NCBI GenBank assembly: GCA_051362555.1
Contig: CM120641.1
Coordinates: 992,001-1,056,000 of the forward strand
Direction of reading: 5' to 3'
Origin: Lingula anatina
Taxonomy: Eukaryota; Animalia; Brachiopoda
DNA length: 64,000 bases
Shown: one piece after another, positions 1-64,000 of the stretch
How the letters are laid out: each line of letters opens with the position of its first letter
How positions within the stretch are numbered: the first letter of the stretch is position 1
Translations under genes and position numbers: made by a program
The notes under the pieces: generated by a model
The model's input: the letters and a program-made list of their open reading frames with translations, nothing else
Told to the model about the DNA's origin: nothing
The model's database searches: none

Positions 1-2142
1 ACAAGCACTGAACAAGATATCCTACAGCACACAGTTTGAAATAACTAAACTAAGAAAAATGTTACTGCGCTGACGGCACTCAGTGTGTCCGGGGTTCACT
101 TTACCTCGCTGCCCCGCCGCCTCTTAAAAAATCTCATAATGGAAAATTGATGGCAAACATGACGACATTGTGCGATGGAAAACTTCAGACATTGTTTGAA
201 TACAGTTTAACTTTGTGCTTTCTTGAAAGGGTACAAAAAGTATCCCAAAATATCTGTAAAAAAAAGAAAAAGGCATAAAAAATGTAAAGCATTTTGAGGA
301 ATTAGCTGCTTTCAACGCAGGCATCAAAGTTCGAGGCAGACGGTCAGAGAGTATTAGTCTGTTAAAACCCAAAAAGTTTGCAAAATCCAACTCAGTTTTC
401 TCTTCAAATTAGCACTGTTCACGCTGGTCATTCTTTCTTTACAATCTTTGAAGAGACAACGTGGCGTGAAATATGTCAGTTAGGAACGCTGCATATGCAC
501 CAAGAACGCAAAATCATTCACCCCTTCGTTCTGGCTCAACCGATTGTCTATAAAACATCAGAGTGGGTTCAGCGTGCCTCCTGGGACGTTTTTACCATCC
601 ACCATATACCCCAGTACAATAATCGTGGTCCAAATTTCTCGCTGCCGTGACACTGTGACTAACTCCGTGTCCGTGTCTTTTTTACTCTCACATGTATGTC
701 AACATTACGCCAATATAAATGCCAAATCTGTTGAGTCAAAGCTATAAACGTCTACAAACAAGTAGTCACAATGCTTTCTATGTAAGTTGCAGTGTCAAAT
801 ACTTGTTTAACCAAACTGCTCTTAGGATATAGAAGTTCGATAAACATCAAAAATCAACTGCTGAGCCCGGTTCTGGAGTGAAAATGCTGCATGAATGTTC
901 TAATATTGTAACAAAACCTGAGGCAATTTCTATATACCAAACATGATTCAGTTAGAAGTGGTTAAGTGAAATAACTGTTCTTTTGATACAATAAATTCGA
1001 TGCATAAATAAATGAATAAGGACACAAAAATGAAAAGACCAGACGGGCAAAACAGTCTAATTGCACTCATATATATTTGGCACTGGCCCCATAAAAACTA
1101 TTGTGCATTTTAAAAAATGCCCTTACCACTTTCAGCAACTATATGCATATTGAATTTTGATACCAATATAAGTAAACTGTAAAACATTTCTGGATAGCAC
1201 CTAAAACTAATAAATATCTTTAATACCTATTCCATTTTACTTTTATTAAAAACCATTTGTCAAAATAAACAATATATTAGAAGCAGTGAAACAGTCTGTC
1301 CAGTGACATGTTTAGATTAACGTAATCGATGTGTTCGACATAAATAAAAAAATACGGACGGATTACACAAAAAAAGGAGCTTTCCAAGTGAAATAGACCA
1401 GTTTAACCAGCAACAAAATATCTTATCTAACAGTAAGGTTAAAGCAAGATGTGTATCATCAAGCAGATAACTTCAGTTTAGGATGAAAGACCACCCTGAC
1501 TTTCAATTCCGAGCAGAACAAGAAACATTTAGCAGCTTCATTTAGAAATAAACACAAGTTGGCCAGACTCGAAGCTCGCGCTGAACGCTGAAGTAACACA
1601 GAAGAAAAACTCTAACCATATAATAAGACAGCAGTCTAATAATCTAAATACCTTAACCAGATATTAAAAAATAGTATACTGTGATACCAGTAAACATATC
1701 ATAAACGCATCAAAAACATTATAAATAACGCATGAGAATGATATATTATTATTATTCAAACTACCTTTGTTGAGGAGTATCTAGCAATCTTAGCACCATT
1801 TCACTACCTGCCTTGAGCAGTCTTGCAATCTTCATGTTATATCCCAGTGTCAAAGTACACATTCATGTAAAAGTAAAACCCCACTTTCTGACGTCATCAA
1901 TACGTCACACTCTTCATCGCACGGTTTCCAGTTCAACGTCACAGTGTCACAGTACTCCATTGGCTATCATTTGGGCGAATAATATGACGTCACATGGATG
2001 TTTCCTGTATCTGGACTGTATTTCTATCTTCATAAGATAAAAACTAGAACTGAAACTGACATCAAATATTTGGATGATGATATTGACAGCAAAGATGTGA
2101 AGCAAGATTTAATCGACGTCAAAAAGCCTCAACGTACAGTCA

Positions 2143-3002
2143 TCAGCTTTGCAAATACATGGGAGTCACGGGCGCATAATAATTATAGCTTTGAGTGGCA
2201 CCCTTTGCCATGTCACAACTCGGATTGACATTCACAGATGGCGCCACATTAGCTACGCCATGAGGAGAGCGGAATCCAAGTAGATTACTGACGGAATGTG
2301 TGTGAGCGTGAGACCAGCTCGGTGGAATAGACGCCATGCACGGCGGCTGCTTAGCTGTAGTCATTGGAAACGGCGTCGCGTTGACGTTAACGTTGACGTG
2401 ATTGGGTGCCTGGGTCGGTGACAGTGACGTTGGAGACACCTGGTGGGCCATACTGACGTTGACGCCGACGTTCTGCATTGGTGCAGGGCACGTGTAGGGA
2501 TAGAATGTTGCAGTGTTGTAAAAAGACCTCGGGTCAGGTCCTATGCTGATATTAGGCTTGGCGTCAAACTGGGGTGCAGTGCTGGTAGGGCTTTGTAGCC
2601 CTCCAATTTTATTCCTTAATATTCGACTGATGGAACTCACTGAAGGAACATTATATTTATCACAAACGCCATCAGCTAAAAGTTTGTCTCGTATTTCCCA
2701 TGCGAAAATTCCTGGGTCCCGTTCTTTGTACACTTTGATGTGCTTCACGACATTGGGTGTGGTCACTCTTGGCTTGCTGCCCCCTATTGCACCAGGAAGT
2801 ATGGAACCAGTCTCGTTGTATCTCGCGAGAATTTTACTGACGCAGCCATGAGAGACTCGTAACTGCCTGCTGATGTCACATGGTCTGACGCCAAGCTGCG
2901 CCAGCTCCACGATACGTAACCTGATGGCGTTGGGAAGTGGTCTCCCGTTGACAAACACGCCCCCTAGCTGGTTGACTTCACCAAAAGGCGGCGGATTCTG
3001 AT
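2143..3002 (-). CDS. Pax1/9: Pax1/9 paired-box transcription factor, main coding exon (paired domain + octapeptide, no homeodomain)
   Basis: Complete paired domain [77 protein letters not shown]...[14 protein letters not shown] of Pax1/9 type. Octapeptide HSVSNLLG. Polypyrimidine/CAG acceptor at 3003-3005, with an alternative CAG at 2998-3000. Stop at 2143. Confidence 0.96.
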
Positions 3003-3744
3003 CTGAAAGTTGAAAGAGAAGATTCATCAAGCTGGTTTTGAAATCTTATAACTCGTTCCTAGAAAATTAATAGTGATGAAATTTTAAAGACAATGGAAAA
3101 ATAATTATGAATTTAATTCAAATGATCAACAGACATTAAACTTTGAATAATCTATCTTACAAGCCCGTTAATTTGGAAGTTTCAAAATTAACAGATCATT
3201 ACCATCATAATAAAAAAATAGTTTCACCAAAAACAATAAACATATTTTCTAAATTATATTTGAATCATTCTACAATTTAAACAAAAATGTTGGGGCGAGC
3301 TTTTTAACGTCTAATAACACACTTATGACCAATACAATCAGCTACCTTTATAACAGCAAAACAGGTTTAGAAATCAAGTCATTCTATTTCGTCAGTTAGA
3401 AATTTTTATTTACTTCTAGTTTTTTTTTTCGTCAATATAAATTAATTTTACTTATAAAGTTAAGTACAAATTCAAAACCTAGTCAGTGTGTATGCTTCTG
3501 TTGTGAAATGTTTCAAAACTCTCCCCAGACGTCGGCACTGTTTTACTCTATAAATCTTTTTGTCTACGTAATTATATATTTTACGTAAAACCTGTACTCG
3601 CAAATTTAGATTTATCCTCTTTTGCCTGCTAAATACAAACAATAGGTTTGTATCAAGTTTGAACGTTGAACACATCATCGTAACCCCACAACAAGTAACA
3701 CGATCTGAATGTTTGAAGCAAAAAGAAACATCGGCATGATTTAC

Positions 3745-3756
3745 TTGCATAACCAT
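3745..3756 (-). CDS. Pax1/9: Candidate short first coding exon of Pax1/9 (MVMQ)
   Basis: ATG GTT ATG CAA|gtaaat is a phase-0 donor that joins in frame to the CAG acceptor at 2998-3000, giving [14 protein letters not shown]. Pax1/9 genes typically have a tiny first coding exon. Other solutions are possible. Confidence 0.35.
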
Positions 3757-6700
3757 ATGTAAATATCATAATTCACTTCTATTTTCGGCGTGCACTTCAC
3801 GCGAGGGGGACTAGGTACGCCATAGTGCACTTCTACTAATGTTCACTGTGTACTTTACCGTGTAAACACTCGCGACGGGAACAATGTGGGATCCACAGCT
3901 GGGGGATGTCTTGTTCACTTTTTCAAGTCACTAAAAGCCAACCTTTAAAAATGTGAATCACACAGCGATTTAACAGGTCTTTGTATTATACTATTTTTTT
4001 AAACTATATAGAGGCACTTCGAGCCATGTAGTGAAATGATGCGATTGATAGTTTGCTTCGTAGAAATCGTAGTAAAATATATGAAAATACAACTGTGCAA
4101 TGACAAAAAAGCATAAATTCCCTGGGACAGAGGATTGCAAAGTAACATCATACTAAAATTTCGTAAACTTATCATTTTATTATATTACTCGGTTTGGAAA
4201 ATTTTGCCGCTCAAAATCGGTCGCTGTCTTCGGTGCTTTTTTTTTTTTTTTTTTTCATTGATGATAAAACCAGGATGATAACTATTAATTTTCATAAGGA
4301 ACGCGTTGGTCGTTTCATTAATTTTTTTAAATACGTTTTGCAACCTACTAAAAAAAGTGTCAAAGACCTTCACAATTTATGTTTTAATTGGGTTTTAGTT
4401 AGCATTATAATCTACATGTTAAAATTATCTATCTGTTGTCAGTATTCGTTCTTTACATTTCTCCATTTTACTACTACTGTTTTTCTTTCTTTCGCACACC
4501 ACACCTATAATCTTATATTATAATAAGCTTACAAAGAATAAACCCTCCTAGAACAAGTAAATACTTGAATTATTTGTAGAAAATTCAGAATATAGAAAGA
4601 CTGAAATTTATCCTATTCAGAATCATATATTGTGTTCTGAAGAGCTTTATCGGTGATTTTTATGCACAACTAAGAACACTACTGATGAGATGTGTGCTTT
4701 TTTATATTTCCCTGCTAATATAATTTTGGTACAAAATGTTTTGTATTATTATATACTTCATTTTTTATATATAAACATAGGTATGTACAAACCTTACATA
4801 GTTACTGGCATTCTTATATGTTTTTAGACCTTGGTAAGGATTTCTTAAACAAACAAACAAAAAAAAAACAACGTTTTATTCTGTTTTTTTTTAACATTTG
4901 CTTTAAATTCATATTTCCATTAGAACAAAATTGGAAGAAAAATCTTACCAGCAAAACACTGGCTAATCAGGATGTCACAGACACAGAAAGTTCAAATGTA
5001 CATAGTTTTATTTTATGGCAGACCTAAAAATGATCAATCAAAGCAATTCTCTCAGTAATAAGGTACTTTTATTCAAACAACGAAGTTGACAACTTGTAAC
5101 CTTTATTTTTTATTGTGTGTCTTCGGTAATTTGAATGGAAAATTTTTCTAGAAAGAAATAATAAGTTTCGCAAATCAAGAACTACAGACTATAGAAATAC
5201 AGAGGAGATTATTACATAAATTCAAAGTTTAGATGATTAATCAAATAGACAAGGAGGATTTTATAATAATAATAATAATAATGATTTATTGAGCACAGAA
5301 ATACCTTTACATTTAAAGGCACTCTAACTACTATGTATATACATATGATAATTATACTGATAGTAAATAAATGAAAAAAAAATAAATATAAGGTTATACA
5401 ATATACATTATAAAGGGATTGTTATAATATTATTATATCATTTATTATACTATAACGTTAGTTGGGAAATGTTAAAGGCATTATTGTACGTACGACCCAA
5501 ACGGTACACACGACTAGCTGAACCGAGTCTTCAGTCAGAGAAGCACCTGAACGAATCAGATTCCTTGCTCAAAAAATGCTAAGATTCCTCCAAGATTCCA
5601 AAGTAGCAAATCCAAAAAATGTGTTCTTAACGATACAATCCTTCTCAGTTTTCTAAATTATGACAAGTGAATTCGGATAGAAGATAAAGAAATGGCGACA
5701 AAGTCCATTGTTTTCTTAGGGCTAAATGTTAGTTTTTCTTGGCCCTTTAGCGCTGAATGCAATGAACATCAAAAGAAAATCGGACTCGGAACTGAGATAG
5801 TGATCCGCTTAATATCTCCAAAATGTGACGGCTCTGGGTGGGGTTTCATGCACGAATTTTAAGCCTCTAAGGGATTTGAATTATTTTCTAATTAAAATGC
5901 CCTGGGTTCGGGGCCGGTGGGAAAATACTGGGGTTATTCCTCGGAGCCCTTTCAAAACCGGGCTTCTTACAAGCAGAGTAAGCCTCAGGGAAAAAGCATG
6001 AACCCATGCAGAAAGCTCACTTTCATGCGGCTCGTCATTAGTTTGACATTTAATCTGGCTACAAGGAAAAGTAGAGATCGGCACAAATCAAAACTAAGGC
6101 ATCACCTTGCATCGTCTCTCGCCCCCTACTTAATTAACCGTTGAAAAGGGATTTACTAGAGCAACGCTTAATTAAATTCCACCAGCTAGTTTACAATGTG
6201 AGCAATGTTAGTGCTTAGGAGAAAAGAGATGACAAATTTTATGCCGAATGAAAATGATATTTTCATCTCTCTCGACTTCTGTTTCAACATATTGACAGAG
6301 CGGATCATTGGTTCTGTGGAGGAATTAGCATTCGTTTGTGGTTGATCTGTAATCACAATTGATATCGTAAGAAGAGAAGGATACAAACAGAATCTATTTA
6401 AGACGCCTTTTTCACCCGGTCAAATCGGGAATACAACAGAAGAGAACAGACAGACAGAAAAGAACGGCAAATCCTCGTCTGGCAGGTCTGACTGGCTCGT
6501 TTAACGCGTCTTCTTGAATCATCTGAGGTGACATACTCTTAAACCCAAAACACTGCGTTTACCATAGAACAGGAGTTGTTTTAAAAGTCAGCAGTCTAAA
6601 TTAAAGACGGTTTTGTGTCTTTTACACTTAGGTCACGCTTTCTTGATCTGAGGTAAACGCTTTCATTGTCCTACTCATGTTTTATTGGAAAAGAAATGCC

Positions 6701-9700
6701 TCAGCGAATGTATTTTTGGTGCTCAGAGAAGAGTGGGCTTTAAAGGCCTGCGAAATAGTTTGCCGAAAATTAAAACATAATTGGAGACGAAATTGCTCGA
6801 TGCAGTCGCTAAGCAACGCACAGGCACTAAGCATCTTCATCAAATATTTTTTTCACGGGGCAACCATATAACGACTAAACTCTTTCTTCGTCAAAAATGT
6901 ACGAGCCAATTCTGTTTATGTTTCCGCGTGTAATTCACACGTTTTAATTTCAGTAATCATGATGTACTGGTATTTCGATTAGTTTTCTGCGCACTTTAAA
7001 TGAATATTGGCAAAAGTGGTGGCTTATAACGGCTTATACAAGGCCTCTCTCTCCGCCCAGCCTTTTCAAGTTGGCCTATATGAGAATCGCATTCCAACGA
7101 CGATATATATTCCTGCACCAAACCAAAACCTTAAAGTGAAATCGTTGTCCTCAGTACGCACTCATACATGAACGCCTCTGTAAGTTTTAATGCATTTAGA
7201 TTAATACAGAATAAGGAACATTCTTAGCTATAGTGTATGGAACTGATTATCAAATAGGGAAATAGGTTATGCCTTTTTTCCTCAAGTCAGTTTTATACAT
7301 AAAATCTGTAGATATTTAATTGAATTGAAATCGAATATTACAACTTTAGCTATTAAAATACAATGCGTGACAAAAAATACTAAAATCTAGGAATAAAGAA
7401 ATTAAGTGCACGTAAAATCCGATATCAGGGAGCTTCTTTTCTTAACTTTTAGTGATGTTAATAACTTATTCAAGATAGCTCTGTCTATTTAAGATTGTTT
7501 GACCTTCTGCATGCAAAGTGTCCAGGTATTGCAGGAGCTATCCTTAATTCAAATTCTCGACTCTTTTAAATTAGAACAACGTTTAATTTTAAAGGGTGTA
7601 ATTTTTTTTGATAAATGCGGACGATGAACATAATTTAATATCAATGTGTAATTTATACAATACTGAACAAATAACACGCGTGTACTTATGCTTTTGTCTT
7701 AAAACGAAAATGCTTTGAAAATATAATTGTTTATTGAAAAAAATATGATTCCTCTTTTTTAATCCTGTGATGGTAAATAATATTATTTTCCATATTTTCT
7801 AATCAAGCGGCAGCAACAGTAACATGTTTTGGACAATTTAGTATATCTACGTTCCAATGCAATCAACGATCCCGTAGGGTCAGGGTGGTAAATCTAATTA
7901 ACGTATTTCTAATTATGTAATTATTAATTACACGGCTAGCAAAGTATCAAAACAAAGCCTGGGACTTAGTCTTAATCGCAGATAACACGGCTTAATAACG
8001 CTATCAGTTTCATCGGTTAATTCCTGCGAGGGATGGAGCTAATTATCTCTCTTTGGGTTGGATTTCACTCCTAATCAGCCGTGCGCGAGTACTGGTTTTA
8101 ATCACCTTTCTCACAACTAATTGAAACTGATGATCTAAACGATAGGTGGTTCACCGCTGCAAGTGAAGCTAAATTTCTGAAAGTGAAATATTCATCCATT
8201 CACAGTTATAGCACGGAGCGGTGTGGATTGCGACCCTCTCAAAAATCTGGTTTTCTCATTACAAAATTTCCAGGGTTTTTCAATTGATGTAATTGTAAAG
8301 AGTTTATGTGGGGCAAGATGGATTTTAAGTATTTCAACATACCTTGATCAAGCCGTTAATATATCAAGGATGTAGTATACTCTAATATTAAGGGCTGTGT
8401 CACGTTTTATCCGATTTGTGCAAGGTTAAGTTAATATTTTTACCAAGTGAAATATTTATATTGAGTCATACTATTTCAATAGGAGGATATTGAAGACATT
8501 ATTGAAGATCTATCAATACATATTTCTCTCGTAACTAGTGTTCGCCTCTTGTTAAAAATAATTTCCAATTTGTACACAGACAATTGAAATAAATTTGGCC
8601 CACTTTATAACCTCACATATTTTTAGGACTTTTAAACAACTGTTATAGAAAAAGTTGTTATCTAAGTCGCAATTGCAAACAATCAAAGCTAAAAGCTTAT
8701 CTCTTACAAATAGAATATAGAGAGAAATGCTTTCTAATTTTAAACGTCGCAAGTATTAAGGTTTGTTTATCAAAATTGCTACCTAGCCACACTGAGTGAG
8801 GTTACCGAATCTCAGCAATAGAATTCATTTTTATAGCTTAGTATGAAAAACGCTGGTTTTACAGTTATCAGACACTCACGAGTACACCCTATCACCATTA
8901 CTATATGTGCTTCTCTTCACTGAGCCTGTGTGTCAAAATGTTTTGCAAAGCATCTCTACTACCCGTTACTGCTGTCATGCATCTTTCCACAGTCAACGTG
9001 ACATATTTATGTTCGCTCGCTGTAAAGATGGACGACATAGCGACACTCATTTGACAACCTAACAGCTTGGAAAACAAAGTGTAAAGCTTGAGAAAATTCG
9101 TTCTTTTCAACATTGAAAGTCGGGTTGCTTTACTAGTTTGTCTATGTTTCAGGTAAATATTTATATCATCGGATAAGATCGACAGTGGTCATCGAAACTG
9201 ACATTCAGGGTAAAAATTTGGCGTGTACGAAAATCAGCGAACCGTTGACGTGACAAATGGCGTGAGCACGTAATAAAATGCTCCATTGGCATCCTTATCT
9301 TCTTGTCGATAAGCTACACCGAGTTTTCACACAAACCAACAGTCAAGACAGATGTTTATGAAAAAAAGGCATGAAACTACGGTGTAAACAGTTTCTCTAC
9401 ACACCATCTTGTCAACATTTAGTCAACAATATTTTGAAAATCTGTAAAATCCTTAGGGAAAAATTCGGCCGCATATCAAGTTCGCAACCAGAACTTGTGC
9501 TTTCTTTTAGAATCAGGCCAACTTTTTTCAACCATGGGCCTGAATTAATGAGTTTTATATTAAAACTGATAACTCGTTTGGTTGGCCATATGTGAGTCGG
9601 TTTTAACATCTTAGCTTGTTTGTTTGTATAAATTATAGGATTTAAGATTTAACTAAATAACGCCTTATTGTGTTATCATTCGCGGCAAGAGGCCTTTGAT

Positions 9701-12700
9701 GAATGGCGCATTATTATTTTACAATACAAATCCAATACTAAATATTATCAATTTTCGTATGCTTATTATTTTAAGTGTCAAAATCTTACTCTATCAAAAA
9801 TATAATTTTTAACAAAAAGACTGCACACATTTATATATATGATTAAACTAGACTATCTGACCAAGGAATGCGACTGTTAATTACTTTCCCTGCTCTTTTT
9901 TCAATTTTTAAAATCTTTTTTCATTTGCATAATATTTTCGTTTTCATCTCTTTTCGCGCAGAACATTTCACGCACCTGCAGCATATTAGTAAGATATATA
10001 CACAGCAGTGCAGAAATTATAAGGGGGGTTTTCTCATCCGGAAAATGACAGCCAAATCCATCAAAGTATATTCACTTAGTCTGCGTGCCTAACGTGATCA
10101 CAGTTCAATTCATCTGATAAATCGAAGCCATCCGGGCAGCCCCGTAGTGGAAAGGGATGCCCTCCGTCAGACAGAACCGATCAATCTTGAAGAAACGCCG
10201 TCAAGCAGGTAGAAAACATAGCAGGAGAAGCCTTGTAAATTTTTACAAGTCTGCGGAATAACACCGTATACCGCCTACACTGGACAGACGGGGCTGGGAT
10301 ATCAGTTCCGAAAGTCCCTTGTGAGTGTGTTTAAGCAGGGGACATGAAATGGTCGGGGGAAAAGGTTATGCTCGACACGAAACGCTCGTGCTGTTGCATT
10401 GAGATTGTGAACAAATATTGCCTATTTTTCGTGTGTAAACGATATAGTTTATTTTCAAAATAATTCCCCTGGAAAACATCCAATATCTCCAACATTTCTG
10501 AGATTAAAAAATAAAGCATCACTGGATGCTTTCTAATGTTTCGACAATTTTTTTTATCGTGAAACATGAAGAAATATTCAGCAATTTCAGTCTTGGACTT
10601 TGTTTACCCTGCAACCTGCGGCCGCATAATGATACTGCATTATTTCAAGACCGTTTCCCTACTGTTAACTCCGTGTTCGGTTCTCGTAGATATTTTGCAT
10701 ATTTAGCATTGTAGAAGGGTCTTGGCATATCCTCATTCCTACTAATGTGACGGTTTTGATTTTTAAGATAGACTAAGTTCTTGTGAATAGATATCTAAGC
10801 TGTTCGTTTACCATGATCAATTGTCCTCTAGAATCTTTTCGAGTTTTTCAAGAAATATATCTTGCTAAAAATACAAATACATAAATATGCCCTATACATT
10901 TTAAGCGTCAGCGTTGAACTGTGAATGTGAGTGGCCACAAGGTTTATATATCAAGTAAATGAAAACGGAACATCATATCAATAAATTGCCAGGTTACGTT
11001 TACCAGCCAAAGAGCAAAAGAGAAAATCACTGACATAGAATTATTCAGAGCTCGACTTTGTTTCTTACCATTTGTCTGCCAGCAACTCGCGAGACCGTGC
11101 CCTCCATTTTTTCCCGATCAGTCATCTCACACATCAACACAACCAGTGTAACGTATGCCTCGGTCTTAAGTCGCTACCAGTTTGTTTTTACCAAAACATG
11201 GGTTCTTTTATTTTTCTACTCCATCTGGTTGCCATCGTTGGGCGGTCGAAATCGCTCGTTCAAATAAAATATACGCGCTCAAATAAAGATGAGGCGTTCT
11301 TCTTACCCCTTAACAATGAGGCACTGACATTTCTTTTGGTTGTAGACCTATCAGCGCGATTTTACGGGCATTTTTATGCTTACATTCCGAGTGAGTTGCA
11401 TTTGAGTGGTGTTTAACTATTTACTCTATTAACTCGTAAGAACGGCGGCCAAGCAATCACCAAGTGATATAAAAATAAGTAGCCGTAAAGAAATCGTGCC
11501 AAGCGAAACCTCACGGAACGCTTACGATGGCGGTGAGTCGGGGTACCTATAAACTACCACTAAGTGAACCCTGCTTACCCATAAGACGCGGCTGAAGACA
11601 CAAGGCCAGGATGGTGCCGTAAGAGGTGAAGTCTGACAGGGGATGGCCGTCTTACTGAAGTTATCCCCCTCGGCGCAGTGAGGCTGGAAACCCGTGTGGA
11701 AGATCACAAATCTATCGCCTGCCCCCTCTCGTCCGTTGTCAGTATATACACGGCTCACATTAGGAGGAACGACGTGAAAACACTGCAGTCGACTGGGAGA
11801 GCGGATTGCAAGTCAAAAGCTCATATCCCTTGACTACAACGTGTCCCGTGATATCGCTGTCAAAGTTAATTTGATGTGATTGCGCTCCTAACCGCTCTGA
11901 GAGGCTTTAGTTCGCGTCTTCCATACCTCTTCCCAGCTAATTGCTTTTCCAACCTGCTGATTGGACGGCTTGACGCTAATTGTCAATCATCTTAAAGAGG
12001 CAAAGCAGATCGGTAATATTTCCTCTTCTCTGGCGAATTTGAACCATTTCTACTGCCTTTCTCGATCTCTGGGTCTAGATTTGGGCAAACTTTAATTCTG
12101 AGATTGTAAATCTATGCAGAAAATCTCATTTTAAAAGACTTGAACAACTGTGCAAAGGGTCGTTTTCTGACACACAAGTACAAATTGCGCTTTCTGCAGC
12201 ATGCGACGTGAAACAAATATTTATTGTTTTTCCAAACCTCCACTTAGCTTCAGTTACTAAATCGCGATACTCTTACCGTGAAAAAATTGCCCAGTTTTCT
12301 CCAAAATCCCCTCAACGAAACATTATGGGTCGGTTTCACTTACCACCGTTTACTTGCGGTGTAAACACGGTCGGAAAGTACAAAGACATGGCCAATTAAA
12401 CAACTGGGGAACACATGTAAACAAGCACGTTAATTGATACGGAAAGGCTTGGGATTCGCTATAAATCCCAGAAATGCGGGAGGAGCCAAGAATGATCTCA
12501 AGTCGTCTTTCTAGATGATCTCTAATGAGGCAAAATGCTACGTTTATATCTGACGTTCTGGACGTTCCTATTGTACCCCTCATTATACAGATTCCTTTCT
12601 CCTAAATCACATTGTGCTTTTTTTTTGGGGGGGGGGGGGAGGGGGAGTATATTTTTCGAGATATAAACTTTTTTTACCTTAAAGCATATGAGACAAAGTA

Positions 12701-14736
12701 CAACAGGGGACTTTTTCCTGTCCGTGGTATCAATGAAAACAATACAGATTTTTTTTCTTACCTCTATATATTTAGAATTATATGACAAAACGGTTTGCTT
12801 ATTTCTATCAAAATATTCTCATTTGTATTAGAGTCGCTTGGAGACCAATATTGACACATAAATACAGCATCCTATATAGAAATGATAATAAACCTAATTT
12901 TCGGCATTTGTGTTTTTATGGCGTTATACATAAAAAGGCAACAAAATCTATTTAATATTAAAATACTCCAGTTTCCATATACTTTGATCACAGTCAAATG
13001 TCCTTTGCTTCGTAAAAATCATATGGATTATGGATAAAACCTTAAAAGACTTTTTTCAGGACAACATGTAATGTGATACATGGGTGAATCCAAAGCATTT
13101 TATGTACGCCTGGTTAATTTCAAATTGTTCACCATCCTTTCCTCCACAGACAGCAGTATACCGTCTACCACGCAGTCAGAAGACACAGGAAAAGAAGTTT
13201 AAATAAAGATCCTCGATTTGAGATAGGTACATAAATGTTTTTGCATCATATGCCCAGGTGATAATAAATTTTATAAACATGATAATAATTTTATAAGCCC
13301 ATTTTGTTTTTTGATATTTCAAATATTGAGAAGATAGACTCAAGAGGGAGTATTTATAAGAATCTATCACAATTTTAATGTGCTTCTGACAATGATATAA
13401 GATATGTAGTTCAGCTAAGTCTACCAGTAATGAGTTAATGATGCTTTTTTATGCCAAATAATTATATTATTAATCTTCGAAATAAAAATGTTTTAATATT
13501 TGACCTCGTACAAAAGCACATCGACTGATAAGTGGAAGTTTGATACTCTATTTGAATAACTTCTTTCTTACAAATAGAATATTGGAATTTTAGTTCTTGT
13601 CATATTTTTTACTCAAAACGCTTTAGAAGTTATTCCCTTCTACTCAAACAGAATAAAATGTTCTGAGCCTGGCAAAGCATTCTCTTATATAACCTGAAAG
13701 TTTACAGGCTGATGAAATCGTTTTGAAATGTAGAGAAATTTATCTTTATAAATTTTTGATGATTTGTAATCACACTGATGCGAGGGGTATAATAATACCC
13801 AGGACTTTTTATCATTTGTAATGGCAATTATCCTGAGACCGTTGTTAAAAATAACCAAAGATTCTGTATTCTTGATATGTTTACAATCAATAAACGCACA
13901 AAAAAAATCCGTAATGCTGTTTTCCGAAAAGAAATCTGTATGCTTGCCTTCTCATGAAAAGCTACTTCTGTTAAATAAATGCAAATAAATACCCGTTTTA
14001 AGGAGTACTTCATTTTCCTTAAATTTTCATACATATATTTTAGTTGTCAAATTTTAAAACTTGACAGATGTTGACAGTAAAAATTTATTGAAAAACATAT
14101 TTTCAAACTGAAAAATAACACTACTCAACTTGTGCAGTTTTCTAAACTTGCGACAAAAAAATTTAAAGGCGCGTTTAGATGTACAGCAAAGGCGAATTTA
14201 ATGAAAAACCAATATTGTCACAATCAAGTTGACAATACATTGCATTTTATTAACAAGTAATTAATATGGATTGTACACCTATACCAGCATTTCATATATA
14301 GTATAATATACAATGCCCTTGCCATGCATCAATTTCAGAAGGCCAATATACTGCTGAAGACCGTACATGTACGTTAAATGCTGAGTTTGACTACACAAAC
14401 TCGGCTTCACAGCATGCTCGGTAAACGGGAGTTAAAACAGTTTATTTCAGGCGCGCTGGAACACCGCCGTTGCCCTTATGTAATGACACGTAGTAGAGAG
14501 AGCGACAAGGTTTGTTCATCTTTCCTTCATGGTAGAGTTTAATGCCAACTGAAAAAGTATCAAGTGACAAGAAATTGTTTTGAATACAAATTTCATATGC
14601 TCGGTCTTGGAGAAGAAAATGTAGGGTAAACATGAAATACATGGTACGGACGGATATTTAAGTTACTTTTTGAATTTTAATTTTGACAGTAGTTTATAAA
14701 AGGGTTAGCACCTAAAGATCGAGTTAGCTAAACTTA

Positions 14737-14737
<1 letters not shown>

Positions 14738-14785
<48 letters not shown>
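14738..14785. repeat. 48-nt poly(A) tract
   Basis: Uninterrupted A run; no recognisable retroelement body upstream. Confidence 0.9.
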
Positions 14786-14788
<3 letters not shown>

Positions 14789-16803
14789 GTAAAACACTCC
14801 AGTAAATTAAAAAATCACCTATAAGCGTGACAACAGTGTCACTATAAAAGACGCGTCCTTTTCCTATCAACCTTACATATCTGACAGCGTTTAAAAAAAC
14901 ATTTTAAAACATCCAATAAAATCACCTTATAAACCGATGTATGGAGTCCCTATCGTTTTTTTTAATCTGAGCTCATAAATTAGTTTCAGGTAAACGTTAT
15001 TACAAACTAATAAATTGAATAATGAGTTCAAACACGAACACTAGCAAATAACAACGTCCCCATAGTTATATTAAATAACTATCGCAATCCGACTTAATCC
15101 AGATCGCCATTCCTCCTCTCCTCCTACCCTCCCACGTCTACAGGGGATCCGTACGCATGGATAGAGAGTGAGAATATAGATTTATTAAGACCGTAATCAC
15201 CTTTACTATATATCAACGCAGCCAAACCCCGATGCTGCAAATTGAAACTACAAATAAATTGATAGCGCAGACTGTAAAATTTATCGTAAATCTTACTTGA
15301 GGTAAGTATCTCTTGCTTTACGGTCGTTGGCATCGTGATGCTGCCACAGGTGACAAAATTCCGATTATTTTCCGCCATCTTGTCACGGTCAAGGAGAGTG
15401 GTTAGAAGTGTGTCCTATCGTCGAGCTGGTACACTAATGATCTGAGACCGTGTTGAAGACCCGGGACTGCAGCCCTCCTATAACAGCGTCAGCCGGCATC
15501 TACCCTCTTCAGCTTACTAGCGATTCCAGTGTTCAGCTCTACGAAAATGGCACTAACTGGGAGTAAATGAGTTCTTACAGTCGCGTTTATTCATTTATTT
15601 ACTCAAAGTTAATTATTATTTTGTGTTCGATCGGTCTAAAGCATTTTAGTTGCTAAAATAAACGGTCACGCTGGAAAAATTATTTACAAAAGAACAAAAA
15701 AATTAAATAATAAAGGAAAAAGAAGAGAAATTTCACAATTAGCATTTCTGTGGGAAAAACAAAATACAATGAATTCCATGGACACAAACTGAGACAACGA
15801 GCATACCAACAGAAAAATATTCACAACATGCTGTTATACCTGTATTGCTCACACCTCTACCAAAAGAAGCTTAGAACAATTGTTTTACTTTAAGAGCTAT
15901 GTAACAGAGGGTAGGAGAGGACAAGATATTCCTCGGGAGAGGTCAGAGGTCAACGTCATCAGGACTGTAGTGAGAGACGCCAGCAGGTGCCCGTTGTCTT
16001 ATCCCTAATCAAAAACCTAGGGGGGTCAGCTTCCAGGTTGTGCAATGCGTTCACAACGCATTAACACAGAAGAGAGAAAATACAAATTAATATTTTTTCA
16101 AGCGAATGTGAAAGACCCTTAAGACACTCAAAAGCAAAGAGGATTTTAAAAGATGAGAATGATATTGCTATTCACAAAAGTTTAATGCAGTTGTCCATGA
16201 AAGAAAATTAATTATCCAGTTTAAGAGCCATAAAAAGCCACATAATTACTGCAGGAAACCTTACTTGTTTCAATTTCTGACAGCAAAGTGATTTTAAATT
16301 TCAACACGTTCAATTGTGTTTACAGAATCTTATGGAAAAATTGCTTCATGTTAAAATGTTTTAATTGGTAAAGCGAGCCATCATCCCAGGGATGATGTAA
16401 GAATTTTGAATTCACGTTGTGAAATAAAAGCCTAGGGAGTGTTACTTTCAATGTATTTGAAAAGCAAAAAATAAAATGGTCCGCTTAAATGGCCCATCCT
16501 AAAATAATAATACTTCGGCGGATTGTTTAAACAGTACTCATTGCATAAACATTTGCTTTATAAATATAACAGTGCATTTATTCACTAATGGTTAATTCGT
16601 TTAGTTCCACGTAATTTCACATACAAGTATAACCGACACACCCATCTGATACCACGGAAATATCTGACAGCAAAGTCACCCTGCATTGCGACAGGTGTGA
16701 CTGATGCGGTTGTTCTCTCACTGTGCTGCGCGTGTCGCATGTTAACATGACTCGGGGTGACTTACACCTCACCATCAATATTACAACTAGAATGCTTAAT
16801 TCA

Positions 16804-19585
16804 ACTAGAGGATCAGAGAGGCGATACCGCCTCCAAATATTGTACCACCAGCTGGAGCAAACGCATTCGTATAGACCCCCACATACACAAAATAAGGGAC
16901 ACAGCCACCAGTTTTGTGCTTGACAAGCTGTAAAAATGCATTCAACAAGAATTTTTTAACTATTGCAAAAAATATATATGGTACAATCAAATTTAAGTTC
17001 TTCGTAAGGTAGGTCAAGGGTCAATTTCAAGGTCACAGTAAATTGCCAGTATATGACTTCCTATTCAAGTTCAAGAGTAATTATGGACCTATCTCTGTCA
17101 AGTTTGAAGTTAAAAGAGAAAGAAATTAGCAGAGTTCAGTTCATGATAAAAAGTAGGTCAAAGGTCAATTTCAAGGTCACACTTAGATTGCCAGTATAGG
17201 ACTTCCTATTCAACTTCAATAGTAACTATGGACCTATCTCAGCCAGTTTTGGAGATAAAAGGGAAGCAAAATTTGCAAAATTCAGTTCATGGTGAAAAGT
17301 AGGTCAAAGGTCAATTTCAAGGTCACATTTAGATTGCCAGTATATGACTTTCTATTCAAGTTCAATAGTAACTATGGACCTATCTCTGCCAGTTTTGGAG
17401 ATAAAAGGGAAGCAAAATTTGCAAACTTCAGTTTATGGTGTAAAGTAGGTCAAAGGTCAATTTTAAGGTCACATTTAGATTGCCAGTATATGACTTCCTT
17501 TTCAAGTTCAATAGTAACTATGGACCTATCTCAGCCAGTTTTGGAGATAAAAGGGAAGCAAAATTTGCAAAATTCAGTTCATGGTGTAAAGCAGGTCAAA
17601 GGTCAATTTTAAGGTCACATTTAGATTGCCAGTATATGACTTCCTTTTCAAGTTCAATAGTAACTATGGACCTATCTCTGCCAGTTTTGGAGATAAAAGG
17701 GCAGAAAAGTTTGCAAAGTTCAGTTCATGGTGAAAAGTAGGTCAAAGGTCAATTTCAAGGTCACATTTAGATTGCCAGTATATGACTTCCTATTCAACTT
17801 CAATAGTAACTATGGACCTATCTCTGCCAGTTTTGGAGATAAAAGAGAAGAAAAATTTGCAAAGTTCAGTTCATGGTGAAAAGTAGGTCAAAGGTCAATT
17901 TTAAGGTCACATTTAGATTGCCAGTATATGACTTCCTATTCAACTTCAATAGTAACTACGGACCTATCTCTGCCAGTTTTGGAGATAAAAGGGAAGCAAA
18001 TTTTGCAAAGATCAGTTTATGGCGAAAAGTAGGTCAAAGGTCAATTTTAAGGTCACATTTAGATTGCCAGTATATGACTTCCTATTCAAGTTCAATAGTA
18101 ACTACGGACCTATCTCAGCCAGTTTTGGAGATAAAAGGAAAGCAAAATTTGCAAAATTCAGTTCATGGTGAAAAGTAGGTCAAAGGTCAATTTTAATGTC
18201 ACATATAGATTGCCAGTATATGACTTCCTATTCAAGTTCAATAGTAACTACGGACCTATCTCTGCCAGATTTGGAGATAAAAGGAAAGCAAAATTTGCAA
18301 AATTCAGTTCATGGTGTAAAGTAGGTCAAAGGTCAATTTTAAGGTCACATTTAGATTGCCAGTATATGACTTCCTATTCAAGTTCAATAGTAACTATGGA
18401 CCTATCTCTGCCAGTTTTGGAGATAAAAGGGAAGAAAAATTTGCAAAGTTCAGTTCATGGTGAAAAGTAGGTCAAAGGTCAATTTCAAGGTCATAGTAAG
18501 ATTGCCAGTATATGACTTCCTATTCAACTTCAATAGTAACTATGGACCTATCTCTGCCAGTTTTGGAGATATAAGGGACTAGATGTTATAATTTTGGAGT
18601 TACCATAATGTGCCTTAAATTTCGTACAGAAAAAATTAATTAAATTAAAGAAAATGTCATTTTGGTCAAAATTCTTGAAATAGGAGGTGCTCTGAAGTTT
18701 CAGAAGTTCAAATTTGATGAAATAATGTCATTTTTGAACACAAGTTGTCTGCTTTGCCAAGCCTTATATTTTATTTTTCCAGAGTTCAAAATTTATTATC
18801 CATTACCGTACTGCACATTTTGCTTTTACCACCAATATGTACTTTTTGATACAGCGTAACTCGAAAACCGTATGGAATACAAAAAAACCGAGACCACCCC
18901 CAGTGTTGGGCTTTACATGCTCTACAAAATGCAAAAAAAAATGGGTCTCTAGCATTAACGGTTCCCGAATTAGAGACAGTTTTCAGTTTCGGTATCTTAT
19001 GGCCGCTACTCCCGTGAAAATGCACCGATTGACCCCAAATTCATGGAGATGAAAGATGACCTGAAGGGTAACACTTCCCAATAATATTATTGGTTAAGTC
19101 TGTGTGGTGTCTGAATAACAGGGCAAAAAAAAATTTTTTCGTAAAAAATTTCATTTTTTTGAAAATTTTGGCCCATTTGACCTTGAAGTAGAGGTCAAAG
19201 GTCAAATCCAAGGGTATATTTGAAATCTACACATATGACTTTTGGAAAGCCGTCTATAGAAATTTTTCCCATAACTCCTTCCATAGGGTAGATAATTAGC
19301 ATTTAATTTTGCCATTTTTAGACAAGGGTGCATTGCAATGAGTGCCACACCCAGACCCCAATACCGACAAAGCCCAAATTTTACGTGGAACGAGTTGAGA
19401 TTATAGGTGACCTAAATCCATGAGATGGGTACGAGGGCCCTTACCGTCTAGGAGGAGAAGCGGTAACGGTAGCCGTCCGGCGGAGCCGGCGGAGCCGGCG
19501 GAGCCAACGGAGCCGGCCGGCGGAACGATCCGGACGGGACCGAAACCATGTGTACCGCCAGCGCTAACGCTGGTGGTACAATAAT
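16804..19585 (+). mobile_element. Non-autonomous Helentron/HINE-like (DINE-1/pearl-like) element with internal 146-bp tandem array
   Basis: Starts ACTAG followed by a small hairpin (GAGGCG-atac-CGCCTC, 16818-16833). TATTGTACCACCAGC (16838-16852) is the exact reverse complement of 19569-19583. GC-rich CGGAGCCGG microsatellite at ~19478-19525. 3' hairpin TGTACCGCCAGCG-ctaa-CGCTGGTGGTACA (19551-19580). Confidence 0.75.
17005..18578 (+). repeat. Tandem array of ~11 copies of a 146-bp unit
   Basis: GTAGGTCAAAGGTCA-type unit starts at 17009, 17153, 17299, 17445, 17591, 17737, 17883, 18029, 18175, 18321 and 18467. Period is 146; the first copy is divergent and the last truncated. Confidence 0.97.
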
Positions 19586-19642
19586 ATCCCATGTGTCAAC
19601 AAGAATTCATTTATTATTTAACAGTTTATTTTTTTCCATTTT

Positions 19643-21944
19643 TATGTACAGACACAGATGTGTCTGTACATATTGCCATCACCTGCGTCTGTCGTCGCCG
19701 ATGCCGATGCCGATGCCGATGCCGATGCCGTCGCCGGCGCCGTGCACTTTTCTTGTAAACACGATAAGTGGAAGGCAGTTTCACTTTTTGGCTTAATATT
19801 TACAGAGCTGATGAATATTCATAAAACGCAGGTCAAGTTCGAAAATCAGCATGATCGGGCCATTTTAAGGGAAGTTATGCTGTTTTTTCACTTTTTTCAG
19901 CATATATGCAACCCTGTAAACACATTTTAAGGAAAACCGTTAGGCCTGTTGTCATGAAACTCACAGTAGTGGTCAATCTTACTAAAATGGAGGTTGAGTT
20001 CAAAAATCAGCATAATCGGGGCATTATTTTAGAAGTTATGCTGTTTTTTCACATTTCCTCAGATTCAACTCTTAGGCATGTTAACAGTCTCATTATTGAA
20101 CTAATAAGATATGTAAAAGTGTTTGCTTGACATTTCCTGCATCTTTACAACATTGTTAGTTGATTATGTAAAAATGATGGTAAACTTGTTATCGTGTATT
20201 GTGTAATAAAGTGTCAAAAATGGAAATAAACTCATATCATTGCAGTTTGTCAGATTTAATCATTCACTATGTTCAGAATCTCAGAATGGAGGAAATTAGA
20301 CATTTAACACTATTCTATTGATATTTCCCCCATCTCATCAATTTTCTTAGTTGATCATATAAAAATTGCAGTAAACTGTTTATTTTGTTTTATGTTAAAA
20401 AAAGTGTTAAAAATGGAAATAAACCCATGTCAGAACAGTGCTGTCTTGTTTCACATTTCCTCAGATTCAATTCTTAGGCATGTTAACAGTCTCATTATTT
20501 AACTAATAAGACATGTTTAAGTGTTTGGTTGACATTTCCTGTATCTTTACAACATTATTAGTTGATTATGTAAAACTGATGGTAAACTTGTTATCATGTA
20601 TTGTGTAATAAAGTTTCAAAAATGGAAATAAACTCATATCATTGCAGTTTGTCAGATGCAATCATTCACTATTTTTAGAATCTCAGAATGGAGGAAATTG
20701 GACATTTAACACTGTTGTATTTATATTTTTCCCATCTCATCAATTTTCTTAGTTGATCATATAAAGATGGCAATAACCTGTTAATTTTGTTTTATGTTTA
20801 AAAAATTGTTAAAAATGGAAAAAAAACACATTTCAGAACAGTGCTGTCTTGTTTACATTTTGGCATTTTCAAGTTGTGACTTTGAAGTTCCATATGGGCC
20901 TGAAGACCTTTGCTAGTCACATTTTCTGAATATCCATGATACTAATATTTTATTATTAAAATTGATGGTCATTATGCTGTTAAACATAATGTAATATTGC
21001 ATCAAAATTTGAAAAAAAAACTATTTTGGGCACTGCTCCCATGATGACCATTTAAGAAAAACAATGTCACTTACTGTTCTCAAACAGTACAGTAAATATG
21101 TACAGATGTGTCTGTACATATTGCCATCACCTGTATCTGCCGTCGCCGCCGTCACTGTCGCCGGCGCTGGCGCCGTGCACTTTCATTGTAAACATGATAA
21201 GTGGAAGGCAGTTTTACTTTTTGGCTGTATGTTTACAGAGCTGATGAATATTCATAAAACGCAGGTCAAGTTTGAAAATCAGCATGATCGGGCCATTATT
21301 GTAGAAGTTATGCTGTTTTTTCACTTTTCAGCATATATGCAACCCTGTAAACACATTTTAAGGAAAACCGTTAGGCCTGTTGTCATGAAACTCACAGGAG
21401 TAATCAGTCTTATGAAAACGCAGGTCAAGTTCGAAAATCAGCATGATCGGGCAACTGTTTTAGTAGTTATGCTGTTTTTTCATTTTTCAGCATATATGCA
21501 ACACTGTAAACACAATATAAGAAAAACAGATGGGCCAATTGTCATGAAACTCACAGGAGTGGTCATTCCTGCTAAAACGCAGGTTGAGTTCAAAAATCAG
21601 CTTAATCGGGCCATTATTTCAAAGAAATGCCGTTTTTTCACATTTCCCCAGATTCATTTCTTAGGCATGTTAACAGTTTCATTATTTAATTAATAAGATA
21701 TGTAAAAGTGTTTGTTTGGCATTTCCTGCATCTTTACAACATTATTAGTTGATTATGTAAAAATGATGGTAAACTTGTTATCGTGTATTGTGTAATAAAG
21801 TTTTAAAAATGGAAATAAACTCATATCATTGCAGTTTGTCAAATTCAATCATTAAAATTTTGAATCAGAATTGACAGTAGCCTATTTTGTGCATAGTTAT
21901 TTCCTGTTTTTTGTCTGTACATTTGACAGCTTTGCTGCCTTGTT
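19643..21944 (-). mobile_element. Second Helentron/HINE-like element (different family), reverse orientation, with internal duplications
   Basis: 13-bp stem hairpin TATGTACAGACAC-agat-GTGTCTGTACATA (19643-19672), then a (GCCGAT)n microsatellite and ~130-bp internal repeats. Far end has TGTCTGTACAT (21912-21922), a small hairpin and CTTGTT (AACAAG on minus). Block ~19655-20270 is repeated at ~21100-21850, and ~20050-20450 is repeated at ~20450-20850. Confidence 0.75.
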
Positions 21945-22343
21945 AATTAAGTAATACACAAGTGACTTGTAAAGTAAGAATTTCTTCACCATTCTCCTAT
22001 ATTGACCTTTTGGTCTCCTTGCACTGAATTATTCACTTACAACAACTTTCTAAAAGGAAACTTTTAAAGGTATTAATGAATCCATCCACTACTCATTCAA
22101 ATTTTCACAAGTCTCAGTAAGAGAAATGATTAACTATAAAGATCTTCTGGGTATTCTGCCCCAAGGCATTTTATTTCATCTGGACCATCCTTGTAATACT
22201 GGCAATAATAGTCTGTCTTTTAACCTTAAGAGCATGCTGCAAACTGCAGTCTTGTTCAATCTTTCTGCAAGTGTTTAAAATCCGCAAGCAACAGGAAAAC
22301 TGGATCAAATGTTATCAGTTGATAGCATTTTTTTAACCTTGTG

Positions 22344-23002
22344 CTACCTTTTAGATTTCTTTATGGGTGGTTCTGATTTTATTGTATCAGTGTTTTTCTT
22401 ATTTTTGCTAGAATTGTCTTCTTCTTCATCTTCCTCCTCATCTTCTTCATCAACATCTGAAAGTGAAAAGAAAATTTAATCAATTCTTTATCTAAATACT
22501 ATTGTACAGCTACAAAAATGAAGAATAACTCTGCAATTTAAGGGCATTGTGAAAATTGCACTGCACTGCAGTCCTTACAGCATGGATGGGACTCGGCATT
22601 TTTGACATGATTTTAATTGTGAGACTTGGTTTAAATAGCTTCTTATTAAGTCAGATTTTTTAAATATGCGCTTATATTGCCCCGTGTTTAATTCTAAACA
22701 GAACGAAGTGAATGCCAAATTGGAACCCTGGTTAACTAGGCTAATATAATAGAAATAAAACACCATAAGGAAGACTGTAATTCGGTACCTTGGTCTTGTT
22801 TACCATTTCTACTGCAGTTATTTGTAGCCTTTTCTTGGTTTACCAAAACTGTCAGTGCTTCATTTGTATCCTTTTGTAGATTCCTTAAAGACTCTTGTAA
22901 TATTTTAAGATCTACAGTTTTTTCTAAAGAACCAGCTGGAAAAGAAAACTCTTGTTTTGTACCATTCTTCAATGTCAACACCGCTGTCACGCTTGCTGCC
23001 AT
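22344..23002 (-). CDS. GON7: KEOPS/EKC complex subunit GON7 (C14orf142)-like, 108 aa; exons 23002-22789 and 22456-22344
   Basis: Spliced GT-AG model: MAASVTAVLTLKNGTKQEFSF...LKILQESLRNLQKDTNEALTVLVNQE...DVDEEDEEEDEEEDNSS...EPPIKKSKR*. Same architecture as metazoan GON7: N-terminal beta-hairpin, long helix, acidic tract, C-terminal PxxKRxK NLS. Confidence 0.75.
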
Positions 23003-23046
23003 CTCAGCATATTGAACGATAGAGGGCGCAACAATCCAAGACTATA

Positions 23047-23260
23047 ATTAGATTTATTATTTTCTGTAAAGTTCCTCGTCAGTTTGAGCCAATATAAATA
23101 TTTTGATATATATATATATCAAAATATTTATATTGGCTCAAACTGATATATATATATCAAAATATTTATATTGGCTCAAACTGACGAGGAACTTTACAGA
23201 AAATAATAAATCTAATCTGACATTGAAGAATGGTATATATATATATATATATATATATAT
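23047..23260. repeat. Complex inverted duplication (foldback) centred on (TA)n
   Basis: 23047-23105 recurs as its reverse complement at 23158-23216, with a partial extra copy at 23120-23146, separated by (TA)n. 23218-23235 is the reverse complement of 22960-22977. Confidence 0.9.
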
Positions 23261-23848
23261 TACTGAAATTTAATTTGCGTCATGAAAATCTGCTCTTACA
23301 AAATTATTTTTAATGTTTATATTTATATTACAGTTTCTCTTGTCAGTAGCGCTCCTCGTGATAATTTGCTGTACTATCATTAATAATGTTATGCTGGTTA
23401 TGAATATTCCCTGCACTGTACTGGAGCAAATTTGGATTAGTTAACCTTACAGAGGAACGGGGACCATGCGTAGCTTTTTATAATCTAAGAATTTGTGACT
23501 GGTGTGTTACAACACGAGCCAAAGCTTTTCAGAGTACAGTTTTATATAGATCACTGAGTAAGTGTTGTGTATCGAATGGAATAAACATCTTGGAATAAAC
23601 ATCTTGTAGAAGAACTGAATAACTTGTGAAGTAGAGAAACTTCTATGCTTGTAATGATGATAATACAAAAATAGCTTTATTTAATTCTGCTAGAATTTTC
23701 TAAATGATTCGTGTTTTTTTCCAGTACTATAAACCTATATAAGAGAAGAAAATGCCTAGCCACTACATAAGGGTGATATCCAAGATTCGTCAACTTTAAA
23801 GCATAAATTATTGAGAAAGGAATAATAAATAGGAAAAAAAACTTTATA

Positions 23849-24178
23849 ATGTCCCTGACCAGTAAGGAGAAAGAAATCCAGTGTGTTGTGCACTGGTTCC
23901 AAGAATGGAGCCCCATGCAGAAAGAAGATTTTTTAAAAGACATCGTGGAGAAAATTGTCCCAAACAAGATGGATACTCTTTTCGATGCTATGGGCTCTCT
24001 CAATGTCAAGGACAGACCGCCCAGCATCTACCAGTGCCAGATGAAACTTTTCACTCAGTGGTTTGAATCTTGGACAGACAAAGAAAGAAATGCTTTTATT
24101 ACTAAACTTGAAGAAGTGGATGCAGGATTTATGAATATTTTACGTGAACAAATAGCTCTGGCAGAGCAGTCAGCATAA
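23849..24178 (+). CDS. C14orf119: C14orf119 / DUF4508 family protein, single coding exon, 109 aa
   Basis: EIQCVVHWFQEWSPMQKEDFLKDIVEK.VP.K...L.DRPPSIYQCQMKLFTQWFESWTDKERNAF matches the C14orf119 pattern (EMKCILHWFANWS..QRERFLEDLV...DRPPSIFECQLHLWDQWF.GW.E.ERNEF). Confidence 0.9.
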   Translation: MSLTSKEKEIQCVVHWFQEWSPMQKEDFLKDIVEKIVPNKMDTLFDAMGSLNVKDRPPSIYQCQMKLFTQWFESWTDKERNAFITKLEEVDAGFMNILREQIALAEQSA

Positions 24179-24973
24179 TATAGCAAGAATGAATTATTAC
24201 TAAAATCTGGTGCTGTACTTGAAGTAGACCATATAATGCTTGCTATAAGTGATCTGAACATCGTGCTGAAAATATAATGTTGGTAAATTGCTCTGTGCTG
24301 TTATATAGATTTTAGACATTGATCCTGATTACTGTTAATACCAAATGATATATATAGTACATTGTTACATCCATAACATGGCAACAATGTTGAATAATAA
24401 GAAAAATTTAATGTGATTTGTTTAAATGGTTGTATTGTGAATGCAATAATTGGGAAGAGCCCCCCCCCCCCCCCCCCCCCAAGAAAAAAAGGAATAAAGA
24501 AAAGAAGGTAAATAAATATATATAATGCATAAATAAAATGAATAGATAAAAATTAAAAATATTTTAAGCAAGGCTTTTTTTCTACTATACTTTTTTTGTT
24601 GTCTAGTAAAATCATTTTTGGTTCTGTTTTGTATTTAAGGCAAATTTAAAGGATCCGAGTGACTTAAAATTTCCTCTCATTTCTTTCCCCATTTTTAGTG
24701 AAAAAAAAAATGAAATGAATCTCAAGTATGCTCCTCCAGTTAAAAACAAAAACAGATTAAAAACATTAAAATTTTAATTGATTAGTGCAGAATATTATTT
24801 TAGAAGTGCCAGTTTTACTCCACGAGTCTCTCCACAAACTAACTTTGGTTTGGATCGTCTTGAATGACCTTGACTTGAAGAGCGCATCCTCCATGTTAAA
24901 TTTAATGTGCTGTTGTAGCCGGGGGATTTTGTGCGTGTTGTAGATTTGCATGTAACTTGAACTCGTAGCAGCA

Positions 24974-26484
24974 ATGGAATTACCGGTTGTTGAAATTGAA
25001 CTTGACAGAGGGAAGACGGGTTAGTAAATTTTTAATCCTTTCTAAAAACGGTCGCACGCTGTGCACTCTAAATGTTGATTTTAAATTTACAGCTCTGTGT
25101 AGAAAGTTGAGGGCATCATTGTGTCATGATCATGTAGTACCCGTTATACGTAGCTCAGATTTCACTGCGTGAAAAGCAAAGCTGATGAAAATTTGTTGCA
25201 CTTTAAATAAGATGCTGTCAGTTACCTAAAGTGCCACCATTTTGTAACTCGACTCGATTAGTTATTCTCACCGATTCTGAATTAGATGTATTGATTGGAA
25301 ATTGGAGTCAATCAGTTTAATGGCTAGTATTGGGATCTTAATCGATTTCCTGTAGCATTCAATTCAAAGGTTAATATCTTTGTCTTAGGTCTAGGTTTTA
25401 ACATCAGAGGAGGCAGCGACATTCCATACATTCAAGGTGATTCTGGGATATTTGTGACTAAAATACGAGATGATGGAGCTGCTGCTGCAGATGGAAGGTT
25501 ACAAGAAGGAGATAAAATCATTGAAGTATGGTATCAATTTTTATTTACAGAAAATGATAAAGTGCAAGATTTATTACAATTTACATAAGAAATGTGTAAA
25601 ATTCTTCAAAGTAAATACTCATCCTTTTAGAAATCAGAATGAGTTTAAGTAGATGATTTGTCATTTCAAATAATAAAAATCATTATTATTATTATTATAA
25701 AATAAATAATTAAATAAATAAGGAAGTGAAATAAAAAAGTTTGTATTTGTTTTTTTAACACATACAAGTGAGATTTTGTCATAATTGTACCATAAGGAAG
25801 TCGGCATACATTTGCGGTTTTTAAAGAAATTACAATTGGTTATTAAATATTCCCTTTGTTTCATCGTCATGATGTTTTTTTTTTTCTCTTACAGATTAAT
25901 GGCTCCAATGTTGAATCAGTTACCCATAATGATGCAGTAAATTTGTTTTTAAATGCTGGTGAAACGGTGAAGCTAAAAGTTAAACAAGGAGCTGAGCGCG
26001 CCATACTGGTAAGTTTTTGCCCGGATTTAAGAACACCTGAATATAGTGACTGGAAGCTGTAGTTGAGGGAACTGAAATCAAAGATCCACAAGCAATGAAA
26101 TTTATCTTAATTACTTCTAAGAAAACTGTAACTTACACATAGGAAAGTGAACTAAATGTATTTATTAATGCTTATTTTACTTATGTCACCATTTGACATT
26201 TAGTTTGTTTATAAGTCTAAGAAATGAATTAAACATTGTAACAATTTTGTATTTCAACTTCTAAGTGATATTTTTAATATAGCAGAAGGTTTATTGTTGT
26301 TAAGCATAGATATGCAATTTCCTGTGGTTAATAATTTCAGGACAGAAAAGCAAGAGCAGCAACGGAAAGAAGAAGAGGTACAACTCCAGAACAAACTAGT
26401 ATCATTACTGTAAGCAGCGTACTCGTGATTGCAGGGATAGCAGTGGCAGGGTACTTCGCATACAAAAAGTATTTCAGGAGATAA
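24974..26484 (+). CDS. SYNJ2BP: Synaptojanin-2-binding protein / OMP25 (PDZ + C-terminal tail anchor), ~146 aa; exons 24974-25019, 25389-25525, 25895-26008, 26341-26484
   Basis: In-phase GT-AG exons give [90 protein letters not shown]...[28 protein letters not shown]. One PDZ domain, a TM helix and a basic tail. Confidence 0.93.
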
Positions 26485-27694
26485 CATGAGCTAAAACTTA
26501 GATGCCATTATAAGATTATGTTGTCCGTCATCATCTATCATAGAAAGCGTATGGCTATAGGTTAATAAGAGAAGATTCTAGTTACGGATCCCCATAAAAA
26601 GATATAGATTGAATTGCACTGTTTTGACATCTGGGTTATTTATGCAAAGGAGGGTGACACTGGATTGTGAGATATTAAATTTTGCACCAGGCTTTAGATG
26701 AATGTTGAAAAGAAAATAAGGAAATTGTTCGAGGTTGTCAAAATAACTTTCACAGGTTCATGGTAATATTGTTCAGATGATGAACGGTCCAGGTATGTGA
26801 TCATGTAGAGGAACTCATTTATTTAGCATCCAGGTACAACATATCACTGTTGAAATGAAGTGAGCCGCGGACAAAAGTATTGCATTTAAAGAAATCGGTT
26901 TAAAGATGGCGGGCAACAAGCTGATTATCACAAAGCAATTGAAATATTACATTTTTGTGCAACAAAAATTACTATGCTGCCTTTTTAAAGATTGTGCAAA
27001 GAAATATTAGTATAAAGTTTTTAGGCATTTGTGGATAAAATCCGATAATCCTTTAATCTCAGCACCACTAAAAAACAATTTAAATAACAGTGATTTGGAT
27101 GTTTTCGCTCAGCACATTCCTAATGTATTCACAAGAGAGCTTTGGCGTCTTTATTTCACAAAACACCACAAAAAATGACAGCTTATTTTAATAGCTATTA
27201 AAATAGCAGTTTTGTTCAGTAGTTGTATTATTAGTAGAAAAACATTAAATGACATGGAAGGATGACATTATTTGAATAAAATATTTGAGAATTGTAATCC
27301 AGCCTAGAATGCATTTAGTCACCCATCCTCTTATATTTTATTAATATTATAAATGTTTGAAATGAAAGTGTAAGTTATGTCAGTGCCACTTGAAATATGA
27401 CGAATTGTATACAAGGGGAATGAAAGAGTTATGTTATGAAATAATGATAAAATAAAATTTTTTACTAAAAAACATTTGGAGTTTCAATAATATTATTAAA
27501 CTTTTTCAAATGTATGTATGTTTTTTTTTCAGATATCACAACTACAAAAAAAAAAAAAAAAAAAACTTCTGCAATTGATACATACTTAGTGTCACATTTA
27601 TTACAAGTCCATGTACAAATTTGTGACAATACTACTTAACAACTGGCCTTGTGACTTGCACCTTTACAAGCAGAAATACTTGTATGAACACTTA

Positions 27695-27902
27695 AGCCCC
27701 CTTTACACTGGACAGCATCCTTTCTGCGTCCCGTAGTTAGGACTTTGAGAGTGGCAAAAAATTATGTGCTGACAAGTGGCTGATCATTGAGCATTTTGTC
27801 TGCAACCAAAGCAATGCTTGTGCCTCCTTTCTATGACCACGGCGATGCCAGTTTCATAGTCACAAAAAATGCAGAAAGGACGCTGTCCAGTGGAAAGGGT
27901 TT
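27695..27902. mobile_element. PIF/Harbinger (Tourist-like) MITE
   Basis: ~30-bp imperfect TIRs CCCTTTACACTGGACAGCATCCTTTCTGC / GCAGAAAGGACGCTGTCCAGTGGAAAGGG, flanked by TTA. A second copy starts at 63827. Confidence 0.75.
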
Positions 27903-28352
27903 TACAGGATATATTTAACCTCCATCACTCTCACCTGAAGTTCACTGAATTGCAGTCAAATAACATTAAAAATGCTCCCATCTTTGACATAACCAAACAA
28001 CTGATTAGAAGTAATCATAGATGATTAAAGACAGATAAGAATCTGAGCAGACAGGTATATTTGCCCAGATAAATTAAATCACAAACCTGCATTTTACACA
28101 CTCAAATGGATGTAAAATGTTGGCACTGCAACATTAATTAAATGAAACCTGGAGAAATGTACACCTTTAAAAATTATTCCATTCATTTAAAAAAAATATG
28201 TATAATTCCATCTCTACACCTAAGAAAGGAGATTCCTAGCTCTCAATAAAACGACAAATAAGAAATTCAAAGAAATGACTGACAGAATACTTATTTAAAT
28301 CTGCATTTCCTGACCAGACGGATGACAGAAGTTGAATAACTGTTCTTATATC

Positions 28353-29004
28353 CAGTGTATGAAATTCAAGGAAATTACTAGCCAGACCGCCGGGCAGGTA
28401 ACTCTGAAAAGTTACCAGCCCGGCCATGTAGTTACCTGCCCTAGTTATGATAACCCCTAGAGTTAAGAGAGGTATGCTGAGGGGGGTCTAGAATGCATTC
28501 TTGGGAGAGTAATTTGGAAATGAAAGGGCAATATCATGCCTTATGCATGGAAATTTTGAAATTGGTTGGAATTTCTACTGAATGATACCTTGTTAGTGTT
28601 GGATTTAGAGGGGGGACAGGGGGGTCCGGACGCCCCCCCCCCCCTTTCAATTTCTGCAAAAAAAAAAAACACGCTCCCCTCTTGAAATAAGACTTTTCAC
28701 TAGTTGAATCATAGTTCTAAACCATACCAAATGGCACCATTCACCATCTAAAATACCAAAAATTTTCAGGGCCCTTTAGCGGGCGGGGGAGGGGGGTAGT
28801 CAATTCAGTTTATGTTCACCTTGCAGGCTGTCAAAAAACAGTGAGTTGATTTGATATTTTGCTGAAATCGCTTGTGAACATAGACAAAATAAAAGTTGAA
28901 AATAGGCTGTAAAAATAACCAGCCCGTCGGGCGGGTAATTTGTAAATCTTACCCGCCCGGTCTGAAAGTTACCAGCCTCAGGCTGGCGGCCATTTCATAC
29001 ACTG
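28353..29004. mobile_element. Non-autonomous TIR DNA transposon (hAT- or P-like), with a nested G/C-tract MITE fragment at ~28592-28790
   Basis: TIR CAGTGTATGAAAT...ATTTCATACACTG, subterminal TTACCAGCCCG repeats, and flanking direct repeat TTATATC (7 bp). Confidence 0.8.
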
Positions 29005-29530
29005 TTATATCGTTTCTTGATTTCCACATAACGAGAAAATATCTCTTCACTTGGAATCCAATGAAGTGGAGGTGAAGAAACAGTATTCCAGATGTAAACC
29101 GAGCAAAACAAAACCACAAAAAGTTAATGGAGTTGGATTTTTAAGGACTTTGTAGAGAGAAAATGTTCCCAATTACATCTGCAGACAAGTCTTCTGCATG
29201 AAGTCCATCTTCAACTGAAAGAATGTACTAGATTAAGCACTCTTTTGATACACTGTCTGCTTTCAACCTATATACCTACAATCCAATATTAGTCTCGCTC
29301 TAGGAGCCCCATAAGATACCTCCATGTCTCATCTTTGTTTGTCTTGCTCATTTCTCAAGTTTTCACACCTCAAAGTTGTGACAGTCAGACAGATGAGACA
29401 TACTAAATTGACTGGGGTGGCTCTAGTGCTAAGGAGGGGGGGTAAGGGGGTCTTTTAAAATAGGGATACCTCAATGAGGTAACTTCTCAATAATTTACTA
29501 AATTTTTCACCGTAAAGAAAACCACTAATT

Positions 29531-32500
29531 TCAAACTTTCTTCCCAAGTCTACTAAACACTCCGGTTTCTTTGGTACCACTGTTGGGGTTGCTTTCTCTT
29601 TTGAACTGGTTCAGAGTTTTCGAGATTGTCTCAGCTTTCTTCTTAGGAATTTTTTCTGCAGTTGATGAAGATACCTCTGGCTTTTGAGGACCAAGTCTGG
29701 CTTGTACTCCTGTAGAAGAAATATGCTTTTAAGACATATTGAAATTAAGTTTGTGTCTCAATATATAAACAAATGCATTAAAATACAAATCACACACAAT
29801 TGCAACTATTAATTAATGAGTTTCATGAATATGTCTATTTTCTGGAAATCTTAACCATCCAATTACACTTCTTTTATCCTACATTTTTTATACGTGGCTA
29901 TATATCAAGATCAAAATGAAAACATTTATGTCTACCAAAATCCACCATTTCACCCAAAACAAAAAGAAGATTTACCTTTTTTGCCAGCAGCAGCTGCTGG
30001 TTTTGTGGAGACTGTCAACTTTTGTGCAGCAACTGGCTTGGTCTGTTTTAGTCCCAGGCGTTTTTTGGCACTTTGTTGTTCTGCAGTCAACTTGTCGGAG
30101 TGAAGGGTGCCTGAGTCAGAGGTAGTGGACACCTCAGCTTTCTCGGGTCCTGAAAATGTATGGAACAGTTATTGTCAACATGAGAATAACAAATGTGACA
30201 GCACTTTAAAATGTATAGCAAAAGAAGAACAAAAACAAAAATGGTTTTTCTGCAGGGTTGTATAAAACGACTATATACTAATGCACATAAAAAATGAATG
30301 TTTTATTTAGAATTTTGAGAAAATTAATAACTCATGAAAACTTTTTTAACAAACAATATCTTAAATATTATACCTAGCCTTTGCAAAGCTGTCTTCTTTT
30401 TTGGTACACTTTTCTTTGCTGTCTTTGTTGCTCCTGGATACTTAAACAAACCAGCATATGCTAAAGGTGATTCTGGTTCATCTTCTTCTCCATCGTCTTC
30501 CACTGTGGACGTAGCTGGTCTCTTCACTGCCTTCTTACCTCCAAGACGGTTGAAAACAGATGAACCCTGAAACAGTATATATTCAAATATGAATGTGTGA
30601 ATCAGACAAATTAATTAATTTTTAAGTGACAAAATTTTCAAGTTTTTGCATGCTGATCAGAAGACGTTAATTTTATGCATTGAAAAACATGAAAAGAAAC
30701 TCCAAGAGAAAAGCCATCAGACATCTGAATGTATGAGTTCACAATATAGTTGTCCAACCAGTTACCAGTAGTTTCACAGCGTTTCTTTTCCTGATATCAT
30801 TTCTTTGTATGTTACTTTGAAGTAATCTGATCATTTGGACACTTACCTGTTGTGAAGATGTAGTGGTCTTATTGATGATGACCTTGGACAGCCCAGTCAC
30901 TGTCACTTTGGGAGACTCTGATGTTGAGGTTGATATTGAGGTGTCCTGACCCAGGCGTTCAAACACTGAAGATTTTGAAGTTTTCTTCTCTGAAATTTGA
31001 ATAAATCAGTCATAATACATCATTTATATTGCCAAGCAGTGGATATGGTTAAGATGGCAAATGGGTATGATAAAAATACATCTTTTTAAAGAGCCTAACA
31101 GGTTTAGCTACCGTATAGGCATGACACTTAAATCCCTCTCAAAGGTAGAAAAACATGTTAAGTCCCTTTAGATATAATTTACTTTTTTATCATCATAACC
31201 CAGTATATGATGAAGAGCCTATAGAATCAGTCGGCAGTTAGTATATCAAGATATACATAATCCAAAGTGTAGAGGAAAATATGTCTTACAGCCAATTATA
31301 AACTTTTAGTATAACTAAGATGTTCCAACTTTCCATAAATTCTAAACTTTACTTTTCTTAACCTCAAGTTTTATGGCAATGGTGACAGCCAGTACCTGCA
31401 GCAGGTGATGGTCCCAAACGTGACGCCAGGTCTTGTGATACTTTGGGCAGAGGGGTGGAGCTGTTCATGGGGGCCGCACACGGGTCACTGTTTGTCTTCA
31501 AGTAGTGGTCAACTATACGACTGGCAGCTGAATAATAACAACATCCAATATGTAGCAATCAAGATTTATTGCTTAATATATATCTAAAATTATTCATTGT
31601 TAGAAAAATCCATAAGTATGAACTTCAGTAACTATACCTTACGTTATAAATGCAAATAATAATGTTTTGTGAAAACTCTACTATAATATACTTACTTACT
31701 ACAGATATACGGTAATGTTAATCTTAAAAACAAAGTCACGATTCTCAGCAAAACTGGCCACTGCATCATGACCTAGAATAAAGTATTTATCTTACGTGTG
31801 GACCTCCTTGCTGCTGCTGCTGCTGGGGATTGGGACTGTGACACTGGCGTGTTTGTTCCCTTGAGTGCTTTCTCACGCACAGTCTATAAAAACAAAAAAT
31901 GATCAATTTTACCCATACGAACACATTTTTCAAAATTCATATTTGAAACAAAGACACCTTAAAAAATTTAAGGTCTCAGAAACCTATGTTGAACAATCAA
32001 GCTATATGCTAATATCAATTTTTGTTTTATAAACCACTCAAGACTTTAAGTGAGTGATGAAGTTAGTGACATCTTAAATTTCCACATTATTTGCTTTAAT
32101 CATTTTTTTCTGTTTTAACCAATTTCCTCTCTTCTTTTACTAGTCTTTTTTATAATCTCTTCATGTGACATAGTAAAGTCTACTGAACAAATTTGGATTT
32201 TAGACTCAAAATAAATAATATATATAATTATTATTATTAAGCTTCGTCCCATTTCTAATTTAACTTCCCACCATCTCCTACTGGGCTAACCTGTGTGTGG
32301 ACAGCTTTAGCATGCTTGAGTATAGCAATCACATCCCCCATCATAGTGATCCCCATGTCATTGAGGTATTCCTTGTTGAGATCTAACAGCATGTCACTCT
32401 TCATTCTGTTGTCAGTGAATGTGACGGCATAGTTGGTGGACTCTCCGGCAGGAATGCCAGCATCTGTGAAGAACTTGATCCAAAACGGCATGGAACTGGT

Positions 32501-33188
32501 GTCTGTAAAAAAATTAATTATTGGTCATTGTTCATACGTACTTTCTGCTGTTTAGTTTTACTTTCTCTCCTTTATTGTTTTTTTTTACCAGTCATCAACA
32601 TCATCCTCAAAATAAATATGAATTTTTTAAAAAAGAGATGGATACTTTGCAAAAAATGCAGCTATTCAAAGCCACATATAATATTGTAGATATCATGCTT
32701 TGAAACAAACTACTTTAAATAAAATATCACTGGTTAAAACTTATATCTATTTTATTAAGCAACAGCATTATAAAATTACTAAACCGCACTATTTCAAGTC
32801 AAATCATGTAAGCCCAAGCTCATGATTAAGTTATTCTTTAAAACAATTTTAATGTGTTGGAAAATTAGCGTCCCAATTCAAAGCTTTCTCAACCTTTACA
32901 CATTTCCAGAGAACATATGTAAAGTAAAGAGGAGTACAGGCGGCTAAGCTCTCGGCCTTAGCAGGGATATTGCTTTAAACGTGGAGACTGAAGAGGTGGG
33001 TTTAAAAATATTAGTTACTCCTGAAACCATCGTTTTCAACGAGGATCAAAACATACCCAAATCTTATTCCATAAGATCTATAACTTTCCCACAAACCTTT
33101 CACATAATCTTTAACAATATCACTAAAGCAAGATTGTGGATCTAAAATATATAACAAACAGAAGATTTATCTCACCTGCAGTCGCCAT
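29531..33188 (-). CDS. C19orf47: C19orf47 homologue (N-terminal SAM-like domain + disordered RLG-repeat tail), ~377 aa; exons 33188-33176, 32502-32291, 31883-31796, 31527-31396, 30989-30847, 30566-30374, 30149-29976, 29709-29531
   Basis: WIKFFTDAGIPAGESTNYAVTFTDNRMKSDMLLDLNKEYLNDMGITMMGDVIAILKHAK matches the C19orf47 N-terminus. All eight exons have GT-AG ends in compatible phase. SVFERLG/SVFNRLG/LAYAGLFK/GVFSRLG motifs are present. Confidence 0.92.
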
Positions 33189-33431
33189 GATGCTTGTTAT
33201 TCTCGCAGTATCTCGGAAAACGAGAAGTTGAAAATTTAGTTTTCAAATCTCCAACTACATATGAGCTACCATGTGGAAAACGAGAAGCAAAAGTTAAAAG
33301 TGAGAGGTACATTTACATGCAAACTTGTTTCATAAAGCATATCATATCCATTGCTTTTGATGCTTGCAGCTTCAGGTTTCCCAGAAATCCAATGGAGTGT
33401 ATTACAGTGCATAAAAGCGGCCAAATGGGTC

Positions 33432-33840
33432 TGTTATGATCGTGCCGGAAGCACTCCCGTACTACGGAGACGAGCCTACACCACCTGGCGGGAGTGCAGT
33501 AAATGATTAGACTAAGTGCAGTTCGAGCCACGACGCGAGAGGGTGCGGACTCACTTACACACCTTTCTACGACTACTGTATATACCCACACAGTTACACA
33601 AGGAGCTTCGACCTGTGAATACGGAGAGCGGATCTGGCGACGTAGAGCAGAGCTACGCAAGGACACTCGGTGCGAGGACAGGACACACGAGCCTCGAACG
33701 GAGGACAGATAGCTCGCATAAACACTTTAGGTCTCTTTCTAGTGCCATTTTTTCGGTCTAGCGTGAATTTTAGAATTATTGGTGCCCACAACCGCCCAAA
33801 GAATATCCAAGAAATTCTACAGTGTACACGAAAGGATACA
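33432..33840 (+). mobile_element. Possible solo-LTR-like insertion in the C19orf47/profilin-like intergenic region
   Basis: Abrupt GC/CpG-rich block that starts TGTTATG, contains TATATA and CATAAA, and has several possible ...ACA ends. No TSD found. Confidence 0.3.
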
Positions 33841-34012
33841 GTGCATGGAAGTTGAATTACACCGCGCGTGAAAGCTGCTCTAAAAATTATGAGATCAGAA
33901 AGTGGGAAGCCTAACTACATTTTGTAATTTTACTGTATAAATGATTTTTTGCTTTGAACAAAAACATGACCTGCCTGCTAATGGTTGTTATGGCTTTCAT
34001 TTTCAGACATGC

Positions 34013-36960
34013 ATGAATAAAATGAGTGCCCTTCCATGGGAGACCTTTATTCAAGGTTAGTGTGCTATTATAATACGGGTGGTAAGTAACTTGGCATGCA
34101 GTGATTGCGAAAGAGATTGAAAACTTACCAGACATGTGGGCTGGAGCAAATTAAATTTTGTCAGCCCACACCTTTTTTTACCGGCCCACAACAAAATAAT
34201 CAAGCTGTATATTTTCACTTCATTTTTGATGAATATTATTGTCTGGCATTTTAAATCGTTGCTTTTTAATTTTCAGGCAAGATGTAATAGGATGTTTAAA
34301 GGTTTAAGTTTAAACGTCTTTCATTTTGGTTGCTTTCTGGCATTTAAGTTTTATCCTTTTTACATCTGGGTTGCCTATCTTAATTTCTAATCTTTTAACA
34401 CAAGATCATGTATCCTTTGTAAATTTTATTCCAATTTTTGACTTAAATTAAAACATAAGTCATAGTGAAGTGGAGCTTCCAACTTTTGTAACGTTTTTTA
34501 GATTTTCACTCTTGGAAAAATGCTTGTCTGTTAGCAGGGATTGTCCTGGGTCAAAATTGGTCGGGCCATTTTGGCCCACTTGGTCAAAAAAAGTGTGCCA
34601 TTTTTTAAAAATGTGTGCCGTGAATTATTTAAAAAAAATTCATTGTATTTCAATATTTTTTTATATGATTAAAATCAATGAAAAAAGGCTTAATGCTACT
34701 ACTCTGAAGTCCTAAATAATTGTAGTGTGTAGAAAAATCTTCCAAAATAAACATACTGTCTGAAAAATTGTACAGTACTTAATGGAAAAATCTTCAGAAT
34801 TGATAATTGCACTATGCCAAATAATTGCACTACATGGAAAAGGTAGACAAATCCCATTTTTATTGTAAAATAAAGCTATTGCTCTCATAGCAGGCCCGTA
34901 GCCAGCAATTTTAAAAGGGGGGGGAGGGTCTTTTTCCATAAAAACGCCATGTACCTAGATCAAATTTTACCAAGAGTGGACCTTTTGTCAGCATAAGAGA
35001 CGGTTCTTTCGAAACCCCTGAACCATCCCTGGCTATGGGCCAGAGTCTGAAAAGAATTTTTATTCAATATCTAAGACTAAAGTTTAGATGAATATACTGT
35101 AATGGACAGTTTTGCACCCTGACTGTGCCATTGCGGATTTTCCGCATGGAAAATGATATTGTCCCTCATTTTGAAATATAGCACCGCTAAAGGCGCAATA
35201 TGACTTAAAATATCCGTTGAAATTAGTTAAGAGCACCCATCTAAAAAGCAAATGAATATTTCTCCTTTTCACTTATCGTTTACTCAACATGCAGTCCGAC
35301 GGAAGCCATACTTGTTTACCCAGCACGTGTAGTTAGGTGTTCTCAGAGGTCCGCGCGTGGCCAGTCTAAGCAGTTTGAGCGGCCTGTTTTCAGAGTCTTG
35401 AGCAGTACGTTTTTCATTGACCTGTAGGTGTTTCAGTTTCGATACATTTTTTTGTGAAACGGGTCACATGTCAGCCCTCACACCATCGCTACGCACACTT
35501 CAAGCGACATCATAATGTACGTAGACCTTTATTACAAAACGCGCCAGTATGGCGCAAGTTAAAGTTTTACTTGCGAATAGTGCGTACTTAGAGCTTTACG
35601 ATAAATTCAAATATGAGGCGAGGTGTCTGTTAAAGAAACTGACCTTAGTCCGTCGGACATGTGGGCCGATGAGTTAAAAGGGTTTTCCAGCCCACAGAAC
35701 TTTTGCCGGCATATGGCCGTGGTCCGACGGCTTTCGCAATCACTGGGCATGTGAATCATGGTCACTTAGTGGAACCTCTGGTGCTTCTTATAAAAATGTG
35801 ATGGAAGTTTACTGAGATGGAAATTGTCTAAAGTCACTTGAAAATGGCTTTGCCATATAATTGAAGAAATAAGGTTTACAGGTGATTTGTCCCAAACATC
35901 TAAAGATAAAATAGAGTACTTCAAAATAAAATGTTCTGTTTTATTTATTATTATTATTTATAAGTCGTAATATTTTGCAGCAAACCTCTTGGCTACAGGT
36001 GTTGTCAATGGAGTGGCTGTTTTAACCAAGAGTGGGCAATGTGCTTTTCTTCATGGACGTTTATACAATCTAGAGAAGGTAAATTAAATTATATAGCAAT
36101 GATCACAAAAGCTGTCATGTATAACAGTGCTCATGGAAATATGTCATGGATGACCATTCTATGTTACATTTCCATGGTAACAGTAACTACACATGGTTAC
36201 AATGTTCTTATCCAGCAGTTCTCATTTACAAGGGATCCTGAAGCTTGATGCTATACATTTGCATGGAATCTTTAGGCAGAAGTATTGAATGATATCTTCA
36301 ATGGCACTTGTGATAAATTTTTGTTATTGGTTTATTTCTTTTTACATTTTAGGTGAATTGGAAGCAGTTCTTGGAAATATTTCAGTATTCATCAGAAAAA
36401 CACAATGATCAAATATTTGAAAATGGGTTCCGTCTTCAGTTCCCTGGACAAAGAGAAATTCAGTACAAAGTTTACCAAAAAACTTACTGTAGGTAAATAG
36501 TAAACCTTCTGACGTGCAGAATCGCATTTCTCTCAGTTTTGAAGTCTTTTTTGTCCAATTTAGTTACCAAACTATTTATAGAAATTAAAGGCAAAGTTTT
36601 AAATCTGAAAATCACTCTGTTGGCCGGGACATCAGATGGGCAGGATTGCCTACCTGTGGTTAGAAATTGTGATCACAAAGTCTACCAAGGTAGTAGGTAG
36701 TACAAGTTAAATTATACCTTAAGATAAAAAATCGGATAGACATAACTTTTTCAACACTTTTTCAACTGTTATACTGTATTCAATCTATCTCCCCTGCTGT
36801 GTGTGATTTCAGTGCCTATGCCACCTCTCAGGGGAACCAGGAAGGGCTGATAGTGTGTAACCTGCCATATGGGATCCTCATTAGTACCTTCAGTTACCCC
36901 CAGGTGGCAGCAGTGGCGGTGAAGGTGGTGGAGAATTTCTGTGACAAGTTGAGAGCGTGA
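34013..36960 (+). CDS. Divergent profilin-family protein, ~142 aa; exons 34013-34055, 35981-36078, 36353-36492, 36813-36960
   Basis: Four GT-AG exons join in phase with no stop: MNKMSALPWETFIQ-ANLLATGVVNGVAVLTKSGQCAFLHGRLYNLEK-VNWKQFLEIFQYSSEKHNDQIFENGFRLQFPGQREIQYKVYQKTYC-SAYATSQGNQEGLIVCNLPYGILISTFSYPQVAAVAVKVVENFCDKLRA*. The W..F/Y...NL..TG.V...A.L...G N-terminus and VE.F.D.LR C-terminal helix are profilin hallmarks. Confidence 0.8.
34099..35745. mobile_element. 1.65-kb non-autonomous TIR transposon (hAT-like) in an intron of the profilin-like gene
   Basis: Perfect 15-bp TIR CAGTGATTGCGAAAG / CTTTCGCAATCACTG; flanking direct repeat GGCATG (6 bp). Confidence 0.85.
34891..35043. mobile_element. 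Small MITE nested in the 34099-35745 element
   Basis: Imperfect TIR CAGGCCCGTAGCCAG / CTGGCTATGGGCCAG. Shares the internal TACCTAGATCAA.TTTTACC core with the copy at 57645-57813. Confidence 0.65.
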
Positions 36961-37879
36961 AATGGTGAGAACAACCATCTTTTTGAGTTTGGAACGTTAT
37001 TAGTACAGGAATGAGTGTTTTACTTATTTGGAAAAAGTGCAGCGGCATTCCTAGTGACTGTTTTTTTAAGCAGTTTTCTTCTTTCTGACTGGAATCTTCC
37101 TGCCTTCAAAACCGAGGTACTTTATACAAAATGTTATTTTTATTTTACATTTGATAATTGGATTCTTTCCTTGCAGAGACCAAGAGAAAGATTTAGCAAT
37201 TATATACTGCTGAAAATTGGAAGTGGTGTACAGTAGGTGCTATACAGAATGGCTGGCATCATTTTTTGAAGACATGTTACAGATATCCACAGCAGACTTG
37301 GACTTTGCAAAGGGTACTGTGGTAGAATATAAACACATATTATTACCTCCCAAAACCAGGTCAAGAATGAAAGACATGACAAATTCTGCCCCAAAGTGAG
37401 GAATGCAGACATCAGAGAAGAGTTGATCATGGTAACTGGGTTGACAAGACCAGTATGATAAAAGGGGTTCCTCCTAAGTATATGTGTATGTGTTGCCATG
37501 GTAAAATAGAAACATGCTTGTTTTTCCTTACTTTATGAATCTCAACTCATAGAACACGCAACCATATTTATGGATTTACTATGTATCAGAGGCAAAATGA
37601 GGGATGGCTTAAATGCCACCCTCCCCACTCAGCTTACACGGAAATATATATTCCGTTGTGATTGGCTCACTCACACAGATTAAAAAAAATGGTATGTACT
37701 TTTAAATAAAAAGCATGTGCAAGCATATTTCATTTAAGCCCTCCCTCATTTTTACACTCACAGAAATACAATCAAACATCAGCTTAACAAGGTAGTCTTT
37801 AATTTCGAATTCTATTTCATATTAAAATATAGGTCAGTCTTAAATGGGACTTTGAAGTAAAACGTGACAAACATCTACA

Positions 37880-38600
37880 ATCTGCTAATCTCCAATTTGA
37901 ATAATAACAGATAAAATGGCACCTCTTGCTGTATTCAAACTGTACCATGCCAAACCGTCTGAACTGTCTTGTCAGAAATTCAATCACTTCTTCCATGTGG
38001 TGAATATGAATCAGTTTCCCTCTTATTATTTTTACTGCTCTATTTAATCCAGTGTTTAATGAATACATTATACTGTTTCCTTGCCTCTCTTCTCCAATTC
38101 TCCAAGAAGGCATGAGTATGTGGTTAATCAGAGGCCAAGTCTAGTCTAAATTTCTGGGTAAATGCGAGGGGCGGTCATGTTTGTGCCGTAATGCTGTGTG
38201 CTTATCCTTAGGCATTTGTTCTTGACAGATGTCGGTAATTAACTGCATGAAAGGCTCCAATACAACTGGCCCTGCTCGGTCGACTCCAGTCAGCTCAGCA
38301 CTAATGATGTCATAGAATTGATTGTTGGCTTTGTTTTGCCCTGTGGGCTCAGTTTCCCCCATGGAAATTAACATTTGACAAATACCCTGTGCAGTTTAAT
38401 TCTAACCAGTTTGTAGACAGTTTGAAAGCACAGTCACCGTTTTCAGAGTCCCAAACTGCTGAACAATCCCCCCGATAGTGTGCCTCTGTCACTAAATTCT
38501 GCTCTGCTCCTACGTCTAGGTTCAGACGTAGGTACCTTGTACTTAGTGTGAGAAGGCAACTCCTTTGAGTGCCCAGCCTCCACCTCCATTCTGACATCTG
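37880..38600 (-). pseudogene. Decayed DIRS1-like (tyrosine-recombinase retrotransposon) fragment: RNase H end, MT-like end, YR N-terminal SAM-like region
   Basis: Across frameshifts: NLVTEAHYRG...DSE...STNWLELN (cf. WLTAAHIPG..N..ADSESR...EW.L), FMQLITD, and LMPSWR...RKQYNVFIKHW...EEVIEFLT...LNTARGAI (cf. IMASWR..T.KQY...W...VIEFLT...LNTARSAIS). Confidence 0.6.
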
Positions 38601-38613
38601 ACCCTTGAGATTC

Positions 38614-39109
38614 TTAATTCTCAGTAGTCATGTCAGATGTACCAGCTGACTCATCAGTTTTTGTAATTCTTTGAGGCGTCACTCCTGACAACAATGCCTC
38701 CTCCTCATCAGAATCAATCTCCATTTCCTCGCCCATAATCACCCTTTGGTGAGTTATGGTAGGATCCTCTTTGAGCCTAATGTCCTTTGACATTTCCAGG
38801 CCTGCTGATGCAGTACTAGGCCCTTGTTTAGCAGGTAATGGAATGTGAATAACATTTTCACATATCCACTTATGCCGCTCAAAACCAAATTCTCTCAGGT
38901 CTCGAGCCACCTGCCTTTTCCAGTTGTTATTTTTCTTGCCTTTAGCTAATTCCAACTGACCCTTGAGGATAGCCTTTGCTTCCTCAAAGCATGTCACGGG
39001 GGCACATGGCTAATCTTTCTGCTAACTTTTTAGCAGAGGCAAGTCGTCCCTGGCGGTTGTCCTCTTTAAAACATTCCACCAGTCTTCTCCAATCTTCTGT
39101 TCTCGGCAT
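38614..39109 (-). pseudogene. N-terminal remnant of ORF3 from an older, related Gypsy family (TatD part deleted)
   Basis: MPRTEDWRRLV...LAERLAMCP/TCFEEAKAILKGQLELAK...FERHKWICENVIHIP...KDIRLKEDPTITHQRVIMGEEMEID aligns with the young ORF3 MDSRKWKDLV...LVDRVAMAPKDCLGQA...FRPHAWICDNVAQVP...RDIRLGTDPTIVQHTSYVGQSMEVD. One frameshift near 39000. Confidence 0.8.
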
Positions 39110-39590
39110 CTGTACAAAAACATAAGAGATTAAGAAAATAATTCACTTAAGTTAATTTAACTGTAAGCAAATCAATTCCTCTAAATCAGTACTTTTACTA
39201 TAATGCACATGATGGTAAAATTACCTGCTTTTCTTCTTCTTTCCCAGGCGTCATTATTTTATCATAAACAAAAGCCCTTCCTAATTCATAGTACTGGCAA
39301 GTGAGGACTGTGAAGTGCTGGCTAGTGGTTCTTCTAAACAGGACATGTCATTTTGAGAGGCTTCTCCTGTCTCCAATCCATCTAGTAACTAAATAAGAAA
39401 TATATCTGATATGAGTTTTCGAAAGCTACAATGACAACTATATCAAAATAAACAACTCCCCTTTTGCTGTTGTGAATTAAAATTGATGAGCGGTCAGAAA
39501 TTGCACGGTTTTCATTTTTCGTTACTCTTATCTACGTAACTGAAATAAAATATCATGAGTTAATACGGTGTTGGGAGGCAAAATATAATG

Positions 39591-39809
39591 TATAGCACCG
39601 GGGCTATGTATAAGCGGGTCTAAATAAAGGAAAAGGGCTTACCTTAACTTGATGGCTTGCCGATTCCGTGATTTCTTGATTTTACTACTTCTCTCTCAAT
39701 TGGCACTGCAGAGCGCCTTAGGCGCCATGCTCTAACTTGTCACACTCTATAACACTGCGCATGCGCCGTGACACGCTTCCGGGTCATATAATGACCCCTC
39801 GGCACTACA
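39591..39809 (-). repeat. 3' LTR of the Gypsy element
   Basis: Direct repeat of 49299-49517; reads TGTAGTGCC...GGTGCTATA on minus; preceded on minus by the polypurine tract GGGGGAGAG (39810-39818). Confidence 0.95.
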
Positions 39810-40020
39810 CTCTCCCCCGTTTTACCTTGAAGGACCGTGCCTTCTCGGCCGTATCAGTGCCGAATCACAAAAAAGCCCCACTTTCCACCGTGGGAAAGGG
39901 GATTACCCTCCGTTCCCCGTGGGACTGGGGGGGGATGGGTGCTTGCAGCAGTGATGGGCGTCCCATCAAAGCTACTCGTCCTGGTCAAGTCGCACCCGGC
40001 CTGACCACACCCTTGCCCTT

Positions 40021-42423
40021 CTAACCATCTGGGCCCCTTTTCTCCAGGTATAAAAGCCGTGCGTTATCCCTGGTCTGGCGCAACACTTCTCGCCATCGCT
40101 CTCCCCGGATCTCCGCCACTAACTTGGCCACGTGACCAAGCAGAGCTGGGGTAGAACACTTGTTCCGTTGAATGTTGAAATACGGAGCATCCGTCTCCAG
40201 GAGTAGTCTTCTCAGGGGCAAGGTTCGTAACATGTCATGCGCCTTGGCATTGACAGGCCCCTCGTGTTCTGCGAAGCGTCCCGTGACGCCGAAGTAGGTG
40301 TTCGGATAATAGCGAACAAAAGCCCGCACCATATCCGGGGAACCTAAAAAGCAATGACAATGGATTAGCTGTCGAGTCCCCACGCCCACAGCTCTCAGTT
40401 TGTCCAGTATGATATGCCAGACCGCGTCGTCGGCATCTGTGCTGGTGCTTAAGCCTCTCCCGTGGAGGACTAGCACATGGGTTGGCTCCAGGAAATGAAG
40501 AGCAGCCTCCAGGTTGGTCAGTTGATCCTCCCACCTGGACGGCATCACTGACATGTCCAGCCCGACCTCCCCCAGTGCCGTGACTGAGGGGTGGTTGATT
40601 ATGGACTGGAACTTAGCCCACTCCGTTGATGTGCAATAATGCCTAGGGTGCATTCCCACAGAAATGACCCCGCCTTCGTTTTTAATGGCCTCCATCTCAC
40701 CCTCCGTGGGGTAAGTATTCGGATCACAATAGATCGCCGTGAATCCATCGATCACCACAGGTTCCACCGTGGGAACGGCTGCTTGGATCTCTCTCAAACC
40801 AGCTCTGGCGTCCAGGGATAGTTTGGTCCGAGTCCGGTCAATATGGCAGTGGGAATCGTACCCCACTGGCGACTGAGGCAGCATCTGCAACTCCTCAGGC
40901 GATGGGCTAAACAACGAGCGGAATTCCTCCTGCCCCTGGATCAAGGTCATCAGATCCAGCAACACCTCCCATCTCAACAACTGGGGTATACGGCTGGACG
41001 TTCCAAGCCGCATATGCGCTCTAAGGGCATCTATGCCCACTTGATCAACAGGGCCACCCCTGTCCTCTACACTGGCAGCATCCAGTAAAATCTCTAGGGT
41101 CAGGTGAGACCCCACAATTCTCTTCTTTAGGTAATGAAGAGCTGCCACTCTCCGCTCCGTGATCCCTGGTGCGGAGCTCAATTCCGGATGAAAGATAAGA
41201 GGCAGATGCTCCTTGAAAGCATGCTCCTCCGACATTGGCTGGCCGCAGCCTGCCAAACAATACTTAGGCCGTGCCTCACAAGGGTGTTCTACTCTTTTCC
41301 ACGAGGACTGCCCCTGATGTGTACTCCCTTGTCTCCTATGAGGAGAACAAGAACTGTCACTTCCATATCGGCGCCGTGGCCTTTTGGCGGGAGGGTGAGT
41401 GGGCCTACCCCCTCTCTTGGAATATCCTCTTGCTGCGGGAGGAGCCATCAGTGCAGCTCGATAACTCCCCGGAGCCTCACTAGGGTACCGTGACCCTCCT
41501 GCTCGCTCCTGTGATCTCGGGTTCCGTGAACCCGTTAGTGGGTGTGGCGGGGGCCTCTTTGGTCTAGCACCCCTTTGTGCACCCCCTCCTCTAACAGGAC
41601 TACGCCCACGAGATTCCTTCCGCCTTGACTCCTTGACTTGCCACTGGAATTCTGGGCCTTCTGATCCTGACCCATGGTCAGTGGACTCAGAGACCCGTGC
41701 CCCTGATCCTTCCGTCACTGCCACAGAGTCTCCTGACTCTGACTCCATACGCTCCGGAGGCCGTGCTCTGGATTCAAGGCTTTCCAAGCCTGCCTCAACA
41801 CACATAGGCTCCGTGACCCTTGACTCTGACTCACCACCGGTTCCCAATTCTCTTGGATCGGTCACCGGCGGCACTTCTTGGGGAACCCGTGATTCCCCCG
41901 GTTGCTCCAACTGCGCTTCAGAGCTCCGTGGCTCTGTCTGCTCACTCCACAGCCCAGAGTCCTTAAACTCTGCCTGTGTCTCTAAGGGCGGAGTATCCAA
42001 CACCCGCTCTTCAGCCGGGCTGTCACCCCCTGCCTGCCCCTCCAAGACGGCCTCGTCAACCTCCATCGATTGACCCACATACGACGTATGCTGCACAATA
42101 GTTGGGTCCGTGCCCAATCTTATATCACGAGCGGGCCCCGTGGGCTCAGCTCGCACAGCCTGCCTGCCAGATGGAACCTGTGCCACGTTGTCACAGATCC
42201 ATGCGTGGGGGCGGAATTGCTTTTTCCTCCACTTCTCCATAGCTTTGTGCCGTGCCAAAGCTACTTGGCGCAATACTAAGCTGCTGGCTTGCCCCAGGCA
42301 GTCCTTAGGCGCCATCGCCACTCGATCTACCAACTCATCCATCTTCTGAATTGGCCATATCCGTCCCTCTGCCGTGCAGATTTCTATGTCCACCACCAAG
42401 TCCTTCCACTTTCTGCTGTCCAT
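40021..42423 (-). CDS. Gypsy ORF3 (env position), 800 aa: novel N-terminal domain, disordered acidic then basic linker, CxxxC..H..H motif, C-terminal TatD-family nuclease (~40040-40865)
   Basis: TatD motifs in order: YDSHCHID, SVGMHP, ALGEVGLD, VLVLHGR, IHCHCFLG, YFGVTG, LLLETDAPY, and a terminal TRDNARLLY helix. The ORF is uninterrupted and lies inside the LTRs. Confidence 0.9.
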   Translation of the reverse strand: MDSRKWKDLVVDIEICTAEGRIWPIQKMDELVDRVAMAPKDCLGQASSLVLRQVALARHKAMEKWRKKQFRPHAWICDNVAQVPSGRQAVRAEPTGPARDIRLGTDPTIVQHTSYVGQSMEVDEAVLEGQAGGDSPAEERVLDTPPLETQAEFKDSGLWSEQTEPRSSEAQLEQPGESRVPQEVPPVTDPRELGTGGESESRVTEPMCVEAGLESLESRARPPERMESESGDSVAVTEGSGARVSESTDHGSGSEGPEFQWQVKESRRKESRGRSPVRGGGAQRGARPKRPPPHPLTGSRNPRSQERAGGSRYPSEAPGSYRAALMAPPAARGYSKRGGRPTHPPAKRPRRRYGSDSSCSPHRRQGSTHQGQSSWKRVEHPCEARPKYCLAGCGQPMSEEHAFKEHLPLIFHPELSSAPGITERRVAALHYLKKRIVGSHLTLEILLDAASVEDRGGPVDQVGIDALRAHMRLGTSSRIPQLLRWEVLLDLMTLIQGQEEFRSLFSPSPEELQMLPQSPVGYDSHCHIDRTRTKLSLDARAGLREIQAAVPTVEPVVIDGFTAIYCDPNTYPTEGEMEAIKNEGGVISVGMHPRHYCTSTEWAKFQSIINHPSVTALGEVGLDMSVMPSRWEDQLTNLEAALHFLEPTHVLVLHGRGLSTSTDADDAVWHIILDKLRAVGVGTRQLIHCHCFLGSPDMVRAFVRYYPNTYFGVTGRFAEHEGPVNAKAHDMLRTLPLRRLLLETDAPYFNIQRNKCSTPALLGHVAKLVAEIRGERWREVLRQTRDNARLLYLEKRGPDG

Positions 42424-42470
42424 CTAGAAATAGAATGAAACAATTAAGTGCACATTCCATCTCATAGCTC

Positions 42471-43763
42471 TTAAGCTCTGCGTATACAGTCTTGACATTT
42501 ATATTTATTAATGCTTAAGGCATCCGTGGCCGTCACATTAACACATGACCCGTGATACCACTCCCCGCAGTAATCACATTGCAGCATAAATCTACCCTGC
42601 CAGGGTTGACGGCAACTGCAATATACTCGGTCATCGCCCCTCGCCGTGGAGTCGGGCACTGGATTCTTCCTCCAATGTTGTATCCACTGGGGCACCTCCT
42701 TGTCTCGACAAGGCTTCAACCTGTCGTGGTTGGTCACAAAGACTGCATTCCGCACCTTAACGCGGAACAGGTTTGAACTGAGCCGTGCTACAATTAAACC
42801 TGGCCCCCTCCATGGTGGGCACAATTTCTTACACTTCCCCTTTGCTGCCACAGTATCCAGCACATACACTGTATCTCCCACAGCATACGGTCGTTCAAGT
42901 ATCCTTAAGTCATAGTCCCTCTTCATTCTTTTAGAGGCTACTCGCAGTTTACCCCGAGCCGTCTCGTGGGCTTCCATCAGATCAGCTGCCAACCGTGCGG
43001 CATAGCTATCTGAATCTTCAAAATTGATGCTCCTCCGTGGGAACATTAAACCTGCAGGTGCGTTCGCCTCCCTCCCCAACATTAACCTGTTGGGAGTGTA
43101 CCCCGTCATCCGGTTTACAGATGCCCTAAGTGCCCCGGCAATCTGTTGTAGACGCAAGTCCCAGCCGTTCGGGGCCTTCTCCGTGAAGCAGCGCACCGCA
43201 TCCATGAGAGTGCGGTTATAGCGCTCTACCTGGCCATTGCTGGCCGGCCGGTACGGCGTAGTACGGGCCTTGTGAATCTCGAGCACAGAACACACTTCAG
43301 TGAACAGCTTAGATTCGAAATTCCTCCCCTGGTCCGTGAAAATCTCCAAAGGGACTCCAAACCTGGAGAAAAATTGATCTATCGCGGCCCGTGCCGTCTC
43401 CTCCGCTGACTGTGATGGTAAGGGGATACATTCGACCCATTTCGTAAATTGGTCGACCATCATGAGTATGTACTCATTTCCCCTGGCAGTCTTCGGCAAC
43501 GGTCCCAAGAAATCTAAGTGCACCCTCTCCATAGGCGCACCTGCCTGGAATTGTGTCAGAGGCACTTTTCCCTGCCTTGCAGATTTCTTATTCTGGTTAC
43601 ACCGGGTGCACCCAGAAACGAAGTTTTCTGTCGCTCTTCCCATCCCGTACCAATAGAATCCCTCCTTGAGCCGATCCTTGGTTCTTTTCGCTCCCTGATG
43701 GCCTGATGATGGCAGACAATGATGTAGTCGGATGGCTTCCTGTTGCCATGCCATGGGTAGCAC
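42471..43763 (-). CDS. Gypsy integrase with C-terminal PHD finger (42486-42626)
   Basis: HHCC (HH..PSSGH...CTRC), DDE core (HLDFLGPLP, TDQGRNFES, NGQVERYNR), GPY/F-like WRGP, then VYCSCRQPWQGRFMLQCDYCGEWYHGSCVNV...YKCQDC (C4HC3). Confidence 0.93.
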   Translation of the reverse strand: MLPMAWQQEAIRLHHCLPSSGHQGAKRTKDRLKEGFYWYGMGRATENFVSGCTRCNQNKKSARQGKVPLTQFQAGAPMERVHLDFLGPLPKTARGNEYILMMVDQFTKWVECIPLPSQSAEETARAAIDQFFSRFGVPLEIFTDQGRNFESKLFTEVCSVLEIHKARTTPYRPASNGQVERYNRTLMDAVRCFTEKAPNGWDLRLQQIAGALRASVNRMTGYTPNRLMLGREANAPAGLMFPRRSINFEDSDSYAARLAADLMEAHETARGKLRVASKRMKRDYDLRILERPYAVGDTVYVLDTVAAKGKCKKLCPPWRGPGLIVARLSSNLFRVKVRNAVFVTNHDRLKPCRDKEVPQWIQHWRKNPVPDSTARGDDRVYCSCRQPWQGRFMLQCDYCGEWYHGSCVNVTATDALSINKYKCQDCIRRA

Positions 43764-46700
43764 TAACTTTTTATCCTCAGTCTCTGATCACACCTGTATA
43801 GCAGACCCTCTATGATGATAAACAAATCCCTATCCAGCCAATAGGATTTTAAGGCCTGGCTGCCTAGGAATAAGGTAGACTGATCAGGTAGCTTACCACT
43901 TTCCAAGCTCTCCCTGATCACACTCAGGTCTGCATCCGCCTCCTGTGCTGCATGGACCTCCTCCACCGAATAACCCCAACTGGTGAGTCGTGAAGACCCG
44001 TGGTCCTTCACCTTGACCTCACCCTCTGCTTTTCCCTCTTGAAGTGTGGATTCCTTATCACACTCCACCGTGGGAGGTTCTTCCTCAGGAGTTATCGGCG
44101 CGTCGCCTGTATCTTTATGCCCGTGGCCACGTGCACGTCTCCGAGTAGTAACTGGAGCTACTCGAGGTGTTTCCCCTTGACCCCAGGGAATCTGATCTAA
44201 TACCGTCTGTAAGACCTGGAACTCTAGCGTATCCGTGATACACTCTTCCTCTCTGCATACCTCACCGAACACCGTGTGTTCAGAGTACACATTCACTGGA
44301 TCCACCGTTACTGAGCGAACCGTCTTGCCATCGTTGTTTTGCTGACCTTCTGAAATTTCAACGCTGTGGATATCCTCTGTATCCCGGTACGCACCCTGTG
44401 CTAGCGGAATAACATCATCCACTTCCTCCTCGAAACCCACCCAATTCTCGTGGGCCCGCCTGCAATACCCGCATCCACCACATGGTAGAGCATCCAGCCG
44501 CCCCCTGGTGCCTGCTTTGCACTGCCCCATGTGAGTCGCTCTAGACAGCGTGTCCGCATTCCCATGTTTGCGCCCGGCGCGATGAGACAACACCATGTCG
44601 TACTGTGAGAGCTCTTCCAGCCATCTCGCCAGCTGACCCTGCGGCTCCCGAAATTTCATCAGCCATCTTAAACTCGAATGGTCAGTCCTAATAGTAAATG
44701 GTTTCCCCAATAAATAGTACCTGAACTGTCGGGTGAATCGTACCACCGCCAAGAGTTCCTTACGTGTCGTACAATACCTCCTCTGTTCCCTGGTTAATCC
44801 ATAGCTACCGTAAGCTATCACTTTCTCCTGGCCATCTTGTACTTAAATAAGCTCTGCTCCTATAGCAAAGTCACTTGCGTCTGTATCTAAAATGAACTCT
44901 CCGTCCACCGTGGGAACAGAAAGAACTGGGGGAGATGTTAATGCCCCCTTTAATGCCATAAAAGCCCGTGCTTGTTCCTCACCCCACTCGTAACTCTTTC
45001 CAGTTACAGTGTACAGGGGTGCAGCTATCTCACTGAAGTTTTTAATAAAGGCTTGATGGTAATTAGCCAAGCCCATGAATTTCTCCACATCTTTGGCACA
45101 TGTTGGTGTAGGCCAGTCCGTGACAGCCTTAACGTCATGATCAGACATGGAGAGCGTCTCCCCTGTCACTATCCGTCCGAGAAATTCAATCTCCTTCTTA
45201 AAGAAGGTGCATTTCTTTGGCTTAAGCTTCAGCTCGTAGCTGCGGAACCTCTCAAGGGCGTCCCTTAGGTTCTGTAAATGCGCATCAAAAGTAGTACCGA
45301 GTACCACTATGTCATCTAGAAATTCCAGCACAGTTTTCCAGGACATTCCACGGAAAACTAAGTTCATTATCCGAGCATAGGTCGCGGGCGCCCCGCACAG
45401 ACCAAATGCCATAAATGCTCATAGAGACCATATTTCGTAATGAAAGCTGTCTTTTTCCGATCCTCTTCACGTATGGGCACCTGCCAATACGCAGAGTTGG
45501 CGTCTAACTTAGAAAAATACACATTACCCGACAAGGTATCCAAACAGTCATCGACTAAGGGTAATGGGAACACGTCCTTAGTGGTCATGGCATTCAACGC
45601 ACGGTAATCGATACACCACCTCACAGAGCCATCTTTCTTCCGTATTAACACTGGCGCCGGCGCCCAGTCGGAAGTTGACTCCTGAATCACTCCTGCCTTC
45701 AACATCTTCTGTAAATGGGCTTCCTCCTCGCCCACAAAGCACCGTGGCGTTCGCCGCATTCTCTGCTTTATCGGAAGAGCAGTACCGGTGTCTATCGTGA
45801 AGTTTCCTAAATCAAATTCATCTCTAGCAAACACATCTTGATACTCCGTGAGTAATCTCGCTAGCTGAACCTTCTGCTGATCGTCTAATTCTGCACTGGA
45901 TTCCTCATACACCTGCTTTAAATGAGAAGGCACGCGTCGCGCCTCATCATTGACCTCGTCATCGGTCCGTGCCGTGACTGACTGCACTGCTGGTGGTATG
46001 CAGTGAATGACCTCCGCCCCAGGTGACCTGCCACCCTCCCCTTGGTTACTAGGGAAACATAACGGATCCCCCAGGGGCTCCCCAGACGTTATAATACCCG
46101 CATAGGTAAAAGCCCGCCCCACTTCAGTACCCTTACGCAGTAGTCTGTGCCTCTCACTAGGATTTATGAGGACCATGATGGGTTCAGACCCCCCATTACG
46201 AATAACCCTGGGAGCAAGGAACTTACCAGTACCCCCCACCTTTGGCTCTATTACATAACTAGGAAGATCTACATCTAACTTACAGGCCACCCTGGCAGCG
46301 GAGTAAGGGGGTATCACCTGGCGCCGTGCGACAGTGACCCTGGCCATCTGAGGTGTTCCCTTATCTGAATTAGCGTCTAATGTCAGATACATGCCGTCAA
46401 ACTGCATCACTCCTCTGCCGACATCCACTACTGCCTGCCCTAAGTCCTTCATAATGTCCATTCCCAGCAGCATATCTTGTTCAATGGGGGCTACGTATAG
46501 CCTCACAGCATACCACTTATGTCCAATCTTTAACTTAACAGGGCCTGCTGTAAACCCCTGCATCACCATTTCCCGTCCAGCGGCTAAAAGCTGTACTGAA
46601 TTCAACCTCTTAGGTTGTTTCTTAAGACTGTTGTAAATGCGGTCTGAAAGTATCGTAACTTGAGCCGCAGTGTCCACTACAGCATTCACAGCAATGTTTC

Positions 46701-47045
46701 CCACTTTCATCTGAAGTGAATAATCCGCCACTGTTCCGATTTGTCGCACCACTACCATGGGAGCAGGAACCGTGCCCTCTATTCCCCCTGTGGTAGCCTC
46801 GTCTGCCCTGGTTGTTAATTCAACGTGACCCATATCACGGTTGGGCTTGTCTTGGACTAGTGCTGCCCCCTGTCGAGTTATACTGATTGCACACCCTGTA
46901 CCTCCGTGGGTACAGTGCACTTAATATCCGAAACTGCTGACTCCTCTGGTACCCTGAGTTTCTTAATGGGCTTATTTATAACATCTGGGCCTATGAATCG
47001 CTGGATCGAGGGTTGGCCTCCGGCCTCGACCCGGTGGAGTTTCCC
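43763..47045 (-). pseudogene. Gypsy pol (protease, RT, RNase H), interrupted by frameshifts and one in-frame stop
   Basis: Protease VVDTAAQVTI; RT RWCIDYRALN, LDANSAYWQ, KTAF, FLDD; RNase H DTDASDFAIGA, ELLAVV, TDHSSL, NADTLSR. Breaks at ~46880-46920, ~45410, TAA at 44843-44845, and ~43770. Confidence 0.92.
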
Positions 47046-49036
47046 ACCTGCGGGCACTCCCTTGCAATGTGCCCTTGCCGATTGCACTTATAACACAGCA
47101 CCGAGTTTCCAGTGCTGCCCCGTCCCCAGCTCCGCTGGTTTCCGGGTGCGGCTCCGTGGCCGTAACCGGTAGATGACCTCCTACTCAGCTCCTGGCGGAC
47201 ATCTTTCAACGCCTTCTCCATTTCCTTGATGGTATCCCTCATCTGTTCCAGCTCTGGAATGTTACCCTCTGCTGCAGGCGTCACTTGGTTGGCTCGCTTG
47301 GCTCCCGGGCGCAATTTCTTTCCCGCATTCTCCATAGTCACTCGCATTTCCCTATGCATCTTAGCCAGCTGCATCGCTTCCCTTAAGGTGGCTGGCTGGC
47401 GCATATAAATTGATTGACCTGCCTCTGAATCAATCATGCCCGCGCAGAACCGACTTACAGCCTCCGACTCCACGAATGTCCTAGGTAACTGAGCATACGC
47501 TTCAGAAGTCAGACGTAGCACCCTGACTCCCCATTCATCCACCGTTTCCGTCTCGTCTTGAGTAGCGTTATGTAGCTGCGACCGAACCGTAGCCGGTGTG
47601 TCCGTTTCTCCGTAACAGGTCTCTAATTCCTCCATGAGACCTTCATATGAGGGCTTACCTAGCCTGCGTGCGACGTTCACACAACAGTCTAGGGCCTTAC
47701 CCTTCAGGCAGAGGCATAGTGCATCCAGGGACATGTCGCGATCCCAATCCTCCCTCTCTGCCTGTCGTAAGAAAAGCAACTTAAAAGCAGCCCAACTTCC
47801 ATGTCCGTTAAAAGTTAAGCTCTTAGGAGGATTGACCTTCCTCCTCTCCATTGAGTCTTGTTCTGCCCCTAGCTCCGTGAGCCGTGCAGTCCTCCTCGAG
47901 GCCGCGCCCCGTTTCAATATAGGAGAGCCCTGGAATACAGGGTGTTCGTCCTGGCTACCTCCCTCCACTGGGGTGCTATGATACACAGAGTGCCCTGAAT
48001 TCGATCCATTTCCCACCACTGGAGATCCGTGATCCCCAGGGTGTACGACTGGAGAGCTGTGACTTCCAGGGTGTTGTACTGAGAATCCGTGATTCCCAGG
48101 GTACATGGCTGGAGAGCTGTGATTTCCAGGGTGCGGTACTGAGAATCCGTGATCCCCAGGGTGCATGGCTGGAGAGCTGTTATTTCCAGGGTGTAGTACT
48201 GAGAATCCGTGATTCCCAGGGTGCATGACTGGGGGACTGACACCAGGTGCCATTGGAGGGCTATGATTCCCAGGGTAACCCGAATAGCTGCCACCACCCC
48301 CCGGGCCAACAGCATACCCCTCCCCCCGGACATCCCCGGACATAGGAGTTTCCCTTACAACGCCCCCCCTTGGACTAGGTGTAAACAATTCAGGGGTGTA
48401 AACAGCCTTATCCTGTCTCCCGGGACCTAATGCTACCCCACCCCCCATGGGGCTAGGTGTATATGGAACATGAGGACCCCCCTGCTGAACCCCACTATTT
48501 ACATTCTTAACTACATTTTTACCTGGGCTCCGTTTAACAAGTTGAGGCAAATTCGCTCCCTCCAATCCACTGTCCTCGAATAACCTCTTCGGCACTGTGG
48601 CCTCCGAGTTACGATGTGCACTCATTTGACCCTCACAGCCTCCTAGCTGCCGCGTGCCACCTCCGTGAAGCGCACTTTCGCTATTGAAAGCGTTGCTCTC
48701 CTCCTGAGCAGAAAATCCGAAGAACAGTCCTGAAAGAAACCGGAAAAATCTCCATAGCCAGTTTCCAGATCCTCCTTTCTCCTGTCCTCTCCTTTCCGTG
48801 AGTGAAACAGCCGTGCTGCCCACACCCAAGCGCTGATTCGGCTCAAAGTCCACCATATCCAGCGTACGAGGAGCCAGTCTGCAGCACAAAGCACTTTCCA
48901 CTTGCCGCACATCTAAATTTCCAAATTGTTCCCTCAGTTCGGCTATTTTAAACACTTGGTCTTCCGTGAGACCTGGAGTCCGCATTAACTCATTTACGTT
49001 TGCATAGTTTATGAAATTCCTAGCGTGCGTCGCCAT
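46991..49036 (-). CDS. Gypsy Gag: HhH-like N-terminus, decapeptide repeats, capsid-like region, CCHC zinc knuckle
   Basis: Open frame (first ATG at 49036, MATHARN). FNGHGSWAAFKLLF capsid-like start, and CYKCNRQGHIAREC knuckle. Confidence 0.9.
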   Translation of the reverse strand: MATHARNFINYANVNELMRTPGLTEDQVFKIAELREQFGNLDVRQVESALCCRLAPRTLDMVDFEPNQRLGVGSTAVSLTERRGQEKGGSGNWLWRFFRFLSGLFFGFSAQEESNAFNSESALHGGGTRQLGGCEGQMSAHRNSEATVPKRLFEDSGLEGANLPQLVKRSPGKNVVKNVNSGVQQGGPHVPYTPSPMGGGVALGPGRQDKAVYTPELFTPSPRGGVVRETPMSGDVRGEGYAVGPGGGGSYSGYPGNHSPPMAPGVSPPVMHPGNHGFSVLHPGNNSSPAMHPGDHGFSVPHPGNHSSPAMYPGNHGFSVQHPGSHSSPVVHPGDHGSPVVGNGSNSGHSVYHSTPVEGGSQDEHPVFQGSPILKRGAASRRTARLTELGAEQDSMERRKVNPPKSLTFNGHGSWAAFKLLFLRQAEREDWDRDMSLDALCLCLKGKALDCCVNVARRLGKPSYEGLMEELETCYGETDTPATVRSQLHNATQDETETVDEWGVRVLRLTSEAYAQLPRTFVESEAVSRFCAGMIDSEAGQSIYMRQPATLREAMQLAKMHREMRVTMENAGKKLRPGAKRANQVTPAAEGNIPELEQMRDTIKEMEKALKDVRQELSRRSSTGYGHGAAPGNQRSWGRGSTGNSVLCYKCNRQGHIARECPQVGNSTGSRPEANPRSSDS
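48011..48230 (-). repeat. 30-bp coding minisatellite in gag (7 x PG[ND]H..S..H decapeptide, alternating A/B = 60-bp period)
   Basis: CCAGGGT recurs every 30 bp from 48036 to 48216. Confidence 0.9.
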
Positions 49037-49280
49037 TTTGCTTTCTCCTTGACGCACGTGTCGCCGAAAATCCAAGAATACTCCTTAAAACTTGAAAGAA
49101 TTAACTCCAAAAACACACTAAAAACACTCACCAGTCCGTGCTGGGGTTTCCTCTTACAAATTGAATCACAACAATAACAAAAATGGTAGCGTACGTGCCC
49201 GAGTACAGAGTTCAGCTCCGTGGCTGAAAACTCTTCTGCAGAAAAATTCGTAATTTATTCTGCAAAATACGGCACAAATC

Positions 49281-49298
49281 CGACCCAGCTGCCACCAA
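49281..49298 (-). other. Primer-binding site, probably tRNA-Leu
   Basis: TGGTGGCAGC lies 1 nt inside the 5' LTR and is complementary to the ...GCTGCCA-CCA 3' end of tRNA-Leu(AAG/TAG). Confidence 0.7.
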
Positions 49299-49517
49299 TA
49301 TAGCACCAGGGCTATGTATAAGCGGGTCTAAATAAAGGAAAAGGGCTTACCTTAACTTGATGGCTTGCCGATTCCGTGATTTCTTGATTTTACTACTTCT
49401 CTCTCAATTGGCACTGCAGAGCGCCTTACGCGCCATGCTCTAACTTGTCACACTCTATAACACTGCGCATGCGCCGTGACACGCTTCCGGGTCATATAAT
49501 GACCCCTCGGCACTACA
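49299..49517 (-). repeat. 5' LTR of the Gypsy element
   Basis: Direct repeat of 39591-39809; followed on minus by the PBS. Confidence 0.95.
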
Positions 49518-50230
49518 AATGAAATGAATAAGTCATTACTTCCCCTGGATACTTCAAGCTTCTGAACGACCTTCACTCGATGCTTTACCGTCTTCTCGAA
49601 CTGTTCACTTTCTCCGGTGTGTGGTCGTTTCATTGTCGCATGAATGGTAGGGACAGAATCTACCTTCAACGTCCTTTTTGTCTTTAAACCCAGCGTGTTC
49701 ATAAGCGGGGATGCGAAGCAATCTTCCTCGAAGTGTGCCCCACAAAGAACGGCCTGAGACGATGGTGAGGGTGCATGGAAATTCTTCCTTTTTGTTTGCA
49801 CAAATTTCACCCATTGGTGACGCAAATTAGGTTTTTGTGGAAACCTATGCAAGCTGTGCCCAGTATGCTTCGAGTTTGAGCAGTTTTGGGCAACACACTT
49901 TTTAACCATGATACAATACGGATGCTTTTACAGAGAACAACATCAATCCAAACGCGGCACCTGACTGACATAGAAAGCGGGTCACGTGTATTATATAGGT
50001 CAACCCCAGATCTACCAAATACGTGGCAACCTGTGACAGGCTATTTTGGTCACAGTGACTTGTTTTTATGTAGGTCAGCAAATTCGCTCTAAAAGCGCGC
50101 ATTTTTTAATCGATTTATTCACTAAAACGATGTCAGAAAATTTTGAAAAAAATATTTTTGTGCAGGATTAGTGTTCCTACATCAGGTAATAACAATATTT
50201 TGGGGTGTAAAACGGGCCAATACCTGCTCT
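49518..50230 (-). mobile_element. 5' part of a Kolobok-like DNA transposon with a THAP-domain exon (49909-~49544); probably continues at ~39590-39300 beyond the Gypsy insertion
   Basis: MVKKCVAQNCSN...HRFP...RHQWVKFV...LCGAHFEEDCF...LKVDSVPTI is a THAP zinc finger. The terminus reads TTAA|AGAGCAGG (50234-50223), the TTAA + RR signature of Kolobok. The other end was not found. Confidence 0.7.
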
Positions 50231-50256
50231 TTAATAGGCGATGACGGTAACTAGGG

Positions 50257-52200
50257 TTAATTAGTACCATGATGGGCTCTGTACCTGCACAGAATTTTAT
50301 GATGAGTGTCTATTACAGCTTGACCCCTCTGTTTTAAAAGATCAAATCCGAGTAGCATATCCTGTTCTATGGGTGCCACATACACCTGTTCTAGGTACCA
50401 TTTACTTCCTATTTTCAGTTTCACTGGCCCTGCAGTGAATCCCTCCATGGTCATGTTACGTCCCGCGCATAACATTCTCACATCATTAATTTTTCTTGGA
50501 GGATTCTTCATGCTTCTATATATTCGATCTGACAGTATGGTTACATCTGCTGCAGTATCCACTACAGCTTTAATCTTCTTATCTCCCACTTGCAAATTGA
50601 GCAAAGTGGCGAACCAATATTACATAACACTACCACAGACACGTCATTTTTGACTCCTTTATTTTTCTGCATCATTAACTTCTCATCTCCTTCCATTACT
50701 TTTAATGGAGAGGAATAAATATGTGCTGAGTTCCTCTCTTTAAGAGGCTTAAAACAGGGCTTTTCCCTGACGTCTGGCTCTATTGGATGCAGGGTTGAGG
50801 GTTGGCCTGTGTCCCCGGCCCTCTGCCATTTCCCTGCAGATTAGACGGACAATCACGGGTAAAATGGCCTCCAGCTCCGCAGGAAAATAATTTCCATTCC
50901 TTCTTCCTCTGGGAGTACTATGCCCTCTACCTGCAGAGTTATAGGACGTATTGGGGGTATAATTCCTTTGAATTTCGCGACCCCCACTATTAGTTGGTCT
51001 TTGAGTCATTTGTTGTTTTATCTCTTTAAGTGCCTTTTGCACCTTTTCTAGTTCTTTAAAATTCACCATATCAGAGATGTTACAAGATGACTGTGGCTCG
51101 TCACTGATACTAGGTTGCTGTGTTACACTATTAACCCTTTTGGTCATAGTGCGTCCCTTCTTTGTTTCCATGGTAACCTTTAGTTCCCTGTGCATTTTAG
51201 CTAATTGCATAGCTTCATGCAGGGTTGATGGACTTTGCGTATAAATGTCTTGTCCTGCTTCTGGATCCAAAAATGACATGGCTCTACCAACTGGACAGGA
51301 ACCATTGTTTGCACTACTTACTTTACCATAACAACTTTACATATCTTCTTCACACCCTTTTCCTTCACATAGAATATCCATGGAGGATAGGTCAGTTTCT
51401 TATCTTCTTCAATATCTTGATCTCGCAACAACTTACTCGCTTCTGCTAAATACAGGTTTTGGTTTTCAGTTGTGAAATTACGTGGCACCTTGCCAGAGAA
51501 TGTTGGAGTTTTAAACCTAAACTGCAGTGTTTGGACTAACTGCGGATATTTTATCCCACTCCTTGCCACCTGGAATCTGAAAAAAGTAACACAAATGACA
51601 TGGGTAAACCAGGGTAAGCTTGTGACGCGAGCCTTAGAACGCGCACACCCCATTCATCCACGGATTCCGTTTCACTCTGTAGTGAGTTATGAAGTCGAAT
51701 GCACAGTTACTGGTGTATCTGTTTCCCCATAAGACATCTCCAGTTATTCTCACAGGCCCTTATAAGTTAATATACCTTCACGTTTTGTGACATTCACACA
51801 ACACTCTTGTGCTTTTCCTATGAGACATAAACATAGTCCATCTAAACACATACTAGAATCCCAGCCTTCTCTTTTTGCATGACTCAAAAACACTAATTTA
51901 AAAGCTGCCCAGCTTGTTTTACCATTAAATGTTTAATTTTTTGGTGGGCATACTTTACGCCCGGCTGCTGGAATATTTGGACCTGAGGGTTCATCTATTT
52001 GCATAGGGGATTCCTGTGAATGAAAATATTCCTCCCCTCCAATTGGATTCATGGGTAAAGCAGGTGTATTGGCAATATTTGGGCCTAGATTTGAGTTTGG
52101 GTCAGGAAAACTAAGAAAATTAGGGTCAATTTGTTTCCTTTGAACCTCTGGACTAGCTGGAAAACTAGGAAAATTAGGGTTATTTATTTATGCCAACTGT
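50257..52200 (-). pseudogene. Decayed gag + protease of an older Gypsy related to the intact element
   Basis: KVCPPKN*TFNGKTSWAAFKLVFLSHAKREGWD...YGETDTP, DPEAGQDIYTQSPSTLHEAMQLAKMHRELKVTME and LQVGDKKIKAVVDTAADVTILSDRIY...AGPVKLKIG..WY...YVAPIEQDMLLG are all colinear with the young element. Many stops. Confidence 0.9.
51330..51575 (-). pseudogene. Short DIRS-like RT N-terminal fragment embedded within the old gag
   Basis: LQFRFKTPTFSG...ENQNLYLAEASKLLRDQDIE...WIFYVKEKG resembles DIRS RT (GY.L.F...P......E...LL.KGAIE....S.IF.V.KK.G). It interrupts gag colinearity. Confidence 0.45.
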
Positions 52201-52289
52201 AATATTATAGATACTGTAATATTGTGGGTTGGGGTCTATGGTGTATGCATAATGGTTACTTTTCTACTAACAAAACCCAAACAGACACC

Positions 52290-52800
52290 AGTTACCTGCT
52301 CTAAAATGTCCTCTTTGTCCTTGTTAAGTCTCTGAGGTACATATCTATCCTGCACATGTTTCAAAATGAACAGCATGTCTTCAGGCAAGTTCTCATTCTT
52401 GCACAAAAGGGAACGATGCTGCATCTTCAGAGGTTCTGTGCGTTCAAACAAAATTGACTTCCAAGCTACAGGTGACCTTTGCACATCGGTCGGAAGAGAA
52501 TGTTTAGTTCTTGGGTTTTCTATTATCTTTCTTCCAACAACACGAAGCATGTTCTTTGTTTCTTCTTTACTCTATAGTGCCTGGTCAACCTTTGTCTTAC
52601 ATTTTATGCACACCGTATGTGAGGGGCAATTCTCCTCAGTCAATTCATATTTAAACAATTTAGAGAGTCCGTCGATAAATACCTTACTTTTCGCCTGGCC
52701 TTGTTCTGATTTACTGAATAACTTTAAATAGTGATGGGAATAAACTGATTGGGGTTGACTGCAAAGTAAACACTCCTTCCCTATTACCTTCTTTGTCAGT
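52290..52800 (-). pseudogene. DNA-transposon fragments: ZAD/zf-AD-like CxxC...CxxC and a DUF6589 (Academ-like) transposase piece
   Basis: ECLLCSQ...LF...HTVCIKCKTKV; LLCKNENLPEDMLFILKHVQDRYVP (cf. L.KNENK.EDM.DIL.H.H.YVP). Confidence 0.45.
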
Positions 52801-52939
52801 GTAGTGGTTACTTCATGTCGTATTCGTCTAAAAACTGTAGACTGGTAATCCACTGGTACTTCATCTGCTGCCTGTGAGGTAACCAGGGCTAATCTGTATG
52901 CTAGGCAAGATGCCTTTTCATATCCCATATTAAACCTAG

Positions 52940-53095
52940 GCCAAGTCACATTTTGTGCTGCTTCCCATTGACATTTGTCTTCAGCTATCATGAACCCTAA
53001 ACGTTCTAAATCTGACTTTATCAAATGACTTAACTGAGTTGCTTTTTCAAAATTCTCAGCTCCTGCTATAGCATCATCAAGATACATTGATTGGA
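52940..53095 (-). pseudogene. YR-retrotransposon (DIRS/Ngaro) RT catalytic fragment
   Basis: MYLDDAIAGAENFEKA...IKSDLERLGFMIAEDKCQWEAAQNVTW. Confidence 0.65.
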
Positions 53096-53129
53096 GTTTG
53101 TTGGGGGGTACAGAGAGAAAGGTTATTGG

Positions 53130-54224
53130 GTAATGGAACAATGTGGCTGGGGTTCACCTGTTGCAGCTGAGAGAGCGTGACCAGGTTGGGACGACAGAGA
53201 GCTAAACATATTAGCAAAAATTTGTGCCATCCTCAACTGGTGCTCCCTATCCTCCCTCCTCATCTGCATTTCAATATCTCTTTGTCTCTTTTCTCTGTCC
53301 TCCTCTTCTCTGAGCCTCTTTGTTTCAAATTCAAGGAATTGTCGGTCCTGTTGTTTAAATGTGTCTTTCAGTGGCTGAAGCATTCCCTCATACTCCTTCC
53401 TTTTCTTGTTTGCAGCTGCAAAAATATAAGACAAGGTTTTTAGAAACATTATTAAAAAATTATTACCTTATTATCCAAGGTTTTATTTTAGTGTTGAAAT
53501 AGTGTCTAAAAATGTACAATTTAAAGTATTATTACCCCTTCAAACTGTTGCTGACATGTGGACAAATTATACGAAGGACACTTAAGTTGGATTGTATTAC
53601 TTCGTTTTGATCCTAGCATGTAGCAGCACGCGTCTTTAAATAAATACCTGCATCAAGTTGGTGGTAAAATCTTTATTCCCATTCGTTTCCGACGAAATAT
53701 TATTCCCGTGGAACTAAAATAAACATAAAACATACATGTAGTCCTACGAACACATACGCTGACATGGAAACTTCTTAAACTAACAATAATTCTGAAATTG
53801 AGTGATAAACAACTTGTAAATCGAGACAATAACTTCAAAGTTTTGATTTCTAATAAAAATAATAATATAATGAAAGATTAAATCTTGATTTACCTCGTTT
53901 GGGGCCTAAACCTTCTAAGAGCGTCGGAGGCGTGCCGCCGTCAAGTAAAAGCTAAGTGACACTACGTGGCAGCACTATCGGATCCAATATACAAGAGAAG
54001 CACATGCGTAGTTACTGTTACATAGCATGAAATATCACTTGAAGCAAAACAATTTCACCCCCTTCTCAATATTGGGAGAATAAAAGGCTGCTTACTATTC
54101 TTGACCGTTTTTTTCTCTTTAGGCTTTTTATCTTCATCTCTTGGTGTTTCCTCATCAGACAGACTCTCCTGACTCTGCCGGCTTTCCTGGCTCTCACTGT
54201 CAATTTCTTCATCACTTTCCTTAG
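53130..54224 (-). pseudogene. Two in-phase exons (54224-54096, 53415-~53130) of an acidic/coiled-coil C-terminus, resembling Harbinger Myb/SANT accessory proteins
   Basis: tag|..KESDEEIDSESQESRQ...KPKEKKTVKN|gt joins (phase 1) to cag|TANKKRKEYEGML...FLEFETKRLREEEDREKRQRDIEMQMRREDREHQLRMAQIF. Confidence 0.45.
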
Positions 54225-55825
54225 CTATAAAATAATTATTTCTTAAAAGAAGTTATTTGTTCTAATTTCAATCTTTTAAAACTTAACATTTTATTCTTTT
54301 TAATGAACAATTAAACTTTTATATATAAATAATACACAATAATAATAATAATAATGTAACAGATTTTATTACAGTTCTGTAAAGAAAAACAATGTCAGCC
54401 TACGAGATGTAAAGAGAGAAAGTCTTTTTTATAAATTACAGTTTAATAAGTTTACTAAATAAAACATCAAATTAAACATTAAATTGTTAATAATAACTAA
54501 ATAAGGGTTAAGAAAATAATATATAACTTTATACAAAATGAAAGATAAAAAGAAAATTTTACCTGTAAAGAAAATCAATGTCAGCCCACGAGACGTAAAG
54601 AGAGAAAGTGAGGAAACAGACAAAGGAAATTAGGGGTTAAAGACTATAAACCAATGCAAAGCAACAACGTTATAAAGCCAGAAAACAAGGAATAGGAAAG
54701 AAATCAGGGAAGACTGAAAATAAGGAACGGAAGTATAAAAATGGAATAGACTGAAAATATGATGAAATAAATAACAAAATAAGAAATCAAGTACTACTGC
54801 TACGTCCTCCCCCCTACATAAAAGCTGGCCCTACAGCTGTATAAAAAAAAAAAAGAATACTGACTCAATTCTCCTCCTAAAATTTTCTGTTTCTTAAAGA
54901 TTTTCTGGGCTTGGGTACTGGCTTTGCAAAATCGCGGGCACAGGATCCCGATAGGAAGAGCTGTCTCTGATAGAGCTGTCACTATCTGAATCTGATAGAC
55001 AAGAAGTCTCAGACGGAACAGGAGAAGGATCATTTAGGATTTTTTTCTGTTTTCTTTGGATGCACCCCCTTATCACACCAGATTTGTTGTCTTCCAGGCT
55101 TTCGTAAACCTCTTTTTGAACGCCAAGCTCAATGAATACATTTTGGTGGAAGCATTCTGTCAGACGTGCCTCCGAAGATATTTTTTTGCAGGACATTTTT
55201 ATTTGCTATGTGAGATGTATTACCTGCCTGGAATGCTGCCGTGACTGTCCTCCCCAACCTCTCGTAATAAACGTTTTAGGGAGAGTTCTTCTGGAGATCT
55301 TCAGCTGCCTCTTCCCTTTCAATACCTCTTATAGGCCTCCCCTTTGTTTTCCCTTTATTGTGTTTAATGGCGACATAAGGTGGGATGGTTCGTGTTTTAA
55401 CTTTCACATTCCGCTTTTCTCTGAACTTTTTTATTGTCAGCCCGTATCTGATACACTCCTGAAACATACATATGACATTACCCCTGAAAAAAAGGGGCAA
55501 TTGTGAAGTGAATGTTATCTCCTTTTATTCGATTTCCTTTGAAGACCAGTGGGCAGGTTGAATTAATTATCATAAAAGGAAATACAGGCCCTACATAGGG
55601 CCTATAGGCCAAGCTATTTTATGATTATCATGTAGCAAAAAATATTGAAAAAATATTTGCTCTACATACATAGGGCCCACAAGTTGGCCACAACAATAGA
55701 CCTACTACTAGCTACAGTGGAAAATGAAAACCAGCCTAGCGGCTAGCCGTACATGCACTTTATAGAAATAAAATCTACTACCTATCTAGCCAACAATCAC
55801 ATACTGCAGTAGGTCTATGAATATA

Positions 55826-56377
55826 CCTGTTGGGTGTCATCAGCAGTTCTACGTTTGAAGAGATCGTCAATTCTAGCCGTTTGTTCAATTTCCTTAGTCT
55901 TCTTTTTGTGGTCCTTGCCATCCAAATGACGCACGATATCTCGTTCGCCCATGTGCTCTGTACTGAAGTTTCGGCAACAGACAGTGCATTTCGCTTGATA
56001 ATCCGATACTCTCTCAATGCAAGGGAATTTCTTAGTCCAAGCAGCTTGCCACTTCGTTTATTAATGCTGGCAAATGCGCTTTCGTGGCGGGGTATGAACC
56101 GTTTCATCCCCTTTATCATGATTAATGTCTGAATCGCCACTATCATCGTCATTTAAATCCGCCATGAAAAATCGTGATCCACGTGTAAGCGTCAGTGATT
56201 GTGATTGGCTAATCAGTAACACTAGTCAACACCGCTAAGGATAATAAAACCACGATATAAGCGTAAAAAACTAGGTTTTTGAAAATTTACGACAAAAAAT
56301 TCATTTTGCGTGAGATAGCTTAAGGCTCGCGTGAGTGCGTGAGGCAGTGGCCAAATGCGTGAGACTTGGCAGGTCTG
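55826..56377 (-). mobile_element. 5' end of a hAT (Blackjack-like) transposon with a decayed zinc-finger exon
   Basis: Terminus CAGACCTGCCAA with subterminal CTCACGC repeats. The frame from ATG 56165 reads ...ICQH**TKWQAAWTKKFPCI...AKCTVCCRNFSTEHMGERDIVRHLDGKDH...|gt (BED/TTF-like finger, two stops). Confidence 0.7.
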
Positions 56378-56439
56378 CTGATAGTTCTAAGGTTCTAACA
56401 TATGTTAGTTATCTAGTGTGAGAGCCTGCTCACTGAGAT

Positions 56440-56900
56440 TTCTTTCAACTTATGAGATACATATCCCTGAATAATATGCGACTTAGTCTCTCAGTCCAAG
56501 TTCGCAAAACCACGGTTGGTCCCTAAATGTCTTTACCTGACATGGTACGCATCAATTGTTTCAGTAGCTTCCTGTTTAGTGCTTCAAAATTTGAAAAATT
56601 CAAATTTAGGATTATGATGAGGCCTGCCCAAAAGCAGCTACAGCATCTTCATCTACTTGCAGCTTTTACAACAGAATTTTGCACATTGATAACTTAGTCT
56701 CTCACCTTCTAACCTTTCCTTATTTTGGACCAATGTTCCTTATTATTAACTGCAGTGTCATTGTGTCACAATTCCTTGGTCTCATATAGGAATCATTCTT
56801 CTTCTTTAAGATGTTGTATGGCAAAGTTTTAGTGAAGCGTTTGTTAATAATCTTTGCCAACCTGTGTTGTATTTCTGGTCAGCAGGGTTCTTTTTAGTTC
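56440..56900 (-). pseudogene. DIRS1-like gag (LAP2alpha-like ORF1) fragment
   Basis: LAKIINKRF...LKKKNDSYMRPRNC / VNNKEHWSKIR...RD...VQNSVVKA (cf. LA.IIN.......K...RPENC..L..P.VN.EIW....R..D..L...Q..L.KA). Confidence 0.55.
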
Positions 56901-57644
56901 GTGCTTCCTCGTCGCCAATGTAGACCCTTTTGTGTCTATAAAGGTATTTCAAGTAATTCTTACCTTAATTGCTCTTTTGCATCCTCCGAACAGTAATTTT
57001 CTCTTATTCTTGTCTTCGCACATCCTCTCATCTAGGAATATGGGCTTTCAACTCAGCGCCGGCCCCTTTTTAAACTATGTCATGTGACCTGCCTTTCCAG
57101 ATCGAGATATATACTAACTCACCGGCACTACAATTGGCCTGACATTGGTTTTCATTGGCCCCAGATGAGCGGGCCAGCATTAATGTCAAGTTCTGTACTG
57201 CAGAATCTATACATAGCATGATTCATTCTGATAGAGGCATGAGGGAGACATTCATATTTAAAAAAAAAAATTTTATTCACATCATTTGACAGAATATGTA
57301 TAGCATTAGAAAAAAACAAAAACTAAGATAACATAGATATTTGAAATTTATATTTTAATTGCGCAATGTCACAAAAATATTGCATGGACTTGGAATTTTT
57401 GGCAAGAGTTTAGGACACTGGCATATTTTACTTGCAGGATTTGGGCCATTTGGCAGGAATCCTGCAAGTTCGCCCTCTGGCAGCATCTGTGATGCTGTCT
57501 GTACTAAAAGCATGCACAAGCATATCTCATTAAAGACTGACCAATATGTTTATACGGAATGAAATTCACCTGCCACATGTACTGGGGTATGTGCTGTAAC
57601 TCATTCATGTGCAGGTTTGAACACCATTGCATCACAAGTGTACA

Positions 57645-57813
57645 CAGACCTGTAGCCAGCTATTTCAAAGGGAAAGGGGGTGGGGATCTTTTTCTGAAGA
57701 AAGGGACCTTTTATCACGAAGCCTTTGCGTACCTAGATCAAGTTTTACCCAAAAAGGACCATTATTTGGCAAAAAGGGTGGTTTGAACACTCCCCTCCCT
57801 GGCTTAGGGCCTG
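57645..57813. mobile_element. MITE, same family as 34891-35043
   Basis: TIR CAGACCTGTAGCCAG / CTGGCTTAGGGCCTG and shared internal core. Confidence 0.65.
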
Positions 57814-60608
57814 ATACATCAGTGATTAAAGGACAAACAATTAGTCATTAAGGGAGAAAAGCATTGATGCTCTTTAAACAGTTAGTTACTTAAGAATGCT
57901 CTATTTATTGTGTAAAAAAAACTGACTTAAGAAGAGGTAATACAATGTAGGTTCTTATTTACGTATCTCATTTTGTCACCTATTTCAAAATGACATTGTT
58001 AATGAAAGAAAATAATAAAAGTTGACAAAAGTGAAGACAAAATTGAGTTGTAGATATTTAATTTATTTAAAATGTTATAATCTGACTCCTTTTCATTACT
58101 TGTGCATCTTATATTTACAATCAACAACAAAGATAAATCCAAAGCTATAGACATTCCATGTGAAAAAGCTGCAGGAGTGGAGTATTAACCTTTCATTGAA
58201 GTTTTTGTTGATCTTAATAGCTCTGAGCACCTGTAAATAATTATGTGTTCTTACTTCACATATCATACCATTCTAACAAAACAGAATGAGAACTATAAGA
58301 GAAACCAACACAAGAACCAAGTTTGAAGAATGATTTATTGAATAAGGTTTCCTGCCTGATTGTTTTCCAAGGTTGTCACCACCTGATGTACTGAACTGTG
58401 GTCTATCTGAATATTTAACATAAATCCCATGACTTTGCTCTACTACAATTAACTTCTTCAAATGACTGGATTTCTTGATGGCAATTTAAACTTCATTTGT
58501 CTGCAAAAGAGTCATTTTTGGACTTGTGGTAACAATGCGCAGGTAGCAATCACTGCTTCAAGTATATAAATGACAAATATTTTGAAAAATCAAACACACA
58601 ACCATTGCCATTCATAACCTGAACAAATTAATTGCATGATCAAATAAGTGAAGGGAGAGGAACATTACATGCAAATTTAGAGATTTTATTCTCACTGTAT
58701 GAAATATTGAGAGTACTCTTTCCCGGCATACTAAGGAAAAACAGGCGTGACTAGAAGCATGTAAAAAATGAAGAATTGCAACATACAGAGGATTGGTTCC
58801 AAATCAACACCAGTTATGTGACAACCAAGCTTTATACAATTACAAAGAAAAAAGTATAAAACATTTTTGACCAAGAAAAAAAATGGCACTTTAACGGCTT
58901 GTACATGAAAAACTCGCAATTAACATCAGCCAAAATTGCTTCCCTGGTATGTACATTCCAAAATTGCACAGTGTATAATTTGCAGTTGTCAAAAATAAAA
59001 AAATAAGTGAGAAAATAAATAAAACAGAAAATTGTCATGCTTCTTAAACAGAAATTCCACAAAGATTTTTAGTGGTTATATATATATTGATATTCTAACT
59101 TATTTGTATATGCTTTCTAAAAAACATTGCTTTAACTAACACTCAGAGGCATAGACCTCTGCCAAGACAAGTAATTAATTCCTAATTCGCCATTCATTAA
59201 TTCATAGATCATCGTCAAAATCTTATCAATTTTAAGTTAGCCCATTTCTGAACTATCAGAAGTTGACAGATAAAGAATGTAACAATGTTATTAATTTATG
59301 GATCATCACCAAAATCTTATCAATTTTAATTTAACCCACTTCTGAACTATTGAACTATTGTACAAAATAATAATTTTTTTGTATACCTCGTAGAAAAACA
59401 ATGCCGTGATGCAATTAATTACCTCACACAAAGAAGTTTAATTCTAAATTAATACAAAAAATTTGCCTATGTTTAAGTTCAAAATTTAAGCAATTAATTT
59501 TTGACAATAGTTTCAAGAATGGTCTCACACAATAAATATCAGAAATTGTGAATGATGACATTAAGTAAACATTTGGTTAATGCTGGCATGAAGAAGAGTA
59601 AATGTGTCACTAGTGGAGTGCCTTAGTTACAACTTAAGGTGTACATTTCAAGAATATCTACATGCAAATATTTATTCTATTACTCAAATTAACATGAGTC
59701 TGAAATTATTTTGAGTAATTAGAGATACTTGCTACATGTTAGCTTCAGATTATTGAAAGAATCTGACCTACATATACTACTCTTTACTGAGGAATGACAT
59801 GAATTTTCATACATCAATTCTTGCAGCAGAGAAAAGTGTATAGAGTTAGCTGGAGACATATGTAAATATCTAGTGAAAAATCATTCTGTGGCCCTGGTAC
59901 AGGGTACGTACACCTTTACCACTCTTCGTTACTGTTCAATGAAGAAAGCAAAGGTTTTGCTGGCTGCTATTATAAGGTAATTCACCACTAGACTTTGAAA
60001 TTTAAGGTCCTGACTGGCCACTGTACATAAATATCTATGGATAAAGACTCACTTTACACAACACTAATAAATATAAGATAAATTTGCAGGTTTGGCACTG
60101 GGCAAACAATTCAGTCAATTCAAATTTAAAGTCCAAGACAAAACAAGAGCACAAGCATAACTACCTCACAAGAGAAATGTGATGAATTTTTAGTACTTAT
60201 TTCTATTCTCTATGAAAGTATTTATATTAATGGATAGCTTTGCTGCTTATAAGATCCAATAAATGTTGTTCACTTACTCACATATATAGTTCTGAGATTA
60301 CAGTATGTCCTATCCCTCTCCCGACTGACCTTGACCTTGTGGGGTCACTGAGTCTAGTACCAATGTGAACCTAATAGTTTTATCATCAGTATATTGTATT
60401 CAAAATAAAAATAATATATATGGTGGCAAAAACTGTTGGCCTCTGAAGTGTTTTGATGTTGCACATTTCACCTTCTCTGAACACACCACTGAGGATCGAT
60501 AATTATCTGTCGTAAATTTAGATTAAAAATATGGCTCTATAAAAATTTAAGATTTTGTGGATGTCATTGCAGTTCAGCAGCTCTTACTACTCAATGAAAT
60601 TGTCATAA

Positions 60609-63532
60609 TCAGGTGTGCAGATCTTTTCCCAATGGTTCAGAAGACTTTCTTTTTCTGGTACCTTCTCGTTCATTTGGCTGTAGCCTCTTTGATAACATGT
60701 CTAAAAGTACTTCGAAGAAGTTGTCTACTCCATCGTAACCTGCAAAAAGATACCATGATATCAATTTATCTCAATGCAATATGTAGGATTAAGCAGAAGC
60801 TAAAGTATTAGTTGAATTCTCCAACAAACAAGGACAATTTATTATTTATGGGGTGGAGTTAGAAATAAAAACAGCCTTTTTGGTAAAAAAAAAAAACCTA
60901 CACGATTAATCAGAATTTGATCTAGAATTGATCTAGGTTCTGCATGGACTGAAATGAGCCTCTTCTTAAACATTGTAGAGATAGATCCAAGATTTTCAGG
61001 GTCGGGAGGAGGAGTAAAATTTCTCATGATAATACTCATGGAGGTCTCTTAGAAGCCATACTGTTGCAGTACCGTACTATTAATTTAATAATAATATTAA
61101 TGACAGAAGTATGTAGTGAGAATCATGTAATGAGCACCTGGAAATGAATTGATGTCTATCACTGCATATCTTCCAGTTGTTTTCTCTATGATCAGGTCAA
61201 TTCCTAACAGTTCTAGTTTGAGAGAGCTGCGCAGTGCAGTCACCATCTTGCGCACCTTGTCTAGATCTGGAGACAGCAGCACAGTTTTATCACTGGGTTC
61301 TTCTTCCTTCAGATCCAACTAAAAATACACAGAAAACAATTGACTTTGGCTGATGCACATACATCTCCTACAAATGATACACATGTTAAATGCAAACAAA
61401 AGTGGGGGATTTTCAAAATTTCATTTTTTTAAAAAATTTATTTCAATACCCTTTTATAAACATTCACACATTAATGTAAATATGAGGTGTGCTAAGAATT
61501 TAAGCAACCATTCAGCTCTAGACTAGGCCATCTTCTGTTTGAAAAAGCCTTACAAATGATGACTGGATGGTTTGCTGGCTAATCGCTTGGTTCTCAGTCA
61601 AAAATTAATTTCCCAGTAATTTCAGATTATTGTGTTTGCAAAATTTTTAGGAAAGAAGACAGAATATGAAGAATCATTTTCACCTTTACACAAACCATTA
61701 CTGAAATAATTAGAGGCCCATCTGAGTCACTTACCTTGTTTAAATGCGAGTTTGAGTTGGGCTTAGACACTCCATAACTGTCAAAAAACACAGTAGATTC
61801 TTTGCTACCTGGAAGAAATATCTTCTCTCATACAAATGTTTCTTGACTCACAAAAGATGCAGAATGTTTGAGTATATCCTTTCAGTATATCTATAAGCTT
61901 TAAGATTACACACAAACGCCTTTGATTACATTATGAATTTTGATAAATCAGTGAACCCTTTAATACATAAACATGCAATATTGTAAAATGTCAATTCAGT
62001 GCACATACACTCAACTGAAACAACTTTTTTTCTAGAAAATAAGTTCCAATCCTGTGTTTTTCATATAAAAAGACACTAGTACAGTGATCTATCCCATTCC
62101 TCAAGTACATGGACCTAGAAATTGTGTTTCCTATAATTAAGTATTTTTATTCAGGGTTTCAAAACAACTTTAGCTGGCTGGCTGCTTTAGCCACTTTAGG
62201 CAACTTGATAAATTCAAGAAGGTAATCAATCACCTTGTTCTGGGGCCCCTGAATTAAGAAAACAATTCAATAGAAAAACAATTTCTAGGCTCTGAAAACT
62301 TTGATTCAAGAAAAACAGCATGCTTGTAATGCAGTAAACAAAACCCCATAAGAAATCAATAAAGAGGTTTGAACATACCTCCCTGTTTAAAATTTTTAAG
62401 AGATGGGCGCTTCACCACTTGGATATGGTCCCCTATTATATACACTTTATACAAGACAGCGTCGTGATTTGTAAAACTCTGGGCTACACATGGAGGCGGG
62501 AGGTCACGTAGGCCATCTTCATTGAATACAACTGCAAGCTACAGACAATAATGTTACAATTTATACAATTTATTACAATTTATATTAAAATTATAGCTTA
62601 AAAACTTAATGAATCAACAAGTGTATAATTGTACACAAGTGCATAAGTGTTACAGGTAAGAAAATCAAATTATTAATCAATTAAACAGACAAACCCTTCA
62701 GCTGTACCCATTATAATTTTTTTCATTAAAATCCTATTCAGACTAACTCTAGTAAAAAGACATTCTGTTTCCATCCCCCAATGTACAAGAGTTAAGCAGT
62801 CAAGTGAAGTGCAGAAACTTTGTCTGGCAGACATTAAATGAAGAGCAATCCCCCCACATTGTACTTACATGATGACACTCTGCAGAACCATGAGCTGCAG
62901 CAGGTTTATATACTGAAATAGAATTTTAAAAACTTGTAGTCAGAATAAACTTTAAATAGAAAACAAATCCAAGTGCACAAGAGAATAACTATTGCTAATC
63001 CTTAACTATTATATAAGCAACAAACATATTTGATAATTTGACATATGATCAGCAGAGGAAAATCCAGACATTCCTCACTTCTGGAAGCACTTTCCTAAAA
63101 TTCTTACAAGCAGTTAAATGATGTGGCTGATGTATAATGATCTATGGAGAAATGTTAAGATATTGCTCCTATTTAGTTTTGAAAACAGTGACCATTTAGA
63201 AAAGGTTCAAATGATAAGCTACAGGTTCACTGGATATAACTAAAAACTTGTAATGAAAATAATTAAATTGCTTTGATTTTTAATTACACACAGTCTATGC
63301 AAAAAGCAATTTACATCTGTTTTGGATTATAAACCAATATAAACAAAGGCTACACTGAAATAAGTGGGTGAAGGATATGCCATTGTCTTGCACATACAAC
63401 AGTGTAAAACAGTGTATGTATCAAAATACTCACTAAAAGGGAATGTTATTCCTGCTTGCTCAATTAGCTTCTTGTTACTTGACACATCTGTGTTTGTGAG
63501 TTCAACAAAATTTGGTATAAAATACTGATCAT
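60609..63532 (-). CDS. ITPK1: Inositol-tetrakisphosphate 1-kinase, 3' part (5' exons lie beyond the window); exons 63532-63434, 62912-62869, 62538-62379, 61808-61735, 61318-61138, 60739-60609
   Basis: In-phase exons: ITFPFIYKPAAAHGSAECHHLAVVFNEDGLRDLPPPCVAQSFTNHDAVLYKVYIIGD...RPSLKNF...FDSYGVSK...LLGIDLII...RYAVIDINSFPGYDGV, the ITPK1 ATP-grasp signature. Confidence 0.96.
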
Positions 63533-63636
63533 CTGAAAATAATAAAAAATTTAATAAAATATTTCAGTTTGTAACTTAAAACATTAAAATTTCAAAGCTT
63601 TGTTGGATAAAAAAGTAAAATTCACAGACAGACAGG

Positions 63637-63641
63637 GAGAG

Positions 63642-63679
<38 letters not shown>
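63637..63679. repeat. (GA)n microsatellite in an ITPK1 intron
   Basis: Direct read. Confidence 0.95.
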
Positions 63680-63682
<3 letters not shown>

Positions 63683-63826
63683 ATGGTTGGAACTGCAAGA
63701 GAATTTGCTTCAACGTGTTCATGCAAAATCCCATGACCAACTGAGATGGGTGCCAGGAAGCTTAAGAAACATCTACCCAACAAAACTGGAAACACAACCA
63801 GAGTTACCATTATGTTCAAAGACTTA

Positions 63827-64000
63827 AGTACCCTTTACACTGGACGGCATCCTTTCTGTATCCCGTAGTACAGTTCCATTTCCATACTTTACTTGCCAAC
63901 AACTGGCTGGTCACTGAGCATTCATTCTGCAACCAAAGAGATGTTTCTGCCTTTTTTCTATGACCACAGCTATGCCAGTTTCGTGGTCTCACAAAGGATT
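63827..64000. mobile_element. Harbinger-type MITE, same family as 27695-27902 (runs off the window)
   Basis: TTA|AGTACCCTTTACACTGGACGGCATCCTTTCTG and colinear internal sequence. Confidence 0.75.

Follow-up and report, generated by a model that had tools for sequence, protein, structure and literature searches.

Enzymatic third reading frames (ORF3s) of LTR retrotransposons were previously known as scattered cargo of individual families, with no proven value. The closest described case is that of Juno and Vesta from bdelloid rotifers, Gypsy-type elements that carry a catalytically intact 3'-5' nuclease of unproven function as a non-envelope ORF3 (PMC5408684). The same account describes ORF3s as typically the product of spliced messages and reports no clear within-genome departure from neutrality for the RNase H-like DEDDy nuclease (PMC5408684). 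Chromatin readers at the integrase C-terminus are described in Ginger1 (a PHD finger, in one family) and in chromoviruses (a chromodomain) (PMC12440569, PMC2836005), and large RT-defined mollusc Gypsy clades, the MolGy clades, are described in bivalves (PMC6238403). Among host enzymes, human TATDN2 breaks down R-loop RNA; it needs E593 and E705, and its binding depends on a disordered N-terminus (PMC10711561). In medaka, tatdn2 shields primordial germ cells against R-loops (PMC12709183). Group II of the TatD enzymes is defined by an HxH motif with Glu/Glu/Asp residues, and its other members act as exonucleases on DNA and as AP endonucleases (PMC10085689).

The window analysed here is a 64-kb stretch of Lingula anatina contig CM120641.1 whose minus strand carries a young Ty3/Gypsy LTR retrotransposon (Table 1). 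Its two LTRs are identical at 217 of 219 positions (2 differences), and the order of Pfam domains, gag followed by PR-RT-RH-IN, is that of Ty3/Gypsy. The pol gene of this copy is frame-broken and split across four frames; it is open in a related element, L006. As the initial annotation had it, an unbroken 800-residue frame separates the integrase stop (42471) from the polypurine tract and 3' LTR. The frame opens with an ATG, contains no introns and would arise by chance with a probability of about 4e-14 at 56% GC. Its product is 8 residues shorter than a near-identical database protein, P0001. This ORF3 encodes a TatD nuclease, for which the bdelloid DEDDy-exonuclease ORF3s are a precedent. 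The two enzymes are unrelated, one RNase H-like and the other a TIM barrel. Unlike the rotifer nuclease, the TatD is strongly selected, and its gene marks a large clade of marine-invertebrate elements across several animal phyla and brings two extra domains.

Table 1. Features of the TatD-bearing element and of related relics in the window (window coordinates).
Feature	Position	Strand	Remarks
Target-site duplication CATT, upstream copy	49518..49521	-	4-bp TSD
5' LTR	49299..49517	-	219 nt; starts TGTAG, ends CTATA (TA instead of usual CA)
GTAAG donor-like site inside 5' LTR	first G at 49350	-	
Primer-binding-site-like sequence	49284..49297	-	begins TGG, 1 nt behind LTR
Second donor-like site GTGAGT in leader (candidate)	49126..49134	-	
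gag, open	46991..49036	-	Pfam Retrotrans_gag and zinc knuckle; weak N-terminal helix-hairpin-helix match
pol piece 1: protease and RT start	45367..46920	-	ORF and Pfam
pol piece 2: remaining RT and RNase H start	44843..45418	-	different frame; ORF and Pfam
pol piece 3: RNase H	43763..44842	-	ORF and Pfam
pol piece 4: integrase (H2C2, rve), PHD finger at end	42471..43787	-	ORF and Pfam
PHD finger closing integrase	42486-42626	-	Pfam
Predicted splice acceptor	42424..42450	-	branch-point-like CTTAAT, pyrimidine tract, AG abutting ORF3 ATG
ORF3, open	40021..42423	-	800 aa
ORF3 N-terminal helical domain	42082..42423	-	aa 1-114; clade-specific, no Pfam family
ORF3 disordered linker	41269..42078	-	aa 116-260 acidic, aa 261-385 basic (30 K/R)
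ORF3 middle domain	40894..41265	-	C-x-C-x-H-x-H zinc-finger-like motif and helical bundle; no fold match
ORF3 TatD domain, group II (HxH)	40042..40869	-	H525, H527, C566, E619, H654, H690, C691, E743, D745
Polypurine tract	39810..39823	-	abuts 3' LTR
3' LTR	39591..39809	-	219 nt
Target-site duplication CATT, downstream copy	39587..39590	-	
Relic of related ORF3 start	38743..39136	-	acceptor-then-ATG layout as in ORF3; N-terminal domain frame-broken, no TatD after
Relic gag and protease of related element	50290..51959	-	

The only Pfam match in ORF3 is to PF01026 (aa 523-792; E 5.2e-34; 118 bits, cut-off 27), and the DEDDy/RNase D fold is not found. The TatD motifs occur in the order first reported: DSHCH at residue 523, GMHP at 590, GEVGLD at 618, LHGR at 653, HCF at 690 and ETDAPY at 743. 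A Foldseek search with the AlphaFold model agrees with this identification. Among the listed PDB matches, ranks 1-17 are nearly all titled TatD, YcfH or TATDN (best E 1e-11), and the two remaining matches are uncharacterised metal hydrolases. Judged by its residues, the domain has all known catalytic positions and its active site appears intact; H525, H527, E619, E743 and D745 assign it to group II. The position of ORF3 is that of retroviral and errantiviral env/ORF3, but the window protein has neither a hydrophobic segment nor an envelope fold and is predicted to be a soluble nuclease. No transmembrane segment was found in ORF3, where Kyte-Doolittle means over 19 residues peak at 1.22 (0.47 among the first 40 residues). 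Hydropathy and the TatD fold thus support the earlier view that ORF3 is not a membrane glycoprotein or envelope.

The zinc-finger/helical middle domain is confidently predicted by modelling and appears to be previously undescribed. The best VIA Z was 3.4 among 48,161 chains, which is no fold match and does not prove a new fold. In the Atlas the top score was 0.78, with weak C2H2 leads. Viral folds gave no match at E 0.001, and there was likewise no match to any known silencing-suppressor fold. A fusion of ORF3 to pol was considered and rejected: a stop separates the frames in 12/12 elements printed, and pol domains occur in 0/48 long representatives. The sole integrase-ORF3 fusion comes from a database entry, P0041, and we take it to be a gene-model artefact.

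The distribution of ORF3 was assessed in 45 loci chosen by pol alone. Eight of these have a PHD-ended integrase, and seven of the eight have at least 3 kb after the integrase core. The N-terminal, middle and TatD domains are present in all seven (as a single open frame in six), although 6/7 of these positives derive from one assembly; ORF3 occurs in 1/7 pol-selected elements lacking the PHD. Three TatD-selected metagenome contigs that are long enough (L005, L006 and L008) are gag-pol(PHD)-ORF3 elements. Sixteen further TatD-selected contigs have a PHD directly upstream in eight cases and other pol pieces in two. On L137 and L162, the 0.7-0.9 kb upstream of ORF3 has no pol match. A search of IMG/VR returned no clade member, only four TatD loci at 27-29% identity, and no pol relative.

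The integrase PHD finger is closest to those of PHF8, KDM7A, PHF2, CXXC1 and BPTF, and fingers of this type read H3K4me3. The Y/F-M-W cage residues are present in 65/66 matched pols, out of 120 examined. In comparison with Ginger1 and the chromoviruses, the reader here belongs to the integrase of LTR retrotransposons, throughout a single clade, and accompanies the TatD gene. A PHD-less sub-lineage carries TatD, so the nuclease is independent of PHD targeting. TatD is absent from the sister element L094, which has room downstream, and from five more distant PHD-less elements. These absences speak against ORF3 as a replication helper that, in the particle or intasome, would clip back the 3' ends of cDNA or the remnants of RNA primers, or mend abasic or blocked ends at the integration gap, as does the RNase H already present in pol. 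Such a role would suit the known 3'-5' ssDNA exonuclease and AP endonuclease activities of TatD enzymes (PMC10085689), and 3'-end processing was proposed for the DEDDy ORF3s (PMC5408684). The conserved, clade-specific N-terminal and middle domains could also dock on Gag or integrase, but ORF3 occupies a separate frame, unfused to either Gag or Pol. We consider this role rather unlikely.

The TatDs of the elements form a single clade (100/98). They group with animal TATDN2 and a single unplaced row, L013, apart from the bacterial rows, which include E. coli TatD, YjjV and YcfH (99/98). Without L013, the grouping with animal TATDN2 has support of 93/93 in this tree, which lacked eukaryotic TATDN1/3, and the element rows stand on a long branch beside, not nested in, the sampled animal TATDN2 sequences. 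Identity to animal TATDN2 is approximately 28-34%. The cysteine of the CDP motif is found in 139/156 element rows and 15/16 host rows, while CxP occurs in 1/48 non-element loci; being common to the elements and host TATDN2, the motif supports their grouping. The HCF cysteine was dropped as a TATDN2 marker because it also occurs in most of the bacterial rows fetched. The element TatD was likely captured once, as far as the sequences tell, from the animal TATDN2 lineage. Like the element protein, animal TATDN2 has a C-terminal group II TatD with the Glu/Glu/Asp triad and, by motif, cysteines at both active-site positions, together with a long disordered N-terminal region (PMC10711561). The element protein differs in being transposon-borne and intron-free and in adding the N-terminal helical and zinc-finger/helical domains, which are absent in 16/16 host TATDN2-like proteins.

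The ORF3 TatD is under purifying selection and is co-inherited with pol. Catalytic residues show approximately 98% retention among 164 relatives: in aligned relatives E619 is kept in 161/164, E743 in 157/159, D745 in 154/159, and the HxH histidines in 134/137 and 136/138. The dN/dS of TatD is 0.14-0.17 in close pairs, with no neutral decay (0.15 for L106/L168, Fisher p 7e-12; 0.14 for L144/L162, p 2e-8; dS unsaturated). Integrase and TatD distances are correlated (Mantel rho 0.69, p 0.0003; 0.48, p 0.003 without L096), and the pairs L090/L103, L101/L106 and L085/L105 are sisters in the pol and TatD trees alike. Inheritance along with pol would also be expected of a replication helper, but in three sister pairs ORF3 dN is several times higher than that of RT/IN (0.32-0.45 against 0.04-0.13), unlike a core replication part.

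ORF3 could instead be cargo carried neutrally, or a paralogue of host TATDN2 lying by chance between the LTRs of the window copy; public annotations do give such proteins ordinary host-gene names, and this copy combines a broken pol with an open ORF3. The gag-pol-ORF3(TatD) position is, however, common to at least 18 other elements, and the low dN/dS, the intron-free frame and the element-specific domains also stand against this explanation, which we regard as very improbable. For the clade, purifying selection and fixed position refute the neutral-cargo reading. Gene order, selection and inheritance alongside pol thus support the TatD as a functional module of the lineage and no one-off capture, as the initial annotation had proposed. 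One argument given for that proposal holds only in part: the ORF3 N-terminus is indeed recognisable in the diverged relative in the window (tblastn 33%, E 2e-11; profile matches at 39103-38993 and 38994-38743), but this relative is frame-broken and, lacking TatD, shows only that the N-terminus of ORF3 is old. This relic and the relic gag and protease probably belong to one older element. A profile search of the 64-kb window gave no second middle-domain, TatD, RT or integrase match, and no terminal inverted repeat was found around its THAP region.

Retroviral env is expressed from spliced mRNA, and a spliced subgenomic message is predicted here for ORF3. A splice-acceptor sequence lies just before the ORF3 ATG in 10/13 elements, compared with 201/2454 other ATGs (8% background), under a rule fixed after viewing these first 13 sequences and with L090 scored at its second ATG. 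The same rule holds in 6/7 scorable held-out ORF3s of the PHD type and fails in the PHD-less sub-lineage, at L096 and at the first ATGs of L137, L144 and L162 (3/3). The eight elements whose PPT-anchored LTR is readable far enough all have a GTRAG site, at 160-320 nt within the LTR region. Conservation of the acceptor makes it likely that ORF3 is made from an env-like spliced mRNA. No element splice joint appeared in eight same-species RNA runs (6-30% of each run), where ORF3 depth of about 0-2 is too shallow to test splicing. RNA reads over the element are sparse and mostly antisense, with neighbouring spliced genes as the strand control.

Antisense coverage and the separate-message layout, which resembles that of retroviral accessory genes, are also compatible with a counter-defence factor that would degrade structured or antisense silencing RNAs of the host, their precursors, or the nucleic acids of competing elements. 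The rapid evolution of ORF3 outside the active site, with highly variable linkers, is typical of host-facing accessory genes, and TATDN2 cuts hairpin RNA too (PMC10711561). On the other side, no positive selection was seen, the measurable dN/dS of all domains being at most 0.5, and the middle domain resembles no known silencing-suppressor fold. We judge this role unlikely.

Our preferred explanation is a conserved accessory TatD gene of the clade, likely TATDN2-derived and likely translated from a spliced message, that is predicted to encode a nuclear RNA:DNA-hybrid nuclease. A donor close to where the LTR ends, before the primer-binding site, would be joined to the acceptor before the ORF3 ATG, yielding a message without the priming site and a free protein unfused to Gag or Pol. 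This predicted metal-dependent 3'-5' nuclease would act in the nucleus to remove RNA from RNA:DNA hybrids (R-loops). By analogy with TATDN2 biochemistry, the basic disordered linker would bind nucleic acid and the TatD barrel would degrade the hybrid RNA; by motif, E619 and E743 are the equivalents of human E593 and E705. The PHD-bearing integrase is predicted to target active promoters. Element loci or the targeted promoters would then be kept free of R-loops, favouring transcription, integration and germ-cell survival. TATDN2 is barely active on a plain RNA:DNA duplex (PMC10711561) and other group II TatDs act on DNA, so the substrate of ORF3 may differ; that it is an R-loop we consider about an even call. 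A separate suggestion, that clade RNA is unusually G-rich and R-loop-prone, was rejected: at four-fold sites the sense-strand G skew of the TatD clade is not significantly higher (p 0.10), and in L096 the skew is towards C. A difference in overall RT+IN skew (p 0.0006) may reflect amino-acid content and kinship. The descriptive part of the explanation is very probable; the explanation as a whole we hold tentatively, at a little under an even chance.

In keeping with the initial annotation, no description of TatD in LTR elements was found in the openly searchable literature, on the evidence of listings and of how often the term occurs; this scope excludes Repbase, GyDB and subscription journals. 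The term TatD has 0 occurrences in PMC6238403, PMC5408684, PMC6338049, PMC6431247, PMC2836005, PMC12440569, PMC10886601, PMC5718144 and bioRxiv 10.64898/2026.05.21.726589. The TatD clade may be one of the MolGy clades, whose account makes no mention of ORF3, PHD or TatD in its text and part of its supplements (PMC6238403).

Retrotransposons are hereby linked to TATDN2, an R-loop enzyme of germ cells. In the broadest reading, which we put forward as doubtful, a large, old and still active Gypsy clade of brachiopods, bivalves and sea urchins would have taken a germ-line R-loop RNase from its host, remodelled it by adding a new zinc-finger/helical fold and come to express it in the manner of a retroviral accessory gene. 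Paired with an integrase that reads H3K4me3, the enzyme would handle RNA:DNA hybrids at active promoters and so serve genome maintenance while being encoded by a transposon. In oysters, scallop, sea urchin and Lingula, many genes annotated as 'TatD/YabD-like hydrolase' probably belong to transposons, and such animal elements are carried in some bacterial MAGs. Because the TatD ORF3 is clade-wide, strongly selected and small enough to express and assay, it makes the role of a non-envelope ORF3 directly testable.

The minus strand of the window carries a complete LTR retrotransposon, whose coordinates are collected with those of its neighbours in the table. The LTRs are 219 nt each, differ from one another at 2 positions and are flanked on both sides by a CATT duplication. 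Both have the terminus TA instead of CA. The gag frame is open and includes a tandem repeat encoding a proline/glycine-rich decapeptide. The pol region follows the Gypsy order (protease, reverse transcriptase (RT), RNase H, integrase), with a PHD finger as the C-terminal end of the integrase, and is broken into four frames; this copy, as assembled, is therefore not autonomous. The element is Gypsy by every testable feature, and the env-bearing class is excluded. The third frame, ORF3, occupies the env position. Residues 523–792 match the TatD_DNase profile (E 5e-34), the predicted structure matches TatD, YcfH and TATDN structures, and no transmembrane segment was found in ORF3. All testable features place its TatD in group II. 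These results confirm the initial annotation of an LTR retrotransposon with an unbroken ORF3 that ends in TatD and lacks a transmembrane segment.

Features of the element and its surroundings (window positions)
Feature	Position	Strand	Remarks
Complete LTR element	49517 to 39591	-	paired LTRs and flanking duplication
LTR termini reading TA	39591, 49299		
Tandem repeat in gag	48018-48239		30-nt unit
ORF3	42423-40021	-	800 codons, open
RNA-matched stretch	39820-39861		40 nt, before the polypurine tract
THAP-domain frame	49518-49927	-	Pfam E 1e-15
Relic gag/protease	51959-50290		related element, one flank
Relic ORF3 start	39103-38743		related element, other flank
Spliced host transcripts (strand control)	23700-36400		three
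First transcript	~23.7-27 kb	+	
Second transcript	~28.3-33 kb	-	
Third transcript	~34-36.4 kb	+	
Tandem satellite	16977-18590		146-bp unit, about 10 copies
Inverted repeat	23047-23216		perfect, 71 nt, 28-nt spacer
Pax-like frame	2146-3045	-	on visual inspection resembles an exon of a paired-box (Pax) gene

Four parts make up ORF3: a helical domain at the N-terminus, a disordered linker whose acidic stretch precedes a basic one, a middle domain and, last, the TatD barrel. Among held-out relatives with room for them, 67 of 71 have the middle domain and 28 of 46 the N domain; both are absent from the 16 host TATDN2-like proteins compared. The middle domain has a confidently predicted fold (pLDDT 86.7) for which structure searches found no match, and a C-x-C-x-H-x-H motif is present in 74 of 82 middle domains. 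The closest database protein to ORF3 is a Lingula anatina gene model with 5 substitutions and 8 additional residues, which makes this brachiopod or a close relative the likely source of the window.

The element lies at the end of the THAP-domain frame, inserted into it or just behind it. We infer a nested insertion in which an older relic of a related element brackets the THAP frame, half of it on each side. This relic retains the ORF3 N-terminus, as initially described, and has no remnant of TatD, RT or integrase; it therefore cannot alone carry the claim, first drawn from it, that TatD is a functional module of the lineage.

The linkage of TatD with pol was examined from both directions. A TatD-based search kept 80 metagenome loci, mostly weak matches (E above 1e-18) taken to be bacterial. 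Three among the best that were long enough for context (L005, L006 and L008) all read gag-pol(PHD)-ORF3(TatD), and in L006 both pol (1415 aa) and ORF3 are open. The reverse search started from a pol alignment, which favours the element's clade but carries no information on TatD. Of the 45 loci it yielded, most are contigs that were binned into symbiont MAGs and probably derive from the host. A PHD-ended integrase is present in 8 of the 45; the 7 with at least 3 kb past the integrase core all have the three ORF3 domains, 6 of them in one frame, and 6 of these 7 positives come from a single assembly. Among PHD-less elements with equal room, TatD occurs in 1 of 7 (locus L096). That assembly (G001, behind loci L086-L114 and L137-L173) alone has 22 element-type TatD matches vs 2 bacterial-type; it is a bacterial MAG with many animal-type LTR retrotransposon contigs inside. 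Sixteen further TatD-selected contigs have PHD upstream in 8, other pol pieces in 2 and no pol in 6, four of which stop at or near the ORF start and two of which (L137 and L162) have 0.7-0.9 kb unexplained. The RT tree gathers the PHD elements into a single group of 20 rows (SH-aLRT 99) and places L096 outside it, among PHD-less elements. Named ORF3 relatives come from Lingula, Pecten, Saccostrea and Lytechinus. One cluster at 90% identity has 182 members, including a pol protein, and with an E threshold of 1e-30 the 50%-identity library yields 101 clusters. A 42-aa cluster member annotated as Wolbachia phospholipase D is probably a mis-binned piece, and one cluster representative joins a sulfatase to an element-type TatD. 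The gag-pol-ORF3(TatD) order recurs in divergent elements in both search directions, and the gene is clade-wide, not a one-off capture.

A PHD-less type (L096 7518-9032, L137, L144 and L162) has a shorter ORF3 of about 500 aa, which comprises zinc fingers, a portion of the middle domain and TatD. Since L096 has TatD without PHD, TatD does not need PHD. The TatD of this type branches as the sister of the main element clade, and purifying selection acts on it too; the capture may predate the PHD finger, or the module may have moved between lineages. Immediately ahead of gag, the sister Gypsy element L094, which lacks TatD, carries a 270-aa frame (7304-8116) whose motifs, judged by eye, resemble those of an SGNH/GDSL hydrolase.

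Catalytic residues are nearly fixed across 164 relatives (E619 161/164, E743 157/159, D745 154/159, H525 134/137, H527 136/138). TatD dN/dS in close pairs is 0.15 at dS 0.21 and 0.14 at dS 0.13, not the value near 1 of neutral decay; in distant pairs synonymous sites are saturated and dN is 0.3-0.7. TatD distances are correlated with those of the integrase (rho 0.69, p 0.0003), and three sister pairs cluster in both pol and TatD trees. The functional-module claim is borne out by these fixed residues, dN/dS values and co-inheritance with pol, and neutral cargo is a highly improbable account of ORF3. ORF3 evolves several-fold faster than RT and integrase. Constraint on the N and middle domains is weaker, and two small comparisons did not reach significance. 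An origin tree of 40 rows, a subset picked for run time from which eukaryotic TATDN1/3 are missing, places all element TatDs, L096 type included, in a single clade (100/98). They adjoin animal TATDN2, apart from three E. coli paralogues (99/98 with the unplaced row L013, 93/93 without), and are not nested inside the sampled TATDN2s. Capture from the TATDN2 lineage is therefore likely, not proven.

In 10 of 13 elements the last 20 nt before the ORF3 ATG contain a pyrimidine tract and YAG, vs 201 of 2454 other ATGs, under a rule fixed after viewing those 13 sequences and with L090 scored at its second ATG. Applied to further PHD-type ORF3s, the rule holds at the first ATG in 6 of the 7 that could be scored; for the PHD-less type it fails in 3 of 3. 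Donor-like sites occur near the LTR ends, upstream of a site resembling the primer-binding site. Together, acceptor and donor-like sites make it likely that ORF3 is made from a spliced, env-like message. No splice joint inside the element was seen in 8 RNA runs (6-30% of each run read). Reads on ORF3 are few and, by the strand convention that neighbouring spliced genes fix in three runs, largely antisense; other runs were assumed to follow their study's convention. In two runs, 50 and 27 reads match only the stretch before the polypurine tract and then diverge; they probably come from antisense transcription of a sister family.

The integrase PHD resembles the PHF8, PHF2, CXXC1 and BPTF fingers and keeps their cage residues. 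Fingers of this type read H3K4me3. Both glutamates required by human TATDN2 are kept in the element TatD. The human enzyme is reported to remove R-loop RNA, to depend on these glutamates and on its disordered N-terminus, and to have little activity on plain hybrids or on DNA (PMC10711561). Fish tatdn2 is reported to protect primordial germ cells (PMC12709183). By analogy, the best reading of ORF3 is a free nuclear nuclease that would clear RNA:DNA hybrids at the loci of the element or at its targets, a reading we hold at a little short of even confidence; a G-skew test of TatD-clade RNA gave it no support. Other TatDs are described as DNA exonucleases and AP endonucleases (PMC10085689), and processing of cDNA or integration intermediates by ORF3 is somewhat unlikely. 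A role for ORF3 as a counter-silencing factor is unlikely. The closest precedent is the bdelloid Juno/Vesta ORF3, a DEDDy exonuclease: an analogous arrangement built on an enzyme unrelated to TatD (PMC5408684; also PMC5718144). In the literature searched, no account of a TatD within LTR elements was found; Repbase annotations may exist. The TatD ORF3 is real: a selected, clade-defining gene for a predicted nuclease.

What the first reader, a model, noticed from the sequence alone, without database searches (positions are those of the whole stretch)
42486..42626. Integrase ends in a PHF8/BPTF-type PHD finger: candidate H3K4me3-targeted retrotransposon
Seen: VYCSCRQPWQGRFMLQCDYCGEWYHGSCVNVTATDALSINKYKCQDC is fused in frame to the integrase C-terminus, where chromoviruses carry a chromodomain. 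Known: this pattern closely follows the PHF2/PHF8/BPTF/DIDO PHD fingers (VYCLCRLPY...FMIECD.C.DWFHGSC), whose Y, Y, M/Y, W residues form the H3K4me3 aromatic cage. The equivalents here (Y, W, M, W) are retained. Inference: integration is steered to active promoter chromatin, the opposite of chromodomain-guided heterochromatin targeting.
Basis: partly seen in the sequence, partly recalled or inferred. Interest (0 to 1): 0.86.

Follow-up and report, generated by a model that had tools for sequence, protein, structure and literature searches.

The report
Retrotransposon integrase with promoter-mark PHD finger
A recently inserted jumping gene in a marine invertebrate has an insertion enzyme that ends in a well-kept PHD finger of the type that reads the histone mark of active promoters, a design shared by an old lineage of such elements, and the finger likely steers where new copies land, although neither binding nor steering has been shown.

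Summary
Confirmed. 42486-42626 (-) encodes a complete C4HC3 PHD finger (Pfam E 7.5e-8), in one frame with the integrase of a young Ty3/gypsy element (39591-49517; LTRs 217/219 identical; 4-bp target duplication; empty site in 4 of 4 DNA runs). The host is most likely Lingula anatina. The finger's closest solved relatives are H3K4me3 readers (PHF8, KDM7A, PHF2, CFP1, DIDO, BPTF). Among 90 complete relatives the cage Trp is kept in 90, Met in 89 and Tyr/Phe in 85. PHD-bearing integrases form one clade (100/99) across molluscs, echinoderms, a crayfish and this brachiopod. All 17 of 17 sufficiently long loci also carry a TatD ORF3 with conserved splice-like signals. Promoter targeting is untested. 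The one visible insertion lies 392 bp after a THAP start codon, but inside a nest of mobile elements, and this copy's pol is broken. Nine literature searches found no description of this clade; PHD fingers in other mobile elements are known. This scan noted the same clade earlier in other genomes. New variant of a known kind.

The parts
49299..49517 (-). 5' LTR, 219 bp, TG...TA ends
   Evidence: 217/219 identical to the 3' LTR
49518..49521 (-). 4-bp target-site duplication (CATT), 5' copy
   Evidence: same 4 bases at 39587-39590; empty-site joint 39588-49521 in 4 of 4 DNA runs and 2 RNA reads of run X17
49346..49350 (-). splice-donor-like site (AAG|GTAAG) in the LTR, 52 nt before its end; inferred donor for an ORF3 message
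   Evidence: sequence; a GTRAG within 90 nt of the primer site in 6 of 7 related loci where both PPT and PBS were found, against 66 of 614 background bins; splicing not observed
49288..49297 (-). primer-binding site (TGGTGGCAGC), one base after the LTR
   Evidence: sequence; assignment to a tRNA-Leu end is recalled, not tested
46991..49036 (-). gag: weak N-terminal helix-hairpin-helix match, 30-bp repeat region, Retrotrans_gag, CCHC knuckle
   Evidence: Pfam; repeat D4; intact frame
43763..46920 (-). pol, protease-RT-RNase H part; broken into three frames in this copy (breaks near 45.4 kb, 44.84 kb and 43.78 kb)
   Evidence: ORF list and Pfam
42627..43787 (-). integrase: H2C2 zinc domain, D92-D152-E188 core, beta-barrel C-terminal domain, short flexible linker
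   Evidence: Pfam; alignment; AlphaFold model, linker 382-386 pLDDT <50; Foldseek best hits are foamy virus and Ty3 integrases
42486..42626 (-). C4HC3 PHD finger at the integrase C-terminus with cage residues Y389, W396, M401, W410
   Evidence: pLDDT 80-93
42424..42445 (-). splice-acceptor-like site (pyrimidine tract + TAG) directly before the ORF3 ATG
   Evidence: 15 of 20 ORF3 starts have one, against 187 of 2306 other ATGs; splicing not observed
40021..42423 (-). ORF3, 800 aa: conserved N-terminal domain, low-complexity middle, class II (HxH) TatD nuclease domain with all five metal-site motifs
   Evidence: Pfam E 5e-34; motifs; 100% (rounded) over residues 380-800 to Lingula anatina LOC106170426
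39810..39823 (-). polypurine tract
   Evidence: sequence; near-identical tracts in related loci
39591..39809 (-). 3' LTR
39587..39590 (-). target-site duplication, 3' copy
49518..50227 (-). target context: THAP-domain frame (ATG 49909) of an approximately 1-kb unit that continues at 39289-39590
   Evidence: Pfam THAP E 1e-15; joint 39288-50228 in 4 of 4 DNA runs marks the unit's ends

Best explanation
The finger is the fixed tail of the integrase in an old marine-invertebrate Ty3/gypsy lineage, and it likely binds H3K4me2/3 nucleosomes and so would tether the integration complex to promoter-type chromatin. Shown: the in-frame fusion, its single origin, strong conservation of the zinc ligands and cage, and the constant pairing with a TatD ORF3. 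Inferred steps: (1) pol processing releases an integrase that keeps the finger on a short flexible linker. (2) The cage holds trimethyl-Lys4; about 85% likely, by homology. (3) This biases insertion towards open 5' regions, of host genes or of active mobile elements. (4) The finger was captured once from a PHF2/PHF8/CFP1/DIDO/BPTF-class host reader and took the place of a short basic tail, which may have been a non-selective nucleosome anchor. ORF3 is likely made from a spliced message (LTR donor, acceptor after the integrase stop) and is an older, separate acquisition.
For: Fusion and domain calls. Closest solved structures are H3K4me3 readers. Cage maps onto PHF2 Y7/Y14/M20/W29 (PMC8166343 passages), whereas fingers specific for unmethylated H3K4 lack the cage (PMC3241642 passages). 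In 90 complete fingers among 120 hits: W 90, M 89, Y/F 85, D/E after the third Cys 81; in 55 among 70 long hits: W 55, M 55, Y/F 54. Mean identity is 51% in the finger, 23% in the linker and 70% in the core. The 20 PHD rows form one branch, 100/99, in a 68-row integrase-core tree. Sister tails lack any reader domain. An H3K4me3 PHD tethered to an integration complex can redirect integration to start sites (review PMC8149907, passage). The one site seen is 392 bp downstream of a THAP ATG, and THAP-region reads exist at low depth, 2 of them crossing the empty site.
Against: No binding or insertion-site data. The one site lies in an element-within-element nest, and its CpG o/e of 0.84 is matched by 26% of 99 window bins. 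The second cage aromatic varies: W or Y in 44 of 90, Asp in 34. The PHF2 Arg2-binding Glu is Gln in 75 of 90. H3K4me3-type fingers also bind non-histone mimics (PMC8166343), and the outcome of PHD binding depends on the host complex (PMC3241642). The only PHD-bearing gypsy with mapped new insertions, Chlamydomonas Gypsy-7a_cRei, was enriched in intergenic DNA, with selection not excluded (bioRxiv 10.1101/2022.06.16.496473, section 17). The homolog searches were seeded with the PHD-bearing protein and so favour PHD-bearing hits. Many loci come from a single assembly.
Confidence: 0.55

Rival explanations
1. The finger reads H3K4me3 but does not choose the site. It acts as a licence or anchor instead: it stimulates strand transfer, holds the complex on chromatin, or helps the new copy be expressed. 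Site choice would rest on DNA accessibility or another host factor.
For: All the conservation evidence fits equally well. The single site is in a mobile-element nest. The RAG2 PHD, which both tethers and activates a transposase-derived recombinase, is a precedent (recalled, no call).
Against: Reader domains at this position in chromoviruses, and MBDs in CopiaMBD elements, are linked to site choice (PMC6673714 passages). A tethered H3K4me3 PHD alone retargets integration.
Confidence: 0.25
2. The finger binds something other than H3K4me3: a methylated non-histone tail, another methyl-lysine, or H3 regardless of methylation. Targeting, if any, would then not be to promoters.
For: PHF2's finger binds a methylated VRK1 tail more tightly than H3K4me3. 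The second aromatic is variable and the Arg2 Glu is replaced by Gln.
Against: Trp and Met are near-invariant and the first aromatic is kept. Acidic residues next to the third Cys and before the Trp are kept (81 and 77 of 90). The top-ranked PDB matches are fingers of the H3K4me3-reading class.
Confidence: 0.15
3. The finger is a captured passenger with only a structural role, or none.
For: This copy's pol is broken.
Against: It is kept across families whose integrases are only 45-69% identical and across several phyla. Surface cage residues, not only zinc ligands, are conserved. It is intact here.
Confidence: 0.05

Closest known systems
Chromoviruses (Ty3/gypsy with an integrase C-terminal chromodomain; as summarised in PMC6673714, passages)
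   Same: A histone-reader domain fused after the integrase C-terminal barrel, proposed to direct integration.
   Different: PHD instead of chromodomain; predicted to read an active mark; no chromodomain in sister lineages; carries a TatD ORF3. Placement relative to the chromovirus clade was not tested.
Chlamydomonas Gypsy-7a_cRei (bioRxiv 10.1101/2022.06.16.496473, section 17 read) and REM1 (cited; its structure recalled)
   Same: A gypsy element encoding a PHD finger, with targeted insertion proposed.
   Different: The legend lists the PHD between RNase H and integrase (figure not seen); the host is a green alga; cage class not described in the section read; no TatD; relatedness to this clade not tested.
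Ginger1-9_HM DNA transposon (PMC2836005, passages)
   Same: A PHD finger C-terminal to a gypsy-type integrase in an animal.
   Different: A cut-and-paste DNA transposon, one family of the table, and the PHD comes with a Ulp1 protease domain.
CopiaMBD elements of arthropods (PMC6673714, passages)
   Same: A host epigenetic reader captured by an LTR element and linked to insertion bias.
   Different: Copia; reads methylated DNA; binding was shown there, not here.
Juno/Vesta LTR elements of bdelloid rotifers (PMC5408684, passages)
   Same: A nuclease in the ORF3 (env) position; ORF3s are typically spliced messages.
   Different: DEDDy exonuclease rather than TatD; no reader domain after the GPY/F module.
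PHF2/PHF8/KDM7A, CFP1/Spp1, DIDO/PPS and BPTF PHD fingers (PDB)
   Same: C4HC3 spacing and Y-Y/W-M-W cage; about half the residues identical.
   Different: Fused to an integrase; Gln at PHF2's Glu22; the donor gene is not resolved, since scores for these families are within a few bits.

Membership tests
Ty3/gypsy LTR retrotransposons | Direct LTRs with PBS, PPT and short target duplication | tested here: met
   219-bp LTRs, PBS, PPT, 4-bp duplication, empty site
Ty3/gypsy LTR retrotransposons | gag, then pol in the order protease-RT-RNase H-integrase | tested here: met
   intact in relatives
Ty3/gypsy LTR retrotransposons | H2C2-DDE integrase with C-terminal barrel like Ty3/foamy virus | tested here: met
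Chromoviruses | Chromodomain at the integrase C-terminus | tested here: not met
   Pfam gives PHD, no chromodomain, in this tail; none in 12 of 12 sister tails
Chromoviruses | Placement in the chromovirus branch of the RT/IN tree | not tested
H3K4me3-reading PHD fingers (PHF2/PHF8/BPTF/DIDO/CFP1 class) | C4HC3 zinc ligands | tested here: met
   8 of 8 invariant in 58 sequences
H3K4me3-reading PHD fingers (PHF2/PHF8/BPTF/DIDO/CFP1 class) | Aromatic cage with invariant Trp | tested here: met
   Y389, W396, M401, W410 align to PHF2 Y7, Y14, M20, W29; family counts
H3K4me3-reading PHD fingers (PHF2/PHF8/BPTF/DIDO/CFP1 class) | Acidic pocket for H3 Arg2 | tested here: inconclusive
   PHF2 E22 is Gln here; D405 and E409 are kept in most relatives; their contact with Arg2 is recalled from other fingers
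H3K4me3-reading PHD fingers (PHF2/PHF8/BPTF/DIDO/CFP1 class) | Methyl-dependent binding to the H3 tail | not testable with these tools
   needs a binding assay
env-bearing gypsy elements (errantivirus type) | ORF3 encodes an envelope protein | tested here: not met
   the only Pfam match of ORF3 is TatD
env-bearing gypsy elements (errantivirus type) | ORF3 expressed from a spliced subgenomic RNA | tested here: inconclusive
   conserved donor- and acceptor-like sites; no joint listed at RNA depth mostly below 2
Class II (HxH) TatD nucleases | HxH motif plus Glu, His, His and Asp metal ligands | tested here: met
   all five motifs in the window's ORF3; class definition in PMC10085689, passages; activity untested
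Mollusc MolGy clades (PMC6238403) | Placement by RT/RNase H tree | not tested
   no reference sequences; the main text has 0 mentions of PHD or TatD; supplements not read

The most novel reading that the evidence does not exclude
An ancient animal retrotransposon lineage carries its own promoter-landing kit. An integrase-fused H3K4me3 reader takes it to active start sites without a host adaptor, and a spliced TATDN2-like nuclease clears R-loops or repairs ends there. It would be the first mobile element shown to aim at the active-promoter mark with a self-encoded reader, the mirror image of heterochromatin-seeking chromoviruses.
Probability: 0.2. Interest if true: 0.85.

Novelty: new variant of a known kind. 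Interest (0 to 1): 0.64.

Why it matters
How retroelements choose insertion sites decides how much they harm or rewire genes. Known self-encoded readers (chromodomain, MBD) point to silent chromatin, and known promoter-seeking elements borrow host adaptors. A clade whose integrase carries its own H3K4me3-type reader, with PHD-less sister families in the same genomes as built-in controls, makes the question directly testable from existing assemblies plus one binding assay. If confirmed, it would be a source of promoter-proximal variation in bivalves, snails, sea urchins and brachiopods. It also matters for annotation: these proteins appear in databases under names such as 'COMPASS component SPP1', 'NYNRIN-like' or bacterial 'transposase' in contaminated symbiont bins.

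Tried and rejected
(1) Mapping family insertions: no genome is held for the window. Most related loci are collapsed or end at the LTR, so flanks were too few to count. (2) Expression and splicing: no RNA holder was listed. Four RNA runs gave 302 reads on the 12.6-kb stretch, at depth mostly below 2, with no splice joint listed and inconsistent strand between runs. This is no evidence either way. (3) CpG content of the target as a promoter sign: 0.84 against a window median of 0.53, but 26% of 99 bins are as high; not used as support. (4) Chromodomain-to-PHD swap: rejected. (5) Obligate PHD-TatD coupling: weakened, because two PHD-less sister loci (L015, L109) carry TatD. (6) Identity of the THAP unit: no terminal inverted repeats or target duplication were found; left unnamed. 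(7) IMG/VR gave 10 loci, none with a PHD or TatD. (8) The search of 50%-identity representatives was never run, so the most distant relatives remain unsearched. (9) No complex prediction was sent: no H3 tail was available and methyl-lysine cannot be modelled. (10) PMC5890265 was checked as a possible precedent: 0 mentions of PHD in its main text. In PMC4255032, PHD appears only in the references. (11) The gag helix-hairpin-helix match is below the Pfam cut-off and was found in only 2 other loci; not relied on.

Full report
OBSERVATION. The stated coordinates translate, on the minus strand, to the stated 47-residue peptide. It is residues 388-434 of a 438-codon open frame (42471-43787) that holds the integrase zinc domain, the rve core and the PHD (Pfam E 3e-14, 3e-15 and 7.5e-8), and it ends four residues before the stop. 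An AlphaFold model from a 58-sequence alignment shows the core, a long helix, a beta-barrel (306-359), a short disordered linker (382-386) and a confident terminal finger (pLDDT 80-93). Foldseek ranks foamy virus and Ty3 integrases first.

THE ELEMENT. It spans 39591-49517. The LTRs are 219 bp and 217/219 identical, flanked by a 4-bp duplication, with a primer site and polypurine tract. The empty site appears as a joint in 4 of 4 DNA runs and in 2 RNA reads of run X17, so the insertion is real and recent or polymorphic. gag is intact; pol is split into four frames in this copy. ORF3 (800 aa) is intact and matches Lingula anatina LOC106170426 over residues 380-800. That record has a few substitutions and 8 extra residues, so it is a sister copy or allele, and the host is most likely this brachiopod.

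THE FINGER. The best PDB matches of the single finger are PHF8, KDM7A, PHF2, CFP1, PPS, BPTF and DIDO (E 3e-13 to 1e-10); a 20-sequence profile ranks the same group first. Y389, W396, M401 and W410 align with PHF2 Y7, Y14, M20 and W29, which form its methyl-lysine cage (PMC8166343, passages). A review states that fingers specific for unmethylated H3K4 lack such a cage (PMC3241642, passages). Of the 120 best hits listed (746 found), 97 carry PF00628 and 100 match my profile; 17 of the other 20 end within 50 residues of the barrel, too early to hold a finger. In the 90 complete fingers, W is kept in 90, M in 89 and Y/F in 85. Against a simple reading, the second aromatic is W or Y in only 44 (Asp in 34), and PHF2's Arg2-binding Glu22 is Gln in 75. 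Mean identity is 51% in the finger, 23% in the linker and 70% in the core. Among 70 long hits, 58 carry the PHD and 51 have RT, integrase and PHD in one protein. Named hosts include Mercenaria, Mytilus, Pecten, Haliotis, Nucella, Plakobranchus, Anneissia, Diadema, Lytechinus and Procambarus. These searches were seeded with the PHD-bearing protein and so favour such hits.

THE CLADE. Of 156 loci fetched, 63 scored at least 150 bits to the integrase-core profile, and 21 of these have the finger. Many are contigs inside symbiont bins and are, by inference, host DNA; many come from one assembly, so hosts are not independent. A careful tree of 68 core sequences (L021 and L027 left out as frameshifted; six distant rows added) puts all 20 PHD rows on one branch at 100/99. 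All 17 PHD loci with at least 3 kb downstream have a TatD match (weak in L014, where the contig ends); the other 4 end within 2 kb. Among 42 PHD-less loci only L015 and L109 have TatD (1 of the 12 with at least 3 kb downstream, plus L015), and both fall in the sister group (100/98 with the PHD branch). TatD therefore most likely came first. A quick tree of TatD domains repeats several integrase groupings and keeps named host TATDN2 proteins apart (99), which fits co-inheritance. Sister integrases have no chromodomain (12 of 12 scanned); most long ones end in a disordered stretch and a short Arg-rich motif. That such motifs anchor on nucleosomes, as in herpesvirus LANA, is a recalled lead (LANA's groove binding is mentioned). 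The finger thus replaced a basic tail, not a chromodomain.

ORF3. All five TatD metal-site motifs are present, of the HxH class. Human TATDN2 degrades the RNA of R-loops (PMC10711561, abstract), and TATDN1/3 are abasic-site endonucleases (PMC10085689, passages). A pyrimidine tract and YAG lie within 18 nt before 15 of 20 ORF3 starts (22 elements examined, no start called in 2), against 187 of 2306 other ATGs. A GTRAG lies within 90 nt of the primer site in 6 of 7 loci where both PPT and PBS were found (24 examined), against 66 of 614 background bins; the window's LTR has one as well. These counts are among relatives and not independent. An env-style spliced message is likely, but no joint was seen in thin RNA data.

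THE TARGET SITE. The element sits 392 bp after the ATG of a THAP frame, in a 1-kb unit whose own ends are marked by a second joint (39288-50228). That unit interrupts an older, internally deleted relative (gag 51959-50935, protease 50601-50229, ORF3 start 39060-38743). This fits landing near a transcribed 5' end as well as it fits accumulation in an element nest. The flank's CpG ratio is not exceptional. One site cannot test targeting, and no genome was held.

MECHANISM. Most likely the processed integrase carries the finger on a short tether that binds H3K4me2/3 nucleosomes and biases insertion to promoter-type chromatin (0.55). Binding rests on homology (about 0.85). Targeting rests on analogy with chromoviruses and CopiaMBD (PMC6673714, passages) and on the retargeting of integration to start sites by an engineered ING2 PHD tether (PMC8149907, passage). 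Rivals: binding that licenses or anchors without choosing the site (0.25), another ligand (0.15), a passenger (0.05).

KNOWN AND NEW. It is a Ty3/gypsy element, not a chromovirus by the defining domain, though it probably works like one. PHD fingers are known in Chlamydomonas Gypsy-7a_cRei, where new insertions were 2.6 times enriched in intergenic DNA (bioRxiv 10.1101/2022.06.16.496473, section 17), after the integrase of Ginger1-9_HM (PMC2836005, passages), and in Penelope-like, CR1 and Rehavkus elements (PMC8557442, passages). Nuclease ORF3s are known from rotifer Juno/Vesta (PMC5408684, passages). Nine searches (listings seen) found no paper describing an animal gypsy clade with an integrase-terminal PHD or a TatD ORF3. 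A mollusc survey has no mention of either in its main text (PMC6238403; supplements not read), so the clade may already bear a MolGy name there. Subscription journals and Repbase entries were not searchable. Earlier unchecked notes of this scan describe the same layout in other genomes; they are not counted as support. My note on the splice sites predates those look-ups. Verdict: real, conserved, apparently undescribed in the searchable literature, function inferred; a new variant of a known kind, interest 0.64.

Noticed in passing
window 38000-39288 and 50228-51959 (-): An older relative with gag, protease and ORF3 start but no RT, RNase H or integrase. The protease-to-ORF3 junction is seen in all four DNA runs, and another joint (39210-42475) suggests copies that keep a PHD-like end; possibly a multi-copy non-autonomous family.
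   Followed up: partly
window 39289-39590 and 49518-50227 (-): An approximately 1-kb THAP-domain unit with no detectable terminal repeats or target duplication, inserted in that relative; origin unexplained.
   Followed up: partly
window 48810-49036 (-): gag begins with a weak helix-hairpin-helix (HHH_3) match, also seen in L091 and L099; unusual for a gag.
   Followed up: partly
window 39590-39620: In RNA runs X11 and X13, 45 and 28 reads share only the last 30 bases of the LTR and run on into other DNA: an expressed locus elsewhere that contains a related LTR end.
   Followed up: no
window 39591-39809: The LTR is CpG-rich (o/e 0.95) and holds a palindromic GCGCATGCGC and a CCGGAAG box, resembling housekeeping-promoter motifs (recalled); similar boxes occur in L013 and L092.
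   Followed up: no
window 48018-48239: 30-bp tandem repeat inside gag encoding a Pro/His/Gly-rich decapeptide.
   Followed up: no
window 2143-3045 (-): A 300-codon frame with a paired-box domain (E 3.5e-66); Pax gene exon or transposase-derived.
   Followed up: no
window 16977-18590 and 19650-21930: A 146-bp tandem array of about 10 copies and a cluster of 160-400-bp repeats.
   Followed up: no
L090-L131 (genome contigs): Dozens of intact animal gypsy elements sit in bins labelled as bacterial symbionts, most likely host contamination; they are annotated as bacterial integrases.
   Followed up: partly
window 52572-53153 (-): A degenerate RT-like fragment followed by a weak zf-AD match, upstream of the element nest.
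   Followed up: no
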